Positions 1-64,000 of a stretch of DNA of 64,000 nucleotides are shown piece by piece. This DNA comes from Bdellovibrionales bacterium (GTDB lineage: Bacteria; Bdellovibrionota; Bdellovibrionia; Bdellovibrionales; UBA1609). Position numbers and translations under genes: made by a program. A model generated the notes under the pieces. That model worked only from the letters and a program-made list of their open reading frames with translations. It was not told the origin of the DNA and did no database searches. Within the stretch, counting starts at the first letter, position 1. Every line of letters starts with the position of its first letter. The stretch covers positions 32,001 to 96,000 of the forward strand of contig CBDHDF010000004.1 in assembly GCA_965261545.1 (NCBI GenBank), written 5' to 3'.

Positions 1-1
1 G

Positions 2-1000
2 CTTTTTGCAACCAACCTTGAAGTAAGCTTTGTGGATGAGATTATTGCTGAAATTGATGAGCCAGGAGATGTTGCCGTTAACTCAAAAAGCCTTTTTAAT
101 ATCATCAAGGAATTGCCAGAGGGTCCAGTTCAATTAATAAAACAAGAAAACAACTGGCTCAAAGTTTCTCAAAGTAAGTCCAATTTTAAGATATCTGGCA
201 TTCACCCTAGTGAGTATCCAGACTTTCCTGAAATTAAAGCAAAGCATTTTTCCAGTATTAAGGCTTCTGCTCTTTCAGAGATGATCGATAAAACCATATT
301 TAGTGTCTCTAATGACGAGACGCGCTATCATCTTAATGGTGTTTATTTTGAAAGGGTGAGTTCAGACGAATTTAAGATGGTTTCCACAGATGGTCATAGG
401 CTAAGCCTTATTAATAAATCCTTGGGTCTTGTATCAAATGGTCTTTCATGGTTGTCTGTAAAAGAAGGAGTTATTATTCCACGGAAAGGGCTTAATGAGA
501 TTAAAAAGTTGAGTGAATCAAATGATGATGAGAGTATCTTTCATGTAACTATTGATGGCTCTCAACTTGTTCTTTGCCATGAGAAGGTTGTTTTGATGAT
601 TCGTCTCATTGAAGGACGATTTCCCAATTATGAACAACTTATTCCACAGAGTTTAAAAGAGCGTATTTTATTTAACAGAGAGGAATTACTTGCTGCCTTG
701 AGAAGGGTATTTATTTTATGTGATCAAAAGTCAAAAAATGTTATTTTTGATTTGTCTGAGGGGTGTATTAAGATATCTTCAAGGGATACCACTCTTGGAA
801 GTGCCAAAGAAGAAATAGAAATTGATTACCAAGGAGAAGACTTCAAGGTTGGGTTTAACATCAAATATTTCTTAGATGTCTTGACAACTATGAATGTGGA
901 TGAAGTGGATATTGAATTGCAGGATAACTCATCACCTGGTCTACTAAGACCCCATGGGGATAAAAGCTATACCTGTGTTATTATGCCTATGCGTGTTTGA
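2..1000 (+). CDS. dnaN: DNA polymerase III beta sliding clamp (5'-partial, runs off the window start)
   Basis: Frame is open from base 2 (LFATNLEVSF...). Motifs STDGHRL, GRFPNYEQLIP, GFNIKY, C-terminal VIMPMRV; upstream of recF-gyrB. Confidence 0.97.
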   Translation, partial: LFATNLEVSFVDEIIAEIDEPGDVAVNSKSLFNIIKELPEGPVQLIKQENNWLKVSQSKSNFKISGIHPSEYPDFPEIKAKHFSSIKASALSEMIDKTIFSVSNDETRYHLNGVYFERVSSDEFKMVSTDGHRLSLINKSLGLVSNGLSWLSVKEGVIIPRKGLNEIKKLSESNDDESIFHVTIDGSQLVLCHEKVVLMIRLIEGRFPNYEQLIPQSLKERILFNREELLAALRRVFILCDQKSKNVIFDLSEGCIKISSRDTTLGSAKEEIEIDYQGEDFKVGFNIKYFLDVLTTMNVDEVDIELQDNSSPGLLRPHGDKSYTCVIMPMRV

Positions 1001-1003
1001 ATT

Positions 1004-4634
<3,631 letters not shown>

Positions 4635-4642
4635 GTCTGGAT

Positions 4643-7165
4643 ATGGAAGAAAATCAAAATATAACAAACATAGATATAAATACAGAAATGCGTGAGGCTT
4701 ATTTACAATACTCTATGAGTGTTATTGTGGGCCGTGCTCTTCCAGATGTTCGTGATGGTTTAAAGCCCGTTCATCGTCGAGTCTTATATGCGATGAATGA
4801 ATTGAAGAACTACCACAATCAACCTTATAAGAAATCGGCTCGTGTCGTCGGGGATGTGATTGGTAAGTACCACCCCCATGGGGATACAGCTGTCTATGAC
4901 ACTATTGTAAGAATGGCTCAAGATTTTTCTTTAAGATTTCCTTTGGTGGATGGTCAGGGGAATTTTGGGTCCATTGATGGTGACGCCCCTGCTGCTCAAA
5001 GATACACAGAAGTCAGAATGACTAGACTTGCAGAAGAACTTTTGGAGGATATTGATAAAGAAACCGTTTCGTGGTCTTACAACTATGATGATTCTCTTCT
5101 TATTCCAGATGTTTTGCCTGCTAAATTTCCCAATTTACTTGTCAATGGATCTTCGGGAATTGCTGTTGGTATGGCAACAAATATTCCTCCCCACAACATT
5201 GGTGAAGTTGTGGACGGATGTATCGCTCTTATTAAGAATCCTCAAATGAGTATTGATGAGTTAATGACATTTATTCCAGGTCCTGATTTTCCTACGGCAG
5301 GAATTGTCTCTGGAGTTCAAGGAGTTCATTCAGCCTATAAGCGTGGGCGTGGGATCATTACACTTAAAGCTGTCTCAGAAATTGTTGCTCAAAAAGGTAA
5401 AGATAGGGAAATGATTATTGTTAAGGAAATTCCTTATCAAGTCAATAAGGCTAAACTCATTGAGACCATTGCGATCTTGGTTCGTGAGAAGAAGGTAGAA
5501 GGTATTTTTGATATCCGTGATGAATCATCTCGGGAAGGAATGCGTATTGTTATTGCATTAAAGAGAGGTGAAAATGCCCAGGTCATTTTAAATCGTCTTT
5601 ATAAGTTTACACAGTTGCAAACTAGCTTCGGTATTATCATGCTAGCATTAAATAAGAACAATAAGCCAATCACATTTAATTTAAAAGAAATGCTCCAGGC
5701 TTTTATCGATCATAGAAAAAATGTGGTTATCCGTCGATGTATTTTTGAGTTGAGAAAGGCTGAAGCAAGAGCTCATATTTTAGATGGTCTTAAAAAGGCA
5801 TTGGATGAAATAGATACTGTTATTGCGACCATTAGGGCTTCAAAAGAGGCAAATGCTGCTCTAAAAAGTTTAATGGATCAGTTTGGTTTTACAAACAGGC
5901 AAGCGAAATCTATTCTTGAAATGAGGCTTCAGAGATTGACTGGTCTTGAGCGTCAAAAGATTCTTGATGAATTGATAGAAGTGAATAAGAGAATTGATTG
6001 GTTAAGAATGATTTTAGGAAACATTAAAGAAGTTTTTAAAATGATTATTGAAGAATTAGAGGAAATTAAGAAAAAGTTTAATAATCCTAGACGTACCCTA
6101 ATAGAATCTGGGCAGAATGAAGTTCAAGATGAAGATCTTATAGCCAGGGAAGACGTTATTGTTTCACTTACTCATTCTGGCTATATCAAAAGAATTTCAA
6201 TAGATGAATATAAACTTCAAAGGCGTGGCGGGAAGGGTGTTAAAGGCTCCGGTGCTAGAGAAGAAGATTTTGTATGGAAAATATTCTCTGTGGACACATT
6301 AACATCACTTCTCATATTTTCTGATCGTGGAAAGATGTATTGGCAAAAGGTATATAAACTTCCTCAAGGTAAGCGAACCGCAAAAGGGCATGCGGTTACA
6401 AATGTTGTCAATTTTTCAAGTGGTGAACAAATTAGAGCTATTTTACCTGTAAGAAAATTTAATGAAGATAGCCATGTGGTTATGTTGACAGAAAAGGGGA
6501 TAATTAAGAAAACATCTCTTTCTTCTTTTAATAAACCGAGACCTTCGGGGATTATTGCCCTCACTATAGATCTTGAAGACAACCTTATTCAAGCAGCTAT
6601 GTGTTTTCGTCAGTCAGATATTCTTATTGTAACTAAAGAGGGAATGTCGATTCGTTTTAATGAAAACGATGTACGATCCATGGGGCGAACAGCTCGTGGA
6701 GTCAAAGGAATAACTCTTGGGAAGAGGGATTGTGTTGTAGGTATGGGTATTATTCCCAATGATTGTAAGGAGACAATCCTTATTGTGACATCAGGTGGTT
6801 ATGGGAAAAGAACTTCTGTGGAAGAGTATCGAAAACAAAGTCGTGGAGGTATAGGTATTATCACCCAAAAGCTAACACCCAAGGTTGGTGATGTTGTGGC
6901 TGCTTGTATGGTGAAAGAAACAGATCAAGTGATGGTTATTACAAATCAGGGACAAAGTATTCGAATGTCTTGTTCTGATATTTCAATCTATGGTAGAAAT
7001 ACACAAGGTCTTCGTCTTATCAATCTTAAAGGTGATGAACATGTAACAGGTTTGGCGCTTCTTGCAAACGAGGGATTGGCGGAAGCGGAAGCGTTTCATG
7101 GAGCCAGTGAAGTATCTAAATCCAACAATGGAGTTGCTAGTGAAGGGTTCGATAAGAAAATATAG
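4643..7165 (+). CDS. gyrA: DNA gyrase subunit A
   Basis: RALPDVRDGLKPVHRR, GKYHPHGD, AAQRYTE catalytic Tyr, GyrA box QRRGGKG. Confidence 0.99.
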   Translation: MEENQNITNIDINTEMREAYLQYSMSVIVGRALPDVRDGLKPVHRRVLYAMNELKNYHNQPYKKSARVVGDVIGKYHPHGDTAVYDTIVRMAQDFSLRFPLVDGQGNFGSIDGDAPAAQRYTEVRMTRLAEELLEDIDKETVSWSYNYDDSLLIPDVLPAKFPNLLVNGSSGIAVGMATNIPPHNIGEVVDGCIALIKNPQMSIDELMTFIPGPDFPTAGIVSGVQGVHSAYKRGRGIITLKAVSEIVAQKGKDREMIIVKEIPYQVNKAKLIETIAILVREKKVEGIFDIRDESSREGMRIVIALKRGENAQVILNRLYKFTQLQTSFGIIMLALNKNNKPITFNLKEMLQAFIDHRKNVVIRRCIFELRKAEARAHILDGLKKALDEIDTVIATIRASKEANAALKSLMDQFGFTNRQAKSILEMRLQRLTGLERQKILDELIEVNKRIDWLRMILGNIKEVFKMIIEELEEIKKKFNNPRRTLIESGQNEVQDEDLIAREDVIVSLTHSGYIKRISIDEYKLQRRGGKGVKGSGAREEDFVWKIFSVDTLTSLLIFSDRGKMYWQKVYKLPQGKRTAKGHAVTNVVNFSSGEQIRAILPVRKFNEDSHVVMLTEKGIIKKTSLSSFNKPRPSGIIALTIDLEDNLIQAAMCFRQSDILIVTKEGMSIRFNENDVRSMGRTARGVKGITLGKRDCVVGMGIIPNDCKETILIVTSGGYGKRTSVEEYRKQSRGGIGIITQKLTPKVGDVVAACMVKETDQVMVITNQGQSIRMSCSDISIYGRNTQGLRLINLKGDEHVTGLALLANEGLAEAEAFHGASEVSKSNNGVASEGFDKKI

Positions 7166-8048
7166 ATTTCTATTAAGATATTTTGTATATTTTGATTTTC
7201 TTTCAACGATTTCTTCTTTTTTCTTTTCTTGCTTCTCGTCCTTTTCTCGTTTGCTGTTGATCTTGATGTTTCCCATTATGATAGGAAGCCTTTCTTCTTG
7301 TTACTGGAGCGATTCAGAGAAAGAACTTAGTAAAGGAGATCGATTTACTGAGAAAAAAAACTATCAGAAAGCGATTTCCTACTACGAAAAAGTTATGAAG
7401 GGGTCGAATCCTGAAATTGTAAATAAGGCTGTATCAAGGCTGGCTTGGTTGAATTATTTTTATTTGAAAGACTTTAAAAAAGCCTTACAATTTTATAAAT
7501 ATGTTGTTGTCCATTCTCCATCTCGAGACGAGAGATTTTCTTCTCAAGAGAAAATTATAGATATTTATTTCCATAAGTTTGGTGATTATATATCGTCAAT
7601 ATCTGAAATCAGTAAGTTATTGGAGGTTGGCCATATGAAAAATGAGATGAAGGCAGAATATAAATTGAAGTTAGCAAAGTCTTACTTTTACTTAGGTGAT
7701 TTCATACAGGCAGAGATTGAGGCTGACGATCTCTTGTCTATGACTGGTATTGCTGGTAAGTATAAATTTGAAACGCTACTTTTAAAAGGGAATGCTCTTT
7801 TAACAGCAAAAAGACTTCAAAGGGCTGTTTCTGTTTACAAAAATCTTCAAGAAGAATTTCCAAAAAGATCGAAGAAAGAACGAATAGATTTAAGTATTTC
7901 TGCGTGTTATGAAGAAATGAATGAATTGGACTTGGCTATCAATGAACTGAAAAGAAACCAACGTCCCTCAGATATTATTGAAATGAAGATCAAGAGGTTA
8001 CAATCTAGAAAAAGATATTTACCTGGTGCCAAAGGTCTTCAAAGGTAA
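7062..8048 (+). CDS. TPR-repeat protein, probable lipoprotein (true start probably downstream of 7062)
   Basis: Helical TPR-like segments (YQKAISYYEKV, LAKSYFYLGDF); hydrophobic stretch ending in LSSC, lipobox-like. Confidence 0.7.
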   Translation: MQTRDWRKRKRFMEPVKYLNPTMELLVKGSIRKYRFLLRYFVYFDFLSTISSFFFSCFSSFSRLLLILMFPIMIGSLSSCYWSDSEKELSKGDRFTEKKNYQKAISYYEKVMKGSNPEIVNKAVSRLAWLNYFYLKDFKKALQFYKYVVVHSPSRDERFSSQEKIIDIYFHKFGDYISSISEISKLLEVGHMKNEMKAEYKLKLAKSYFYLGDFIQAEIEADDLLSMTGIAGKYKFETLLLKGNALLTAKRLQRAVSVYKNLQEEFPKRSKKERIDLSISACYEEMNELDLAINELKRNQRPSDIIEMKIKRLQSRKRYLPGAKGLQR

Positions 8049-8147
8049 AAAATGCCATAAAAGTAGCTGTACCTCTTGCCCCTTTGACAAAAGGAAAAAT
8101 GCAGTGCTGTGAACCCATATGGGTTTTTCTATGAAACCATATAGAGG

Positions 8148-8420
8148 GTGAGCAGACAAAACACTATGATTGAAGTATGTGTGTCAAAATATAGGAGGTG
8201 TTTTTTAGATAAATTTGATAGAAAATTTTATTTTCTTATGGGTGTGGGTCTTGAATTAACAGGTGTTATTATTGTCAGTCTTTATTTAGGCCAATTTATA
8301 GACCATAAATATTCCTTAGGGGGAGTGGGCTTAGCTTTTTTCTCCATGTTAGGATTCTTAGGATGGATTGTTCACCTTGTATTTCTGGTGAAGAAATTTG
8401 ACAATAATAAAGATAGTTAA
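8148..8420 (+). CDS. AtpZ/AtpI-like small membrane protein (start uncertain)
   Basis: MGVGLELTGVIIVSLYLGQFIDHKY followed by a second transmembrane helix, resembling the F0F1-associated AtpZ family. Confidence 0.6.
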   Translation: MSRQNTMIEVCVSKYRRCFLDKFDRKFYFLMGVGLELTGVIIVSLYLGQFIDHKYSLGGVGLAFFSMLGFLGWIVHLVFLVKKFDNNKDS

Positions 8421-8430
8421 TTTTCATTTC

Positions 8431-9417
8431 CTACAAGGCCGTATGGAGGGGGTGAAATTGACTCAAAGCAGTGTATAGGGATTGAAGGTCAAGATGTGTG
8501 TAGCGTTGTGTGGTGTTTAAGGTTTCATGGCCTAGAACCTCTTGTATGACTCTAAGGTCTGCTCCTTCTTGGAGTAAATGAGTGGCAAAGCTGTGTCTGA
8601 GTGTATGGGGAGAAATGGGTTTTATGAGGCCACTTTTCTGTCCCCATCTTTTTACTACGGAATGAGCTGTGCGAGGACTAAGGGATTTCTTGCCAAAAAT
8701 ATATATATTATCCTTTTCTTTCAATTGATTCATATTATTTATAGATTCGAGGGCCATGGGAATAAGTACAACCATGCGCATTTTTCCTCCCTTACCGATG
8801 ATGTGCAAGCATCTTCTTTCGTGGTCAATATCTGACCACTTGGCTGTGCAAGCCTCACCAACTCGGAGTCCACATCCGTATAAGAGAGCAAAAAGCACCA
8901 TGTCTCGGCAAGACGACTTCTCACCCTTCTCCTTGTTTTCTTTTAGTAATGTCAAAATAGATAGGACTTCATCCACAGACAAGTGATGAGGAACCCTCCA
9001 TGGAACTTTTGGGGAGGGGATTCTTAGAGCTAAATTTCTATCTATATATTTCTCATGGAAAAGCCATTTCAAAAAGGCTCGAAGACAGGCAAATTTCCTA
9101 TTTTTTGTGGCGGGGGAAAGAGAGGACCAAAAGGAGAGCATTTGGTTCACTTCTATCAAAAGAGCGGCAGTATTTAATTTAGACTTTTCTTGTAATTTCT
9201 TTTTGGTAAGGGGATGGCGGTATATTTGCCCTCCTATCCGGGGTATTTGGGAGGTGTTTATTTCTTCTACAGTGGATTGGTTGACTTGCTGGAGGAACTG
9301 GTGGAGATCAGTGGCATAGGATTTGATAGTGTTTGGGCGGAATCCATATACAAATTCCTGTGTATTTAGGTATTTAGACGCTAGATAGAATAAGATTTGT
9401 TGCTCTTTAGGTGACAA
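8431..9417 (-). CDS. XerC/XerD-type tyrosine recombinase
   Basis: LLYGCGLRVGE, GKGGKMR, SPHTLRHSFATHLL, LGH...TTQRYTH (R-K-H-R-H-Y catalytic set). Confidence 0.92.
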   Translation of the reverse strand: MSPKEQQILFYLASKYLNTQEFVYGFRPNTIKSYATDLHQFLQQVNQSTVEEINTSQIPRIGGQIYRHPLTKKKLQEKSKLNTAALLIEVNQMLSFWSSLSPATKNRKFACLRAFLKWLFHEKYIDRNLALRIPSPKVPWRVPHHLSVDEVLSILTLLKENKEKGEKSSCRDMVLFALLYGCGLRVGEACTAKWSDIDHERRCLHIIGKGGKMRMVVLIPMALESINNMNQLKEKDNIYIFGKKSLSPRTAHSVVKRWGQKSGLIKPISPHTLRHSFATHLLQEGADLRVIQEVLGHETLNTTQRYTHLDLQSLYTALSQFHPLHTAL

Positions 9418-9697
9418 TTTTTGGCCTCCTGGAGAAGACTTTTAAAGAAATACTACTTTAATATCACTTTTTTTGAAAAAACTATTGCGTAAATTTAATG
9501 CAGGTGATAAATTCCAAAAAGTTAGATTAAGTCGCGATGCATTAATACTTGATTTTAGTTGTTATGTGAGCATGTAGATGTAGACTTCTCAGTCCGTTTT
9601 TCGTACTACAACTATTTAAAATCTATACTGGTTATGGTGATGGCCTCTTTTCATTGGTCCCCATTGCCCTTGAATTAAAATAAAACTAAAAAGGAGT

Positions 9698-10846
9698 TTG
9701 TATATGTCAAATACAGCCAATTTTAATCAACCCACTTGTTTGCCTCTCAATAAACAGAGCCATTGTGTAGATGATGAGACTCAAGAGGATATGAGAAATT
9801 CTTCAATACCCACAAGAATCATTTATAAATCTGATATTATGAATCAACTTATAAAAATGGTAGATCGGGTGGCGCCTTCTAAAGCAACCATTCTCATTCT
9901 TGGTGAAAGTGGTACAGGCAAGGAACTTATTGCCCGTACGATTCATGAGAAAAGTCAGCGTAATAAGCCTTTTGTGGCTATAAACTGTGGAGCTCTCAGA
10001 GAAACTCTTCTCGAGAGTGAGCTTTTTGGACATGAGCGTGGGGCTTTTACGGGGGCTTATTCCAAAAAAATTGGTCTGGCGGAAATGGCCAATGGTGGGA
10101 CTTTATTCCTCGATGAGATTGGGGAAATGAGTCCAGGGATTCAAGCTAAGTTGTTGCGTTTTTTGCAAGAGGGGGAGATTCTTCGAGTTGGAGGGAAAGA
10201 ATCCATTAAGGTGGATGTTCGTCTTATCAGCGCCACCAATCGTGAATTGGATAAAGAAGTTGTTGCTGGCAATTTTCGTGAGGATTTATTTTATAGGATT
10301 AACACAATTATGGTTCAATCTCCTCCCTTGAGACATCGTAAGGAAGATATTCCTGGATTGGTGAACTTTTTTCTAAAAAATAGCTCCAATGGAGGAACTG
10401 CCTATCCTCAAAGGGTTAGCCAAATTGATGAAGAAGCTATGAAGAGAATGATAAGATATGACTGGCCAGGGAATATTCGAGAGCTAGAGAATGCATGTGA
10501 GAGACTTCATATTCTTTCTGAAGGTCATACAATTATGCAAGGAGATCTTCCCGATTATATCAAAGACCCTGATGATGTTAAATTTCTCATAAACTATGAT
10601 CCTTCTATGACCCTTCATGAACTTGAAAAAAGGTATATTATAAAGGCTCTGAGTCATTTTGAGGGAAATAAAACTAAATCGGCTCAAGCTTTGGGGATTA
10701 CAGTTAAAACGCTTTACAATAAGCTTCATGAATATGGTGAATTTCCTAAATATGCTGTGCATAAGAAGTTGAAGAAAAGCGATGAGGCTGTAGCTGAGGC
10801 AGAGGATGTTGATATTGATTTCAAGAAAAGAATGGGACTTATATAA
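9698..10846 (+). CDS. Sigma54-dependent AAA+ enhancer-binding transcriptional activator with Fis-type HTH and no evident receiver domain
   Basis: GESGTGKE, ESELFGHERGAFTGA, LFLDEIGE, WPGNIREL, C-terminal NKTKSAQALGITVKTLYNKL. Confidence 0.93.
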   Translation: MYMSNTANFNQPTCLPLNKQSHCVDDETQEDMRNSSIPTRIIYKSDIMNQLIKMVDRVAPSKATILILGESGTGKELIARTIHEKSQRNKPFVAINCGALRETLLESELFGHERGAFTGAYSKKIGLAEMANGGTLFLDEIGEMSPGIQAKLLRFLQEGEILRVGGKESIKVDVRLISATNRELDKEVVAGNFREDLFYRINTIMVQSPPLRHRKEDIPGLVNFFLKNSSNGGTAYPQRVSQIDEEAMKRMIRYDWPGNIRELENACERLHILSEGHTIMQGDLPDYIKDPDDVKFLINYDPSMTLHELEKRYIIKALSHFEGNKTKSAQALGITVKTLYNKLHEYGEFPKYAVHKKLKKSDEAVAEAEDVDIDFKKRMGLI

Positions 10847-10862
10847 AGTTACATCTGGCTTT

Positions 10863-10890
10863 AGCCCGTATTTTTATGCGGGCTTCTAGC
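10863..10890. terminator. Probable bidirectional intrinsic terminator between convergent genes
   Basis: Hairpin agcccgtat-tttt-atgcgggct (10863-10884) lies between the stop codons at 10846 and 10940. Confidence 0.5.
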
Positions 10891-10939
10891 TACCTTTTGT
10901 TGTAATTGTTGTAAAATCTTTAAGAGCCTTTCTTAGAAT

Positions 10940-11740
10940 TTAAAAATAACCTCCATCATCGTCATCATCATCATCATCGTCGTCGTCATCTAGATCTGAA
11001 GAATCATCCATGTCATCAAAAATATCTGTGGTTTCAAAGTCATCGCTAGGTTGAAGAGATTCGTCATCGAAATCTTCTTTGATATTATCAAAAAAATTAT
11101 CCTTATCATTTGCATCAATAGAATCAGACCCTTCATTATCATCCTCTAAGTGAGAAGTTTTTTCAGAGATATCTTCTGATGAATCTGTGGAATCGAGATC
11201 CTCCTCCTCTTGGTCATTTTGAGTCGTAAATGTTGTAAAGATGCTTCCTAAATTCCTTGAAGTGGTAGAATTGACGATTTCTTCAAGAGATGGGACTTCT
11301 GGCTTGGCTGATTTCTTTCGCCCTCTTTTTGTGACTTTTTTAGCTACCTTTTTACTAGCTTTTTTCTTGGTGACTTTTTTAGCTACCTTTTTACTAGCTT
11401 TTTTCTTGGTGGCTTTTTTAGCTACCTTTTTACTAGCTTTTTTCTTGGTGGCTTTTTTAGCTACCTTTTTACTAGCTTTTTTCTTGGTGGCTTTTTTAGC
11501 TACCTTTTTACTAGCTTTTTTCTTGGTGGCTTTTTTAGCTACCTTTTTACTAGCTTTTTTCTTGGTGGCTTTTTTAGCTACCTTTTTACTAGCTTTTTTC
11601 TTGGTGACTTTTTTAGCTACCTTTTTACTAGCTTTTTTCTTGGTGACTTTTTTAGCTACCTTTTTACTAGCTTTTTTTTGTCCTTTTTTTGCAAGAGTTT
11701 TTCGTTTGCTAATTTTTTTCTTTGTTTTTTTGCGTCCCAT
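10940..11740 (-). CDS. Histone H1-like Lys/Ala-rich repeat protein with a Asp/Glu-rich C-terminal half
   Basis: Nine copies of KKKASKKVAKK(A/V)T, then an acidic tail ending DDDDDDDDDDDDGGYF; GGAGG RBS upstream of the ATG. Confidence 0.8.
   Translation of the reverse strand: MGRKKTKKKISKRKTLAKKGQKKASKKVAKKVTKKKASKKVAKKVTKKKASKKVAKKATKKKASKKVAKKATKKKASKKVAKKATKKKASKKVAKKATKKKASKKVAKKATKKKASKKVAKKVTKKKASKKVAKKVTKRGRKKSAKPEVPSLEEIVNSTTSRNLGSIFTTFTTQNDQEEEDLDSTDSSEDISEKTSHLEDDNEGSDSIDANDKDNFFDNIKEDFDDESLQPSDDFETTDIFDDMDDSSDLDDDDDDDDDDDDGGYF
11330..11680. repeat. Coding tandem repeat, 39-bp unit x9
   Basis: Unit gtg(a/g)cttttttagctacctttttactagcttttttcttg; units differ essentially only at the Val/Ala codon. 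Confidence 0.95.
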
Positions 11741-12082
11741 TATCCCTCCCGATACAGACTATGAAATGAATTATAAATAAATAGAAAACCTTGTGAAAGT
11801 CTTCTTTAGAACCAGCGCAGAGCCCTCAAAAGTAAGCCCCTCCCTAATAATGAAAAGGCTTTCTTTAAAATGCAAGTCCCCATTTCAAAATGAAAGGTGA
11901 ATTATGGCTCAGCGCATAATTAAAGGGCTTTAATTGACAAACTTTGTTGAGATCACAGTTTATAGCATAACAGGAGTGTTTTCTTTTCAAGCTCATTATT
12001 CAAGGAAAATTTCAAGAGGGAGGCAATATGAACCTTAGGACCCATGATCTTAAAGTGGAAATAAGCTAAAGATGGAAAACCT

Positions 12083-12832
12083 TTGAGTCATCTCTTGAAT
12101 AAGCCATTGCCGACGAGCCCCCTGTTGAATGGTCCTCGCATGGCTTTTTTAGGCTGTAGCCGTGGGTTGGGAAAAGCCATTGCTCTCCAGAGTCCAGAGG
12201 GAGAGCGGCTTTTTTGTTCACGACGTAGGGAAAGCCTTAGCGTTTTGGCTCAAGAGCTTGGGGGTGAGGTGGCCTGTCTTGATTTCTCAAAGTCCAGTGA
12301 AGAGTGTCTTGCAACCTTAGAGAGTTTTAACCCCACTCATATTTACTATGTAGCTGGTGGTGGTCCTTTTGGTTTCTACCACGAAAAAGAATTTAAAGAC
12401 CATGAATGGGCCTTTCATGTCAACTTTAAGACTCCGGCTCAATTAATTCATTGGTCCCTTCGCCGTCATTTTCTTTACCACAGATCCCAGAATAGTTCTC
12501 AGAAAAGTTTTCAAGGTGGTTCTCAAGGCAATTTTCAAAGAAAAGTTCAGCAGTTCATTGTTGTGGGGTCTGCTATTGCAGAGTCTAAGGGAGATATTCG
12601 GGCGGCAAGCTATGCAGCCTCCAAGCATGCTCTTCTAGGCTTGTGTCGGTCCATTTGGAAAGAGTCTCAGAATTTTGATCTGAGGCTCTTTAGTCCAGGC
12701 TATATGGATACAGACCTGCTTCCTAGGGGAGCTTTTCCTAGACAACAAGATCTACTTTCATCTGAGGAGGTGGCTCAACAATTTTGGTGCTGGGCCACCA
12801 GTTCAGAGGTTTCAAGACACTATTGTTTGTAG
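12083..12832 (+). CDS. Short-chain dehydrogenase/reductase (SDR family)
   Basis: GCSRGLG nucleotide-binding motif, YAASK catalytic motif, SPGYMDTDL. Confidence 0.85.
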   Translation: MSHLLNKPLPTSPLLNGPRMAFLGCSRGLGKAIALQSPEGERLFCSRRRESLSVLAQELGGEVACLDFSKSSEECLATLESFNPTHIYYVAGGGPFGFYHEKEFKDHEWAFHVNFKTPAQLIHWSLRRHFLYHRSQNSSQKSFQGGSQGNFQRKVQQFIVVGSAIAESKGDIRAASYAASKHALLGLCRSIWKESQNFDLRLFSPGYMDTDLLPRGAFPRQQDLLSSEEVAQQFWCWATSSEVSRHYCL

Positions 12833-12923
12833 TAAATTCGTAGTAACATTAACGGTAATTACTTAATAGTAGTTGATAGTAACTACACACCTTTTATATC
12901 ATATGAAAAAGGAAGGGAACAAG

Positions 12924-13913
12924 ATGGGTGAAAAAGCAGAGTCAACGAAACATACAGAAAATGTCATTATTATTGGATCTGGTCCTGCGGGGCTCACTGC
13001 CGCTATTTATTCTGCAAGGGCTAATCTCAACCCTCTTATGATTGAAGGAGAGGAGGTTGGTGGCCAGTTGATGACTACAACAGATGTGGAAAACTATCCT
13101 GGATTTCCCGATGGAATCATGGGGCCTAAACTCATGGATATCACCCGAAAACAGGCCGAGCGTTTTGGAACTCGTTTTATCTCACGAAATGTCAATCGTG
13201 TGGATTTTTCCTCTCGCCCCTTCAATATATGGGTGGAAGACAAGATTTACACATCCAAGTCTGTGATTATTGCCACAGGGGCAAGTGCTAAATACCTTGG
13301 CCTTGAAAGTGAGAAGAAATTTCTTGGACGTGGTCTTTCTGCTTGTGCCACTTGTGATGGTGCTTTCTTCAGAGATGTGGAAGTTGCTGTCATCGGTGGT
13401 GGGGACACTGCCATGGAGGAGTCTCTCTTTCTCACCCGTTTTGCCAAGAAGGTTTATGTTATTCATCGTCGCGATCAGTTTAGAGCCTCTAAGATTATGG
13501 CAAGTAAGGTTCGAGAGCATAAGAAAATTGAGATTCTTTGGAACACAGAACTTAAAGAGGTTCTTGGTGATAAAGAAGTGACAGGGGTTCAACTTTACAA
13601 CAATCAAACCCATGAGGAGATACAAATGTCTTTGCAGGGTGTGTTTATAGCCATTGGGCATAAGCCCAATACAGACCTCTTTAAGGGGCTGTTAGAAATG
13701 AATGATCTAGGTTACCTTGTCACTCAAACAAGTACCACTTACACTTCTATAAATGGGGTTTTTGCTGCTGGAGATGTTCAAGACCATGTTTATCGTCAGG
13801 CTGTGACGGCTGCTGGCACAGGGTGTATGTCTGCCATAGATGCAGAACGCTGGTTAGAGTCCCACGGAGATGAATTGTCATCCGAAGAGGTAACCCATGA
13901 TTCAAGGAGGTAA
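12924..13913 (+). CDS. trxB: Thioredoxin-disulfide reductase
   Basis: IIGSGPAGLTAAIY, CATCDG redox motif, GGGDTAMEE, FAAGDV...QAVTAAGTGC. Confidence 0.97.
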   Translation: MGEKAESTKHTENVIIIGSGPAGLTAAIYSARANLNPLMIEGEEVGGQLMTTTDVENYPGFPDGIMGPKLMDITRKQAERFGTRFISRNVNRVDFSSRPFNIWVEDKIYTSKSVIIATGASAKYLGLESEKKFLGRGLSACATCDGAFFRDVEVAVIGGGDTAMEESLFLTRFAKKVYVIHRRDQFRASKIMASKVREHKKIEILWNTELKEVLGDKEVTGVQLYNNQTHEEIQMSLQGVFIAIGHKPNTDLFKGLLEMNDLGYLVTQTSTTYTSINGVFAAGDVQDHVYRQAVTAAGTGCMSAIDAERWLESHGDELSSEEVTHDSRR

Positions 13914-13919
13914 ATCATC

Positions 13920-14849
13920 ATGATTCAAGAAAGAAGTCGTACTCTATTGTATCCTAAATTGTATCCTAAATTAAAAGTTTTTATTTTTCTTCTTTTATGC
14001 CCCTTCTTATTTCTTTCACTTCACTTATTCCCTTTTTCTTTAAATTTTGCGTTTTCTCAAGACTTATATCCTGAGCCTATGAATCTTGAAAAGGATCTCC
14101 AGTCTGATCTTTACGAACTTCCAGAAGCTGGTGATCTAAAAATAGGTTCTGATCCCTTGGGTCTTGGTCTTGAAGGGGATGATCTTCATCAGGCTCCTCT
14201 TTCTAAGCCTCGCATCAGTGACTCAGACTCTGAGAAATCGTCGTTTTCACTTATGGATTCCTATAGGGGTTTTACCGTGTCTCTCATCTCGACTCTCGAC
14301 GAAGTGATTCCCGATATGGGTGACTATATTCCTGCTGAAAAAAATGTATCCTTTGGCAATTCTGAATATGAAAGATATTTCACCCTATCTCTTGGTTATG
14401 ACTGGTACTACAAGAAAGGTTCTACTTTTTTTGGTATTCATGGTTTTACAAGTACAAAGGGGAAGAATGACAACCTCACCATAAGGCCCATGGGTTTGTC
14501 GGGGCGAGCGGGTTTATTTTATAAAACTCCAAATGATTATCTTCTTAAGCTCTTTGGAGGTATTGGTATAGGAAATATCTTTTACGAAGAACCTTCCTAT
14601 AGTTATGAATTTGGCGATAGTGTTTTTTCTGGAGGTAAAGTGACCAGTTATGTGGGGCCTTTTTATTACCTTGGTTTTGAATTTAAGATTCATGAACACT
14701 TTGGTGTGAATTGGATGTATCAAAGGATGACAGGGCGTCTTCGAACTGAAGTCTCTCAGTATGATAACAACGTTTTTGTGGGCCTCACTCGAAATGATTA
14801 TGATATTGAAACTCAACAACATTTGTTTGGAGTGAATTTTTACTTTTAA
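13920..14849 (+). CDS. Putative outer-membrane beta-barrel protein
   Basis: N-terminal signal-like hydrophobic segment; alternating aromatic beta-strands; C-terminal FGVNFYF beta-signal. Confidence 0.6.
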   Translation: MIQERSRTLLYPKLYPKLKVFIFLLLCPFLFLSLHLFPFSLNFAFSQDLYPEPMNLEKDLQSDLYELPEAGDLKIGSDPLGLGLEGDDLHQAPLSKPRISDSDSEKSSFSLMDSYRGFTVSLISTLDEVIPDMGDYIPAEKNVSFGNSEYERYFTLSLGYDWYYKKGSTFFGIHGFTSTKGKNDNLTIRPMGLSGRAGLFYKTPNDYLLKLFGGIGIGNIFYEEPSYSYEFGDSVFSGGKVTSYVGPFYYLGFEFKIHEHFGVNWMYQRMTGRLRTEVSQYDNNVFVGLTRNDYDIETQQHLFGVNFYF

Positions 14850-14850
14850 T

Positions 14851-17781
14851 TTAAAAAATATGCTTGTATTGAACCCATCCCATACGTCCATTTCCATCAT
14901 AAAGAGAGTGGGCAATCTCTGGAGCTACGGGATTGCTGTCATCTATGGTGGGAGTTGTTCCTAGTATATTGCGCACTCCAAGAGAAATCACTCCTCCCCA
15001 AGAACCATTGTAACTGTACTGGAGATCAAGTTCTGTATAATTCTTAATATTCCCCATGAGAGCGTAGGATTTTTTATGGGAGGCAATGGTTCTTGCGACA
15101 ATGGACCCCGATTGTCGGTAGGTGGGGGCATAGGTTAAAGAGATAGTATTTCGCCAAGGGGGATGTTTAGCTGTTCTCAATTTATCTTTTGTTGTGAAGC
15201 CAGGCAATCCTGTGGTTTTCATATACAAAATATGGGAGTGTTGTATGCTTAGAAGCCAGCGTCCAAGACCTGTGTATGTTGAGAACTCAGTGGTGAAATC
15301 AATGCCACTGGCTGTTGACTCGGCAAGATTTTGAACAGGAGATTTTATAAGTTGAATGGTTCCGCTGGCTTCATCGCGAGTAATATCGATTCCAAAATTT
15401 TCTCGGAGGTGAGGGCGTCCGAGTTGAGATTCGGCGGCGGTGATGGTTTCGTAGTCAATGTCCACTTGATTTTTGAGTTCCATATACCAACCATCAAGAC
15501 TGAGAGACATATTGCTGAGGGGCTGAATGGTCGTCCCTAGATATGCTGAAAAAGATTTTTCGGCTTTGAGGTTAGGGTTACCTTGACTTTCAACAAGCCA
15601 CTGCTGAGGGCGACAGGCCACTCCACCTTCTTGTTGGCAAAGAACTTGGTCGATGAAAAAGGGCTGGCTTTGGGAACTTGTTCTATAGAGGTCGTTCATA
15701 TTGGGAGCTTTGAATCCCTTTTCCAGGGATGAGCGAAGGAGTACATAGGGGCTTAATTTCCAGTAAAGGGATGTTTTGGGGCTAAAAGCTTGGCCAAAAT
15801 CTGAGTAAGAGTCTTGCCGTCCGGCAAGGCTCCACTCTATATGAGAAGTGATGGGGGTGACGAGTTCTACATAAGCGGAGACCACATCTCTTTTTCCGGT
15901 CAGTTTATGTTCGGTTCTTCCAATGACTTCTCCTCTTTTGGAGGCTTCATCGGCATCGATATGAAAGACTTCGTTGTGGGCTTGGGTGCCAATGGCGAGT
16001 TCCACAGAGCCTGGTTTCATTTCAAAAATTTTACCTGTGGCAAGAATTTCTGTGGAAGTAAGGCTGGATTTTGAGGTGGACCAAGTTGGGTAGTTTAAAT
16101 TTTTGAGGTTCCCCCGTTGTCCCTTGGGGGCGAGGGGGTTAAAGCCATTTTTGAGTAACTCTTTAAGGTCATTGGAACGGGTGTACCCACTTATTCCCAC
16201 ATCCCTTCTTAAGCTTTGACTGTAGCTTGCAGAAATTTCAAATTCCCAATTGTCACCCATATCAAAAGTTGCACCGGTAAGGGCATTGTAGTGTTGAGTG
16301 TCTACTTCTGAAGTGCGAAGACCTAGCTCCATAAGACGATAGTGAATATCGACAAAGTCTGTGTCTTTCAATCGATCAAAAGCCTTGTTCAAACTTTGGG
16401 CTTTTCTCAAATAAACCTTAGCTTGTATTCCTGGAATGGTGAGGCCCTCTTCAGAATCTGCGGGGGAGGGAGATGATACCCACTTTGTATGGCGTTGGCT
16501 TCCATTGAGGCGAATAAAAGTGTTAAACTCTTGATTGGCTTGGAAATTAGCACTAAGTGTAGCACTGTTTTGTGAAATTTTTGGGCGCATATTCATATCG
16601 TCGGCTTTGTTGTACTGGCAGATTGTGTCGCCATTGGATGATTTGAACACTCTTTCAATAGGGCAATCGGGAGTGGTTTGCAAGCGAGAGCGAACTGCCA
16701 AGGAACCATTGGTGTTTCGATAGGGTTGCTTTTTGGAATTTAAGATTCGGAAGGAGGGAGAGGAGCCTATTGAGCTTAAATTTACCTTTGCGTGATTCCT
16801 GTGTCTTGCATAAATAGCCTGGTTGGTTCTATGGTGAATCAACCCCGTGATACTTAGTTTTGAGTTGGAATATCCCGAGGTGATACTCGCTTCAGTTTGA
16901 TTACCTCCAGTCTCTTCACTGATAAGTTGTTTGAAAGAGACTTCGCTGCCGTTCACATTTGTGCGTGTGATAATATTGACCACTCCCCCTAGTGCATCGG
17001 AGCCATAAATGGCAGAAGCACTGTCTTTGAGAATTTCTATGCGCTCCACAAATTCAAGAGGAATGAGATGGAGATCCGTGGACTGTGTTAAGGCATCTTT
17101 TTGAATTCTTTTGCCATTCATGAGAACAAGAGTTCGGTGGGCTCCCAATCCTCTTAGATTCACATGGGAGGCACCAGGGGTTTTTGTCCCCGAGGTTTCT
17201 CGCATGGACCCAAAGGAGCTAAAAGTCATGTCACGGAGGACATCGGCGATGGAGTTGTAGCCGGTTTTCTCCATGGATGGACGGTCTATGGTAATGATAG
17301 GAGGTGAGATATTGTTTCTCATGCGTTTGATGTGCGAACCTGTGACTGGCATTTCTGTCATGGACTCTCCAAGGCTTGCTTGAGTTTTTTCGATGGCACG
17401 ATTTATATCATCCTTAATATCTTTAGAGCTTTTTGTCTCTTCTGTGGTTTCTGTATTGTCAATTTCAACAATGGTTGAGGTATTTTCACCTTCTTCTTGT
17501 GGGAATTTTTTGGGGATAATTCTAAGTGTAGGATCTGTAAGAAGATCATCATCTTCGGCAATGATGGTATCGAGGTCTATTTCCTCCTCACTGTCCCTCT
17601 GAGTTTCATGGAGAGTATTCATTTTCTCTGTGCCTTTTGGGGTGGAAAGGGCTTCGTGTGTTGAAGCCCCCCAAAGGACGATGAATAGCAGAGTTCTCAG
17701 AATTATTATTTTCGAGGTTATTACTTTATAGATATATAATGTCTTATGTAATGTTTTATGGATATGTGGTTTGCTTTTCAT
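14851..17781 (-). CDS. TonB-dependent outer-membrane receptor
   Basis: VTGSHIKR, plug motifs NLRGLGAHRTLVLMNGKR and ERIEILKDSASAIYGSDALGGVVNIITR, GNPNLKAEKS, C-terminal Phe. Confidence 0.92.
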   Translation of the reverse strand: MKSKPHIHKTLHKTLYIYKVITSKIIILRTLLFIVLWGASTHEALSTPKGTEKMNTLHETQRDSEEEIDLDTIIAEDDDLLTDPTLRIIPKKFPQEEGENTSTIVEIDNTETTEETKSSKDIKDDINRAIEKTQASLGESMTEMPVTGSHIKRMRNNISPPIITIDRPSMEKTGYNSIADVLRDMTFSSFGSMRETSGTKTPGASHVNLRGLGAHRTLVLMNGKRIQKDALTQSTDLHLIPLEFVERIEILKDSASAIYGSDALGGVVNIITRTNVNGSEVSFKQLISEETGGNQTEASITSGYSNSKLSITGLIHHRTNQAIYARHRNHAKVNLSSIGSSPSFRILNSKKQPYRNTNGSLAVRSRLQTTPDCPIERVFKSSNGDTICQYNKADDMNMRPKISQNSATLSANFQANQEFNTFIRLNGSQRHTKWVSSPSPADSEEGLTIPGIQAKVYLRKAQSLNKAFDRLKDTDFVDIHYRLMELGLRTSEVDTQHYNALTGATFDMGDNWEFEISASYSQSLRRDVGISGYTRSNDLKELLKNGFNPLAPKGQRGNLKNLNYPTWSTSKSSLTSTEILATGKIFEMKPGSVELAIGTQAHNEVFHIDADEASKRGEVIGRTEHKLTGKRDVVSAYVELVTPITSHIEWSLAGRQDSYSDFGQAFSPKTSLYWKLSPYVLLRSSLEKGFKAPNMNDLYRTSSQSQPFFIDQVLCQQEGGVACRPQQWLVESQGNPNLKAEKSFSAYLGTTIQPLSNMSLSLDGWYMELKNQVDIDYETITAAESQLGRPHLRENFGIDITRDEASGTIQLIKSPVQNLAESTASGIDFTTEFSTYTGLGRWLLSIQHSHILYMKTTGLPGFTTKDKLRTAKHPPWRNTISLTYAPTYRQSGSIVARTIASHKKSYALMGNIKNYTELDLQYSYNGSWGGVISLGVRNILGTTPTIDDSNPVAPEIAHSLYDGNGRMGWVQYKHIF

Positions 17782-18997
17782 TGTCTTATCTCCTGCCAGA
17801 CTTTTTGCTGGGTCTAATGAGGTGATATTTAGTCCATCTTTGGTCTATTTTTGCGAGTAAGGGTCACTTGGAGCTTGGTGAGTTCGCAATTTTTTCTTTG
17901 TTCTGTTCTTCTTTCAGTGGTCATATTACCCTCACGGCAGGCGAGAAGCTTCTCATAAGTAAAGTGAATCATAGAAATAAGCTACAGGCAAAGTTAATTC
18001 GCAGGGTCGAGTTGAATAGGAGGAAAATAGACTCTCTCGCAAAGTCTAGGAATTCAAGTTTGTACTATTTTGTGTCGACAATGACTCAGTGACATAAGTA
18101 AAGTCAAGTAGGTAGGCTTGAGTCCAGAAATTCCCGCCGAGCTTGAAAAAACATTGAAATTCCTCCAAATCTCAGTGTGAGAATTGCACTGCATCGAATA
18201 AGGTAAACCTCCCCGTCTTCGCCATTTAGAGGCGAATGTCCAGACTTTAGTTTAGGGCAAATACGTTAAACTCTTTGGGGCACTTTGAGAAAAATGGCTG
18301 CTCATGATGTGTCGAAAACATCTGAGGCAGCAATAGGCTTAATCCCATAAGCCATTATGGCGAGGAGTTCCTGCCAATTTTTAAAGTATAGGGTATGGAA
18401 ATACCCCCTCATATGATCCCATAGATAAGATGTTAGCTGACAATTAAAATGCCCCACCGTCGCCAATGAAAAGTGGCCACTTTTCAGAGGAGGACCTATG
18501 GTGATTTTTGGCATTGTCAACCGAGACGCATATAATCAATTGATATTACTCATAAAAAGGCTCCGAGCTGATAAGAACTCCTTTTGGGTTCTTGTCGACC
18601 TGGAAAGGGGCTCCGTGTTGGAGAGTCCTTCCATGACAGCCTATTCAGGTTCCATATTTCTCATTTGTAGACTGTTTCTGGATTTCAATGAGGTTAAATA
18701 TATAGTCAAGAAAAGCCTGTTTAGGCTGTGCCCATTTTCTAAAGTATTTAAATTCCACAAGATTCCAACATTTGCCTCAATTTTCATGGAATTTCTTTTT
18801 GAAGACAGGCTTCCCTTAAAGCCGTCGCCAATTAAAATGTCCCACTTTCAATATGGAGGTTGTCGCCAATGAAAAGTGACCAATCTTCAGGGAGTGTTCA
18901 AATACTAGACAATGAAGTCTCTTCTTCTGATATAGATACTAAGCTCACAGAGTCCCTCCCTTTTGCAACTCAAAAGGTTAGCAATGAGGAGGATCTT

Positions 18998-20464
18998 ATG
19001 ATTAGTCAATACACTTTCGGCCGCATTCGTGACCTGAGTCACAGTGGTAAAAATAAGACAGAAATATCTCGTGAATTAGGGATCAATCGTAAGACGGTGC
19101 GCAAGTACTGTAAGTCCAACACCCCACCGAAGTACAAGGCGAGGTCCAAAAGAACTCGCCCAGATCCCCTTAATGGATATATGGATCGGGTGAAGTACTT
19201 TTTGAAGTTGAACCCAAGTAACACCGCCCGTGAAATATATGAGCTATTAGTTGAGGAGGGTTATCGTGGGAGTGAGAGAACGGTTCAGAGAAGAGTTTGT
19301 GAGATTCTTGGTTCTCGCCCCAAGGAGCGTTTTTTCAGCCAAAGATATGATCCTGGAGAACAGGCTCAGTTTGATTTTAAGGAGAAGGTTGCTTTACCAT
19401 TTGCCGATGGTGTTCAGATCGTTCATCTCCATTTTGGAACATTGCCTTGTAGTGGCACCTGTTGGGTTCGTGCCTACCCCTTTCTTGTCTATGAGTGTTT
19501 CATCGATGGGGTGCATGCTTTTTTTGAAAAGATAGGTGGGATGAGTGCGAACATCCGTATTGATAATTTATCTCCCTGTGTGAAGAAAGTTCTTAAAGGA
19601 AATCAGCGAATTTACACCCAATCTTTTGATCGAGCCATCCAATACTATGGATTTAAGGTTCTTCCCTGCCGCGCAGGGAAGGGCTCTGACAAGGGAGATG
19701 TGGAGCGTGATATTCGAACCTTCAGTTCTCGGATAAAAAATATTGTTAGAAACAAAGGAATTGTTTTTAAAGACTGGGATCATTTGAATCAGTTTTTAGA
19801 GTCTTATATGGATCAGCATCAGAGTGACTCCACCAAATCTCGCTTTGAGGAGGAGGCCAAAGTTCTTAAGCCTTTGCCTCCACGAGATGAAGATATTCTC
19901 TGTAAGGTGAATATTTGTCAAAGTAATGGTTATGGGACTTTGAGAATAGGTAAAACCACATATTCCATACCTGATGAGGTGATCCAATCTCCCTGTAAAA
20001 CCGTACAGGGTCCCTATCATGTCACGATCTATCGTGCAGGAGGGAAGCAAGAAATTGTCGCTCGCCATCAAAGAAAACCTGATGGGGAGCATAGTCTTCT
20101 TCTTGAACATATCCTTCCTTCTTTAGTTCGTAAGCCGCAAGCCATGGTAAGATGGGCTCACCGATCCATTCTTTTTCCAACAAATGTGTTTGAAAATTTT
20201 TATCAATACCTCAAGCAACAAGATTCAAGCCGTGCCGAGCATGAATATTTAAGAGTTATCAACTTGATTCAGCATGTGAGTTGGCAGGACTTATCTACAG
20301 CCATGGAGCTTCAATTAGAAAGTCGTGAGATTTTCGACTTTAAATCCATAAAAGATTTGCTCTTAGGAAATCCCACCAAAATTAATTTGAATGACCAACA
20401 AAAACCACTTCAACCTAGATTGTCTCAATATGACAGTCTTGTTCCAAACATAGGAGGTTCTTAA
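18998..20464 (+). CDS. istA: IS21 transposase IstA
   Basis: N-terminal HTH (EISRELGINRKTVRKY), PGEQAQFDF, IDN, KGDVER; GAGGAGG RBS before ATG 18998. Confidence 0.93.
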   Translation: MISQYTFGRIRDLSHSGKNKTEISRELGINRKTVRKYCKSNTPPKYKARSKRTRPDPLNGYMDRVKYFLKLNPSNTAREIYELLVEEGYRGSERTVQRRVCEILGSRPKERFFSQRYDPGEQAQFDFKEKVALPFADGVQIVHLHFGTLPCSGTCWVRAYPFLVYECFIDGVHAFFEKIGGMSANIRIDNLSPCVKKVLKGNQRIYTQSFDRAIQYYGFKVLPCRAGKGSDKGDVERDIRTFSSRIKNIVRNKGIVFKDWDHLNQFLESYMDQHQSDSTKSRFEEEAKVLKPLPPRDEDILCKVNICQSNGYGTLRIGKTTYSIPDEVIQSPCKTVQGPYHVTIYRAGGKQEIVARHQRKPDGEHSLLLEHILPSLVRKPQAMVRWAHRSILFPTNVFENFYQYLKQQDSSRAEHEYLRVINLIQHVSWQDLSTAMELQLESREIFDFKSIKDLLLGNPTKINLNDQQKPLQPRLSQYDSLVPNIGGS

Positions 20465-21246
20465 TGAATCACGAAGAACTTATAGGTTCTCTTAAAAAAC
20501 TCCGACTTCCAGCGATGGCGGATGAATATGTTGCAACGGCTAGAGTTGCCGAAAAAACAAAAAAGACGTATGAACAGTATTTAGGTATACTCGTTCAAAA
20601 TGAGCTTGCTGACAAGCATTCCCAGAGAGTGAAAAGATTGCTTAAGGGGGCCAAGCTTCCTCAACTTAAATCACTCCAAACTTATAACTTCCAGAAAAGA
20701 ACGGGAGTGACAGCTCAGCAAATTAATTGGATGGCAGAGGGAGAGTGGGTCAGAAAAGCCTGTAATGTTGTGTTTTACGGAAGCTTTGGAATGGGGAAAA
20801 GTCATTTGGCCATGTCCCTAGTTCGTTCACTCTGTGAACAAGGCTATCGATGTTTATGGGTCACCACTCATGAACTTATTGAAACAATGCGTGAAAGCAA
20901 GAAAGAACTCTCATTGAATGCTCTTTTTAAGAAATTAGACCGTTTTGATCTTATTGCTTGTGATGAACTTGGCTATACAGCTTCCTGCACAGAGGGGGCA
21001 GATCTTTTCTTTCAATTCATATCTCAGCGATATGAAAGGAAAAGTCTCATGATCACTACAAACTTAACATACTCTGAATGGGATAAGGTGTTTCTTAACC
21101 CTATTACCACCGCTGCTGCTGTTGATCGAATCATTCACAACTGTGAAACCCTCAACATTGAAGGAAAAGAAAGTTGGAGAACCGAATCGGCAAAAGCCAA
21201 GTCTAAACAGAGCAAAGAGGAAAGTTCAACCAAAGAAGTTCATTAG
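20464..21246 (+). CDS. istB: IS21 AAA+ helper ATPase IstB
   Basis: GSFGMGKSHLA Walker A, CDELGY Walker B, ITTNL, AAVDRIIH; coupled to istA by a TAATG overlap. Confidence 0.95.
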   Translation: MNHEELIGSLKKLRLPAMADEYVATARVAEKTKKTYEQYLGILVQNELADKHSQRVKRLLKGAKLPQLKSLQTYNFQKRTGVTAQQINWMAEGEWVRKACNVVFYGSFGMGKSHLAMSLVRSLCEQGYRCLWVTTHELIETMRESKKELSLNALFKKLDRFDLIACDELGYTASCTEGADLFFQFISQRYERKSLMITTNLTYSEWDKVFLNPITTAAAVDRIIHNCETLNIEGKESWRTESAKAKSKQSKEESSTKEVH

Positions 21247-23828
21247 AGATCCCCACTTTTGGGGAAGGAACTCGCCAGTTATCCACAAAATTTATCCACA
21301 GCAGCACTGCGTTGCTAGACATCGGGGTCACAGCCGCAGTGTCGCCATGGATAAATTTATGGATAACTGGCTTTTACCGTACTATTTGCTCGTCACTCTC
21401 GCGGAGCTTTAGACATTAGCTGCGCCAAGGAATCCTGAAAAATACTCCATTTACCTCTGCCATAGGGCTGAAGGATGCATTTGGGGTCATGCCAAAAGTG
21501 GTGGGCAGAAAATCATTCCTCAGAATCTTGTGGCATAGTCCGAGTTAAATGATGAGCAAAATAAAGACACTTGACTAAACTCTGAACGAAGAATAACTAA
21601 ATCAGTACATCATCAACTGGCCGTTTTTCATTGGCGACGGCTTCTAAAAATGGCCAATTTTAATTGGCGCCTAACATAAGATAGTCTCCTCTCTTTTTCT
21701 ACCGCCTTTTGAAACAATTTACAGGCCAAATGTTGAAGTTGGTCCACTAAAAATACCAGCATCATAATCACGGCTAAATTGTTACACAAATTTTGCTTGC
21801 CGTGGCCAAAATTGTGCTCAAAGTTGTAACCCAAATTCTTTAACGTATTAAATGTTTCATTTTCTATCTTCCAGCGTGCTCTTCCCCCCCTCATTATTTG
21901 CATTATGTTGTCTTCGTTGATCTCAATGTCAGTCACCCAGCTAAAGTGCTGAACCTTACCGTTTGCTTTCGTTTCTTTGTATTCAATAAAATTCACTCGA
22001 CAATCAGGATTTGAATCATTGAGTGAAACATCATTTATGAATCGAAATTCATGTGTCACTCCATTCTCTACCACGGTGAAGTGAGAAACTGTTCCTAAGC
22101 TATCTGCTCCATTTACAAACTCAAATAAAACTTTGTGGTCCCCCATCTTACAGCCTAAAATATAACTTAATTTTAATTCGTTAAGAAGAGTGATGTGAGG
22201 AGCATTGGAAGCCAATCCATCCTCAATAACAATCACTGGAAGGTGAGGGTGTTCCCTGCGAAAATCTTCAAGGAGTCGTTTGGCTGCATTACGCTCACAA
22301 TCATTTTTGCTCGATCCATCTGTGTTTGAAATGGGCTCTGGAGCAATAGGTATAACCTGTTTCTTATCGGGGTGAACAATCACTCCTGCTAACATTTGAT
22401 GATAGTAGGTCTTCGTCTCATCACGATGATTCTTTATACAACAATTCTCACAATGAATAGTCGAGGAGCTAAAGGCACCTGTTCCATCAATGCTGAGAAG
22501 ATATTTTCCACCCAAATATGGGTAACCCTCCAAAACCTTCCCTCTTTGAGCTACGGTAAACAAAGATTTAAAAAAATTTTGAAACTCACGGGTTGGAACA
22601 GGATCTAAAATCTCTCGCATAGCCGTATCACTAGGAATTTGGCCTATTTGAAACAAATGGTGTAGGTTGTTTTTTGCCACTGGGTCATGGACACGATCAC
22701 AAAACTGAAGCATGGATGGATCTTTCAAGGCAAACATTGCCACAGATGACATAATGGCATCGCTCAGAGGAATCCTATGGGGACGCTGCGATCTTATATC
22801 TGGAACTGCAAGAGATTTACTGTGTAGCAGGGAATACATTCCTGAAGCGGATAGACCTTTTCTAAAATGTTGATGCGACATGACGAACCCTCCTTGGTCT
22901 GATGTGCAACAACAAATATTCAAACAGATACTTAGGCAAAAGTCTACGAACTCTTTTTGAGGCGAATCTTTTGGAAGCCACTACTGTGGCCTAAACTATT
23001 TTTCGACGGGAATTGCTGGCTTGAGTCAATGAGACTAAGGTTGATTCAGATAGTGGGTGAGTTTATGGCTTCAAGTCAATGGCTAAAGAGGGCAAGAGTT
23101 AAGTAAAGTGCCGCCAAAGCAAAAAATGAAAGGAGATCAAAAAATGAAAGGAATGAAACCCATGAGGTCCATGAGACCTTTATTGCTTTTGTGGTTATTG
23201 TCACTGTTGATGGTTCTGCCTTCATGTGCCTTTTTGAGCAAAGAGAGTCGAATGAACAAAGAGGGCAAAGTGAGCCGAGAGAGTCAAGACAAAGGTCTGA
23301 ATCAGAATCAGAATCATACAAATCCATCAGGGGACTCTGCACCTCTATCTACATTACATCATCTACACCAGAAGACCGTACCGCTTCCTACAAGGCTGTG
23401 GTTCGTTCGTAAGCATGAAGAAAAGATGAGGCGAATCACCCTAAAATCAGGAGGCCGACTCCAGTTACCCCATGGATCTGGCTTCCAAGGTCATTATAGT
23501 TCCCATGGCGGCCATGGTTCCCACAGTGGACCTCGTGGATCTCGTTCTCATGGTACGAAAAGAGGTGATAATGATAAGGGTGACAAAAGAAGGCCCTCTT
23601 CTGTGAATCTTGTAGGCCCCGATGGTGATGTGATTTTATTTTATAAAGAAAAAAGCCAACAAGGTGAAGATAAGATTGTGATCCAAGAGTGTGAAGTGGG
23701 TTCTGTTATAGATGAGGTGAGTGATTGCCAGCGGCCCCATGGTGCACTTATAAGAATAATCCCTGTGAGTGACTTTAAGCGTCGCCTTCAATCCGTGCTA
23801 AGAGTTGATGAGCTTCCTACCCTAGGCC

Positions 23829-25239
23829 CAATGCCGTTTCCTTAAGAAAAATCTCTTGAAATCATTAGATAAATCGACAAGAATAAGACTTGTTTTATTT
23901 TACACCCAACCCTCAACCAAGGAGTAAGTCACATGCAATCCAATATTGATCTCGAAAGCCCCCAAATGACGAGTTCGCGTCACAGATGACCATTTTATTC
24001 TACCAAAACTTGATTCTTCCTTCAAGCCAGAGCACCTTGTCGATCCAGAAAAACAAAAAAGGAATCGAAAATTTAATCCTCAAATTTTCTTTTTTACCAT
24101 TATCTATCTTATTTCAGGAACAAATTACGAAGGCTACCAAATCGCTCTTAAGACGGTATGGACTCATTTTGGTGACCTGCTTCTCATGCCAGTCAAAAGC
24201 AGTCTCAGCAAGATACGTCAAAGTATTTCTTACCTATTTTTCAAAGATATCTTTGAATCTCTGATTACAGACTACGAACCATTGAGAAAAACGTTTCATG
24301 GTTTTTATATCTATGCCATAGATGGCGACCAATTAGCACTTCCTCGCTCTAAAGATCTTTTAAAGGAGGGTTATTGTGGGTACCCTTGCCCAAATGAGAT
24401 GGAAACTCATTTCTTACGTATGTATCTATCTCATGCTTATGACGTTTTATCGGGTGTGACAAAGAATCTTTGCTATTCTCCCGCTCTCAACGAAATCGCC
24501 AATGCTATTCAAATGATAGGTAGTTTTGAGAGTAATAGCATAACTCTCTACGATAGGCTTTATTTATCTACAGAGATTATTAAGGCCCATGCTCAAGCCA
24601 GTAACTTCTTTATTGCGCGTTGTAAGCGAGGCTCTACTTTTATCCCCATCGTAAATTTATTTAATGGCCCAGGTTGGTATTCACAAATGGTTATTGAGGG
24701 GGTGGTCATTCATCTCTATAAGTATAAAAACCCAAAGACTGGGGAGTTCTCTGTTTTGGCCACTAATCTTCCGCATGGCTCCTTGGACAAGAAGGATATG
24801 GTTGCTCTTTACTCTCGTCGTTGGGAAATAGAAACGACATTTCGTGATTTTACATCGACAATGAAAATGGAGCAGTGGCACTCAACAAGCCTTAATGGAA
24901 TATTGCAAGAGCTGTATTCTTATTTTTGGCTCTTCAATTATACAAAGATTCAAATGAGCATAAATGAGGATGAAGACAGTGTGAATCAGTTGGTGAAAAA
25001 TGACTACAAAAAACCTAACTTTAAACTGATTCTTGATTTCATAATGGATAGCATCCCTCTTTTTGTTGCGGGGCTCTATCAGAAATTTAGGAAGCAGATA
25101 AAGTTGCTGATGAAGATTTCAATGGAGAAGAGGAGGCACTTCAAAAGAAGCTATGAAAGGTCTATCAAAAGGGCTGGGAGTTCTTTTAAAAGAAATAGCT
25201 TAACGCAGAGGGGTGTGGTGGCTTAAGGAAACGGCATTG
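23829..25239 (+). mobile_element. IS4-family insertion sequence (1411 bp) inside the DGR target gene
   Basis: Perfect 18-bp IRs caatgccgtttccttaag / cttaaggaaacggcattg; 10-bp TSD accctaggcc at 23819-23828 and 25240-25249. Confidence 0.95.
23933..25226 (+). pseudogene. IS4-family DDE transposase with an apparent frameshift near the 5' end
   Basis: YAIDGD, LYDRLY, YSRRWEIETTFR. The ATG at 23933 (AAGGAG RBS) is in a different frame from the long frame open from 23970 to 25226. Confidence 0.8.
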
Positions 25240-26256
25240 ACCCTAGGCCCCAAAGAGGCTCGGCAGGTCAAAGCCTATAAAGAGGGCGGGGAAGCTCCCC
25301 GTTTCCATGACCTCGTTCGACAAAGAGATGAGGCCCAGGAAAAGGTCTCAGGCATAGAAAAGTTCATAGACGCCTATGGAGAAGAAAATGCAGGATCTCT
25401 TATAAAAAAATTAGCTGCCTTAAGAAAAAACCTTGAAGAACTTGACTCAAAAATTGACAGCAGGCAGGAGTTCGCTTCTGCCGTGAGTGCTCTGAACGGA
25501 GTCATTGAGAGCTTAGTGGATGAAGTGATAGGAAGCCCTCGGATGAACACTCGTCTTTATTCAAAAGACAAAACAGGTATTGAATACAGTGTTTTGAGAG
25601 CCTATGTGAGACCAACATTGTCTCATGGTTTTGTCCCCGTGTCTGCAGGTTCTTTCATCATGGGGAGTCCTAATACTGAAAAAGGTCGAGATTCGGATGA
25701 GACCCCTCATGAAGTAACAATTTCTAAGCCCTTTGAAATAGGCACCACAGAGGTGACTCAATGGCAGTGGTTTGTTGTGATGGGGACAAATCCTTCAAAA
25801 TTCCAAGAAAAAGAGTATTGCCCAGAAAGTTATATGGAACAAGATGGAGTTTCAATGTGTGCCGATCATCCTGTGGAGAGAGTGTCTTGGGAGGACGTCC
25901 AAGAATTTATAAGGGAGTACAATCGTAGGGCAAAAGAGACCCACGGCAACGAATATGAATACCGTTTGCCTACGGAAGCGGAGTGGGAATTTGCAGCCAG
26001 GGGTGGTGCAAAAGCAGGCACAAAAACAGCCTATTCCTTTGGTGACAATCCTTCAGAACTTAAAAACTATGGTTGGCATCAGGGGAACTCTCGATCTCGA
26101 TTTGGCAAACAAAGCCGACAATCAAGGTCCGTGGGATTGCTGAGCCCCAATCCCCTAGGGCTTTATGATGTTCATGGAAATGTGTGGGAATGGGTCGAAG
26201 ACTGGTATAAGAGGAAATATCCTGAAGGTCCTGTCACAGACCCTAGAGGTCCGAAA

Positions 26257-26381
26257 AATGGCTCTTACCGTATTGTACGTGGTGGCGGTTGGAACGGCTA
26301 CGCTCGCTCCCTGCGCTCTTCCAATCGTGGCTACGATCGGCCTGGTAATCGCTGGAACGTTATCGGTTTCCGCCTTGTGAG
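26257..26381 (+). repeat. DGR variable repeat (VR) at the 3' end of the target gene
   Basis: Ungapped 125-bp match to 28446-28570 with 14 mismatches, all opposite TR adenines. Confidence 0.97.
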
Positions 26382-26427
26382 GACGCCTATGTAACCCCTT
26401 TGCCCTTTTACACTTTTACCCTTTTCC

Positions 26428-26540
26428 AGGCGAAGCGAAGCGAGCCTCAGCGTGCCAGCCGTCAGGCTGGGCACAAGGCAAGAAGGAAGGAGAGGGAAAG
26501 GCTGAGCCCGCGGAGCGTGGCGAAAGCCAACCCTCTCTCC
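26428..26540 (+). promoter_or_regulatory. GC-rich hairpin cluster downstream of VR (candidate retrohoming cis-element)
   Basis: ccagcc-gtca-ggctgg (26455-26470, extendable with gtgc/gcac), tggc-gaaa-gcca (26518-26529), overlapping GCGAAGC units. Confidence 0.65.
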
Positions 26541-26569
26541 GTATTTAGTTTTATTTTAGTGAGAGGTGT

Positions 26570-27079
26570 ATGTTAATCAAAGTCATATCCTTGTCTTTTA
26601 ATTCGGCTCTTGGTGGTTTTGATGATGATGAAGTGAGAGAGTTTTTAAAAGATAAGGAGCTTGTTTCTTCTCGTGATTATCTATTTGTGAAGAATGAAAC
26701 ACCATATTTAGTTTTTGTACTTAAGTATTGCCCGGTTGCTCAGGATGTAGTTAAAAGTAGGTCCATCCAAAAAGAAAGAAGCTGGAAGAAGTCTTTATCT
26801 GAACACGAGATGGGATTGTTTAATTTATTAAGAGATTGGAGATCGCAGCGTTGTAAGAAAGATGGTATTCCTCCTTATGTAGTTTTAACAAACCAGCAGA
26901 TTGCTGACATAGTAAAAAGGCGACCTCAAACGCTATCAGATTTAGTTAAAATTGATGGTATAGGAAAAAATAGAGTAGACAAATATGGAAAAGATATCTT
27001 ATCCATTTCAAAGGTTATAGTTCGTGATGTTTTAAAGGACGATTCAAGTGAGTTATCAGAGCAAGAATGTTCTTCATAA
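26570..27079 (+). CDS. HRDC-domain protein (DGR-associated accessory gene)
   Basis: LFNLLRDWRSQRCKKDGIPPYVVLTNQQIADIVKRRPQTLSDLVKIDGIGKNRVDKYGKDIL is a typical HRDC pattern. Confidence 0.9.
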   Translation: MLIKVISLSFNSALGGFDDDEVREFLKDKELVSSRDYLFVKNETPYLVFVLKYCPVAQDVVKSRSIQKERSWKKSLSEHEMGLFNLLRDWRSQRCKKDGIPPYVVLTNQQIADIVKRRPQTLSDLVKIDGIGKNRVDKYGKDILSISKVIVRDVLKDDSSELSEQECSS

Positions 27080-27425
27080 AAATAAAGAAGATTTAATTAT
27101 TTTTATAAAGTGGGTAGACTTTGTGAAGTGGTTATTTGTAGCGATTGATAAATTTCCTAAGAAAACTAGATTTACTTTTGTAGATCATCTTACAAATCTA
27201 TCATTACTTATTGTAGAAGATATGGTTGAAGCTCGTTATAATAAGAATAAAATATTCATTCTTAAAAGAATGAATATAAATCTTGAAAAATTGAGAATTT
27301 TATTGCGGATTTGTTTTGAACTCAAGATGATGTCACAAAAGTCCTATGAATACTCTTCTAGATCAATAAATGAGGTAGGAAAAATGATTGGTGGATGGAT
27401 GAAGCAGCAGGAGTCTCTTCTATGA
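27048..27425 (+). CDS. avd: DGR accessory variability determinant (Avd-like four-helix bundle)
   Basis: 125 aa basic protein with KFPKKTRFTF, LEKLRILLRIC, INEVGKMIGGW; its stop overlaps the RT start (ATGA). Confidence 0.9.
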   Translation: MSYQSKNVLHKNKEDLIIFIKWVDFVKWLFVAIDKFPKKTRFTFVDHLTNLSLLIVEDMVEARYNKNKIFILKRMNINLEKLRILLRICFELKMMSQKSYEYSSRSINEVGKMIGGWMKQQESLL

Positions 27426-28435
27426 AGAGAATTGGAAATATTTTTGAGGAATTAACAACCTTTGATAACCTTTTGTTAGCATCAAAAAAAGCTATGAGAA
27501 GGAAAAGAAATAAAAAACCAATATCAGAATTTTACTTTAATCTTGAGAATGAAATATTTGAAATACAAAATGAATTGATCCAAAAAACCTATCGTCCAGG
27601 CCCATATATACAATTTGAAATTAGAGAACATAAGCGAAGATTAATTTGTAGTTCGAATTTTAGAGATAGGGTGGTTCACCATTCTATTTGTAATTATTGC
27701 GATCCTGTGTTTGAAAAAAGATTTATATTTGATAGTTACGCTTGTCGCCCTGGTAAAGGAGCTCATTCTGCAGTTAGGAGATGTCAGAAATTTTCTAGAA
27801 AATTTAGGTATTTTCTGAAGTGCGATATAAAGAAATTCTTTCATAGTATAAATCATGACATTTTAAAAGAATTATTGAGAAAGAACTTTAAAGATGAAGA
27901 TTTTTTGAATCTATTGGATTTAATTATTGATAATAAGGTGCCTGGCAATTTGGATAGAATGGGTCTCCCCATAGGGATTCTCACAAGTCAGAATTTTGCT
28001 AATTTTTATTTAGATTATTTGGATCATTTTGTTAAAGAACATATCAGAATTCCGAGCTACCTACGTTATATGGATGATTTTATATCATTTTCAAATGATA
28101 AGTATGAACTAAATAAATATCATCAAAAAATAGAAGGATTTCTTGCAGAAACTCTGAATCTTAGCCTTAAAGAAAGAGTAACTAAGCTAGCTCCTGTGTC
28201 AGAGGGCATTCCCTTTCTTGGTTTTAATATTTATCCATCAATCGTTAGAATCAAGCGAGAAAATTTGGTGCGAATGAGAAATAAAATAAGGCGCAAAGAA
28301 GAAGAATATATTAAAGGGATCATTTCCGAGAGATCACTCGTTCAATCTGTTAATAGTGTGATTGGTCACGTTGCCCATGTTAATTCTAAGGAGGTGAGAA
28401 AAGATATTTTTACAAGTTCTTTAAAAATGGCGTGA
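27422..28435 (+). CDS. DGR reverse transcriptase (337 aa)
   Basis: MKRIGNIF start, [50 protein letters not shown] (DGR-type GxxxSQ), [15 protein letters not shown]; frame intact. Confidence 0.95.
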
Positions 28436-28445
28436 TGATCATTTT

Positions 28446-28570
28446 AATGGCTCTAACCGTATTATACGTGGTGGCAGTTGGAACAACAACGCTCGCAACC
28501 TGCGCTCTTCCAATCGTAACAACGATCGGCCTGATAATCGCTGGAACAATATCGGTTTCCGCCTTGTGAG
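28446..28570 (+). ncRNA. DGR template repeat (TR)
   Basis: Intergenic, AAC/AAT-rich copy of VR starting 10 nt after the RT stop; 12 AAY codons in the VR reading frame. Confidence 0.96.
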
Positions 28571-28697
28571 TACATAGCTGTGTATAAAGTAAGAGTGAAT
28601 TGCCAGGAAATGTCGTTTATGGACTGCATTTGTGTGCCTAGGCTATGTCCAGATCATCATCCTGCGCTGATATTGTGTATCAGACAAATAAATCTAT

Positions 28698-28745
28698 AGT
28701 CATTGCGCTGAGTAGGTTATTCTTGAAAATCGCAATGACTTTTTT
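28698..28745 (+). terminator. Inverted repeat plus T-tract, likely 3' end of the DGR transcript
   Basis: Perfect 10-bp IR agtcattgcg (28698-28707) / cgcaatgact (28731-28740) followed by ttttt; the 23-nt loop is long for a classical terminator. Confidence 0.55.
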
Positions 28746-28817
28746 GCACGACATGCTTTTCTATGAGACAAATGGGGTGTGAGCCGTTGCACTGTTTTTA
28801 GGAAACTTCAATTAGAT

Positions 28818-30017
28818 ATGAGACATTTTGGACAAATTGGGATGGTTTTATTGATGGCTTTGCTGGCTGGAGGTATCATGCTGTGGAAACACCATGAGTT
28901 CAAAAGCAATACATCTTCACAAAGTAAAGATCAAGAAGTCGTGAAAGAAGGTGCCACAGCTTCAAAGACGACTCATCAAGAGAAAGTTCATGGAGCTGTG
29001 ACCATTGATATTCACATGTTAGAGGCTCGTCATGATGGAAAGAGGTGGGAGCTTTGGGCAGATCGTAGTGAACGATATAAGGGTGGCAAGGATTTTTATT
29101 TAGAGGGAATTCGAGTGAACTTCCCCTCGGATCAAACCTTTGCTTTTAAAGTGAAAGGAAATAAAGGGGTTATTAATTTGGGCACCATGGATATGAATAT
29201 TTATGGCAATGTTGTCGTTCGGTCGACAAATGGAGACACTTTTAAAACTCAAACTCTCTTTTATTCTTCAAAACTACGTCATTTGAAGGGTGAAACACCT
29301 GTTGAAATGCGATTCCAATACAGTCCAGAAAGAGGCTCTAAAGGACCCCTTCTTCTTGACAAGGATGTAAGTTTGGTGGGCTCAAAGATTTTGATTGATT
29401 TAGATCCATCGCAGACAGAAATCTACGGGAGCGTGGTCTTGAAGGGAACCCTTAAAAAAGAAGGAATATTTACCATAAGAAGTGAGAAAGTCATTTTTGA
29501 TAACAAATCGGCAGTGACCCAATTTTTAGGTGATGTGCAAATTCATGTAGGAACTATTAAAGTGTTAGCCCCCCAGGCTCAATTTCAATATAAGAAGGAG
29601 ACAGGCGCTATTGTAAACTTTGTTGTCAAAGGTGGAGTTAATATGGAGGGTGAGGTATCGGTAAAGAGTCAAAATTTGTCTCAGGGGTCAGAGTTAATGA
29701 AGAAGAATTCAACGAAGAAGAGTCCAACGCAAAGCTGGAGAGCTAGGACCAAAGAAGTTTTCATTGACTTGGAGAACGAAGTGTTTGTTTTAAAGGGAAG
29801 CCCCCGGGTTGTCCAAGGTGAAGGTGAGTTAAGGGGGGAGGAAATTATATTTCGTCGTGGGGGTGACGCTATTCAAATACGCAAAGTGCGAGCTAAAATT
29901 GACAAGGATTTTGGCAAAGACCTTGGCAAAGCCTTCGATAAAAGCCTTGGGAAGGGGGTTGGTAAGGAGCTTGGTGAGGACTCTGGTAAAGAGCCTAAAG
30001 AAACATCTGCACCATAA
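28818..30017 (+). CDS. LptC/LptA-like beta-jellyroll LPS-transport protein
   Basis: Single N-terminal transmembrane anchor, KRWELWAD, GNVVVRS, FKTQTLFY, VLKGSPRVVQGEGELRGEEI (OstA-like). Confidence 0.65.
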   Translation: MRHFGQIGMVLLMALLAGGIMLWKHHEFKSNTSSQSKDQEVVKEGATASKTTHQEKVHGAVTIDIHMLEARHDGKRWELWADRSERYKGGKDFYLEGIRVNFPSDQTFAFKVKGNKGVINLGTMDMNIYGNVVVRSTNGDTFKTQTLFYSSKLRHLKGETPVEMRFQYSPERGSKGPLLLDKDVSLVGSKILIDLDPSQTEIYGSVVLKGTLKKEGIFTIRSEKVIFDNKSAVTQFLGDVQIHVGTIKVLAPQAQFQYKKETGAIVNFVVKGGVNMEGEVSVKSQNLSQGSELMKKNSTKKSPTQSWRARTKEVFIDLENEVFVLKGSPRVVQGEGELRGEEIIFRRGGDAIQIRKVRAKIDKDFGKDLGKAFDKSLGKGVGKELGEDSGKEPKETSAP

Positions 30018-30262
30018 GAAAAGCAAATCAAAACTCCTAGGTTCATCTATATCGAGGACCCATCTTCGCAGTTCATAATGGTGGACATTAGATGGCGATG
30101 GTACATGATTACATGATTATGGTGATACTGGTTGCGGGCGAGGCTGCATCAAAAACTATTGCGGCACATATTGCAGCGCACCTAGTCTTTGTTTTTCTTG
30201 TTTTTACTGATTGACGTCTTAAGTACGCTATCTGTACATCTGTGTGGGTGTCTTCACTGTCC

Positions 30263-31237
30263 ATGAACTCGCAGGTGTACAAAAATATTTGTGTGATGTA
30301 CCGCCCTAGGAAGGAAGAAGCTCTCACTCTTGCGAAAGAGCTTGCCAACTGGCTTATTGAAAAAGGCATAAGTGTTTACAGTCATCCCCAACAAAGAATT
30401 TTCCCTGAGATTCCCGCTCTAAGTTCCGTCCCTAAAGCTTCGCTTTCTGGAGGTTCTTCTTCTGAGCCTCTGCTCTTTGGGGCCTTACCTTCTGAGTCTT
30501 CGCCCCCTGGAGTCTTATCTTCTGAAGCTTTGCCTTCCCTTTCCTCACAGGCTATGGATCTCTTTGTGGTTCTTGGTGGAGATGGGACCTATTTGGAGGC
30601 GATAAGGATTCTTGAGGGTTGCCCCACTCCCATTCTCGGTGTGAATTTGGGGGGGCTGGGATTTCTGACTCAAATTCGTTCGGATGCTCTCTACTCCACC
30701 ATGGAGATGGTTTTAAAAAGTCAAATGGAAATGCGGCCTCGTACCATGCTTCATCTTCAAGTGAAAAGGGGAGGCCAAATTCTTAAACAACTTTGTGCTC
30801 TTAACGATTTGGTCATAGAAAGAGGGACCATCAGCCAACTTATTGGTATGTCTCTTTTTAGCAACCAACAACAAGTCTACCATCTCAAGGCCGATGGTGT
30901 TGTCACAGCGACACCTACGGGTTCCACAGCTTACAATCTAGCGGCAGGAGGTCCCATACTCCACCCCTTTGTGGCGGCTTTTGTCGTCACTCCCATTTCT
31001 CCCCATTCGCTGACATCGAGGCCCCTGCTTTTTCCCGATGACCAAACCTTGTCCTATAAAATTGACAAGGGACAGAGAGCGCAGCTTAATGTCGATGGGA
31101 AAGTGCTCACAGAAATCACAGGGGAGGATGAAGTCATTGTTCAAAAGTCAAAATATGTTCATCAAGTGTTAAGAAAACCCACCCATGATTACTTTCAACT
31201 TCTTAGGGAAAAGTTGCGCTTTGGTGAAAGAGATTGA
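30263..31237 (+). CDS. nadK: NAD kinase
   Basis: VLGGDGTYL, GVNLGGLGFL, ALND, ADGVVTATPTGSTAYNLAAGGPI; upstream of recN. Confidence 0.95.
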   Translation: MNSQVYKNICVMYRPRKEEALTLAKELANWLIEKGISVYSHPQQRIFPEIPALSSVPKASLSGGSSSEPLLFGALPSESSPPGVLSSEALPSLSSQAMDLFVVLGGDGTYLEAIRILEGCPTPILGVNLGGLGFLTQIRSDALYSTMEMVLKSQMEMRPRTMLHLQVKRGGQILKQLCALNDLVIERGTISQLIGMSLFSNQQQVYHLKADGVVTATPTGSTAYNLAAGGPILHPFVAAFVVTPISPHSLTSRPLLFPDDQTLSYKIDKGQRAQLNVDGKVLTEITGEDEVIVQKSKYVHQVLRKPTHDYFQLLREKLRFGERD

Positions 31238-31294
31238 TGTGAAGAGGATGTGAAGAACAAGTACAGGGTATGAACAAGTACGGGTAGGAGAGTC

Positions 31295-33061
31295 ATGCTT
31301 CTTGAATTGAGAGTGAAAGACTTTGCCATTATTGACAGTATTCACATTTCCTTTGGAGTTGGTCTCAATATTCTCAGTGGAGAAACGGGAGCGGGAAAAT
31401 CTGTCATTTTGAAAAGCCTCTCCCTTTTAATGGGCATGAATCAAAAAAATCTGTCTAAGATCGTTAAGTCCACAGCTTCACGTGCGACGGTGGAGGGATC
31501 CTTCGATTTGGGGGCACGGAGGGATATTTTACAAAGGTTGGATGAAATGGGAGTGGACTGCCCTGACGAACACCTTGTTGTACGGCGCATCATTTCCATA
31601 CAGGGAAAAAACCGTGTCTATCTCAATGGGCACATCAGCCCCTTAGCCCACCTCAAAGATATTGTGGCTCCACTTATTGAGGTCACGGGGGCGCCTCTCA
31701 TTGAAATGACAGGTCAGCATGATAGTTTGCATTTGCAATTGCGAGCCTACCAGCTAGATACCCTGGATCAATACACAGGAGTTTGGCCCCTTCGCTGTCA
31801 GGTTGGAGAAAATTATCTTCAAATTAAAAGGCTCAACGAAAATTTGCAATCACTTAGGGAGCAGGCACTCAATCATACTCAACAATTGGACTTCTTAACC
31901 TACCAAAGGGATGAAATAAAAGCCATGAATCTTCAGAAGGGTGAAGAGGAGGAGTTGGAAATATCTGTGAGGCGCATGAAAAATTCTTCACGCTTTTTGG
32001 AATACTTTCAAGACTTTCAAGGTGTTCTTTACAACAATGAGGGTTCTGTTCTCAGTCAACTTCAAAGTCTTCTAGAACGAGGTCAACAACTTCAGGGTCA
32101 GGACCCCCAGTGCCAGGACCCTCAACTGGTCGCTCAATTCAAAGACCTTCACCAAGCCAAAACTCTTATTGAAGAGAGTGTTTACGAAATGCGTAACTAC
32201 GAGAAACAATGGACCCTCGACCCTGAGGCACTCAATGAGCACGAAGAGAGGCTGAGTCGGCTTCGCAGGCTCCAAAAGAAATATGGAAAAAGTGTTAAAG
32301 AAATCTTACAGAGTTTGGCAAGAATTGAAGGAGAGATATCAAGTATTGAAGACTCAGATGACAAAATTGACTTTTTAAATCAAGAGAGAGACCTGCTTAT
32401 TCAGGACACTCATAAACTTTGTGGGGAGCTTCATCAAAAGCGCATGTCGGGGGCTCTTCAGTTGAGTGCCAAGGTCAATAAAGAACTTCTGGATCTTAAC
32501 ATGAAAGGGATGACCTTTGATGTGAAGGTGGAGAAGTTGGATAAGTTGCAAGCTACGGGAACCACCCAAATTGAATTTGTCATTAGGTCCTCTCAAAAGG
32601 ACTCTTGGAAACCTATTGCAAAAATTGCCAGTGGAGGAGAGCTAAGTCGTATTCTCTTATCGTTCAAGCGTATTACAAGTGAGTCTCAGCAGTATCCAAG
32701 GACCTACCTTTTTGATGAGGTGGATTCAGGGGTGAGTGGCTTAACCGCCGAAAAAGTGGGGTGTAAGCTCAAAGCCATGGCTCAAGGGCAACAGGTTATT
32801 TGCGTCACCCATCTTGCCCAGGTGGCGGCCTTTGCCGACCATCACTACGTTATTGAAAAGAGGGCCACACCTATGGGGGTGCATATGACGATTCATCATC
32901 TTGAAGTCAAGGATCAGGTCAAAGAAATTGCAAGACTTATTTCAGGCGAGGAAATCACTCAAACAAGCCTAGATCATGCCAAGCAGCTATTGCGTTCTCA
33001 ATCTGTGTCTTCGCAACCTGTGCCTTTAGAGCCGGCGTCTTCGCAACCCGTGGATATCTAA
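31295..33061 (+). CDS. recN: DNA repair protein RecN
   Basis: LSGETGAGKS, GQHD, KIASGGELSRILL, FDEVDSGVSG, CVTHLAQVAA. Confidence 0.97.
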   Translation: MLLELRVKDFAIIDSIHISFGVGLNILSGETGAGKSVILKSLSLLMGMNQKNLSKIVKSTASRATVEGSFDLGARRDILQRLDEMGVDCPDEHLVVRRIISIQGKNRVYLNGHISPLAHLKDIVAPLIEVTGAPLIEMTGQHDSLHLQLRAYQLDTLDQYTGVWPLRCQVGENYLQIKRLNENLQSLREQALNHTQQLDFLTYQRDEIKAMNLQKGEEEELEISVRRMKNSSRFLEYFQDFQGVLYNNEGSVLSQLQSLLERGQQLQGQDPQCQDPQLVAQFKDLHQAKTLIEESVYEMRNYEKQWTLDPEALNEHEERLSRLRRLQKKYGKSVKEILQSLARIEGEISSIEDSDDKIDFLNQERDLLIQDTHKLCGELHQKRMSGALQLSAKVNKELLDLNMKGMTFDVKVEKLDKLQATGTTQIEFVIRSSQKDSWKPIAKIASGGELSRILLSFKRITSESQQYPRTYLFDEVDSGVSGLTAEKVGCKLKAMAQGQQVICVTHLAQVAAFADHHYVIEKRATPMGVHMTIHHLEVKDQVKEIARLISGEEITQTSLDHAKQLLRSQSVSSQPVPLEPASSQPVDI

Positions 33062-33308
33062 AGTCATTTGCGCTTATATGACTTACATTCCCATCTATTT
33101 GCACTCATGGCGACTGCGGTATAGTCATTTGCAATGGTGCTTGCACTTGTCTTTGGCAAGAGTTATCGTAACAGCCACTGGGCTTGTCGTCAAAGCGGAT
33201 ATCTCTAAGTGGCCACCTCAGTGAGATCGATCAGACCGATGAAGTGAAACGGATCAAGTGAGATCATCAATGAGACCGATTAAGTGAAGCCAGTTAAGTG
33301 GAGCCAAT

Positions 33309-33689
33309 GTGAATGAATTGATACCTATACTGATATTGACCCTATTTGTTATTGCCTTTGGTGGGGGGCTTTTGTACGTCTTTTCTCTTTTGGGTCCCAA
33401 AGTGAAGTCCACTGTCAAGGACTCCACCTACGAATGTGGTCTCGACGTTCAAACCACAGGGCACACACAAATTCCCGTTAAATTTTATTTAACGGCTATT
33501 TTATTTATCTTATTCGATATTGAGATTATCTTTATGTATCCATGGGCTGTGACTTATTTGGACTTTGTCGATAACGGAGCGGGCCTTTATATCTTGGGTG
33601 TCATGGGGGCTTTTTTATTCATTTTTATTTTTGGGTTGTTTTGGGAGATCAAATCCAGAGCTTTGGAGTGGGACTCAGATGGGCACTGA
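33309..33689 (+). CDS. nuoA: NADH-quinone oxidoreductase subunit A
   Basis: YECG, KFYLTAILFILFDIEIIFMYPWA. Confidence 0.95.
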   Translation: MNELIPILILTLFVIAFGGGLLYVFSLLGPKVKSTVKDSTYECGLDVQTTGHTQIPVKFYLTAILFILFDIEIIFMYPWAVTYLDFVDNGAGLYILGVMGAFLFIFIFGLFWEIKSRALEWDSDGH

Positions 33690-34824
33690 TGTATTTGAGA
33701 TTTCTGTCAATTTCCTCAAGATGGTGGCCATATTTCTTATGATGGTGCAACTTGTTCCCCTACTTGTGTGGGTGGAAAGGCGTGGATCGGCTTTGATTCA
33801 AAATCGCTTGGGTCCAAATAGGGTGGGACCCTTGGGGTTGACGCAACTTCTTGCCGATGCTGTGAAATTTATATTTAAAGAGGAGTTTATTCCTGGAGAT
33901 AGCAAAAAGTTTTTATTTTACGCCGCTCCTGTGGTTTCTCTCATTCCTGGGGCTCTGGCCTTTGGTTCCATTCCTCTGTCCCTTCCCATTTACATTCAGC
34001 CCTTTGAAATGTTGGGGCAAAGTTTTGGTCCCTACAGGTTTGCCTTTCAGAGTTTTGAAATAGGAATTGGGGTTGTCTTTGTTCTAGGGGTTTCCTCTCT
34101 TGCTGCTTACTCCCTTCTTCTCGCGGGCTGGGCTTCTTCCAATAAATATGCCATGCTTGGGGCCCTTAGGGCCTGTGCCCAAACCATAAGCTATGAGTTG
34201 GGCCTTGGGCTTTCCATTGTGGGTGTTCTCCTTCTTTACAATACCTTTGATTTTGCCGAAATGATTTCGGCTCAAACAGGGCCATTGAGTTTTATGTTTT
34301 TTGGTTCCTCTGTAGAGGTTCCCTTTCTCCCGAATTGGGGAATTTTCTATCAACCCATTGGTGCTTTTTTGTTCTTGGTGGCTGTTTTTGCCGAGACCAA
34401 TCGGGCCCCTTTTGACCTCCCTGAGGCTGAAGGAGAACTCGTGGCGGGGTTTCACACCGAGTACAGTGGGTTTAAAATGAATATGTTTTATATTGGAGAA
34501 TATGGACACATGATGGTGGCCTCAGCCCTGTTTGCCACCTTTTATCTAGGGGGATACTATATTCCCTTTGTGGCTCCAGAGATAATCCAAGGTTTTTTAA
34601 GTCAACATTTCAGTGACAATTTGACCTCCATCATCACGGCTTTTCTTTTCCATGGGGTCTTGCTCGTCAAGGTTCTTTTTCTTCTTTGGCTGTTTGTTTG
34701 GGTGAGGTGGACAGTGCCTCGATTTAGATATGACCAATTGATGTCTTTGGGGTGGAAGACATTGCTGCCCTGGGCTCTGGGCAATACCATAGTGACAGCT
34801 CTTGTCATTTATGCGATGAGGTAA
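33679..34824 (+). CDS. nuoH: NADH-quinone oxidoreductase subunit H
   Basis: ERR...IQNRLGPNRVGP, ADAVK, AQTISYE, AETNRAPFDLPEAEGELVAGFHTEYSG, PRFRYDQLM. Confidence 0.96.
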   Translation: MGTDVFEISVNFLKMVAIFLMMVQLVPLLVWVERRGSALIQNRLGPNRVGPLGLTQLLADAVKFIFKEEFIPGDSKKFLFYAAPVVSLIPGALAFGSIPLSLPIYIQPFEMLGQSFGPYRFAFQSFEIGIGVVFVLGVSSLAAYSLLLAGWASSNKYAMLGALRACAQTISYELGLGLSIVGVLLLYNTFDFAEMISAQTGPLSFMFFGSSVEVPFLPNWGIFYQPIGAFLFLVAVFAETNRAPFDLPEAEGELVAGFHTEYSGFKMNMFYIGEYGHMMVASALFATFYLGGYYIPFVAPEIIQGFLSQHFSDNLTSIITAFLFHGVLLVKVLFLLWLFVWVRWTVPRFRYDQLMSLGWKTLLPWALGNTIVTALVIYAMR

Positions 34825-34828
34825 TCAT

Positions 34829-35386
34829 ATGGATGCATTGAGTTTTTTGTTTTACATTATTGCCACAGTGATCGTGTTAAGCGCCCTCTCGGTGATACTT
34901 TCTAAAAATCCACTTCACTCCGCTTTATTTTTGGTCATCACCATGGTGTCTTTGGCCTTTATATTTTTCTTGCTCAAAGCACCTTTTCTTGCCGGAGTGC
35001 AGCTTGTTGTCTATGCGGGGGCCGTTATGGTCCTTTTTGTGATGGTGCTTATGTTGTTTGACCTCAAGCCAAGAGCAGGGGAAGAAAATAAGATTTTCAC
35101 AGGAAGTTCCTTTTCCAGGCTGCTTAAAGTTGTTGCTGTGGCTTGGTTGGGGGGCTTGATTCTTGGTGTTATTTACATGTCTATGGGGATGACTTCTTCC
35201 AATTCACCTGCTTTCACATTGGCATTGGAGGAAGATATTGGCAACAGTAGTGTCAAGGCTCTTGGGCGAACCCTCTTCACAGAGTATGTTTTTGCTTTTG
35301 AAGCTTTGGGCTTGTTGCTTCTTTTCATTGCCATTGGAGTTGTGGCCATGGCTCGCATGAAAGGGGGAACCCATGCCAAATCTTGA
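34829..35386 (+). CDS. nuoJ: NADH-quinone oxidoreductase subunit J
   Basis: [32 protein letters not shown]. Confidence 0.94.
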
Positions 35387-35729
35387 TATGCTTTTCCATG
35401 AGTCCACATGGCACACTTTATTTTTTGGCATTGGGTTGAACCACTATCTTGTGCTCTCGGCGATTTTATTTGCCATTGGCACCATGGGTGTTCTTGTACG
35501 CAAAAATGTGCTTGTCATTATGATGAGCATTGAGTTGATGCTCAATGCTGCCAACATCTCTTTTGTTGCTTTCAGTCATTTTTCTGGAAATATCAATGGT
35601 CAGGTCATGGTCTTTTTTATAATGACTGTGGCAGCTGCTGAGGCTGGTGTTGGCTTGGCCTTGGCTGTGGCTATTTTTAAACGATTTAAAGAAGTCAATA
35701 TAGACCTTTTTGAACAGCTAAAGGGCTAA
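35373..35729 (+). CDS. nuoK: NADH-quinone oxidoreductase subunit K
   Basis: [22 protein letters not shown]. Confidence 0.95.
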
Positions 35730-35790
35730 TAAAGGCTAATAAATAATAAAGGCTATATAGCTATATAAAGGTTATAAGGGGCTAAATTTT

Positions 35791-37740
35791 ATGTCTTCAG
35801 AGATGCTTTCTCACATTTTAGTTTCCCTTTTACTTTTTGCCCCTTTGTTGGGTTTTCTGGTCAATGGCTGTCGCTACAAAAGTCAAAATGGGCTCTTGGC
35901 AGGAGTTATTGCTTCGGGGGCTGTGGTTATTTCACTGTTGGCCTCCCTAGGGCTTTGGTTTCAACTCCTGGGAATGCCTGAAGGTCGTGGGCGTCGTATT
36001 GCAGTTCATTTTTTTGATTGGATAAGTGTGGGGGATTTTCAAGCCAAGGCTTCGTTTCTTGTAGACCCCCTCAGTCTTGTGATGCTTCTTGTGATTACGG
36101 GGGTGGGGCTTCTCATTCATATTTTTAGCATTGGTTATATGTCTGAAGATGATCGGCCGGCCAAGTATTTTGCCTATCTCAATTTATTTCTTTTTAATAT
36201 GCTGGTTCTCGTTTTGGGAGACAACCTTCTCGTTATGTTTGTGGGTTGGGAGGGAGTGGGACTTTGCTCCTATCTTCTCATTGGATTTTGGTTCACAGAT
36301 TCCCAAAAGGCAAATGCGGGGATGAAGGCTTTTATCACCAATAGAATTGGGGATGCGGGTTTTCTTTTAGGTATTTTCACCCTATTTATGGCATTGGGAA
36401 CCATTGAGTTTACGGAACTTTTGTCTTCTGCCTCATCTGGGGTTCCCGAAAATGGCTGGGGGGGACCTCTCACATGGGCTTGCCTGTTTCTATTTATTGG
36501 AGCCACAGGTAAATCCGCACAGATTCCCCTTTATGTCTGGCTCCCCGATGCCATGGCTGGGCCGACGCCCGTATCGGCTCTTATCCACGCTGCCACCATG
36601 GTCACTGCTGGAGTTTATATGATTGTTCGCTTGGACGCTGTGTTTCTCATGGCTCCCCAGCTCATGGCTGTCATTGCTGTCATAGGAGGTCTTACGGCTT
36701 TGATGGCGGCCTCCATAGGGATGACTCAATGGGATATCAAGAAAGTTCTTGCTTATTCCACGGTTTCTCAGTTGGGTTATATGTTTCTTGCTGTGGGAGT
36801 GGGGGCTTTTATGCCAGCTCTCTTTCACCTGATGACCCACGCTTTTTTTAAAGCCCTGATGTTTTTAGGTTCTGGAAGTGTCATTCATGCCATGAATGGA
36901 GAGCAAGACATAAGAAAAATGGGGGGGCTTAAGAAAATCATGCCCATCACTCACATCACCTTTCTCATCGGCTGGTTGGCCATCATTGGTATTCCTCCCC
37001 TCGCGGGCTTTTTTAGTAAGGATGAAATTCTTTGGTACTCTTTTGTAAGCCCTCTGGGAAGTCCCTTTTTATGGTTGATAGGTGTGGTGGGGGCTGGTAT
37101 GACAGCCTTTTATATGACTCGCCTCATGGCCCTCACTTTTTGGGGTGAAAGTCGGGTGCCTAAGGAGATTCATCCCCATGAATCGCCTCGGGTGATGACC
37201 GTTCCTTTGATATTTCTTGCTTTTTTATCCATTGTTGGTGGTTGGTTGGGAATTCCCCATGTGATTTCAGCTGTTCTTCCGGGGCATCCGTCCCATATTT
37301 TAGAGCACTGGTTGGCCCCCCTTGTAAGCACTGTGGATCTTGGAACTCCTTCAGTGACTTTGGAGTGGATACTCATAGGTTTTTCTGTTCTTTTAGCCAT
37401 AGCTTGTGGAGCCTTTGCCTACCATCTTTATATTGATAACCCTGATCAACCCAAGAGGTTGGTTCAAAAGATTCATCCACTTTACAGGCTCGTTCACAAT
37501 AAATACTTTGTGGATGAAATTTATATGGGAAAAATCGTGAGCCCCCTTGTGGATATCAGCAAAGGTCTTTGGTTTTATATTGATGTGAACCTTATTGATA
37601 GGGTTACATATGTGTTGACAGATTTTATGAAGAACTGTGGTGGCGGTTTACGTCTGTTACAAAATGGAAATATGCAACAGTACGCTTTCTATATTGTCTT
37701 GGGTCTTATTGGTATGATGACCATTATCTTTGTGGGGTGA
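35791..37740 (+). CDS. nuoL: NADH-quinone oxidoreductase subunit L
   Basis: GWEGVGLCSYLLIGFW, GKSAQIPLYVWLPDAMAGPTPVSALIHAATMV, HAFFKALMFL. Confidence 0.96.
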   Translation: MSSEMLSHILVSLLLFAPLLGFLVNGCRYKSQNGLLAGVIASGAVVISLLASLGLWFQLLGMPEGRGRRIAVHFFDWISVGDFQAKASFLVDPLSLVMLLVITGVGLLIHIFSIGYMSEDDRPAKYFAYLNLFLFNMLVLVLGDNLLVMFVGWEGVGLCSYLLIGFWFTDSQKANAGMKAFITNRIGDAGFLLGIFTLFMALGTIEFTELLSSASSGVPENGWGGPLTWACLFLFIGATGKSAQIPLYVWLPDAMAGPTPVSALIHAATMVTAGVYMIVRLDAVFLMAPQLMAVIAVIGGLTALMAASIGMTQWDIKKVLAYSTVSQLGYMFLAVGVGAFMPALFHLMTHAFFKALMFLGSGSVIHAMNGEQDIRKMGGLKKIMPITHITFLIGWLAIIGIPPLAGFFSKDEILWYSFVSPLGSPFLWLIGVVGAGMTAFYMTRLMALTFWGESRVPKEIHPHESPRVMTVPLIFLAFLSIVGGWLGIPHVISAVLPGHPSHILEHWLAPLVSTVDLGTPSVTLEWILIGFSVLLAIACGAFAYHLYIDNPDQPKRLVQKIHPLYRLVHNKYFVDEIYMGKIVSPLVDISKGLWFYIDVNLIDRVTYVLTDFMKNCGGGLRLLQNGNMQQYAFYIVLGLIGMMTIIFVG

Positions 37741-37832
37741 GTGAATCATGTGTGGAGTCAGCGAGCCGTTTTGTGGAGTTAATGAACTATTTTATTTGGG
37801 GTAAATAAACTGTTTTGTGGAGTTTGTGAATC

Positions 37833-39368
37833 ATGTTGTTATCTTTGATTATTTTCTTACCATCTTTGTTTGCTCTCTTTATTTGGCTTTTTCCCCAAGA
37901 AAAAGAGAAGTGGATTCGCCCCACGGCTTTGACCTTTGCCCTCGTAGAATTTCTCTTAAGTCTTGTGATTTTAAATCGCTTTCACCCCAGCCACCCCGGC
38001 TTGCAGCTGACCGAGCGTATGCCTTGGGTGGACTCTTTCGGTATCAGTTATTTCGTAGGTATTGACGGGATTTCTCTGTGGCTTGTGCTTCTTACCACTT
38101 TTCTCACCCCTCTTACTATTGCAGGGAGTTGGACATCTGTGGTGGAAAAAGTGCGGGGTTTTCACATATGTCTTTTTCTCTTACAAACCACGGTTTTGGG
38201 CACTTTTCTCGCTATGGATGCCATTTTATTTTACGTCTTTTTTGAAGCCTCCCTTGTGCCCATGTATTTCATTATTGGTATATGGGGGGGGGCAAGGCGT
38301 ATTTATGCCACAATTAAGTTTTTTATTTTCACTATGGCGGGTTCTGTTTTCTTACTCCTAGGGATTATTGCTTTGATGCTTATGACCCAGACCCTTCCTG
38401 GAGGAGGAATGAGTGCCAGTTTGTTGGATTTTTATAAACTCGATATTCCCTTTGTGGGGAATCAGTTTTTAAGTCTTCAAACACTTCTCTTTTTTGCAGT
38501 GTCCCTGGCTTTTGTCATCAAGGTGCCCATGTTTCCTTTTCACACATGGCTTCCCGATGCCCATGTGGAAGCTCCCACTCCAGGTTCTGTCATTCTTGCC
38601 GGTGTCCTGCTAAAACTTGGAACCTATGGTCTTTTAAGGTTTTCTATCCCCTTGTTCCCCCAAGCGACGGAGTACTTCGGGTGGATTTTTCTCCTTATGG
38701 CTGTTTTTGGCATTGTCTATGGGGCCTTGGTCGCCATGGTTCAACCTGATATGAAAAAACTTGTGGCTTACTCATCTGTTTCCCATATGGGCTATGTGGT
38801 TTTAGGGCTTTTTGTTCTCAATGAGTACAGTGTCACAGGAGGTATTTATCAGATGCTCAATCATGGGGTGAGTACAGGGGCCCTTTTCCTACTTGTTGGT
38901 ATGATTTACGAAAGAACTCACTCCCGTGAAATATCAAGGTACGGTGGTTTGGCCAAAGAGGCTCCTTTGTTTACCATTCTTTTTGTCATTGTCACCATGT
39001 CAAGTATTGCGGTTCCCCTTACCAATGGTTTTGTGGGTGAGTATCTCATTTTAATGGGAAGCTATATGGCTCACAAGCCCTATGGGATGATAGCTGTTCT
39101 TGGGGTTGTTTTGGGGGCCTCCTACATGTTGTGGATGGTAAAACGGGTTTTCTTTGGGGCCCCTGGGGAGCTTGTCCAAAAACATCGTGGACATTTAGAT
39201 ATTACGAAGAGGGAAATGGCCGTGATGGTTCCTCTGGTTGTTCTTATCTTTTGGATGGGCCTTTTTCCCAACCATTTTTTAGATTGGTCCAAGGCGAGCA
39301 TTTATCATATGGTGAAAAATAAAAATTCTTACGAACTATCTATTTATAACCCTATAAGAAAAAACTAG
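37833..39368 (+). CDS. nuoM: NADH-quinone oxidoreductase subunit M
   Basis: GIDGIS, KVPMFPFHTWLPDAHVEAPT, DMKKLVAYSSVSHMG. Confidence 0.96.
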   Translation: MLLSLIIFLPSLFALFIWLFPQEKEKWIRPTALTFALVEFLLSLVILNRFHPSHPGLQLTERMPWVDSFGISYFVGIDGISLWLVLLTTFLTPLTIAGSWTSVVEKVRGFHICLFLLQTTVLGTFLAMDAILFYVFFEASLVPMYFIIGIWGGARRIYATIKFFIFTMAGSVFLLLGIIALMLMTQTLPGGGMSASLLDFYKLDIPFVGNQFLSLQTLLFFAVSLAFVIKVPMFPFHTWLPDAHVEAPTPGSVILAGVLLKLGTYGLLRFSIPLFPQATEYFGWIFLLMAVFGIVYGALVAMVQPDMKKLVAYSSVSHMGYVVLGLFVLNEYSVTGGIYQMLNHGVSTGALFLLVGMIYERTHSREISRYGGLAKEAPLFTILFVIVTMSSIAVPLTNGFVGEYLILMGSYMAHKPYGMIAVLGVVLGASYMLWMVKRVFFGAPGELVQKHRGHLDITKREMAVMVPLVVLIFWMGLFPNHFLDWSKASIYHMVKNKNSYELSIYNPIRKN

Positions 39369-39379
39369 GATACTCATTC

Positions 39380-40894
39380 ATGGACATTGCACTGAATGCC
39401 ATTGATTTATTTTTAGTGGCCCCCCTTATTTGCTTATTTTTAGGGAGTCTTATTCCCATAACGGTGAAGGTCCTCCGGGGAAACAAAGAAATGGCTCCTT
39501 TTCCAACGATTATTTATGGATTTATTGGGATTGTCTTGGCCACAGGTTTTCTCATTGCAGCTCAGTCGGTCAATACACTGGCTTTTTCAGGGGCTCTTGT
39601 CTACGATGGAATCACCATTTTTACAAGCCTTGTGGTCTTACTCATTACCGCCGTGACCCTCCTTTATTCCGGAGAAAATTCTGCCATTTGCAAGGAACAA
39701 TTTTCTGAATATGTCTTTCTCCTTCTTGGTTCCGCTATAGGAATGCTTATTGTGGTGGCTTCCAACGACCTTATCGTCACATTTATTGGTATTGAAATCA
39801 TGTCCCTTTGTCTTTATATGCTTATTGCCCTAGGTCGTGATCCCATTTTATCCAAGGAAGCGGCTTTGAAGTATTTTATTTTAGGAAGTTTTGCTTCAGC
39901 TATTTTCTTATATGGCATTGCTTTGGTTTACGGAAGTGTGGGTAGCACCTACCTTGGAGATATCGCCAAGGTGGCCTCCCTGTTGATGTCCTCCCACCGG
40001 ATTTTTGTTTTTGGAGCGGTGATGGTGATTCTGGGATTTGGCTTTAAGTTAGCTTTGGTTCCCTTTCATTCATGGGCCCCTGATGTCTACCAAGGCTCTC
40101 CCACGCCTTTGACAGGATTTATGGCCACAGGAGTAAAAATTGTTGTTTTTATGGCTTTTTTGCGTTGGCTTCTTACAGATATTCTTGTGGGGGATCGTTC
40201 TGTCATTCTTTTAAATGTCCTGGAATGGAGTGCTGTGCTGACCATGGTTGTGGGAAATGTAGCTGCTATTATGCAAGATAGCCTTAAAAGGATGCTTGCT
40301 TATTCGGGTATAGCCCACTCTGGTTATGCCATGATGGGGCTTCTTGCAGCAGCCGTGGGCTCTGTTGAAGGAGGGATCTTTGGAGCTTCGGGGCTTTTGT
40401 TTTACGTTTTTTCTTACACTATTATGACCCTGGGGGCTTTTGGGGTCGTAAGTCTCCTTGAAGTCCGTGAGAATAAGGTTTTTAGTATAGAAAATGACTT
40501 GAAAGGGCTTGGGAAAAATCGTCCTTGGTTGGCCTTAGGGATCACCCTGTTCATGCTAAGTCTTGCAGGGATACCGCCCACCCTTGGTTTTTTTGGTAAA
40601 TTCTTTCTTTTTTCTGCGGCTCTTAAGCAAGGCTTTTTCTGGCTTGTCATCTGGGGGGTTATAAGCTCTGTCATCAGTGTTTATTACTACCTAAGACCTG
40701 TTGTCTTTATGTATATGGTGAGGGAAACAGAAGAAAGGGATGTTAGAAAAAATGAACAAGCACCAGATTCTTCCAATGAAAAATTGATGACGCAAACATG
40801 TATTTGCTTGTCAGCTGTATTTGTGGTTGTGGCAGGTATGACTCTTGACCCTATCTATAAATATATTCAAGAGATTGTTTCAAGAATGTTCTAA
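39380..40894 (+). CDS. nuoN: NADH-quinone oxidoreductase subunit N
   Basis: EAALKYFILG, FKLALVPFHSWAPDVYQGSP, KRMLAYSGIAH, SLAGIPP. Confidence 0.96.
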   Translation: MDIALNAIDLFLVAPLICLFLGSLIPITVKVLRGNKEMAPFPTIIYGFIGIVLATGFLIAAQSVNTLAFSGALVYDGITIFTSLVVLLITAVTLLYSGENSAICKEQFSEYVFLLLGSAIGMLIVVASNDLIVTFIGIEIMSLCLYMLIALGRDPILSKEAALKYFILGSFASAIFLYGIALVYGSVGSTYLGDIAKVASLLMSSHRIFVFGAVMVILGFGFKLALVPFHSWAPDVYQGSPTPLTGFMATGVKIVVFMAFLRWLLTDILVGDRSVILLNVLEWSAVLTMVVGNVAAIMQDSLKRMLAYSGIAHSGYAMMGLLAAAVGSVEGGIFGASGLLFYVFSYTIMTLGAFGVVSLLEVRENKVFSIENDLKGLGKNRPWLALGITLFMLSLAGIPPTLGFFGKFFLFSAALKQGFFWLVIWGVISSVISVYYYLRPVVFMYMVRETEERDVRKNEQAPDSSNEKLMTQTCICLSAVFVVVAGMTLDPIYKYIQEIVSRMF

Positions 40895-41178
40895 CCTGGC
40901 GAAGTCAGAATTAAGAAATCAAGAATGAAGTCTTACACTCTAAGTCCAGTTGAAAAATAAAAAACTTCCATGAATAAAGCCCCCATGAAGATCATGTATG
41001 ACATGAGAACATGATCCTTTGAAGTAAGGCACTTTTTAATGTATTGAAATAACGTATTGAAAAAACTTATATCTTTTATCTCTTCTTTTTACTAAAGAAC
41101 CCGACCATTTATCGCCGAGTAAGTATTAACATTGACCAATATGAGAGAACTTCTTGAAGAGGTGGAGAGGATATATAG

Positions 41179-43602
41179 ATGAGCTTTGATGATGATTTGC
41201 CAGAAATGCTTGAGAATTTACCCATGTTGCCTGTGCGAGATATTGTTGTTTTTCCCTACATGATACTTCCATTGTATGTGGGGAGAGAAACGTCCATACG
41301 AGCCGTTGAAGGTGCTTTGGCTAATAATCGTTTGATATTTCTTGCTTCACAAGAGCAGATTACAGAGGAAAATCCCACAGCGAACTCTATATATAAGATA
41401 GGCACGATTGCTATGATTATGAGAATGAGGAAGCTGGCGGATGGGCGTATTAAAATACTTATTCAGGGTGTTGCCAAGGGAGTGACTCAGAAATTTGTTC
41501 AGTCAAACCCCTTCTTCAAAGTCAATGTTAAAAAGCTTCCTGAAGTTCAGGAAAGTGTTGCTAAATCTGAACATGAAGCTATCATTCGTACGGCTAAAGA
41601 GAGGCTAGAGAAAATTATTGGATTGGGTCGTATGCTTTCCCCAGATATGTTGCTTATTTTAGATGATGTGACAGATCCTGCAAGACTTTCAGATCTCATT
41701 GCAAGCAATCTTGATTTGAAGGTGGGTGATGCTCAAAGGGTTCTTGAAACCCATGATCCTAAGGAGCGGCTCATCTTGGTGAACCAGATATTGGCCAATG
41801 AACTTGAAGTTCTTCAAATGCAGGTAGAAATTCGTAATACAGCCAAAGATGAGATGTCAAAAAGCCAACGAGAGTATTTTCTTCGCGAGCAAATGCGAGC
41901 AATTAAGAATGAACTTGGTGATGCAGATTCTAAATCGGAAGAAATAGACAACCTGAGAGACAAGATTAAATCCACGGGTATGTCTGAAAAAGTTCAAAAA
42001 GAGGCTCTCACACAGCTTTTGCGTCTTGAAAGGATGCATCCTGATGCCAGTGAAGCCTCTATGGTTAGAAGTTATTTAGATATTATGGTAGACTTGCCTT
42101 GGGGTATTTCGACGGAGGATCAACTTCATTTAAATAGGGCTCAGAAAATTTTAAATGAGGATCACTACGATCTTGAAAAGGCTAAAGAAAGAATCTTAGA
42201 ATTCTTAGCTGTCAGACAGTTGAAGGGCAATAATATTACGGGTCCGATTTTGTGTTTTGTCGGCCCTCCTGGAGTGGGAAAAACCTCTCTTGGTAAGAGT
42301 ATTGCTCGTGCTATGGGACGTAAATATTTTAGAATTTCATTAGGTGGAGTTAAAGACGAGGCAGAGATTCGGGGTCATCGAAGAACTTATGTGGGAGCTA
42401 TGCCAGGCAAAGTCATTCAAGCTTTAAAACAAATTGGCTCCAATAACCCCGTGATTGTTCTTGATGAGATTGATAAGCTTGGATCAGATTTTCGTGGAGA
42501 CCCCAGTGCTGCCATGCTTGAGGTTTTGGATCCAGAGCAGAATGCGAATTTTAGAGATAATTACTTAAATGTGGATTTTGATCTTAGCAATGTTTTATTT
42601 GTGGCCACAGCCAATGTTTTAGATAGTATTCCTCCTGCTCTTCGAGATCGTATGGAGGTTATACAAATATCTGGCTATACTGAAAATGATAAAATCCTTA
42701 TTGCTAAGAAATATCTTATGAGTAAAGAAATTGAGCGAAGTGGGATTACAGAAGAGAATATTGAATTCACTGATAAAGGCATCCAATATCTTATTAGTCA
42801 CTATACCAGAGAGGCTGGTCTAAGAAATCTAAGCCGTGAAATTGGATCTCTTTGTCGAAAGATTGCTAAGAAAATTGTCTCTGGAGAACAGAGTAAAATG
42901 TTGATAACTCCAGAAAAGATCATTGAATTATTAGGTGCCCCTAAATTTATTAGAGATACTAAGCTTAAGGAAAGCCAAGTTGGTATTACAACAGGTCTTG
43001 CTTGGACACAAGTGGGAGGTGAGATCCTCTATGTTGAAGCTATTAAAATGAAGGGAAAAGGTGGGCTTATACTCACAGGGCAACTTGGTGATGTTATGAA
43101 AGAATCGGCTCAAGCGGCTATGTCCTATGCCAAAGCCAATGCTGCGGGTTTAGGTATTGAAAGTCGTTGGTTTACAAGCAATGAAGTTCATGTGCATATA
43201 CCTGCCGGTGCAACTCCAAAGGATGGTCCTTCAGCAGGTGTGACTATTTCGACATCACTCATTAGCGTGATGACAGATATTCCTGTGAGGACAGATATGG
43301 CTATGACGGGAGAAGTCACTTTGTCGGGAAGAGTGTTACCTGTGGGAGGGATTAAAGAAAAAGCTCTTGCGGCTCTTAGTCATGATATCAACACCATTAT
43401 TTTACCTTTAGCTAATAAGAAGGACGTTGCTGATATTCCAAATGAATTTAAAGAGAAGATGAACTTTATCTATGTAGAAAACCTAGATGAAGTTATTGCT
43501 CTAGCCTTTGATCATCCCACCAAGAGAGCGGTGAGCTCACCACCTTCTAAAAGTTCCAAGAAAAGTAAAAGCAGTCTCCCTTCTATTTCATCAGTGGCTT
43601 AG
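41179..43602 (+). CDS. lon: ATP-dependent Lon protease
   Basis: GPPGVGKTS, DEAEIRGHRRTYVGA, PKDGPSAG catalytic Ser, PVGGIKEK. Confidence 0.98.
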   Translation: MSFDDDLPEMLENLPMLPVRDIVVFPYMILPLYVGRETSIRAVEGALANNRLIFLASQEQITEENPTANSIYKIGTIAMIMRMRKLADGRIKILIQGVAKGVTQKFVQSNPFFKVNVKKLPEVQESVAKSEHEAIIRTAKERLEKIIGLGRMLSPDMLLILDDVTDPARLSDLIASNLDLKVGDAQRVLETHDPKERLILVNQILANELEVLQMQVEIRNTAKDEMSKSQREYFLREQMRAIKNELGDADSKSEEIDNLRDKIKSTGMSEKVQKEALTQLLRLERMHPDASEASMVRSYLDIMVDLPWGISTEDQLHLNRAQKILNEDHYDLEKAKERILEFLAVRQLKGNNITGPILCFVGPPGVGKTSLGKSIARAMGRKYFRISLGGVKDEAEIRGHRRTYVGAMPGKVIQALKQIGSNNPVIVLDEIDKLGSDFRGDPSAAMLEVLDPEQNANFRDNYLNVDFDLSNVLFVATANVLDSIPPALRDRMEVIQISGYTENDKILIAKKYLMSKEIERSGITEENIEFTDKGIQYLISHYTREAGLRNLSREIGSLCRKIAKKIVSGEQSKMLITPEKIIELLGAPKFIRDTKLKESQVGITTGLAWTQVGGEILYVEAIKMKGKGGLILTGQLGDVMKESAQAAMSYAKANAAGLGIESRWFTSNEVHVHIPAGATPKDGPSAGVTISTSLISVMTDIPVRTDMAMTGEVTLSGRVLPVGGIKEKALAALSHDINTIILPLANKKDVADIPNEFKEKMNFIYVENLDEVIALAFDHPTKRAVSSPPSKSSKKSKSSLPSISSVA

Positions 43603-43722
43603 GTCTTAGTAGGAGAAAGTTTTTCTTTTTCCTTGTGGAGGCGTTCATTTTCATCTTCGAGGGCAAGAACGAGGGTCTTGAGGTCTGAGACTTCACTTTG
43701 AACCAAAATGAGATGTTCTTCT
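43414..43722. repeat. 309-bp direct repeat, left copy (long target-site duplication)
   Basis: aataagaaggacg...atgttcttct matches 50782-51090; both copies abut the IS terminal IRs. Confidence 0.93.
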
Positions 43723-44890
43723 CCCGAGTTTGACAGCAGCATCTGCGTCAAACGAATGATATTAAAGGATTAACGCATATAGTTGTATTTTGTTTATCCA
43801 CACTTGTGGGCATTAAGGATTCTGGGAGGGATGGGGACGCCTGCGGCTTTAAATAAGGAGTTGGCATTGCCAGTGATATCTGTGCGGGTCCAAATGACTT
43901 GATCACGAATTTTAACAGGGATAGCCCTAACTTCCTTGAGTTCCCTCATGGCCTCTACAACAGTTAAAGGTCGCTCTTTAACATGACCAATGCCTATGGC
44001 TGGGCTTTTTAGTTCATCTTCTTATCTCTTAAACATTTTGTAAGGTGGGCCTCACAAAGATAAGTTAAAAAGCATAGAGTTAAATGTCCAATAATCCTCT
44101 GGTCTGTCCAATGGAAAACAGGACGTGTTTTCAAAGTCCCTTTTAACTCACCAAAAGCATCTTCAATTTTCCACAATTCTTTGTAGTTGATAATAATCTC
44201 ATCTGCCGTCAAGTCTTTGACATTTGTAAGGACGGCAAAAAAACCATCAATTTTTTCATCTAATTCTATTTGTTCTGCATTTAATTCAGGTTTTTTATTT
44301 TTGTCGTCAGCCATCTTTACATATGTTAGCTGACAATTAAAATGCCCCACCGTCGCCAATGAAAAGTGGCCACTTTTCAGAGGAGGACCTATGGTGATTT
44401 TTGGCATTGTCAACCGAGACGCATATAATCAATTGATATTACTCATAAAAAGGCTCCGAGCTGATAAGAACTCCTTTTGGGTTCTTGTCGACCTGGAAAG
44501 GGGCTCCGTGTTGGAGAGTCCTTCCATGACAGCCTATTCAGGTTCCATATTTGTCATTTGTAGACTGTTTCTGGATTTCAATGAGGTTAAATATATAGTC
44601 AAGAAAAGCCTGTTTAGGCTGTGCCCATTTTCTAAAGTATTTAAATTCCACAAGATTCCAACATTTGCCTCAATTTTCATGGAATTTCTTTTTGAAGACA
44701 GGCTTCCCTTAAAGCCGTCGCCAATTAAAATGTCCCACTTTCAATATGGAGGTTGTCGCCAATGAAAAGTGACCAATCTTCAGGGAGTGTTCAAATACTA
44801 GACAATGAAGTCTCTTCTTCTGATATAGATACTAAGCTCACAGAGTCCCTCCCTTTTGCAACTCAAAAGGTTAGCAATGAGGAGGATCTT

Positions 44891-46357
44891 ATGATTAGTC
44901 AATACACTTTCGGCCGCATTCGTGACCTGAGTCACAGTGGTAAAAATAAGACAGAAATATCTCGTGAATTAGGGATCAATCGTAAGACGGTGCGCAAGTA
45001 CTGTGAGTCCAACACCCCACCGAAGTACAAGGCGAGGTCCAAAAGAACTCGCCCAGATCCCCTTAATGGATATATGGATCGGGTGAAGTACTTTTTGAAG
45101 TTGAACCCAAGTAACACCGCCCGTGAAATATATGAGCTATTAGTTGAGGAGGGTTATCGTGGGAGTGAGAGAACGGTTCAGAGAAGAGTTTGTGAGATTC
45201 TTGGTTCTCGCCCCAAGGAGCGTTTTTTCAGCCAAAGATATGATCCTGGAGAACAGGCTCAGTTTGATTTTAAGGAGAAGGTTGCTTTACCATTTGCCGA
45301 TGGTGTTCAGATCGTTCATCTCCATTTTGGAACATTGCCTTGTAGTGGCACCTGTTGGGTTCGTGCCTACCCCTTTCTTGTCTATGAGTGTTTCATCGAT
45401 GGGGTGCATGCTTTTTTTGAAAAGATAGGTGGGATGAGTGCGAACATCCGTATTGATAATTTATCTCCCTGTGTGAAGAAAGTTCTTAAAGGAAATCAGC
45501 GAATTTACACCCAATCTTTTGATCGAGCCATCCAATACTATGGATTTAAGGTTCTTCCCTGCCGCGCAGGGAAGGGCTCTGACAAGGGAGATGTGGAGCG
45601 TGATATTCGAACCTTCAGTTCTCGGATAAAAAATATTGTTAGAAACAAAGGAATTGTTTTTAAAGACTGGGATCATTTGAATCAGTTTTTAGAGTCTTAT
45701 ATGGATCAGCATCAGAGTGACTCCACCAAATCTCGCTTTGAGGAGGAGGCCAAAGTTCTTAAGCCTTTGCCTCCACGAGATGAAGATATTCTCTGTAAGG
45801 TGAATATTTGTCAAAGTAATGGTTATGGGACTTTGAGAATAGGTAAAACCACATATTCCATACCTGATGAGGTGATCCAATCTCCCTGTAAAACCGTACA
45901 GGGTCCCTATCATGTCACGATCTATCGTGCAGGAGGGAAGCAAGAAATTGTCGCTCGCCATCAAAGAAAACCTGATGGGGAGCATAGTCTTCTTCTTGAA
46001 CATATCCTTCCCTCTTTAGTTCGTAAGCCGCAAGCCATGGTAAGATGGGCTCACCGATCCATTCTTTTTCCAACAAATGTGTTTGAAAATTTTTATCAAT
46101 ACCTCAAGCAACAAGATTCAAGCCGTGCCGAGCATGAATATTTAAGAGTTATCAACTTGATTCAGCATGTGAGTTGGCAGGACTTATCTACAGCCATGGA
46201 GCTTCAATTAGAAAGTCGTGAGATTTTCGACTTTAAATCCATAAAAGATTTGCTCTTAGGCAATCCCACCAAAATTAATTTGAATGACCAACAAAAACCA
46301 CTTCAACCTAGATTGTCTCAATATGACAGTCTTGTTCCAAACATAGGAGGTTCTTAA
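44891..46357 (+). CDS. istA: IS21 transposase IstA (copy 2)
   Basis: Same translation as copy 1 except YCKS->YCES. Confidence 0.93.
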   Translation: MISQYTFGRIRDLSHSGKNKTEISRELGINRKTVRKYCESNTPPKYKARSKRTRPDPLNGYMDRVKYFLKLNPSNTAREIYELLVEEGYRGSERTVQRRVCEILGSRPKERFFSQRYDPGEQAQFDFKEKVALPFADGVQIVHLHFGTLPCSGTCWVRAYPFLVYECFIDGVHAFFEKIGGMSANIRIDNLSPCVKKVLKGNQRIYTQSFDRAIQYYGFKVLPCRAGKGSDKGDVERDIRTFSSRIKNIVRNKGIVFKDWDHLNQFLESYMDQHQSDSTKSRFEEEAKVLKPLPPRDEDILCKVNICQSNGYGTLRIGKTTYSIPDEVIQSPCKTVQGPYHVTIYRAGGKQEIVARHQRKPDGEHSLLLEHILPSLVRKPQAMVRWAHRSILFPTNVFENFYQYLKQQDSSRAEHEYLRVINLIQHVSWQDLSTAMELQLESREIFDFKSIKDLLLGNPTKINLNDQQKPLQPRLSQYDSLVPNIGGS

Positions 46358-47139
46358 TGAATCACGAAGAACTTATAGGTTCTCTTAAAAAACTCCGACT
46401 TCCAGCGATGGCGGATGAATATGTTGCAACGGCTAGAGTTGCCGAAAAAACAAAAAAGACGTATGAACAGTATTTAGGTATACTCGTTCAAAATGAGCTT
46501 GCTGACAAGCATTCCCAGAGAGTGAAAAGATTGCTTAAGGGGGCCAAGCTTCCTCAACTTAAATCACTCCAAACTTATAACTTCCAGAAAAGAACGGGAG
46601 TGACAGCTCAGCAAATTAATTGGATGGCAGAGGGAGAGTGGGTCAGAAAAGCCTGTAATGTTGTGTTTTACGGAAGCTTTGGAATGGGGAAAAGTCATTT
46701 GGCCATGTCCCTAGTTCGTTCACTCTGTGAACAAGGCTATCGATGTTTATGGGTCACCACTCATGAACTTATTGAAACAATGCGTGAAAGCAAGAAAGAA
46801 CTCTCATTGAATGCTCTTTTTAAGAAATTAGACCGTTTTGATCTTATTGCTTGTGATGAACTTGGCTATACAGCTTCCTGCACAGAGGGGGCAGATCTTT
46901 TCTTTCAATTCATATCTCAGCGATATGAAAGGAAAAGTCTCATGATCACTACAAACTTAACATACTCTGAATGGGATAAGGTGTTTCTTAACCCTATTAC
47001 CACCGCTGCTGCTGTTGATCGAATCATTCACAACTGTGAAACCCTCAACATTGAAGGAAAAGAAAGTTGGAGAACCGAATCGGCAAAAGCCAAGTCTAAA
47101 CAGAGCAAAGAGGAAAGTTCAACCAAAGAAGTTCATTAG
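46357..47139 (+). CDS. istB: IS21 helper ATPase IstB (copy 2)
   Basis: Identical translation to 20464-21246. Confidence 0.95.
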   Translation: MNHEELIGSLKKLRLPAMADEYVATARVAEKTKKTYEQYLGILVQNELADKHSQRVKRLLKGAKLPQLKSLQTYNFQKRTGVTAQQINWMAEGEWVRKACNVVFYGSFGMGKSHLAMSLVRSLCEQGYRCLWVTTHELIETMRESKKELSLNALFKKLDRFDLIACDELGYTASCTEGADLFFQFISQRYERKSLMITTNLTYSEWDKVFLNPITTAAAVDRIIHNCETLNIEGKESWRTESAKAKSKQSKEESSTKEVH

Positions 47140-47750
47140 AGATCCCCACTTTTGGGGAAGGAACTCGCCAGTTATCCACAAAATTTATCCACAGCAGCAC
47201 TGCGTTGCTAGACATCGGGGTCACAGCCGCAGTGTCGCCATGGATAAATTTATGGATAACTGGCTTTTACCGTACTATTTACTCGTCACTCTTGCGGAGC
47301 TTTAGACATTAGCTGCGCCAAGGAATCCTGAAAAATACTCCATTTACCTCTGCCATAGGGCTGAAGGATGCATTTGGGGTCATGCCAAAAGTGGTGGGCA
47401 GAAAATCATTCCTCAGAATCTTGTGGCATAGTCCGAGTTAAATGATGAGCAAAATAAAGACACTTGACTAAACTCTGAACGAAGAATAACTAAATCAGTA
47501 CATCATCAACTGGCCGTTTTTCATTGGCGACGGCTTCTAAAAATGGCCAATTTTAATTGGCGCCTAACAACATATTTCTTATAACCTTTATTGGAAACAA
47601 AAGTACTAGACTGAACACCTTTAGAAGATAGTTTTCCTTCGATCTTTTCAAGAAGGGATTCTCTAGATTTTTTATCTCTCTCTGCTCTTTTCCTAGACCA
47701 AGTCACAATACATCTATGCCCCCCATGGTCTGTTTCGTAAACAGCAAGCT

Positions 47751-49641
47751 CCCTAAAAGTTGTAACTAGGTTTAATGTATTGCGTTAACTTTCCTCTCTT
47801 CCTATGGAATTGGCTGCTGTCAACGGTTTGAGAGGTTTAATAGTATTAATATATTTAATATGATTCATAAGAATTTGCTGCGAAAGGTCCTCTTCGTCTC
47901 CATTGGATAGATGAGGCATAGTGGTAGCCACAGCCACCGTCACATTTGAAACAGATAAAAAACATCATTTTGTCTTGGGAAGCCCATCTATTTGGAAGGC
48001 TGAAAAAATATCCTTTTGTTTTTTAGACAGCTCTCCAAGCATCAGATCACCTGTAGCTAATTCATAAAATTTTAATCGGTCCATCATTTTGTAAATTTCT
48101 ATTTTAGACATTTTTTTATATAACTTCTTATCTTTCATAACAGTATCAATATGTGAAATTAAAATTAAAGAGAGAAAATTAATAAAGATGCTTCCCCTCA
48201 TATTCATGAGAGAATGAACTCGACTTCTCCTTCCATTAATATCATGCTTGAATGAGAAAAATACTTTCTCAATGATATCTTTGTTTCGATATAAACTCAA
48301 TATATCTGTTTTCTTTAAATCATGACTATTTGTAATTAATATCATAATACCCAGCGTAGAAGATTCTTCATTAATATTTTCTTCATTTAAAGAAATCTTA
48401 AATGGAGTGCAATCAGAGATATTGAGAAACCTTTTTTTATTTCCTAAAGTTTCTTTCATATAGGAACTAGCTTGTTCTTCTGATTTCAAATCTTTCTCAA
48501 GAAAGAGTTTCATAAAATCAAGCAACTCTTTCATTAACACAGATTCCTCATAAACCCTTCTTTCTTTGTCTAAGAAAATATGAGCCGTACAATCAAATCC
48601 TCCGATTTTTATTGATTCTTTGCAATGCGAATAAATTTCCTCATTAAAAGTAAAAGAGCATGATGGAGATTTTATTTTCTCATTTAAAGCCACAGCAAGC
48701 TCTCTTGAGAGTTTTGTTCTAAAACTCATGGGTATCAAATACTTCAATTCCTTACGATGCAGTCCCTTAATATTTTCTACACTAGAAAAACCCTTATCCA
48801 TAACTAAACAATCTAAATCTAATTTATAACTTGTTATGATCTCAATAATATTCGATAAAGTTTTGACATCCGGTATACTTCCAGGATAGATTCTGTACGC
48901 TATAGGCGTATGAGTTTTATTGTCTTCAGATTTCCTACTTATCAGACCTAAGTTTATCTGTTCGAGATTCTCTCCATCTCTGTTGTAACCTTTCTCTAAA
49001 AATTCATTATTCATAGAGTAGGAAGAAAAGGATGTGATGTCAAACATTACCGTACCAGAACCCTTCACTTGACTTATCCATTCGCTAAAGAAAGATTCTA
49101 TCTTTTTTTGATCTCTCCCAAGATCACATAAGAGATTGCTTATTTTTTGTGACGACATAAAATTTTTCTTTGAAACATAAGCTTCTTGACACCACATATC
49201 GTAAAGATAAAAGGGCTCTCTTTTGATTATTTTAAAAAAAGCTAAATGCAAATAATGTTCGTAATTATCTGGATAAATTTTAGACAATGTTTTTAGAAGA
49301 TTTAGTTGTTCGCATATTTTCTCTAAGAAAAATAAGGCTCCCACATTATAGGAGCCTATGGGAATCTTTTTTCTTTTGGTCTTAATTTGACCTGTAAACT
49401 CATCCTTTCTTCCAAGGTAGATGCGTTTTTGCCTGGCCTGCTTTTTTTCCTTGTCCCAAAAGCTTTCAACTTTATAGACATAGGTTTTTCCCTTATTTTT
49501 TTGCTCAAAAGTGTATGACATCGTTAATATTGTAACTATGCTTTTGAAGAGATGACAATCTCTTAATCAAAGTGAAGGCCTTCTCAGACAATAATCAGGA
49601 CTTAAGCCCTACACCTAGTTACAACTTTTAGGGATTTCAGG
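47751..49641 (-). mobile_element. Second, distinct IS1634-like element nested in the first
   Basis: 20-bp IR ccctaaaagttgtaactagg (47751-47770) / cctagttacaacttttaggg (49614-49633); TSD aagct(c) at 47746 and 49642. Confidence 0.88.
47965..49521 (-). CDS. IS1634-like DDE transposase, intact (518 aa)
   Basis: KTYVYKVESFWDKEKKQARQKRIYLGR, FDITSFSSYS, GYNRDGENLEQINLGL, PGSIPDV, MDKGF, YRNKDIIEKVF. Confidence 0.88.
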   Translation of the reverse strand: MSYTFEQKNKGKTYVYKVESFWDKEKKQARQKRIYLGRKDEFTGQIKTKRKKIPIGSYNVGALFFLEKICEQLNLLKTLSKIYPDNYEHYLHLAFFKIIKREPFYLYDMWCQEAYVSKKNFMSSQKISNLLCDLGRDQKKIESFFSEWISQVKGSGTVMFDITSFSSYSMNNEFLEKGYNRDGENLEQINLGLISRKSEDNKTHTPIAYRIYPGSIPDVKTLSNIIEIITSYKLDLDCLVMDKGFSSVENIKGLHRKELKYLIPMSFRTKLSRELAVALNEKIKSPSCSFTFNEEIYSHCKESIKIGGFDCTAHIFLDKERRVYEESVLMKELLDFMKLFLEKDLKSEEQASSYMKETLGNKKRFLNISDCTPFKISLNEENINEESSTLGIMILITNSHDLKKTDILSLYRNKDIIEKVFFSFKHDINGRRSRVHSLMNMRGSIFINFLSLILISHIDTVMKDKKLYKKMSKIEIYKMMDRLKFYELATGDLMLGELSKKQKDIFSAFQIDGLPKTK

Positions 49642-50781
49642 AAGCTCATTCTCATATACCCAGCTAAAACGATTTAAATCATAGACCTCTTGTTTCTTTT
49701 CTTTTTTTAAAGATCCAAGCTTCATACCAACAATAAACTCGCTTTGATCCTCACTGAGTTTGTCAGTATTAGCCTTTGATAAAAGCCCCCTATCAGCCAC
49801 AAAAATGAAACGGCGTACATTAAACTTTTTTCTCATTTTATCAACAATATCTGAAAGCGTCTTGCCTTCAAAAGTATTACCAGGGAAAACCTCAAAACCT
49901 AAAGGGATGCCATCCCGATTCACCAACAAACCAAAGACAACTTGGGTGCAGTCTGATCGTCTCTCTTTACTATAGCCAAATTGACGAAGTTTCCCTAAGT
50001 CTGTTCTTGTACTCTCGAAGCGTAAGGTTGTTAAATCATACAACACAATGTCTACTTGGAAATTAAATAAATCTCGCCCCACCCAATAAAGCGAGTTCTC
50101 TATTTCATCCTTATGGGAGGCAAGTAAGTCCATAGACCGATAAATATGCTGGAGACTCAAATCACCCTTAATCATGTCTGGGTAAAAAGATTTTTGCCAA
50201 TACTCAAAAACCTTTAACTTGGAACTAGGAGCAATAAATCGGCTGGCAACTAAGGTAAAAATCACCTTACATAAATCAAATTGAACTTTCTCATGAGAAT
50301 CTTTTATGTCTTTGAGGGTCTTATTGATACCCAGTTGATCAAACAACTTTTGTAAAATCAGCAAGGGACCCAAAATGAAAGTCTCTTCGATGTAAAGCTC
50401 CTTAGCCAATTGACTCACAGTGAGAAGCTCTCGGTGGCGGGATACGGCCTGCGCCAAACTATTAATCTTATCCTCTCCTCCTTCTCCAGCCTTACCTAAG
50501 GACATGAGCATGCGTTTTTTGGATTTGCCTTTTTCTCTGTAGGACTCCACAAGGTGGTAGTAGCACTGACCTTTTGAGTTTTTAGTCGTTTGGATGTACA
50601 TGAGGATATTTTCTACATATTTCTATGATATATCAATATTTAAAACGATAAAATCCTATTTTGTTTTCTACACTTTTTTTACGTCAATTTTAATTTTTCC
50701 AGCAGCTACCATTATATTTCAGTACAACCCCAATTTCTGGAAATTTCGCATTTTAACGCAGATGCTGCTGTCAAACTCGGG

Positions 50782-51090
50782 AATAAGAAGGACGTTGCTG
50801 ATATTCCAAATGAATTTAAAGAGAAGATGAACTTTATCTATGTAGAAAACCTAGATGAAGTTATTGCTCTAGCCTTTGATCATCCCACCAAGAGAGCGGT
50901 GAGCTCACCACCTTCTAAAAGTTCCAAGAAAAGTAAAAGCAGTCTCCCTTCTATTTCATCAGTGGCTTAGGTCTTAGTAGGAGAAAGTTTTTCTTTTTCC
51001 TTGTGGAGGCGTTCATTTTCATCTTCGAGGGCAAGAACGAGGGTCTTGAGGTCTGAGACTTCACTTTGAACCAAAATGAGATGTTCTTCT
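50782..51090. repeat. 309-bp direct repeat, right copy (duplicated lon 3' end and neighbour 3' end)
   Basis: Matches 43414-43722. Confidence 0.93.
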
Positions 51091-51728
51091 TTTTCTTGAA
51101 GAATGAGGGAATAAGCTTTTTTTAGCTCATTCAACAACCGGTTGGTTGTGGCTAGAATAGCTTGAGAGGAGGCTGCACTTTGGTTTAAGGCATGGAAGTC
51201 CATGGTCAAGAATTGCTGCTTTCCGTCAACTGGTGAGGATTCTGCAAGCGTTTTTGTGGTGGGGAGCTGCTGGGTAAGACAAGAATCGCTTGGTTGTGGG
51301 GGGGCGATGGTGTTTGTCCGACTTTGCTTAGCTTTTAAGGGAAAATATTCTTTTTTGGAGTCATCCAGGAGGCTTTCCAATTTGGTCTCGTCACTGAGTT
51401 TGGCCTGCTCACTCATTTTGGCTTGGTCACTCATTTTAGCCTGCTCACTCACTCTGGCTTGATGACTTATTTGAGTCCAGTTGCTTTGCCTAGGCTGGTG
51501 ACTTATGTCATCTAGGTGACTGTGATGGTTTTGGCTATTCATTTCTTTTTGTATAGTGGCTCTGAAGCGCTTTGTTTTGTTGTTTAGAGGTTTATCCAGC
51601 ACAAGATATTTACCATCTTTATAGGTAAATTCAATCTGGTTGGCTCGAATGCGTCTCCTGAGTGTTGAGATGCTTACTTCGTAGCGGTGGGAAAACTGAG
51701 ATAAGGGTATCCAATCTTGTTCTGTCAT
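50967..51728 (-). CDS. Hypothetical protein with N-terminal HTH-like segment and C-terminal coiled coil
   Basis: WIPLSQFSHRYEVSISTLRRRIR; low-complexity SEQAKM repeats; heptad C-terminus; AAGGGAG RBS. Confidence 0.7.
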   Translation of the reverse strand: MTEQDWIPLSQFSHRYEVSISTLRRRIRANQIEFTYKDGKYLVLDKPLNNKTKRFRATIQKEMNSQNHHSHLDDISHQPRQSNWTQISHQARVSEQAKMSDQAKMSEQAKLSDETKLESLLDDSKKEYFPLKAKQSRTNTIAPPQPSDSCLTQQLPTTKTLAESSPVDGKQQFLTMDFHALNQSAASSQAILATTNRLLNELKKAYSLILQEKEEHLILVQSEVSDLKTLVLALEDENERLHKEKEKLSPTKT

Positions 51729-52031
51729 TGTTTTTACTCCCTTGATAACTCAAATCTATCATAGACCTGGCCAATGTAAAGTGTCTGTTCACAATCTAGA
51801 CTGAAATCTGGTTTGAGTATTCTAATTTAGGCAACTTGAGCTATTTAAATATCTCTGGATATCTGATTGAATATCTTTTGTTGAGTATCTCTGAATATCT
51901 GAATACTCAAGATGACTCATGGCGCAGGCGAAGTATATTGGGTCATAGTAAATCACTGGAGTCATTCGTGTTGAAGGTTTCAATTTTTTATAGGCATAGA
52001 CAAGGATATTGTTGGTAATTATGATAAGCCT

Positions 52032-53237
52032 ATGTGTCTTAATGAAAAAAAGCATCCAGCATTGGTTCTTAGTGGAGGGGGATTTAAGGCGGCCGCATTT
52101 CATATTGGAGTGTGTTTGGGTTTGCAAGAAAAGGGATTTAGGTTTGCCGGAGGGGGTCAGCGGGAGATTGAAAAAAGCTTTTTAGAATCGAGCATGACTT
52201 TTAAGACTTATGTGGGATCGAGTGCAGGGTCAGTCATTTGTTCACTTTTGGCTTCGGGGTACAGTCTTTCTTCTATGGTGAAGGCTTTTACTCCGGACTT
52301 AGATCTAGGTAGTTTTTCTCAGTCTAAACTAACAAGTAAAGGGGATTCCTTTAAGCCATTGGGTTATAGGGATGTTTTTTCCATCAATCTTCATACTCAG
52401 AAAAGTGGATTTCTAGCTGGCTTTAAGAAGAATCGCCTCTCCATAAGCGGTGGCATTGAGGTCTTATTAAAAAAGGGTTTTACGCTGAATGGTATTTTTA
52501 CCACAGAGAAACTAGAAAGGTATCTTCGGGAACAAATCTTGAGAGAAAATACCTTTGATAGACTGGGAGTGGATCTCTATATCATTGCAACTCAGCTCAA
52601 TCACTCAAAAAAGGCTATTTTTGGAGCTTTTGAAGAAGAAAGCGTTGATGAAACCGTCAAGTATGTCAATTATGCCACCATTAGTGAGGCCTGTGCAGCT
52701 TCGGCAAGTCTTCCCCCGGCTTTTGCGCCCTATGGCATTACAAATCATGAGGGAAGAAAAGTTTTCTTTTTCGATGGGGAAATACGTGACACTTTGTCAA
52801 CCCATGTGGCTTCAGATCACAATGCAGATCTAGTGGTTGCTTCCTATTCTTTCCAGCCCTATCACTACAATAGTGAGATTGGCTCTCTTCACGAATATGG
52901 AATTCCTACAGTTATGAATCAAGCCATTTATCAAGTTCTTGAGCAGAAGATTGAAACACATCGGCGTTACAAGCGTGAGATCAAGGATTTATTGAAGGCT
53001 TGTAGGGACTATCTCAAACAAACAGACCTCAAAAAAGAATCTCAAGAGGAATTATTGGATATTCTTCTTTCAAAGACCCGTTTTAAGACAGATGTTGATT
53101 ACATATACATACACCCTAGTTCAGATGACTACGAGATGTTTTTTGCAGATCACTTCAGCCTTAAACCACAGATACTTTCTAAGATTATTAAAGTGGGGTT
53201 TAGGGCCGCTATGAAGGCTCTCCGAAAGTACAGTTGA
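52032..53237 (+). CDS. Patatin-like phospholipase family protein
   Basis: LVLSGGGFKA oxyanion motif, GSSAG nucleophile elbow, ASASLP, FDGE (variant of DGG). Confidence 0.85.
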   Translation: MCLNEKKHPALVLSGGGFKAAAFHIGVCLGLQEKGFRFAGGGQREIEKSFLESSMTFKTYVGSSAGSVICSLLASGYSLSSMVKAFTPDLDLGSFSQSKLTSKGDSFKPLGYRDVFSINLHTQKSGFLAGFKKNRLSISGGIEVLLKKGFTLNGIFTTEKLERYLREQILRENTFDRLGVDLYIIATQLNHSKKAIFGAFEEESVDETVKYVNYATISEACAASASLPPAFAPYGITNHEGRKVFFFDGEIRDTLSTHVASDHNADLVVASYSFQPYHYNSEIGSLHEYGIPTVMNQAIYQVLEQKIETHRRYKREIKDLLKACRDYLKQTDLKKESQEELLDILLSKTRFKTDVDYIYIHPSSDDYEMFFADHFSLKPQILSKIIKVGFRAAMKALRKYS

Positions 53238-53364
53238 TAGGGTTTGGTTTAAATAAAACCAAATAAAATCAAATCATTGAATAAGAACAAAGAATAAGAA
53301 TGAAAGGCCAAAAGTCATGAAAATTGAGTGAGATTTTACTACTGAAACATTCATGAAATGAGTC

Positions 53365-53454
53365 TGGCGGAGAGGGAGAGATTCGAACTCTCGGTACGGT
53401 TGCCCGTACGGATCCTTAGCAGGGACCTGGTTTAAACCACTCACCCACCTCTCC
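53365..53454 (-). tRNA. tRNA-Ser(GCT)
   Basis: Reverse complement GGAGAGG...ggtcc-ctGCTaa-ggatc, long variable arm, GTTCGAAT, CCTCTCCGCCA. Confidence 0.95.
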
Positions 53455-53594
53455 GCAAATATTTTTGGTCGAATTGGTTAAACCAAACGTCAAATACAGA
53501 GGTCATAACTTGCCACAGGCTTGTTTTAGAATCAACTTGATTTACTACTAGAATGTGGCTACAAGGTTTCTAGATTTTATAGTGTTTTACTTGT

Positions 53595-53671
53595 GCACTC
53601 GTAGCTCAGCTGGATAGAGTACCTGACTACGAATCAGGTGGTCGGAGGTTCGACTCCTTCCGGGTGCGCCA
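53595..53671 (+). tRNA. tRNA-Arg(ACG)
   Basis: GCACTCGTAGCTCAGCTGGATAGAG, cctga-ctACGaa-tcagg, GTTCGACT, CGGGTGCGCCA. Confidence 0.96.
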
Positions 53672-53702
53672 TTTTTTTTAAGTCAATAGGAGGGCTTTCT
53701 AT

Positions 53703-54110
53703 ATGGGAGGGCTTTTCTACATTGTTTTGTGTGGTCAAAGGATTTGTATGGTCAAAAGAATGGGTATATGTGTTAGCTTGTCTTTTGTGAAAATCCGTAT
53801 TTTAATCTCTTTCTTTGTTTTGTGGCCCTTTTTGTGGTGGCTTTTATCCTGTGGTGTTAAGGGAGATCCTCAGCCCCCTGAGGGTGCCTTCGACTGGGGG
53901 GGGCTCCGCAAATCTCGTGTAAAAACACAAGCTTCACCTATGGAGTCCTCGCAGGGGTTTATTCCACCCTGGTCTTTTTTGAGGGAGGGGTTGGGGTCTA
54001 GGCAGGGTGACGGACTTCGTCAGAGAGATCGTCAGGACAGAGATCAAAAACGAAATCGTAAGGACAGAGATCAAAAACGAAAAAGAGGCGAAGAGTCTAA
54101 GTCCAATTGA
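53703..54110 (+). CDS. Small lipoprotein (LptM/YifL-like N-terminus; start uncertain)
   Basis: Hydrophobic stretch then LLS-CGVKGDPQPPE; charged repetitive tail. Confidence 0.55.
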   Translation: MGGLFYIVLCGQRICMVKRMGICVSLSFVKIRILISFFVLWPFLWWLLSCGVKGDPQPPEGAFDWGGLRKSRVKTQASPMESSQGFIPPWSFLREGLGSRQGDGLRQRDRQDRDQKRNRKDRDQKRKRGEESKSN

Positions 54111-54139
54111 AAAGCTATGGAATGTCCAATTGAGGAGCT

Positions 54140-54793
54140 ATGGAATTTTATATTGATAGTGCAAATATAGAGGAAATTAAGATGGCCAACAGGTGTGGTT
54201 GGGTGGATGGGGTGACAACAAACCCCACTCTTGTGGCGCAGTCAGGTAGGTCTCACTATGAGCTTATAGAAGAAATATGTTGTGAGGTCAAAGGTCTTGT
54301 GTCTGCTGAAGTGGTTGGTGTGTCCGAGGAAGAAATGGTCAAAGAGGGTCTCCAACTCGCCAAAATTGCAGACAATGTGGTGGTGAAAATTCCAATGAAG
54401 GAAGAGGGGCTTATCGCCGTACGTCGCTTGGCTTCTGAGGGCATCAAAACAAATGTGACCCTGATTTTTTCGCCTATTCAAGCTTTGATGGCTGCTAAAG
54501 CGGGGGCGACCTTGGTTTCACCTTTTGTGGGGCGTCTTGATGATATTGCTGCCGATGGTATGAGTGTTGTAGATCAGATTGTGCAAATTTATAACAATTA
54601 CGATTTTGAAACCAAAGTCCTTGTGGCTAGTGCGAGGCATCCCATGCATGTTTTAGAGTCAGCTCTCATATCGGCCCATATTGTGACAATGCCGTATAAG
54701 GTTATGAAAGGTCTAACTCGGCATCCATTGACAGATAGGGGTCTTGCTCAGTTTCTTGAAGATGCTAGAATATCCCACCGAATAGTCAAATAA
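54140..54793 (+). CDS. Transaldolase / fructose-6-phosphate aldolase (short type)
   Basis: FYIDSA, GVTTNPTL, VVKIP Schiff-base Lys, TNVTLIFS, SPFVGRLDD. Confidence 0.93.
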   Translation: MEFYIDSANIEEIKMANRCGWVDGVTTNPTLVAQSGRSHYELIEEICCEVKGLVSAEVVGVSEEEMVKEGLQLAKIADNVVVKIPMKEEGLIAVRRLASEGIKTNVTLIFSPIQALMAAKAGATLVSPFVGRLDDIAADGMSVVDQIVQIYNNYDFETKVLVASARHPMHVLESALISAHIVTMPYKVMKGLTRHPLTDRGLAQFLEDARISHRIVK

Positions 54794-54809
54794 CCGAGAG
54801 GTAAGCCAA

Positions 54810-55280
54810 GTGTTCAGAGTATTCAGATGGATCATTGCAGGGTTGATTGCCTTTGCTGTGGGGGGGTTAGGAGGGTGTGCAAGTCATAGGGGCTTTTTAG
54901 TTCTTAGGGATATAGACAAACCTTTGAGAGGGATTCAAAAAGTGGTGAGTCAGAGCTTTCCTGAAGGTCCAGCTAAGGTTCAAAGAGGGGGGCGTCTTTT
55001 TATATCAAAGCCCATGGTGATGGAGGAGGGAATTCTGGTGTCTGCAAGCCCGGAGGCTAGGCATCGCTTTTATGTGAAGATTTTTATACGCGGAGGCCAG
55101 AGACCCTACACCCTCAATATTGAAGCGATTGAAGAGAGAAAGTCGAATCGTGATGGGGACAGATTCCAAGTGATAGGGCGCAGTGATAAGATTGCTCAGA
55201 GCATGACCAAGGTTATTTATAAGAGACTCAGACAGCAGCATGAAGAGAATAATATCATTGATAATTTTCGTCCATTTTAG
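54810..55280 (+). CDS. Hypothetical lipoprotein
   Basis: Signal ending LGG-C; GAGG RBS; C-terminal IIDNFRPF. Confidence 0.6.
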   Translation: MFRVFRWIIAGLIAFAVGGLGGCASHRGFLVLRDIDKPLRGIQKVVSQSFPEGPAKVQRGGRLFISKPMVMEEGILVSASPEARHRFYVKIFIRGGQRPYTLNIEAIEERKSNRDGDRFQVIGRSDKIAQSMTKVIYKRLRQQHEENNIIDNFRPF

Positions 55281-55417
55281 TTTCAAAATTTTAACTTGAG
55301 TCATTTACTGTGTGGTCATTTTTTATAAATACCTCATATCACTTGAGGATATGTCTTTTTATGATCTTTTTGTGGCGTTCAAATTTAGATCGTCTCTTCG
55401 GTGCTCCCTCCGCCTTC

Positions 55418-56377
55418 CTATCGGCCTCTTTCAAGGCGTGCTATGCGCTCCTCAAGGGGGGGGTGGGTTGAAAATAGTTGAAGCAGCTTGCTTCTTTTTT
55501 GGGCCCCAGCAATTTTGAGAGTGGCCATGGCTTGGTCGCCACTTACAAGGTGCTGGGTGTGGCTGAGCGCTCTTAGGGCTGATATCATTTTATCTCGACT
55601 GGTCAGCTTGGCTCCACCTCGATCCGCACGAAATTCTCTTCGACGTGAATAATAGTTGACAACAATGGAGCCCAAAATACTGAAGATAATTTGAAGAACA
55701 ATGATGGTGACCAATTGTGCAATCCAGCTGAACCTCTCGTCCATCTGGCTGGCGATAATGCGTGCAATGATATGAGCAAGAAACATAACGAGCGCATTAA
55801 TAATACCTTGTATAAGGGTCATGGTGACCATGTCACCATTGGCGATATGGGCCACTTCGTGGGCTAAGACGGCTTCTACTTCATCTCTGTCAAGTTGGTT
55901 TAAAAGTCCTGTGGAAACAGCGACGAGGGAGTTACTTTTAGAAGGACCCGTGGCGAAGGCATTGACTTCTTCCCCCTGGTAAATGCCTACCTCTGGCATT
56001 TTGGGAAGGCGGGCCGCTTTGGCGATGCGGTGAACTGTGTTGACAAGTTCGCACATTTGAGGGTCTGTGGCGTTGGGATCAATGACTTGAATGCGCATCA
56101 TCCACTTTGCCATTTTTTTAGAAATGAGAAGGGAAATAAAAGCGCCCCCCATTCCAAAGAAGACACAGAAAATGGCGAGACCACCATAGCCAGAGGCTTC
56201 GATGCCAAAATAAAGCGAGATAAGGCTCCAGCTGATAACAAGTGTTGTCATTACTAAAATGTTGACTATGAGAAAAAGAAATATTCGCCTACCCATCATC
56301 CACATAATAATTCCTCCGTTTTTTGAGTCAATTCGATTGGTGCTTGCCTGTCTACTGCCTACTTGTTGTTTGTCCAT
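55418..56377 (-). CDS. htpX: Zn-dependent membrane protease HtpX (true start probably MWMMGRR, about 56305)
   Basis: NAFATG, VAVSTGLL, AHEVAH, NGDMVTMTL, SRRREFRAD, FSTHPPLEERI. Confidence 0.95.
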   Translation of the reverse strand: MDKQQVGSRQASTNRIDSKNGGIIMWMMGRRIFLFLIVNILVMTTLVISWSLISLYFGIEASGYGGLAIFCVFFGMGGAFISLLISKKMAKWMMRIQVIDPNATDPQMCELVNTVHRIAKAARLPKMPEVGIYQGEEVNAFATGPSKSNSLVAVSTGLLNQLDRDEVEAVLAHEVAHIANGDMVTMTLIQGIINALVMFLAHIIARIIASQMDERFSWIAQLVTIIVLQIIFSILGSIVVNYYSRRREFRADRGGAKLTSRDKMISALRALSHTQHLVSGDQAMATLKIAGAQKRSKLLQLFSTHPPLEERIARLERGR

Positions 56378-56381
56378 TGGG

Positions 56382-57281
56382 CTAATCCATAGATTTTCCC
56401 ATTTGAACGGCTTGCCCTGCTAGAAGCATTAAAAGAGCAATAATTATACCTGCAATGATAATAAATCTTAAATAGTCTGTCCAGTCAAAGTCTGCGGTTT
56501 CTAGTTGAGGTATCTCTTTTTGGGGGGCGGCGCGTAGTGGAATACGAGTTTTCTTGGCGTCGCTTTGATCCTTGGCTTTCACAGAAGAGCGGCGATTTTC
56601 TTCTTCCTCACTTTTTTTCTTGGGATTTCGAATCCATTTCACTCTCACGGATCGGCCTTGTTCGTAGTTGTCGTCAAAATTTTGTCCCTGACGGCCTTTT
56701 TTAATCGCACCTATGGGGCCGACGGAGAGTCCCTCTGAGTTTTCGTCGCTTTCACTTGATTTCTTTGATTGGTTAGAAGAAATAATCTTGTTATTTAGGG
56801 TTCTCCCTGTTCGCGAAGACGAGATTTTTGATTCCCCACTTCCGCCCCGACTCCTTTGGCGTCCACGACGGGTTTTTGGGCGAAAGCGACGGCGAGATGT
56901 CGCTGAGTTTCCATCGCCATTGCTCCTGGATTGTCCCAATTGAGTGCGAGAGCTATTTGTATTTTTGTCCGACAAAGGAGGGCGTCCAGCGAGAAAGCTA
57001 AACTCTTGAAATTCGTCATTGCAAAAGCCTGGCGATTCAGACTCATCCACTCCTAGACTAGGCAGTTCTCCCGTTTCCAAAAGACAGGAGAGGTAGTTGC
57101 CAAAGTAGTTGTCGGCAAAAACCTTAAAAGCTTTGTTAAATTGCAGGATAAGGCCAAGGGTTATACCTACGGTCACAACAAGTATAAGAATATATTCTAC
57201 GACAGCTTGGCCAGAGTCTGATCTTATTTTTGTTTTTGGCCTCATCATTGTTTCTGCTGAAGGTTGTTTATAGAAGTTCAT
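56382..57281 (-). CDS. TadE/pseudopilin-like protein with low-complexity middle and C-terminal TM helix
   Basis: SGQAVVEYILILVV prepilin-like cleavage motif; divergent from flp. Confidence 0.7.
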   Translation of the reverse strand: MNFYKQPSAETMMRPKTKIRSDSGQAVVEYILILVVTVGITLGLILQFNKAFKVFADNYFGNYLSCLLETGELPSLGVDESESPGFCNDEFQEFSFLAGRPPLSDKNTNSSRTQLGQSRSNGDGNSATSRRRFRPKTRRGRQRSRGGSGESKISSSRTGRTLNNKIISSNQSKKSSESDENSEGLSVGPIGAIKKGRQGQNFDDNYEQGRSVRVKWIRNPKKKSEEEENRRSSVKAKDQSDAKKTRIPLRAAPQKEIPQLETADFDWTDYLRFIIIAGIIIALLMLLAGQAVQMGKSMD

Positions 57282-57757
57282 CCTCTTATTTATCGGTATT
57301 TATGTTTAACTTATATGCTCAACTTAACAGTTTCTACATAGTTTCTATTTTTATAGAGTTCCTGTATATTTCTATATATTTTTATGAATTGTTTCAACTT
57401 GATACAGTATTGATACAGAATGAAGAAAAATAAAAAAATTAATAAAAAAGTCTTGTCAAATCTTTTTTTTATGTTTATATTATTTATATAACATTCACGT
57501 TTATCTCCCACGGCGATAGTCCGTTTCCTAATCAGGTTTGTAAATAACCTGACACACTTTACTCTATAATCATTAACTATAATGTATTTACATTTTGAAC
57601 ATAGGATATCGCAAAACTTTAGTTAGCCAAGATTGTACAAAATCATTTATGTCTCAATTTGTAAATACCGAAAAGATAAGTGCCAAGGTTCTTTAATTTA
57701 AGGATTAACTTAATAAGGGTTAAAGAATCACTGGCCATATATACGAGGGGGTATATT

Positions 57758-57943
57758 ATGAAAAAAATCAACAAAACTCTTGCTGCGATTTGGAAGGATG
57801 AGTCAGGACAGGGAGCCACTGAATATATTTTATTACTTGTCGTCATTGTTGGTTTAGCAACTCTTTTTGGTGAGCGTATTAAACAGGCTGTTACAGATAA
57901 GATCAATGAGGTTTCTGGGCTTATTTCAGGCTTCAGCAACTAA
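57758..57943 (+). CDS. flp: Flp family type IVb/c pilin (61 aa)
   Basis: KDESGQGATEYILLLVVIV Flp motif; GAGGGGG RBS. Confidence 0.9.
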   Translation: MKKINKTLAAIWKDESGQGATEYILLLVVIVGLATLFGERIKQAVTDKINEVSGLISGFSN

Positions 57944-58108
57944 AGCTAAAAGTTGGGGGTCTTGTTGCGTGACTGCTCTCTCCCTCTTTTGCTGAATAAA
58001 GTCCTTGGAGCTTAAGAGTCATTCCTCATGTGGTGAATTGAAGCGAATTGGTTTTGAGTGAACCAGTGATGAATTTTAAGGACAGTTTAAGTAAGTAGGG
58101 GGATTGTC

Positions 58109-58306
58109 ATGACAACGGAGATTGTACTTTTACTTGCAATATTTGCCTTTATTATTCTAGGAGTTTTTCTGGGGGATTTAGGGCCTATTGCGACATTTCA
58201 CAGGTCGGGTCCCTACCTCGGGGCAAAAATTGAACGACAAATATCCATTGGACACAACTTCTATAGAGGTGGGGGGCGCATTCCCGAGTGGAGGGATTAT
58301 GAATAA
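58109..58306 (+). CDS. Small pilin/pseudopilin-like protein
   Basis: MTTEIVLLLAIFAFII hydrophobic start with an early Glu; inside the Tad cluster. Confidence 0.55.
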   Translation: MTTEIVLLLAIFAFIILGVFLGDLGPIATFHRSGPYLGAKIERQISIGHNFYRGGGRIPEWRDYE

Positions 58307-58826
58307 CCTTCTCACTATGAATGGCTTGAATGTCTTTGCCTTTTTCGTTCCAACTTTTATTCTTTTGGCAGGGGTTACCGATGACCTCCTATCTCGCAAA
58401 GTTCACAACTGGCTTGTTGTGAGTGCGGTTATGGTGGCTCTGGTTTTTCAGATATTTTTGGGAGGATGGGAAGCTGTCTCTTTGGGGCTTTTGGGCTTTG
58501 CCTCTGCATTTTTCTTGTGCCTACCTTTGGTGCTCGCAAAAATGTTGGGGGCAGGCGATATGAAACTCCTCATGGCCTTTGGTCTCTCTACAAATATCAG
58601 TTCTGTGTTGGGAGTTACAATTTTTTCTCTTGTATGGGGGGCCCTTTTAGGCTTATTCCAGGCCCTTATTAGGGGAGAAATGAAAAGTCTCTTGGTCAAC
58701 ACTCTCAAAATCGCTGGGATGAAAAAGCCCCATGGGGATTATCACAGGGTTCCTTATACCATTGCCATGTTTTTTGGTTGGCTCACTCAACTTACAATGG
58801 AACAAACAGGGGTTCGCTTATGGTAA
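58299..58826 (+). CDS. Prepilin peptidase (A24, CpaA/TadV-like)
   Basis: TDDLLSRKVHN, LGAGDMKLL catalytic Asp, VPYTIAM. Confidence 0.9.
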   Translation: MNNLLTMNGLNVFAFFVPTFILLAGVTDDLLSRKVHNWLVVSAVMVALVFQIFLGGWEAVSLGLLGFASAFFLCLPLVLAKMLGAGDMKLLMAFGLSTNISSVLGVTIFSLVWGALLGLFQALIRGEMKSLLVNTLKIAGMKKPHGDYHRVPYTIAMFFGWLTQLTMEQTGVRLW

Positions 58827-59119
58827 GGAGCGGGCGGTGGACGACAAGGAGCAAGCCCACAATCTCCATTTTTCTGCATCAGGGGGGGCAGGCGGTTATT
58901 GAAGCTGTGCTCGCCGTCGCTTTATTTGTGTCCATTGCTATATTGGTGGCAGGTCAATTTAAGGAAAGGCAAGTCTTTGCCAACTTGATTTCAGGGCCAT
59001 GGTCCGTTCTTGATGGAATGATTAAGAATGGAGCATGGTCTCCAAGAGACGAGTCAAACACCACTCATCCCAGTCGTCAGAGGAGGCATACATCGACACA
59101 AGGAGACCCCGCCCAATGA
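58820..59119 (+). CDS. TadE-like pseudopilin
   Basis: GGQAVIEAVLAVALF motif. Confidence 0.7.
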   Translation: MVRSGRWTTRSKPTISIFLHQGGQAVIEAVLAVALFVSIAILVAGQFKERQVFANLISGPWSVLDGMIKNGAWSPRDESNTTHPSRQRRHTSTQGDPAQ

Positions 59120-59832
59120 TGAGATTCTATCTTTGTTTTCAACAGCATCTTCAACAGCGTTTTCAACGGCGAAGTTTGAAAGGTTGCTATGGAAATCATG
59201 ATGAAAGTTGTGATGAAAGTCATGGAGGAGGTGGACTCTGTGGTGATAAGGGTCTTATCACTTTAGATTTTCTCTTTGCTTTTATTTTAGTTATGGGTTT
59301 TGCAGGTTTATTGTTTGCCTTAACTATCACTCTCACCATGGTGGAAATTACTCAATACATCACATATGCTTCGGCGAGAAACTATATGACTTCCCATGAG
59401 GATGAAGGCCGGCAAAGAGAGATGGCCGTAGAAAAATTCAATCAATTGGCTTCTCACCATGTCATAGCTCCTATGTTTTCCAATGATTGGTTTGAGTTAG
59501 ATACTCCGCTTGTGGGGCTTGACAACAGTTGGCAACAAGATGTGCCTATTGAGCAGTATTTATTTCGAGGAACCTCTGTTAATTTTATAGCTCACATGCT
59601 TGATTTTAATATTCCTTTTTTTGGCTCTACGGCTTCGGATAGCACACAGGGAGGTGGTTTTCGCACAACCATTGGGTCTTATTTAGGTATTGAGGTTCCT
59701 GTAGAAAATTGTGTTGAGTTCGCTCGACACCGTTGGGATTGGATAAAAACCCTTTCACCCGACTATGTCCAAGTAGACAATGCCGCCAGTGCGGGTGTTG
59801 GCTACCGTTTGATCACGGACAATGGGTGTTGA
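59116..59832 (+). CDS. TadE/TadF-like pseudopilin
   Basis: KGLITLDFLFAFILV...YITYASARNY. Confidence 0.65.
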   Translation: MMRFYLCFQQHLQQRFQRRSLKGCYGNHDESCDESHGGGGLCGDKGLITLDFLFAFILVMGFAGLLFALTITLTMVEITQYITYASARNYMTSHEDEGRQREMAVEKFNQLASHHVIAPMFSNDWFELDTPLVGLDNSWQQDVPIEQYLFRGTSVNFIAHMLDFNIPFFGSTASDSTQGGGFRTTIGSYLGIEVPVENCVEFARHRWDWIKTLSPDYVQVDNAASAGVGYRLITDNGC

Positions 59833-59835
59833 GAA

Positions 59836-60303
59836 ATGAAACAAGGGGAGGATGGTATGGCGATGATTGAAACACTTCCTTTGATTGTGGTGTTTGTTAT
59901 TCTCGTGTCCTACGGTTTGGGATTTTGGGGCTCCATACACACGGGTATTCTTCACTCCATAGCGGCGAGAACCTACGCCTTTGAGACTTTTAGAAACCGT
60001 ACTCACTTGACTTACTTCAGAGAGCAGGGCCGGGGGTTGGATACACCTGAGCACTATGAGGCACAACAATTTCGATTCCATGCCATTCAGGCGATCCAGG
60101 CCCCGGGTCTCGATTTTTATGCCACCCAAAGGCCCCTTGCTCTGGCTTTAAAAATAGAAAAACAACCCAATTCTTCTCAGGATCACAACCAAAATATACA
60201 TATCCTCAGTGGAAGAAACCGAAGCTCTGGGGGCTTGGGCATCAACCCTATTTGGGTCATGGTGGGCTATGCTCTTTGTTTCAACCCTGATTGTGGAGGA
60301 TGA
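59836..60303 (+). CDS. TadE-like pseudopilin
   Basis: DGMAMIETLPLIVVFV...SIAART. Confidence 0.7.
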   Translation: MKQGEDGMAMIETLPLIVVFVILVSYGLGFWGSIHTGILHSIAARTYAFETFRNRTHLTYFREQGRGLDTPEHYEAQQFRFHAIQAIQAPGLDFYATQRPLALALKIEKQPNSSQDHNQNIHILSGRNRSSGGLGINPIWVMVGYALCFNPDCGG

Positions 60304-61190
60304 GCGCAATGAACTCAAATGAAACACGTAAACTGTGGGTATCTATTGGAGTGTCCCTCTTTGCAGTCTTTTTACTCTACAGTTATATTCAAGAAAAGAG
60401 TGCGAGCCTCACAAAGAAGTTTGGTGCCAAGAAAAGGGTTGTTATAGCCAAGGAAGAAATTCAAGAAATGCAGACCATTGATGAAACTATGCTTGAGATT
60501 GTGGAAAGACCTGTGGACTTTGTGGAGCCTTCAGCCATTAGCGATCCCGAAATGGCTGTGGGTCAAGTCGCCCTTGCTCCTATTAGTAAAAATGAGCAAA
60601 TTCTTGGAAATAAGATTCACAATCCGGGTCCTGTTACGGGTTTGGAGTTACAGGTGGCTCCAGGGAAAAGGGCTGTCACCCTACCTATTGATGATGTGAG
60701 AGGTGTGGCTAAGTTACTCAAGCCTGGAAGCCGCGTGGATATTGTCACAGCCCTTGATGTGGGTAGTGGAAATAGTAAAAAAAGGGAAATAAAAACTCTT
60801 TTGCAAGATGTGAGTATTCTCGCTACAGGTCTTAAGATTGTCAATGATCTCCCTCGTCTCTATGAGAAGGTGGGCAGTGATGAGTTTATTAAAAACATCC
60901 GCTCGGACACCTCTTTTTCTAACATCACTGTGGAGGTTTCCCCTCGGGATGCACAAAAAATTATCTATATTATATCGACCAACCCAGGGGCTTTGTTTTT
61001 AACCTTACGCCACCCCAGCGACCGTTTTATTCATAGCAAGTTGCCTACCGCAGACTTGCAGAGCTTATTGAATAAACCCTTTTTCAAAACTCCAAAACCT
61101 GTGTTGCCGCCCCGCCTCCCCACGTCTATAGGCAAGTCACGGGTTGCTCCTGTTAAAAAGAAAAAACGAGGTCCCTATGAAGAGCTTTAA
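60300..61190 (+). CDS. cpaB: Flp pilus assembly protein CpaB/RcpC
   Basis: SAF-like VVIAKEEI, PGKRAVTLPIDDVRGVAKLLKPGSRVDIV, LLQDVSILATG, LTLR. Confidence 0.9.
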   Translation: MSAMNSNETRKLWVSIGVSLFAVFLLYSYIQEKSASLTKKFGAKKRVVIAKEEIQEMQTIDETMLEIVERPVDFVEPSAISDPEMAVGQVALAPISKNEQILGNKIHNPGPVTGLELQVAPGKRAVTLPIDDVRGVAKLLKPGSRVDIVTALDVGSGNSKKREIKTLLQDVSILATGLKIVNDLPRLYEKVGSDEFIKNIRSDTSFSNITVEVSPRDAQKIIYIISTNPGALFLTLRHPSDRFIHSKLPTADLQSLLNKPFFKTPKPVLPPRLPTSIGKSRVAPVKKKKRGPYEEL

Positions 61191-62825
61191 TATAATGATG
61201 CCTATGGCTTCGGGTTTGGATTCAAGTATGGTTTCGGGCCTAGGTTTGGGTTTAATTTTTGGCTTTGCCTTGGGTTTTGTTTTACGACTGGCTTTGGGGT
61301 GGGCTCTGCGTTTGGTCTTGATCTTAGCTTTGATTTTGGGCTTGACTTTTATTTTCTTTTTTGATGGTTCTTCATTTTCACAGGCATTTTCTGGAACTGC
61401 AAATGCCGAAAATAATGTTAAGAAATATCAAACCAAATATCTTTCTTTGTATATAGGCGTTCCCCACGATGTCAAGGTGCCTTTGATGACCAATGCCATC
61501 AAAGCGACCGGAACTTTTAGACCTTTCACAAAAGCAAAAATAAACAAGAGCAATAAAACCCTTCGCTTTGAACCAAAAAAAGAAGGGGTGGCCACCCTTA
61601 TTTTGCAGAATCCCAATACGGAGACGATTCTCTATGAATTTCGCATTGACGTTAAGAAGACAAATTTGAGCAAAGTGGCCCGGGAAGTGCGCTCCCTGCT
61701 TGGAGACATCAGTGGAATTGAGATTAAGATTATCAACAACAAAGTGATTGTTGATGGGGAAATTCTTATACCAAGGGATATGATTCGCATTCACAGTGTG
61801 GTGAAACAGTATGGAGACTTGTCCAACTCGTTTGTGGTTTTAAGTCTTGTGGCTGAAAAAAAGATTGCTCAGTTTATAGAAAGGGATATTGATAATCCCG
61901 AGGTTCAAGTGCGAGTGATCAATAAGAAGTTCATTCTTGAGGGCTTCGTGAACGATGCTAAAGAGAAAGACAGGGCCTATATCATCGCACAATCCTATAT
62001 TAATGATATTATTGTGGATGAGGCTGTTGCTGACAAAAAAGTTCTTACAGCGAATTCTAAGCTGGTTATCAATCTCCTCAAGATAAAGCCCGCCCCTAAA
62101 AAGCCACCTAAAAAGATGGTGCAACTTGTTTTTCACTACGTGGAACTTAGCAAAAACTACACCAAGGGGTTTCGTTTTCAATGGACTCCTGACCTAGGGG
62201 ATGGATCACAAATTAATTTTACTTCAGGGGGGAGGGGCCTGCGGGCTTGTTGACCACTCTCACGGGAACCATCAGCAATCTTCTTCCCAAACTCAACTGG
62301 GCCAAAGAACACGGCCATGCAAGGGTTCTCAAAAGCACGAGCATTATGGTTCAAGATGGGGAAACAGGAGTTCTCAACTCAACATCTAGAATTCCCTATC
62401 AAGTGGTGAGTGGGCAGGGAGTTCCCTCCACAGCTTTTGAAGAAACGGGTTTAAAGACCAATGTGACTCCGACAATTTTGGGTTCCAATTCCAATAGCAT
62501 TCGCATGTCGGCTTCTTTTTCTTCCAAGGCCCTTGTGGACTATACGAGCCAAGGCCCTCTGACAAGTAGCAAGGATTTCAAAACAACCATTGTTATCAAA
62601 AGTGGGCAAAGTGCTGCGGTGGCTGGTCTTATCACCAGTGAATCGGGAACGGGTTACAATCGTCTTCCGAAAAATGCGAGTCGGAATCCTCTTTTTTCCC
62701 TCTATGCCTCCAAGGATTTTCGTCGCTCCCAGAGTCAGTTTGTGGTTTTTATTACCCCTATTATCAGAAGTTCCTCTAGCTCTGGTGTGGAAAAAATCAA
62801 GAGGAGGTTTCGCATCAAGAATTAG
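61177..62825 (+). pseudogene. CpaC/RcpA-like secretin with BON-like domains, split by a 1-bp frameshift at about 62225-62240
   Basis: N-part ends MVQLVFHYVEL...; C-part has GHARVL, FEETGLKTNVTP, SGQSAAVAGL, FRRSQSQFVVFITP. The span is one base short of a whole number of codons. Confidence 0.8.
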
Positions 62826-62871
62826 CCTATTCGCCCATTGTAAGTGAATTTAAAGGGATGAATTTAAAGGG

Positions 62872-64000
62872 TTAAAACATTTTTGCAAATTCGACAAAGG
62901 TTCTTACAAGACAACCCGTGGCTCCCTTTTTGGGGTGGTAGTTACAGCGGTTGTTCATATTCCATGCTGTTCCTGCAATGTCGAAGTGGGCCCATGGAAT
63001 ATCTTCATCCACAAATTGTTCAAGAAAGGCGGCGGCGGTGCCGCTTCCGGCGCCTGTTGTGGAAGATATATTGGCAAGGTCGGCATGGATCCCTCGAATA
63101 TCTTTCACATAATTGTCACAGATAGGCATGGGCCAGATATTTTCCCCTGTTTTCTCGGCGGCTTTTTTTATTTTCTCTAGAAGAGCTGAATTTCTTGTAA
63201 AAACACCTGTGTAGGAATTGCCAAGGGAGACGATAATAGCTCCTGTTAGGGTGGCTGCGTCCACAATGACTGCTGGTTTTTTTTCTGAGGCATAGGAAAG
63301 GGCGTCCATAAGAATCAGTCGACCCTCAGCATCTGTGTTGAAAACTTCCACTGTTTTACCATTTCTCGCCGTGAGAATATCTCCAGGTTTATTGGCCATG
63401 GGTCCTGGCATATTTTCGCTGGCAGGAATATAGGCCACGGCATTCACTTTGAGTTGGAGTCTTGAAATGGCCAACATGGCTCCAATGACATTGGCTCCTC
63501 CGCACATGTCGTACTTCATTTCATCCATTTTAGGTGGAGGTTTCAGGCTGATTCCTCCAGAGTCAAAGGTTAAGCCCTTGCCCACAAAACAGACAGGTTT
63601 TTTTGATGGGCTGGCCCCCTTGTATTCCATGGTGATAAATCGAGGTTCGACATCGCTTCCTAGAGAAACCCCGTAGAGTCCTCCCATTCTTTCTTTTTTA
63701 ATTCGAGCTTTATCCCACATGGTCACTTTAAGTTTTTCTGTGTTTCGAGCTTCTTCTTGAACTCTCTTGGCTAAAATTTCAGGAGTCATTAAATTGCCAG
63801 GGGTATCGCCAAGGGCTCTTGCGATATTGACGGCTTCACTAATGATCTTGGCGTTCTCAATGGACTTTTTGAGAGCCGTCGCAGTTTCATTGGTTTGGCT
63901 GATCAATGTCCAAGACATGGGGCCTTTGGGATCTGTGGATCCGGGTTTGGATCTGGACCCTTGAGGGGCCTTCGAACTTTTGGATGGGGAAGAGCCTTTG
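62872..64000 (-). CDS. pepA: Leucyl aminopeptidase M17 (5'-partial, runs off the window end)
   Basis: VGKGLTFDSGGISLK, MKYDMCG, NTDAEGRL, ATLTGA, HFDIAGT. Confidence 0.96.
   Translation of the reverse strand, partial: KGSSPSKSSKAPQGSRSKPGSTDPKGPMSWTLISQTNETATALKKSIENAKIISEAVNIARALGDTPGNLMTPEILAKRVQEEARNTEKLKVTMWDKARIKKERMGGLYGVSLGSDVEPRFITMEYKGASPSKKPVCFVGKGLTFDSGGISLKPPPKMDEMKYDMCGGANVIGAMLAISRLQLKVNAVAYIPASENMPGPMANKPGDILTARNGKTVEVFNTDAEGRLILMDALSYASEKKPAVIVDAATLTGAIIVSLGNSYTGVFTRNSALLEKIKKAAEKTGENIWPMPICDNYVKDIRGIHADLANISSTTGAGSGTAAAFLEQFVDEDIPWAHFDIAGTAWNMNNRCNYHPKKGATGCLVRTFVEFAKMF

Follow-up and report, generated by a model that had tools for sequence, protein, structure and literature searches.

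A chromosomal diversity-generating retroelement, very probably of HRDC type and serving six VRs, in a Bdellovibrionales bacterium

Introduction

The closest known system to the locus described here is the HRDC-type diversity-generating retroelement (DGR) of Treponema denticola. In the excerpts of the two papers that describe it, this is an HRDC-containing Architecture C element that serves TvpA and as many as seven targets that are not adjacent (PMC5758913; PMC4891356). As far as those excerpts go, our locus resembles it in being chromosomal and without phage association, in the overlap of its HRDC accessory gene with the adjacent gene, in targets with a predicted lipoprotein signal and a C-terminal VR in an FGE/C-type-lectin fold, in having several targets, some more than 100 kb from the reverse transcriptase (RT), and in its orphan and remnant targets. 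TvpA is also the best PDB match of our target (2y3c, 1.5e-26). The locus differs in carrying both HRDC and Avd, in the order HRDC-Avd-RT-TR, whereas the T. denticola accessory gene is placed between TR and RT in the excerpt of PMC4891356. By the same excerpts it differs too in that its six targets form one recent, ~93%-identical paralog family, in its IS-split cognate target, in a second, decayed cassette and in the host lineage.

The DGR of Bordetella phage BPP-1 has the order mtd-avd-TR-brt and a DGR RNA, in the part of the preprint available (Handa et al., bioRxiv 10.1101/2023.10.23.563531). Measured against that partial description, our locus shares a TR-to-VR mutagenesis that is specific for adenines, an Avd, an RT in which the residues for catalysis and template contact are the same, and a difference between TR and VR at their 3' ends that is never transferred. 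Unlike BPP-1, so described, it lies on a bacterial chromosome, contains an extra HRDC gene and has six FGE-type targets instead of the single Mtd, and the GC-rich IMH with its adjacent hairpin is not demonstrated here.

The DGR of Legionella pneumophila is said, in work from 2013 linked to the name of Arambula, to be chromosomal and to diversify a surface-displayed lipoprotein, LdtA, with a C-type-lectin-fold tip; it reportedly has a single target. Our locus would be like it in its chromosomal position and in a lipoprotein target with such a tip. The Legionella DGR has an MSL accessory gene where ours has HRDC and, in the excerpt of the survey that covers it, MSL-containing DGRs have avd and never HRDC (Wu et al., PMC5758913).

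The cassette and its template repeat

All parts of a DGR are present, in the order target(VR)-HRDC-Avd-RT-TR. We refer to this copy as cassette A; its features are:

23108..23828, + strand: N-terminal fragment of target paralog A, with a predicted lipoprotein-like signal (...LLMVLPSC); alternative start at 23144
23829..25239, + strand: IS element, IS4-like, 1411 bp, with a DDE_Tnp_1 transposase ORF at 24186-25226
25240..26394, + strand: C-terminal fragment of target paralog A, with a coiled-coil-like region and an FGE-sulfatase/C-type-lectin-fold domain
26257..26384, + strand: VR of paralog A, the last ~43 target codons, with 14 A-site differences and the T>G marker at 26382
26570..27079, + strand: HRDC-domain accessory gene (PF00570, 8e-21)
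27048..27425, + strand: Avd accessory gene (NF033474 DivGenRetAVD, 108.3 bits, above the 80-bit cut-off of this NCBI DGR-Avd model; PF22296, 2.2e-22)
27395..28435, + strand: DGR reverse transcriptase, with PIGILTSQ and YMDD motifs, placed by NCBIfam and PDB comparison
28446..28573, + strand: template repeat (TR), 33 adenines in 128 nt, placed by repeat alignment

TR (28446-28570) and VR (26257-26381) align over 125 nt without a gap. They differ at 14 sites, each of them an adenine in TR (8 A>G, 5 A>T and 1 A>C). Adenine sites are altered in 14/32 cases and the other sites in 0/93 (Fisher p = 3.8e-10). The 125 nt of TR contain 12 in-frame AAY codons. The homology continues for 3 nt, to 28573 in TR and 26384 in VR, and the only non-A difference in this extension is T28571 in TR against G26382 in VR. 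A pyrimidine in TR against G in VR at this position 126 was found in 6/6 VRs and in three related DGRs, in what may correspond to the IMH/IMH* comparison. On the target side no convincing hairpin was found; the one at 26452-26474 is not more stable than shuffled sequences (z = 0.98).

The HRDC, Avd and RT frames are all open and, as mechanically called ORFs, overlap by 32 and 31 nt. The best PDB match of the RT is bRT, the Bordetella phage DGR enzyme (8ub7_A, 7.8e-48), compared with 6.8e-24 for a group II RT. The residues K29, F66, R74, I76, D138, I181, G182, Q187, D215 and D216, which the available part of Handa et al. (10.1101/2023.10.23.563531) names for bRT in a numbering that fits 8ub7_A, are all conserved in the RT alignment. 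A sequence-only reading of this DNA had already proposed a DGR with a DGR-type RT, intact and overlapping RT, Avd and HRDC frames, and the 125-nt alignment with its 14 adenine-only mismatches; our recomputation returned the same mismatch spectrum and the same counts of TR adenines and AAY codons, and these parts of the proposal are confirmed.

The same reading called the cassette complete, with a target unbroken from 23144, and here we disagree because the cognate target is split by the IS. The IS ends are perfect 18-nt terminal inverted repeats, and a 10-bp target-site duplication, ACCCTAGGCC, lies on both of its sides (23819-23828 and 25240-25249). This IS occurs genome-wide in at least 42 full-length copies that are 99-100% identical. 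Two pieces result from the insertion: a 245-aa N-terminal fragment, whose ORF as called enters the IS and ends at 23845, and a 393-aa C-terminal ORF with the FGE domain and the VR at its 3' end, which as a mechanical ORF (25213-26394) begins at a GTG within the IS end. The C-terminal fragment matches Pfam PF03781 at 1.8e-51. Excision of the IS in silico gives a single 621-aa frame, and the two parts are contiguous in five paralogs. The start codons of the targets, like their lipoprotein signal, are predicted from sequence.

A structured RNA around TR

TR is spanned by a structured DGR RNA of ~320 nt (28429-28746), with the following elements:

28429..28440, + strand: 5' strand of a long-range duplex, GGCGTGATGATC, spanning the RT stop codon
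28572..28648, + strand: helix at the TR 3' end, ACATAG (28572-28577) with CTATGT (28643-28648)
28602-28637, + strand: stem-loop enclosed by the TR 3'-end helix, a candidate Avd-binding stem-loop
28652..28662, + strand: 3' strand of the long-range duplex, GATCATCATCC, pairing with 28429-28440
28667..28694, + strand: stem-loop (28667-28683), 5-6/7 pairs covarying, followed by a conserved A-rich run, ACAAATAAA
28698..28746, + strand: long hairpin with a conserved internal GAGTAG...GAAA, 11/11 pairs covarying, followed by a T-run

An RNA model built from four sequences found the full-length element in 11 more loci, so that it is present in 15/15 related DGR loci with enough flank. In a MAFFT alignment that was not fitted to the model, 92.7% of the cells pair, compared with 32-49% when slid, and covariation, with change on both sides of a pair, is seen in 27/47 pairs. 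On four of five measures 0/500 shuffles matched the observed values, and on the fifth 1/500 did. The long-range duplex forms in 15/15 loci, with -17.0 kcal/mol for cognate strands as compared with -12.0 for non-cognate and -7.2 for shuffled ones.

The RNA elements may be assigned to those of BPP-1 by analogy only. In both, going by the partial BPP-1 description, the region downstream of TR holds, in identical succession, a primer strand, a 3-nt gap, a strand that pairs upstream of TR, a stem-loop and adenosines. The helix at the TR 3' end is our candidate for the template:primer duplex; it is mostly invariant, with both sides changed in only 2/6 pairs, and is followed directly on its 3' side by an invariant CCAG (28649-28652). 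The duplex strand at 28429-28440 is, on the same analogy, the counterpart of the BPP-1 'cPRT Stop' avd:Sp duplex. Since TR follows RT in our locus, this upstream strand is part of the RT 3' end, whereas the BPP-1 excerpt places it in avd. The last hairpin and its T-run are probably the 3' end and terminator of the RNA.

In the mechanism that we propose, an operon transcript would end in TR and its flanking RNA, and the long-range duplex, the TR 3'-end helix and the three stem-loops would seat this RNA on RT-Avd so that cDNA synthesis is cis-primed, starting at T28571 or just 5' of it. TR adenines would be copied unfaithfully, and the cDNA would then take the place of a VR, whether in cis or in trans, with the HRDC protein presumably in some accessory role.

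Remote targets and decay

The account of a single locus in the sequence-only reading, which holds for the adjacent pair, was incomplete: beyond the structured RNA, it lacked five further VRs, a relic VR that also matches TR, and a decayed duplicate of the cassette. The five VRs outside the cassette lie in 93%-identical paralogs on four contigs, three of them with over 100 kb to the nearest contig end. Each has 13-21 of the 33 A sites altered, and outside indel-affected segments there is no non-A substitution except the shared T>G at TR position 126. Counting all VRs, 29/33 TR adenines are altered at least once. The genes surrounding these VRs differ by 2-7%, which means that this TR rewrote each VR when the paralogs had already diverged.

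Could the likeness of TR and VR be the result of gene conversion or recombination among lectin-tip repeats, next to the RT of a retroelement unrelated to them, for instance a group II intron or retron? The genome does have many group II intron-type RTs, and the paralogs clearly recombine or duplicate. Yet six independent VRs differ from TR at its adenines only, and the RT stays under every NCBIfam cut-off for other RT families (148.7 against 300 for the group II model TIGR04416, 64 against 235 for retron St85, and also far from the Drt cut-offs). A search of 26200-28900 against Rfam gave no match at E<=1, and with it no intron or retron RNA, and the Avd satisfies a DGR-specific model. We give this explanation hardly any weight and regard it as effectively refuted; by its RT scores and the Rfam search the element is not a group II intron or retron. 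A chromosomal HRDC-type DGR of Architecture C, with one intact core serving six VRs, is very probably the correct description.

The system is partly decayed. Paralog A is split by the IS, paralog B has two 1-nt frameshifts, and the VRs of the next three carry an in-frame 3-nt deletion plus an insertion with loss of a conserved Trp (C), a +1/-1 pair (D) and a 2-nt deletion (E). With 5/6 targets damaged or altered, only paralog F (C11), with 633 aa and in trans, is fully intact. Frame-breaking indels of the family fall within the VR in 3/5 cases, and the VR makes up 7% of the gene. About 51 kb away lies cassette B, with a frameshifted RT and an IS-broken HRDC.

This decay raises the question of whether the DGR, although genuine, is now dormant: its core still open, its homing stopped, its VRs frozen and its targets decaying in an IS-swamped genome. 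The single intact target, the dead second cassette, the abundance of one IS and the nested IS21/IS4 insertions in the genome would all fit, as would related family members in other assemblies that are frameshifted (P0002) or carry VR insertions (P0003). The indels in the VRs of C, D and E were never overwritten, and their persistence means that no later homing took place there; they could, however, stem from the latest homing event itself. Against dormancy, the RT, Avd, HRDC, TR and RNA helices of cassette A are without lesion, while the cassette B copy accumulated five substitutions and a frameshift, and the non-A positions of six VRs still equal TR, indel segments aside. Dormancy is a possible but doubtful explanation, and the DGR may be active at present. 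Read data for the locus come from four runs of one sample, with low-depth contigs only and cross-mapping paralogs; a metagenome scan for population variation in VR gave no match.

Genomic setting and relatives

The locus lies among core chromosomal genes, downstream of dnaN-recF-gyrB-gyrA and upstream of LptC/A, NAD kinase, RecN, nuo and Lon. No phage genes, structural ones included, were found in the window (the whole 64-kb stretch of DNA analysed), and this RT query brought up no close relative among viral contigs, so that the earlier claim of a chromosomal DGR without adjacent phage genes stands. That claim, made for a probable Bdellovibrionota host, went together with a remark that such a context was not known to be characterised. 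This stands in that our literature search found no paper linking DGRs to Bdellovibrionota or to this host lineage. It does not stand in two other respects: RTs of this lineage occur in 20/389 further genomes of the class, and the excerpt of Wu et al. (PMC5758913) describes HRDC-type DGRs that are chromosomal and have remote targets.

Three relatives have the same cassette order and an A-biased TR/VR pair, with mismatches at A in 19/20 (G046), 19/25 (G054) and 21/24 (G029) cases. The HRDC gene is kept in G046, where it is 65% identical, and in G054.

Discussion

The six VRs are the 3' ends of a ~93%-identical family of lipoprotein-like proteins with a C-type-lectin/FGE-fold tip, which are presumably displayed at the cell surface. 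A broader hypothesis joins three claims: that a relative of predatory bacteria uses a lineage-specific DGR to diversify six surface lectin-tipped lipoproteins for recognition of prey or partner, that sloppy homing puts indels into the VRs, and that the ~320-nt RNA is a new, covariation-supported family absent from Rfam. We consider it unlikely that all three hold together. If they did, DGR mutagenesis would have a measurable cost in pseudogenisation, buffered by several paralogs, and the cis-priming and 'stop' architecture of BPP-1 would extend to HRDC+Avd elements with TR after RT.

In the excerpt of the survey, HRDC occurs in only 14/372 DGRs (Wu et al., PMC5758913), and the locus is a well-resolved addition to the HRDC+Avd DGRs with remote targets. 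For a DGR with TR after RT, the conserved RNA yields concrete predictions on the stop duplex and the site of priming that can be tested. As the six VRs belong to paralogs that are nearly identical, it can be read from the genome alone that, following duplication, a single TR rewrote each of them. Its intact, IS-split, frameshifted and relic targets, together with an intact and a dead cassette, form a natural series that is useful for questions of DGR decay and of the cost of homing.

The diversity-generating retroelement of the window

Three open reading frames, each overlapping its neighbor, lie between the target and the template repeat (TR) of the window's diversity-generating retroelement (DGR, here cassette A), whose order is target with variable region (VR), HRDC, Avd, reverse transcriptase (RT) and TR:

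26570-27079, HRDC gene (PF00570, 8e-21)
27048-27425, Avd gene (PF22296, 2.2e-22; NCBIfam DivGenRetAVD, 108.3 bits against a cut-off of 80)
27395-28435, RT gene (RVT_1, 5e-21)

A sequence-only reading had described these frames as intact and overlapping, which they are, and its family assignments stand in profile searches. The possibility it had raised against a DGR, an RT of group II intron or retron type, does not agree with what was found: the window's RT scores far under the cut-offs of the group II, retron, Drt and Abi models and its closest solved structure is 8ub7_A (7.8e-48), with a group II intron RT behind it at 6.8e-24. The title of the 8ub7_A entry is only 'Reverse transcriptase'. 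We took it to be the enzyme of Bordetella phage BPP-1 (bRT), because its numbering agrees exactly with the bRT residues named in the part of Handa et al. used here (K29, F66, R74, I76, D138, I181, G182, Q187, D215, and D216); all ten are kept in the window's RT. A search of Avd against PDB sequences gave no match, and an Rfam search of 26200-28900 gave nothing at E<=1. About 19 further RT matches, found on several contigs of the same genome (25-31% identity; open frames mostly of 348-495 aa within a range of 144-495 aa; several in identical copies), look like group II intron RTs.

Alignment of 28420-28600 with 26231-26411 gives a gap-free TR/VR repeat with an exact left border at 28446/26257. 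Over 125 nt there are 14 mismatches, every one at a TR adenine (8 A>G, 5 A>T, and 1 A>C), just as had been read from the sequence; a recount also returned the same 32 adenines and 12 in-frame AAY codons in the TR. Changes are found at 14 of the 32 adenines and at none of the 93 other positions (Fisher's p = 3.8e-10). The homology extends 3 nt further, up to 28573/26384, and contains there a single non-A difference, T28571 vs G26382.

Upstream in the window are dnaN, recF, gyrB, gyrA, a tyrosine recombinase, a TonB receptor and two further insertion sequence (IS) elements; downstream are LptC/LptA, NAD kinase, RecN, nuo genes and Lon. No phage structural genes were found in the 64-kb window, so that the proposed chromosomal setting away from phage genes holds within it. 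The tyrosine recombinase (328 aa, 8431-9417, minus strand; Phage_integrase 1e-40) is flanked by gyrA/TPR and a sigma-54 activator, at a distance of 14 kb from the DGR, and could be XerC/D-like or the leftover of an integrated element. An IS21-type pair (a 534-aa ORF and a 260-aa IstB ATPase) has two copies in the window (18860-21246 and 44753-47139), accompanied by a 431-aa transposase-like ORF with no Pfam match (21628-22923, minus strand) and two additional DDE transposase ORFs (47965-50601, minus strand).

The target gene and its insertion

The same reading had called the cassette complete and had taken the target, from 23144 onward, as one gene; both statements have to be withdrawn. A 26-nt inverted repeat (23821-23846 and 25222-25247) brackets a DDE_Tnp_1 transposase ORF, and the element was delimited by reading its junctions:

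23829-25239, IS of 1411 bp in target A, with perfect 18-nt ends and a 10-bp direct duplication, ACCCTAGGCC

When the IS and one copy of the duplication are deleted in silico, ORF 23108-23845 and ORF 25213-26394 fuse into a single 621-aa frame, and the target is therefore present as two fragments. Independent confirmation comes from five paralogs that have the two halves joined without interruption. The restored protein opens with a lipoprotein-like signal (...LLMVLPSC), and the VR-bearing fragment has lost this signal peptide through the split. At least 42 full-length copies of this IS (99-100% identity) exist in the genome which, together with the elements of the window, make it heavily IS-laden.

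The closest solved structure to the target is TvpA, the DGR variable protein of Treponema denticola (2y3c, 1.5e-26). The N-terminal 335 residues match no Pfam family; this part has only 15 relatives in a large protein collection, all unnamed and all 15 with the FGE domain (the sulfatase-type/C-type-lectin fold), and the ESM Atlas returned nothing usable for it. A hairpin on the target side (26452-26474) is not significantly stable.

Six targets and their variable regions

The TR has seven matches elsewhere in the genome besides itself. Six fall at the 3' end of a gene; these genes share 92-95% identity, over the full length, with the window's target, which is itself included:

A, window: split by the IS
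B, C4:6151-6278: two 1-nt frameshifts, leaving ORFs of 268 and 307 aa
C, C2:788049: 618 aa; VR with an in-frame 3-nt deletion and 3-nt insertion, conserved Trp gone
D, C7:51004: 613 aa; VR with a +1/-1 pair that scrambles ~8 codons
E, C7:142349: 2-nt deletion in the VR, giving a truncated protein
F, C11:148583: 633 aa, fully intact

Between 13 and 21 of the TR's 33 adenines are altered in each of the six VRs, and 29 of the 33 are altered in at least one. Outside the indels, the sole non-A difference from the TR is a common T>G at position 126. Since the VRs equal the TR at non-A bases while the 600 nt upstream of them differ by 2-7% among the paralogs, we infer that every VR was rewritten from the TR after the target family diverged. 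The seventh match (C10:751855-751967, L032:5856-5968) shares 75% identity with the TR and differs from it at 15 A and 9 non-A positions. It is read as a relic VR because only ~40 C-terminal target codons remain; it is intergenic and next to succinyl-CoA ligase-like genes.

One explanation for the frameshifts is indel noise in the assembly. This was ruled out by the clean IS copies: ten of the at least 42 were aligned, and the only differences among them are substitutions in six columns and one clean 6-nt indel. Of the family's five frame-breaking indels, three lie inside VRs, and the VR makes up ~7% of the gene; these small counts give a hint that homing itself may break targets.

The orphan paralogs E and F retain the spacer that follows the VR together with a 35-nt piece of HRDC (L030:6628-6662 and L031:5395-5429), with a deletion of ~150-160 nt between them, which shows that orphan targets originated by copying of a target plus the cassette start. 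A divergent gene for an Rpn/YhgA-like putative recombination-promoting nuclease lies upstream of four of the six targets (L028:3183-4148, minus strand; L027:8174-8674; L030:3878-4408; L031:7657-8632), scoring 44 bits with TIGR01784, under the cut-off of 52. It is intact beside paralog C only, and it may have been a passenger of the target duplications or may have promoted them.

Two related proteins from other assemblies (P0002 and P0003) were considered as orthologs and rejected as further paralog-like members, hence no strain-to-strain VR comparison could be made. The locus was found in four sequencing runs (one sample of one study; Logan contigs; no RNA run among those listed), in which the ~93% identical paralogs cross-map; for example, a joint of 26541 to 26705 is the orphan-paralog arrangement. 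A metagenome scan for the junction of VR end and flank gave 0 matches.

A second, decayed cassette

An inverted second cassette (cassette B, C4:1-8081, locus L027) occupies the start of the window's contig, 24 kb upstream of the window start. It contains the frameshifted target B, an HRDC gene interrupted by IS21-type and IS4-type elements that are nested and span ~4.2 kb, and an intact Avd. Its RT, within which the contig start falls, is 99.6% identical in DNA to that of cassette A, with five substitutions and a 1-nt deletion just ahead of the LTSQ motif. No second TR was found across the assembly. The two cassettes share 99.6% identity in the Avd-RT part but only 93% in the target part, a contrast suggestive of recent recombination or gene conversion.

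Relatives

RT matches at E<=1e-30 occur in 8 of 60 relatives and, at E<=1e-60, in 20 of 389 other genomes of the class, the best at 73% identity. The identical order target-HRDC-Avd-RT-TR is found in genome G046, where 19 of the 20 TR/VR differences fall at A; the ratios are 19 of 25 in G054 and 21 of 24 in G029, where the cassette is IS-damaged. In all three the 3' marker recurs: a T or C of the TR is matched by G in the VR. A pattern scan across genome contigs returned a single locus, of a CPR bacterium, at 39% identity, and viral contigs scanned with the RT gave no relative.

A structured RNA around the TR

Among cassettes with RT identities of 50-62%, the ~190 nt 3' of the TR are conserved far above the expectation for non-coding DNA. 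Folding of four sequences with RNAalifold showed compensation in 15 of 43 pairs, and a covariance model made from these four found the full-length element in 11 more loci, each directly after RT/TR, with two related-RT loci truncated at contig ends; at loci with more distant RTs (<=42% identity) it had no match. In the first fold, helices 1-2 joined the TR 3' end to 28657-28669; two-sided changes were absent from them, and they were dropped in favor of a covarying duplex with the region upstream of the TR. The better partner of 28652-28662 is 28429-28440, which spans the RT stop codon, and not the TR end. The resulting 11-13-bp duplex is present at 15 of 15 loci, with covariation and with energies of -17.0 kcal/mol for cognate, -12.0 for non-cognate and -7.2 for shuffled strands. 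Scored on a plain MAFFT alignment, the revised model pairs in 92.7% of cells, against 32-49% with the partners slid, and has a two-sided change in 27 of 47 pairs; shuffles matched the observed values in 0 of 500 cases on four of five measures and in 1 of 500 on the fifth. Its elements are, in order:

1, helix ACATAG:CTATGT at the TR end
2, 10-bp stem-loop enclosed by that helix
3, invariant CCAG
4, strand of the long-range duplex
5, stem-loop
6, A-rich run
7, long hairpin and T-run

This order mirrors that described for BPP-1 in the part of Handa et al. (bioRxiv 10.1101/2023.10.23.563531) used here, namely a template:primer duplex, an Avd-binding stem-loop and a 'cPRT Stop', elements which the same part gives as predicted in 207 of 278 Avd-containing DGRs. 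By analogy with BPP-1, cDNA synthesis would start at or just 5' of T28571, with the priming or branch nucleotide predicted within or beside the CCAG (28649-28652) and the RNA expected to end close to 28746; such a start would account for the T/G marker never entering a VR.

Relation to known DGRs

A literature search for DGRs joined with this host group found no paper, and the portions of the Roux et al. supplements covered here contain no 'Bdello' or 'Oligoflex' string. In the sections of Wu et al. (PMC5758913) used here, 14 of 372 DGRs are reported to have an HRDC gene; roughly half of the 14 also have avd, and the 14 fall into 11 architectural variants. Remote targets (>100 kb) are limited there to non-phage lineages, and non-adjacent targets reach a maximum of seven, in Treponema. 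T. denticola targets are described, in the part of Nimkulrat et al. (PMC4891356) used, as FGE-type proteins with a lipoprotein signal, orphan targets among them. Compared with these accounts, the window's DGR is set apart by its gene order, by the presence of both accessory genes (HRDC and Avd) and by a family of six target paralogs. Within what these sources cover, it fits with the HRDC-type DGRs that have remote targets, as in Treponema.

Follow-up and report, generated by a model that had tools for sequence, protein, structure and literature searches.

A probable multi-target DGR in a Bdellovibrionales bacterium, with its cassette-adjacent putative lipoprotein gene split by an IS4-family element

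The window analysed here, 64,000 nucleotides from a Bdellovibrionales bacterium (GCA_965261545.1, CBDHDF010000004.1:32001-96000; positions are counted from its first letter), very probably holds a chromosomal DGR equipped with both HRDC and Avd, in which one template repeat (TR) and one reverse transcriptase (RT) diversify dispersed lipoproteins in trans, and the copy adjacent to the cassette has recently been split by an IS4-family element. In DGRs, the RT acts with Avd to copy TR RNA with errors at adenines, and the cDNA replaces the variable repeat (VR) of the target. We propose that a single TR and RT would here serve a dispersed family of near-identical exported lipoproteins, each predicted to consist of a lipid anchor, a flexible linker, a disulfide-capped β/helical-hairpin stalk and a C-terminal CLec domain, the binding surface of which would be rewritten at TR adenines. 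The cassette-adjacent copy, apparently cut by one of many IS4 insertions in a genome-wide IS burst, can give no full protein; no damage is apparent in the TR, RT, avd or hrdc of its cassette, and a further two target copies seem whole. We infer lipidation, outer-membrane display, the disulfide, ligand binding and present-day activity; lipoprotein export and surface display would be as for Legionella LdtA.

The locus has the order target-hrdc-avd-RT-TR. The HRDC accessory gene (26570-27079, + strand; PF00570, E = 8e-21) is followed by avd (27048-27425, +; NF033474, 108.3 bits against a cut-off of 80), the RT, an open frame with a YMDD motif (27395-28435, +; RVT_1, E = 5e-21), and the TR (28446-28570, +), the sole TR that BLAST returned from the assembly. 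The VR (26257-26381, +) sits at the 3′ end of a gene encoding a CLec fold (PF03781) and shares its 3′ end, where IMH and IMH* were sought, with the TR, identity stopping at 26381 and the sequences diverging beyond. The TR contains 32 adenines and 18 variable codons, with about 10^17.8 stop-free protein variants. All 14 substitutions that separate the window VR from the TR fall at TR adenines, as do all 89 when the six VRs of the genome are taken together, and since these 89 trace to the adenines of the single assembled TR, one template appears to serve dispersed targets. The rest of the gene diverges by 2.5% per copy, a level at which the VRs would be expected to show about 14 non-adenine changes, an estimate that takes no account of the VR scaffold being under stronger selection or subject to gene conversion; none was observed, which suggests that, once the copies had diverged, their VRs were rewritten from this TR. 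This A-specific repeat pair, together with TvpA as the best solved relative of the target, agrees with the sequence-only reading of a DGR target of the TvpA type.

Small indels are present in three of the six VRs; the text of a 2018 survey describes VR indels for about 7% of DGRs, as a by-product of active ones (PMC5758913). Behind the window VR, a pyrimidine tract precedes a GC-rich hairpin with a 6-bp stem and a 4-nt loop (26455-26470, +), a candidate cis element by comparison with known DGRs, in which a GC-rich hairpin follows the VR (PMC3240598); it lies about 75 nt away, its loop is not GRNA, and it does not stand out from shuffled sequence (z = -0.9). A promoter scan of weak power (20 sites found against 14.2 expected) returned no promoter-like site between the target and hrdc.

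The target in the window is a single gene divided by the IS4 insertion. Removal of 23829-25249 leaves, as the sequence-only reading had proposed, one continuously open frame of 609 codons from the ATG at 23144; counted from the GTG at 23108, it has 621 codons. Its further claim that the ORFs at 23108-23845 and 25213-26394 are one gene is borne out by five same-genome paralogs that run uninterrupted across the site, by uninterrupted homologues of 490-540 aa with 44-54% identity over the N-terminal domain (N-domain) and by an intact cassette in a Bdellovibrionota metagenome-assembled genome (MAG); wherever related genomes were consulted, as that reading had recommended, all paralogs and full-length homologues are continuous. 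Its statement that there is no other lesion holds in part: the frame remains open, but a compensating pair of frameshifts lies in the linker and a second IS ends 126 bp upstream of the target ATG. The frameshift pair (23350-23404, +, limits approximate) is self-cancelling and private to the split copy, with about 18 linker codons in a different frame relative to the four other copies translated through the region; near 23401 this copy has gained a 4-nt duplication that none of the other five shares, and an indel close by compensates for it. We set aside relaxed selection on the split copy, the 5 synonymous and 13 non-synonymous private changes of which are not clearly unlike those of the other copies.

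The inserted element (23829-25239, +; 1411 bp) belongs to a set of 73 full-length copies genome-wide and has the features of the IS4 family: an IS4-type DDE transposase matching NF033592 (127.7 bits, cut-off 115), perfect 18-bp terminal inverted repeats (23829-23846 and 25222-25239) and a target duplication of about 10 bp. Direct repeats at 23819 and 25240 share 11 matching letters, one of which is the first base of the IS, so the duplication proper is 10 bp (23819-23828 and 25240-25249). A 10-bp duplication flanks 46 of the 73 full-length copies; a further 7 show a match of 11 letters, and 20 show none. The element departs from the family in that the start codon and the transposase frame are out of register, as also in 8 of 8 informative relatives: the transposase reading frame (23970-25226, +; 418 codons) offers its first ATG, GTG or TTG only at codon 73. 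An upstream SD-ATG lies in a frame other than that of the transposase. Intact inverted repeats and duplication, from which a recent event had been argued, are by themselves a weak clock for insertion age; that the insertion is recent is upheld by a single mismatch over 1411 bp to the nearest sibling copy, and it is therefore young relative to the IS burst. IS4 insertion into the target is, as such, a routine event.

The protein architecture proposed from the sequence alone is recovered in full, namely an LPS-C lipobox-like motif, a G/H/S-rich stretch, two Cys, a helical hairpin and an FGE-sulfatase domain. The 5′ part of the gene (23144-23828, +) encodes the signal peptide, a low-complexity and G/H/S-rich linker and the start of the N-domain, and gave no match in Pfam or NCBIfam; the 3′ part (25250-26394, +) encodes the remaining N-domain, with its helical hairpin, and the FGE-type CLec domain (about 25627-26382, +; FGE-sulfatase, PF03781, E = 1.6e-51). 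Our own pattern test finds a basic n-region, a hydrophobic h-region and a lipobox Cys at codon 28 (23225-23227, +), in keeping with the lipoprotein claim; the Pro at -2 is atypical of a lipobox. Applied to the 11 distant homologues (P0007-P0017), the same pattern test finds the lipobox Cys in 6 and a hydrophobic signal without Cys in the other 5. The CLec domain finds its best solved relative in TvpA (PDB 2y3c, E = 1.2e-26).

The N-domain, inside which IS4 cuts, is an unannotated two-Cys/helical-hairpin region of about 200 aa. Its two Cys (codons 183 and 195 in the split target) are invariant in all 66 aligned sequences. A first full-length model from 15 sequences was set aside (pLDDT 46.5), and a model of the N-domain itself (residues 151-350 of the intact C2 copy; pLDDT 91.8, pTM 0.80) has a small β-sheet bearing the two Cys, followed by helices that include a long helical pair. 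The N-domain had no match in Pfam or NCBIfam, no usable match in Atlas and no Foldseek match at E ≤ 0.001, and the top matches of a VIA fold search (Z = 8.1 at most) were generic helical hairpins that cover just residues 76-154, the β part being barely tested; these searches do not amount to a demonstration of a new fold. The domain is common to 68 protein clusters, in which the 67 further representatives carry FGE (30), Lcl_C (6), LRR (1), a weak LemA (1) or no domain (29), and most members have, by eye, a signal-like N terminus, with or without Cys. The N-domain may be a display stalk. Lcl_C, the type of domain to which it is fused in 6 of these 67 homologues, is a class that we take to be the same as DUF1566. 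The G/H/S stretch matched no NCBIfam model and the G/H/S-rich linker is confined to the lineage of this organism.

Five further target copies, 92-96% identical in DNA, and one 5′ fragment are found in the same genome, with remote VRs on other contigs in four cases and about 52 kb away in one. C11 (621 aa) and C2 (606 aa) are whole, giving two intact-looking copies of six; the VR of C2 has lost 3 nt at one place and gained 3 nt at another, and its downstream tract is removed by an IS21 element about 10 bp behind the stop. C7a is missing 19 residues of the CLec domain and its VR is locally shifted, C7b has a 2-nt deletion in the VR, and C4b has two 1-nt indels. C4b is the target of a second, damaged cassette, in which an IS splits hrdc and the RT is frameshifted. 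As this cassette extends past the start of contig C4, a second TR may be unassembled; its single-base indels could be assembly errors. The fragment, C5, is cut by the same IS4 at a different place. The importance implied by the sequence-only description of a knockout is thus not sustained: the genome is saturated with IS elements and, besides the fragment, has six copies of the gene, two of them intact-looking; the pattern points to family decay within an IS burst and not to loss of a unique function. A VR-like stretch on C10, which lies behind a stop, has 6 gaps and differs at A in 14 of its 22 changes, was judged a remnant and excluded from the 89 substitutions. Proteins P0002 and P0003, considered as IS-free alleles of the split copy, are closer to C2 and C11. 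The targets probably spread by duplication from the cassette: part of hrdc is still attached at the end of C7b and C11, and C2, C5 and C11 adjoin near-identical integrase genes.

Outside this genome, an N-domain search returned 17 proteins, of which 11 (P0007-P0017) are 44-54% identical and 491-536 aa long; each of the 11 has an FGE domain in the same chain. The named Bdellovibrionota MAG, in which our scan of named genomes returned its only locus, has the same target-hrdc-avd-RT-TR order with an intact 504-aa lipoprotein target, and all 19 of its TR/VR changes are at A. Of 300 other genomes of the order, 36 gave matches to the family alignment at E ≤ 1e-60, mostly to the FGE domain only; ten of these 36 were chosen for long or multiple matches, and five of the ten had an RT match at E < 1e-60. 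Genome G027 has paralogs, but this query found no DGR RT in it, so the family is seemingly not always DGR-linked. Genome G124, of the same order and another family, has an RT of 73% identity, one TR and 13 VR-like matches. One of the 13 is adjacent to the cassette, ten terminate remote genes that are intact (six of them long, the others without the stalk), one is on a fragment and one is decayed. Its ten intact remote targets compare with a maximum of seven non-adjacent targets in the text of the 2018 survey (PMC5758913), which later surveys may exceed. Named relatives of the RT include Bdellovibrionales and Bacteriovoracia.

The main competitor of a working system is that the whole DGR is dead, the IS insertions having stopped transcription of hrdc-avd-RT-TR and left six VRs as frozen relics in a host-restricted, weakly selected lineage, and we hold this to be a real if lesser possibility. 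The IS4 element or the upstream IS may silence these genes. The latter (21676-23018, - strand) is the right-hand portion of a DDE-type IS that occurs in several copies, has no assigned family and contains a nested IS21 element (about 18430-21671); it replaces upstream DNA common to the other five copies, including a divergent rpn-type gene that they keep. Damage to four of six copies (the IS4 split, C4b, C7a and C7b) besides the cut fragment, the IS21 behind the C2 stop, the broken second cassette and a genome that is 43% repeats (counted from 300 bp upwards at 95% identity) all fit such decay. Against it, the RT, avd, hrdc and TR of the window carry no visible lesion, the VRs have accumulated no non-A substitution, and VR indels are a described by-product of DGR activity (PMC5758913). 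There is little chance, by comparison, that IS4 acts as a reversible switch whose precise excision restores the adjacent target in part of the population. The intact duplication and inverted repeats would permit clean restoration, and in four runs from a single sample contigs bridge the insertion site. Their joint, however, fits only 8 letters on both sides, as a paralog allele does, against 11 for the window allele, and so neither demonstrates nor rules out excision. The genome has 73 full copies of the IS in 4.3 Mb and their target consensus is loose, so that a chance hit suffices; C5 is a second copy cut by the same IS elsewhere.

Two readings of the coding region weigh less still. It is highly improbable that the halves are separate genes, or that the downstream ORF gives a working protein of 393 aa which lacks a signal and begins in the IS end: gene callers do list its product (P0006), and a GTG inside the IS, at 25213, shares the frame of the 3′ part, but this GTG is IS-borne, recurs at the C5 copy and would be in frame one time in three by chance, and the cut falls inside one folded domain; separate genes in the ancestral state are refuted by the continuous paralogs and homologues. 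Least credible of all is that the C-terminal domain is an FGE/PvdO/GldK-group enzyme instead of a binding domain, as its Pfam FGE-sulfatase assignment and weak matches to PvdO, GldK and EgtB models might imply. These NCBIfam hits all lie far below cut-off, the active-site Cys pair of formylglycine-generating enzymes is absent from the target, and the segment bearing it in those enzymes aligns to the randomised VR, which has no Cys in the split copy or the TR.

The preferred reading, a DGR acting in trans on dispersed targets, makes this a further Treponema-type multi-target DGR. As presented in PMC4891356 and PMC5758913, the Treponema denticola system of TvpA and its paralogs likewise has one TR and RT, an HRDC gene, FGE-type CLec targets that are dispersed and remote, lipoprotein signals (predicted ones here) and some damaged targets. 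It differs in host, the present one being of Bdellovibrionales, in that the cassette here has both hrdc and avd, in that the targets here are about twice as long with a stalk of about 200 aa that has no Pfam or PDB match, and in that the paralogs here are 92-96% identical, some lying in integrase-excisionase repeats. Legionella LdtA, in the survey text, is a lipoprotein target, as predicted for the present one, with a C-terminal VR and is surface-exposed, but it is of the DUF1566 class and carried on an ICE, whereas the target here is FGE-type (PMC5758913). The MAT fibre adhesins of Bdellovibrio bacteriovorus, compared here by description only, are surface proteins of the same order with diverse tips and a part in prey recognition; they are outlined as trimeric fibres diversified as chimeras, with no RT mechanism (PMC10769870).

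A multi-copy DGR in the Bdellovibrionales lineage seems undescribed: our literature search found no report of DGRs in Bdellovibrionota, nor any link between the two in the portions covered of PMC5758913 (main text and one supplement), PMC8144416, PMC11661182 and PMC11656739, although large supplementary tables (for example, of PMC8144416 and PMC11661182) may list such RTs. The system places a Treponema-like multi-target DGR, with intact copies, in bacteria of a predatory order, where prey recognition is an open question, and it defines an unannotated, confidently modelled stalk domain. Scans confined to RT-adjacent targets would score it dead, though its template appears to serve remote genes. 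Prey or host recognition by the variable lipoprotein is plausible. More speculatively, and with a good deal of doubt, Bdellovibrionota might have their own DGR lineage, which would maintain hypervariable surface lipoproteins of lectin fold, dispersed over 6 to 12 genes in each genome and mounted on a new stalk, and would serve to retune prey or host recognition as an antibody-like complement to the fixed MAT adhesins, with the stalk a general display module for FGE-type, Lcl_C-type or LRR tips.

The host belongs to Bdellovibrionales, a predatory order, judging by its DnaA, for which six of seven matches with an organism name are Bdellovibrionales or Pseudobdellovibrionaceae and one is labelled Calothrix. 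IS bursts are typical of recently host-restricted bacteria, and here the 73 full IS4 copies in 4.3 Mb, with fragments, make up 4% of the genome. Sponge-associated Bdellovibrionota have been described (PMC9944714). The genome retains flagellar genes and 11 secretion/pilus-type ATPase matches.

The transposase of the IS4 element that splits the DGR target has, in its own frame, its first ordinary start only at codon 73, and an ATG, in most cases with a Shine-Dalgarno-like motif ahead of it, lies just before the conserved transposase N terminus, one base out of frame (window 23933-23990; loci L082-L088 and L091; G000:C2:599724, in the host genome). All 73 full-length copies share this out-of-register arrangement, as does every one of the eight informative relatives, which are 31–45% identical (nine were examined, one of them masked; two partial loci were left out); one relative carries an in-frame TTG at codon 14. 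A candidate explanation is programmed +1 frameshifting that takes place in codons 1 to 5; a literature search on the IS4 start and frame arrangement found no description of it.

In G124, a Bdellovibrionales genome of another family, the TR (locus L071, ~11002-11125; core VR at 8627-8753) has a stop codon at the position that is Trp in 11/11 well-matched remote VRs, and the cassette-adjacent VR, which is truncated, has the same stop. We suggest from the sequence that this stop would be a mutation of the template, with which retrohoming would poison the targets. A pyrimidine-rich tract directly 3′ of the target stop (window 26395-26425) is common to the cassette-adjacent targets of three genomes (loci L071, L028 and L108) and is a candidate cis element. 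Another genome, G027, has paralogs in which the stalk domain is duplicated, within tandem arrays of FGE-domain lipoproteins (L026 7314-11485); no DGR reverse transcriptase was found there with the query used.

Two DGR cassettes on one contig of the host genome (C4:1-8600 and 55000-60600) flank dnaA at ~22–25 kb on each side, both oriented away from it. A decayed VR-like remnant was observed at C10:751850-751970 (L008 6850-6970), lying in frame past the stop of the gene that comes after fliA.

Repeats account for 43% of bases across this whole genome, and families with at least ten copies for 28%; its IS load is extreme among Bdellovibrionales genomes. Two IS21 copies lie in the window (18430-21671 and 44323-47533), the first nested, with a 5-bp duplication, inside a DDE element of unassigned family upstream of the target. 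Some 22 near-identical rpn-type genes are present, many of them arrayed at C2:279000-381000. A small HTH gene and a tyrosine integrase are repeated in tandem with varying cargo at C11:132000-154000, C2:783500-788200, and on C5 and C10, with tRNA-Cys fairly close by. One such cargo comprises rpn, a DGR target and the start of a neighbouring gene, also present behind C7b, a further target copy. The window additionally holds a Lys-rich ORF with a 39-bp tandem repeat (11250-11756).
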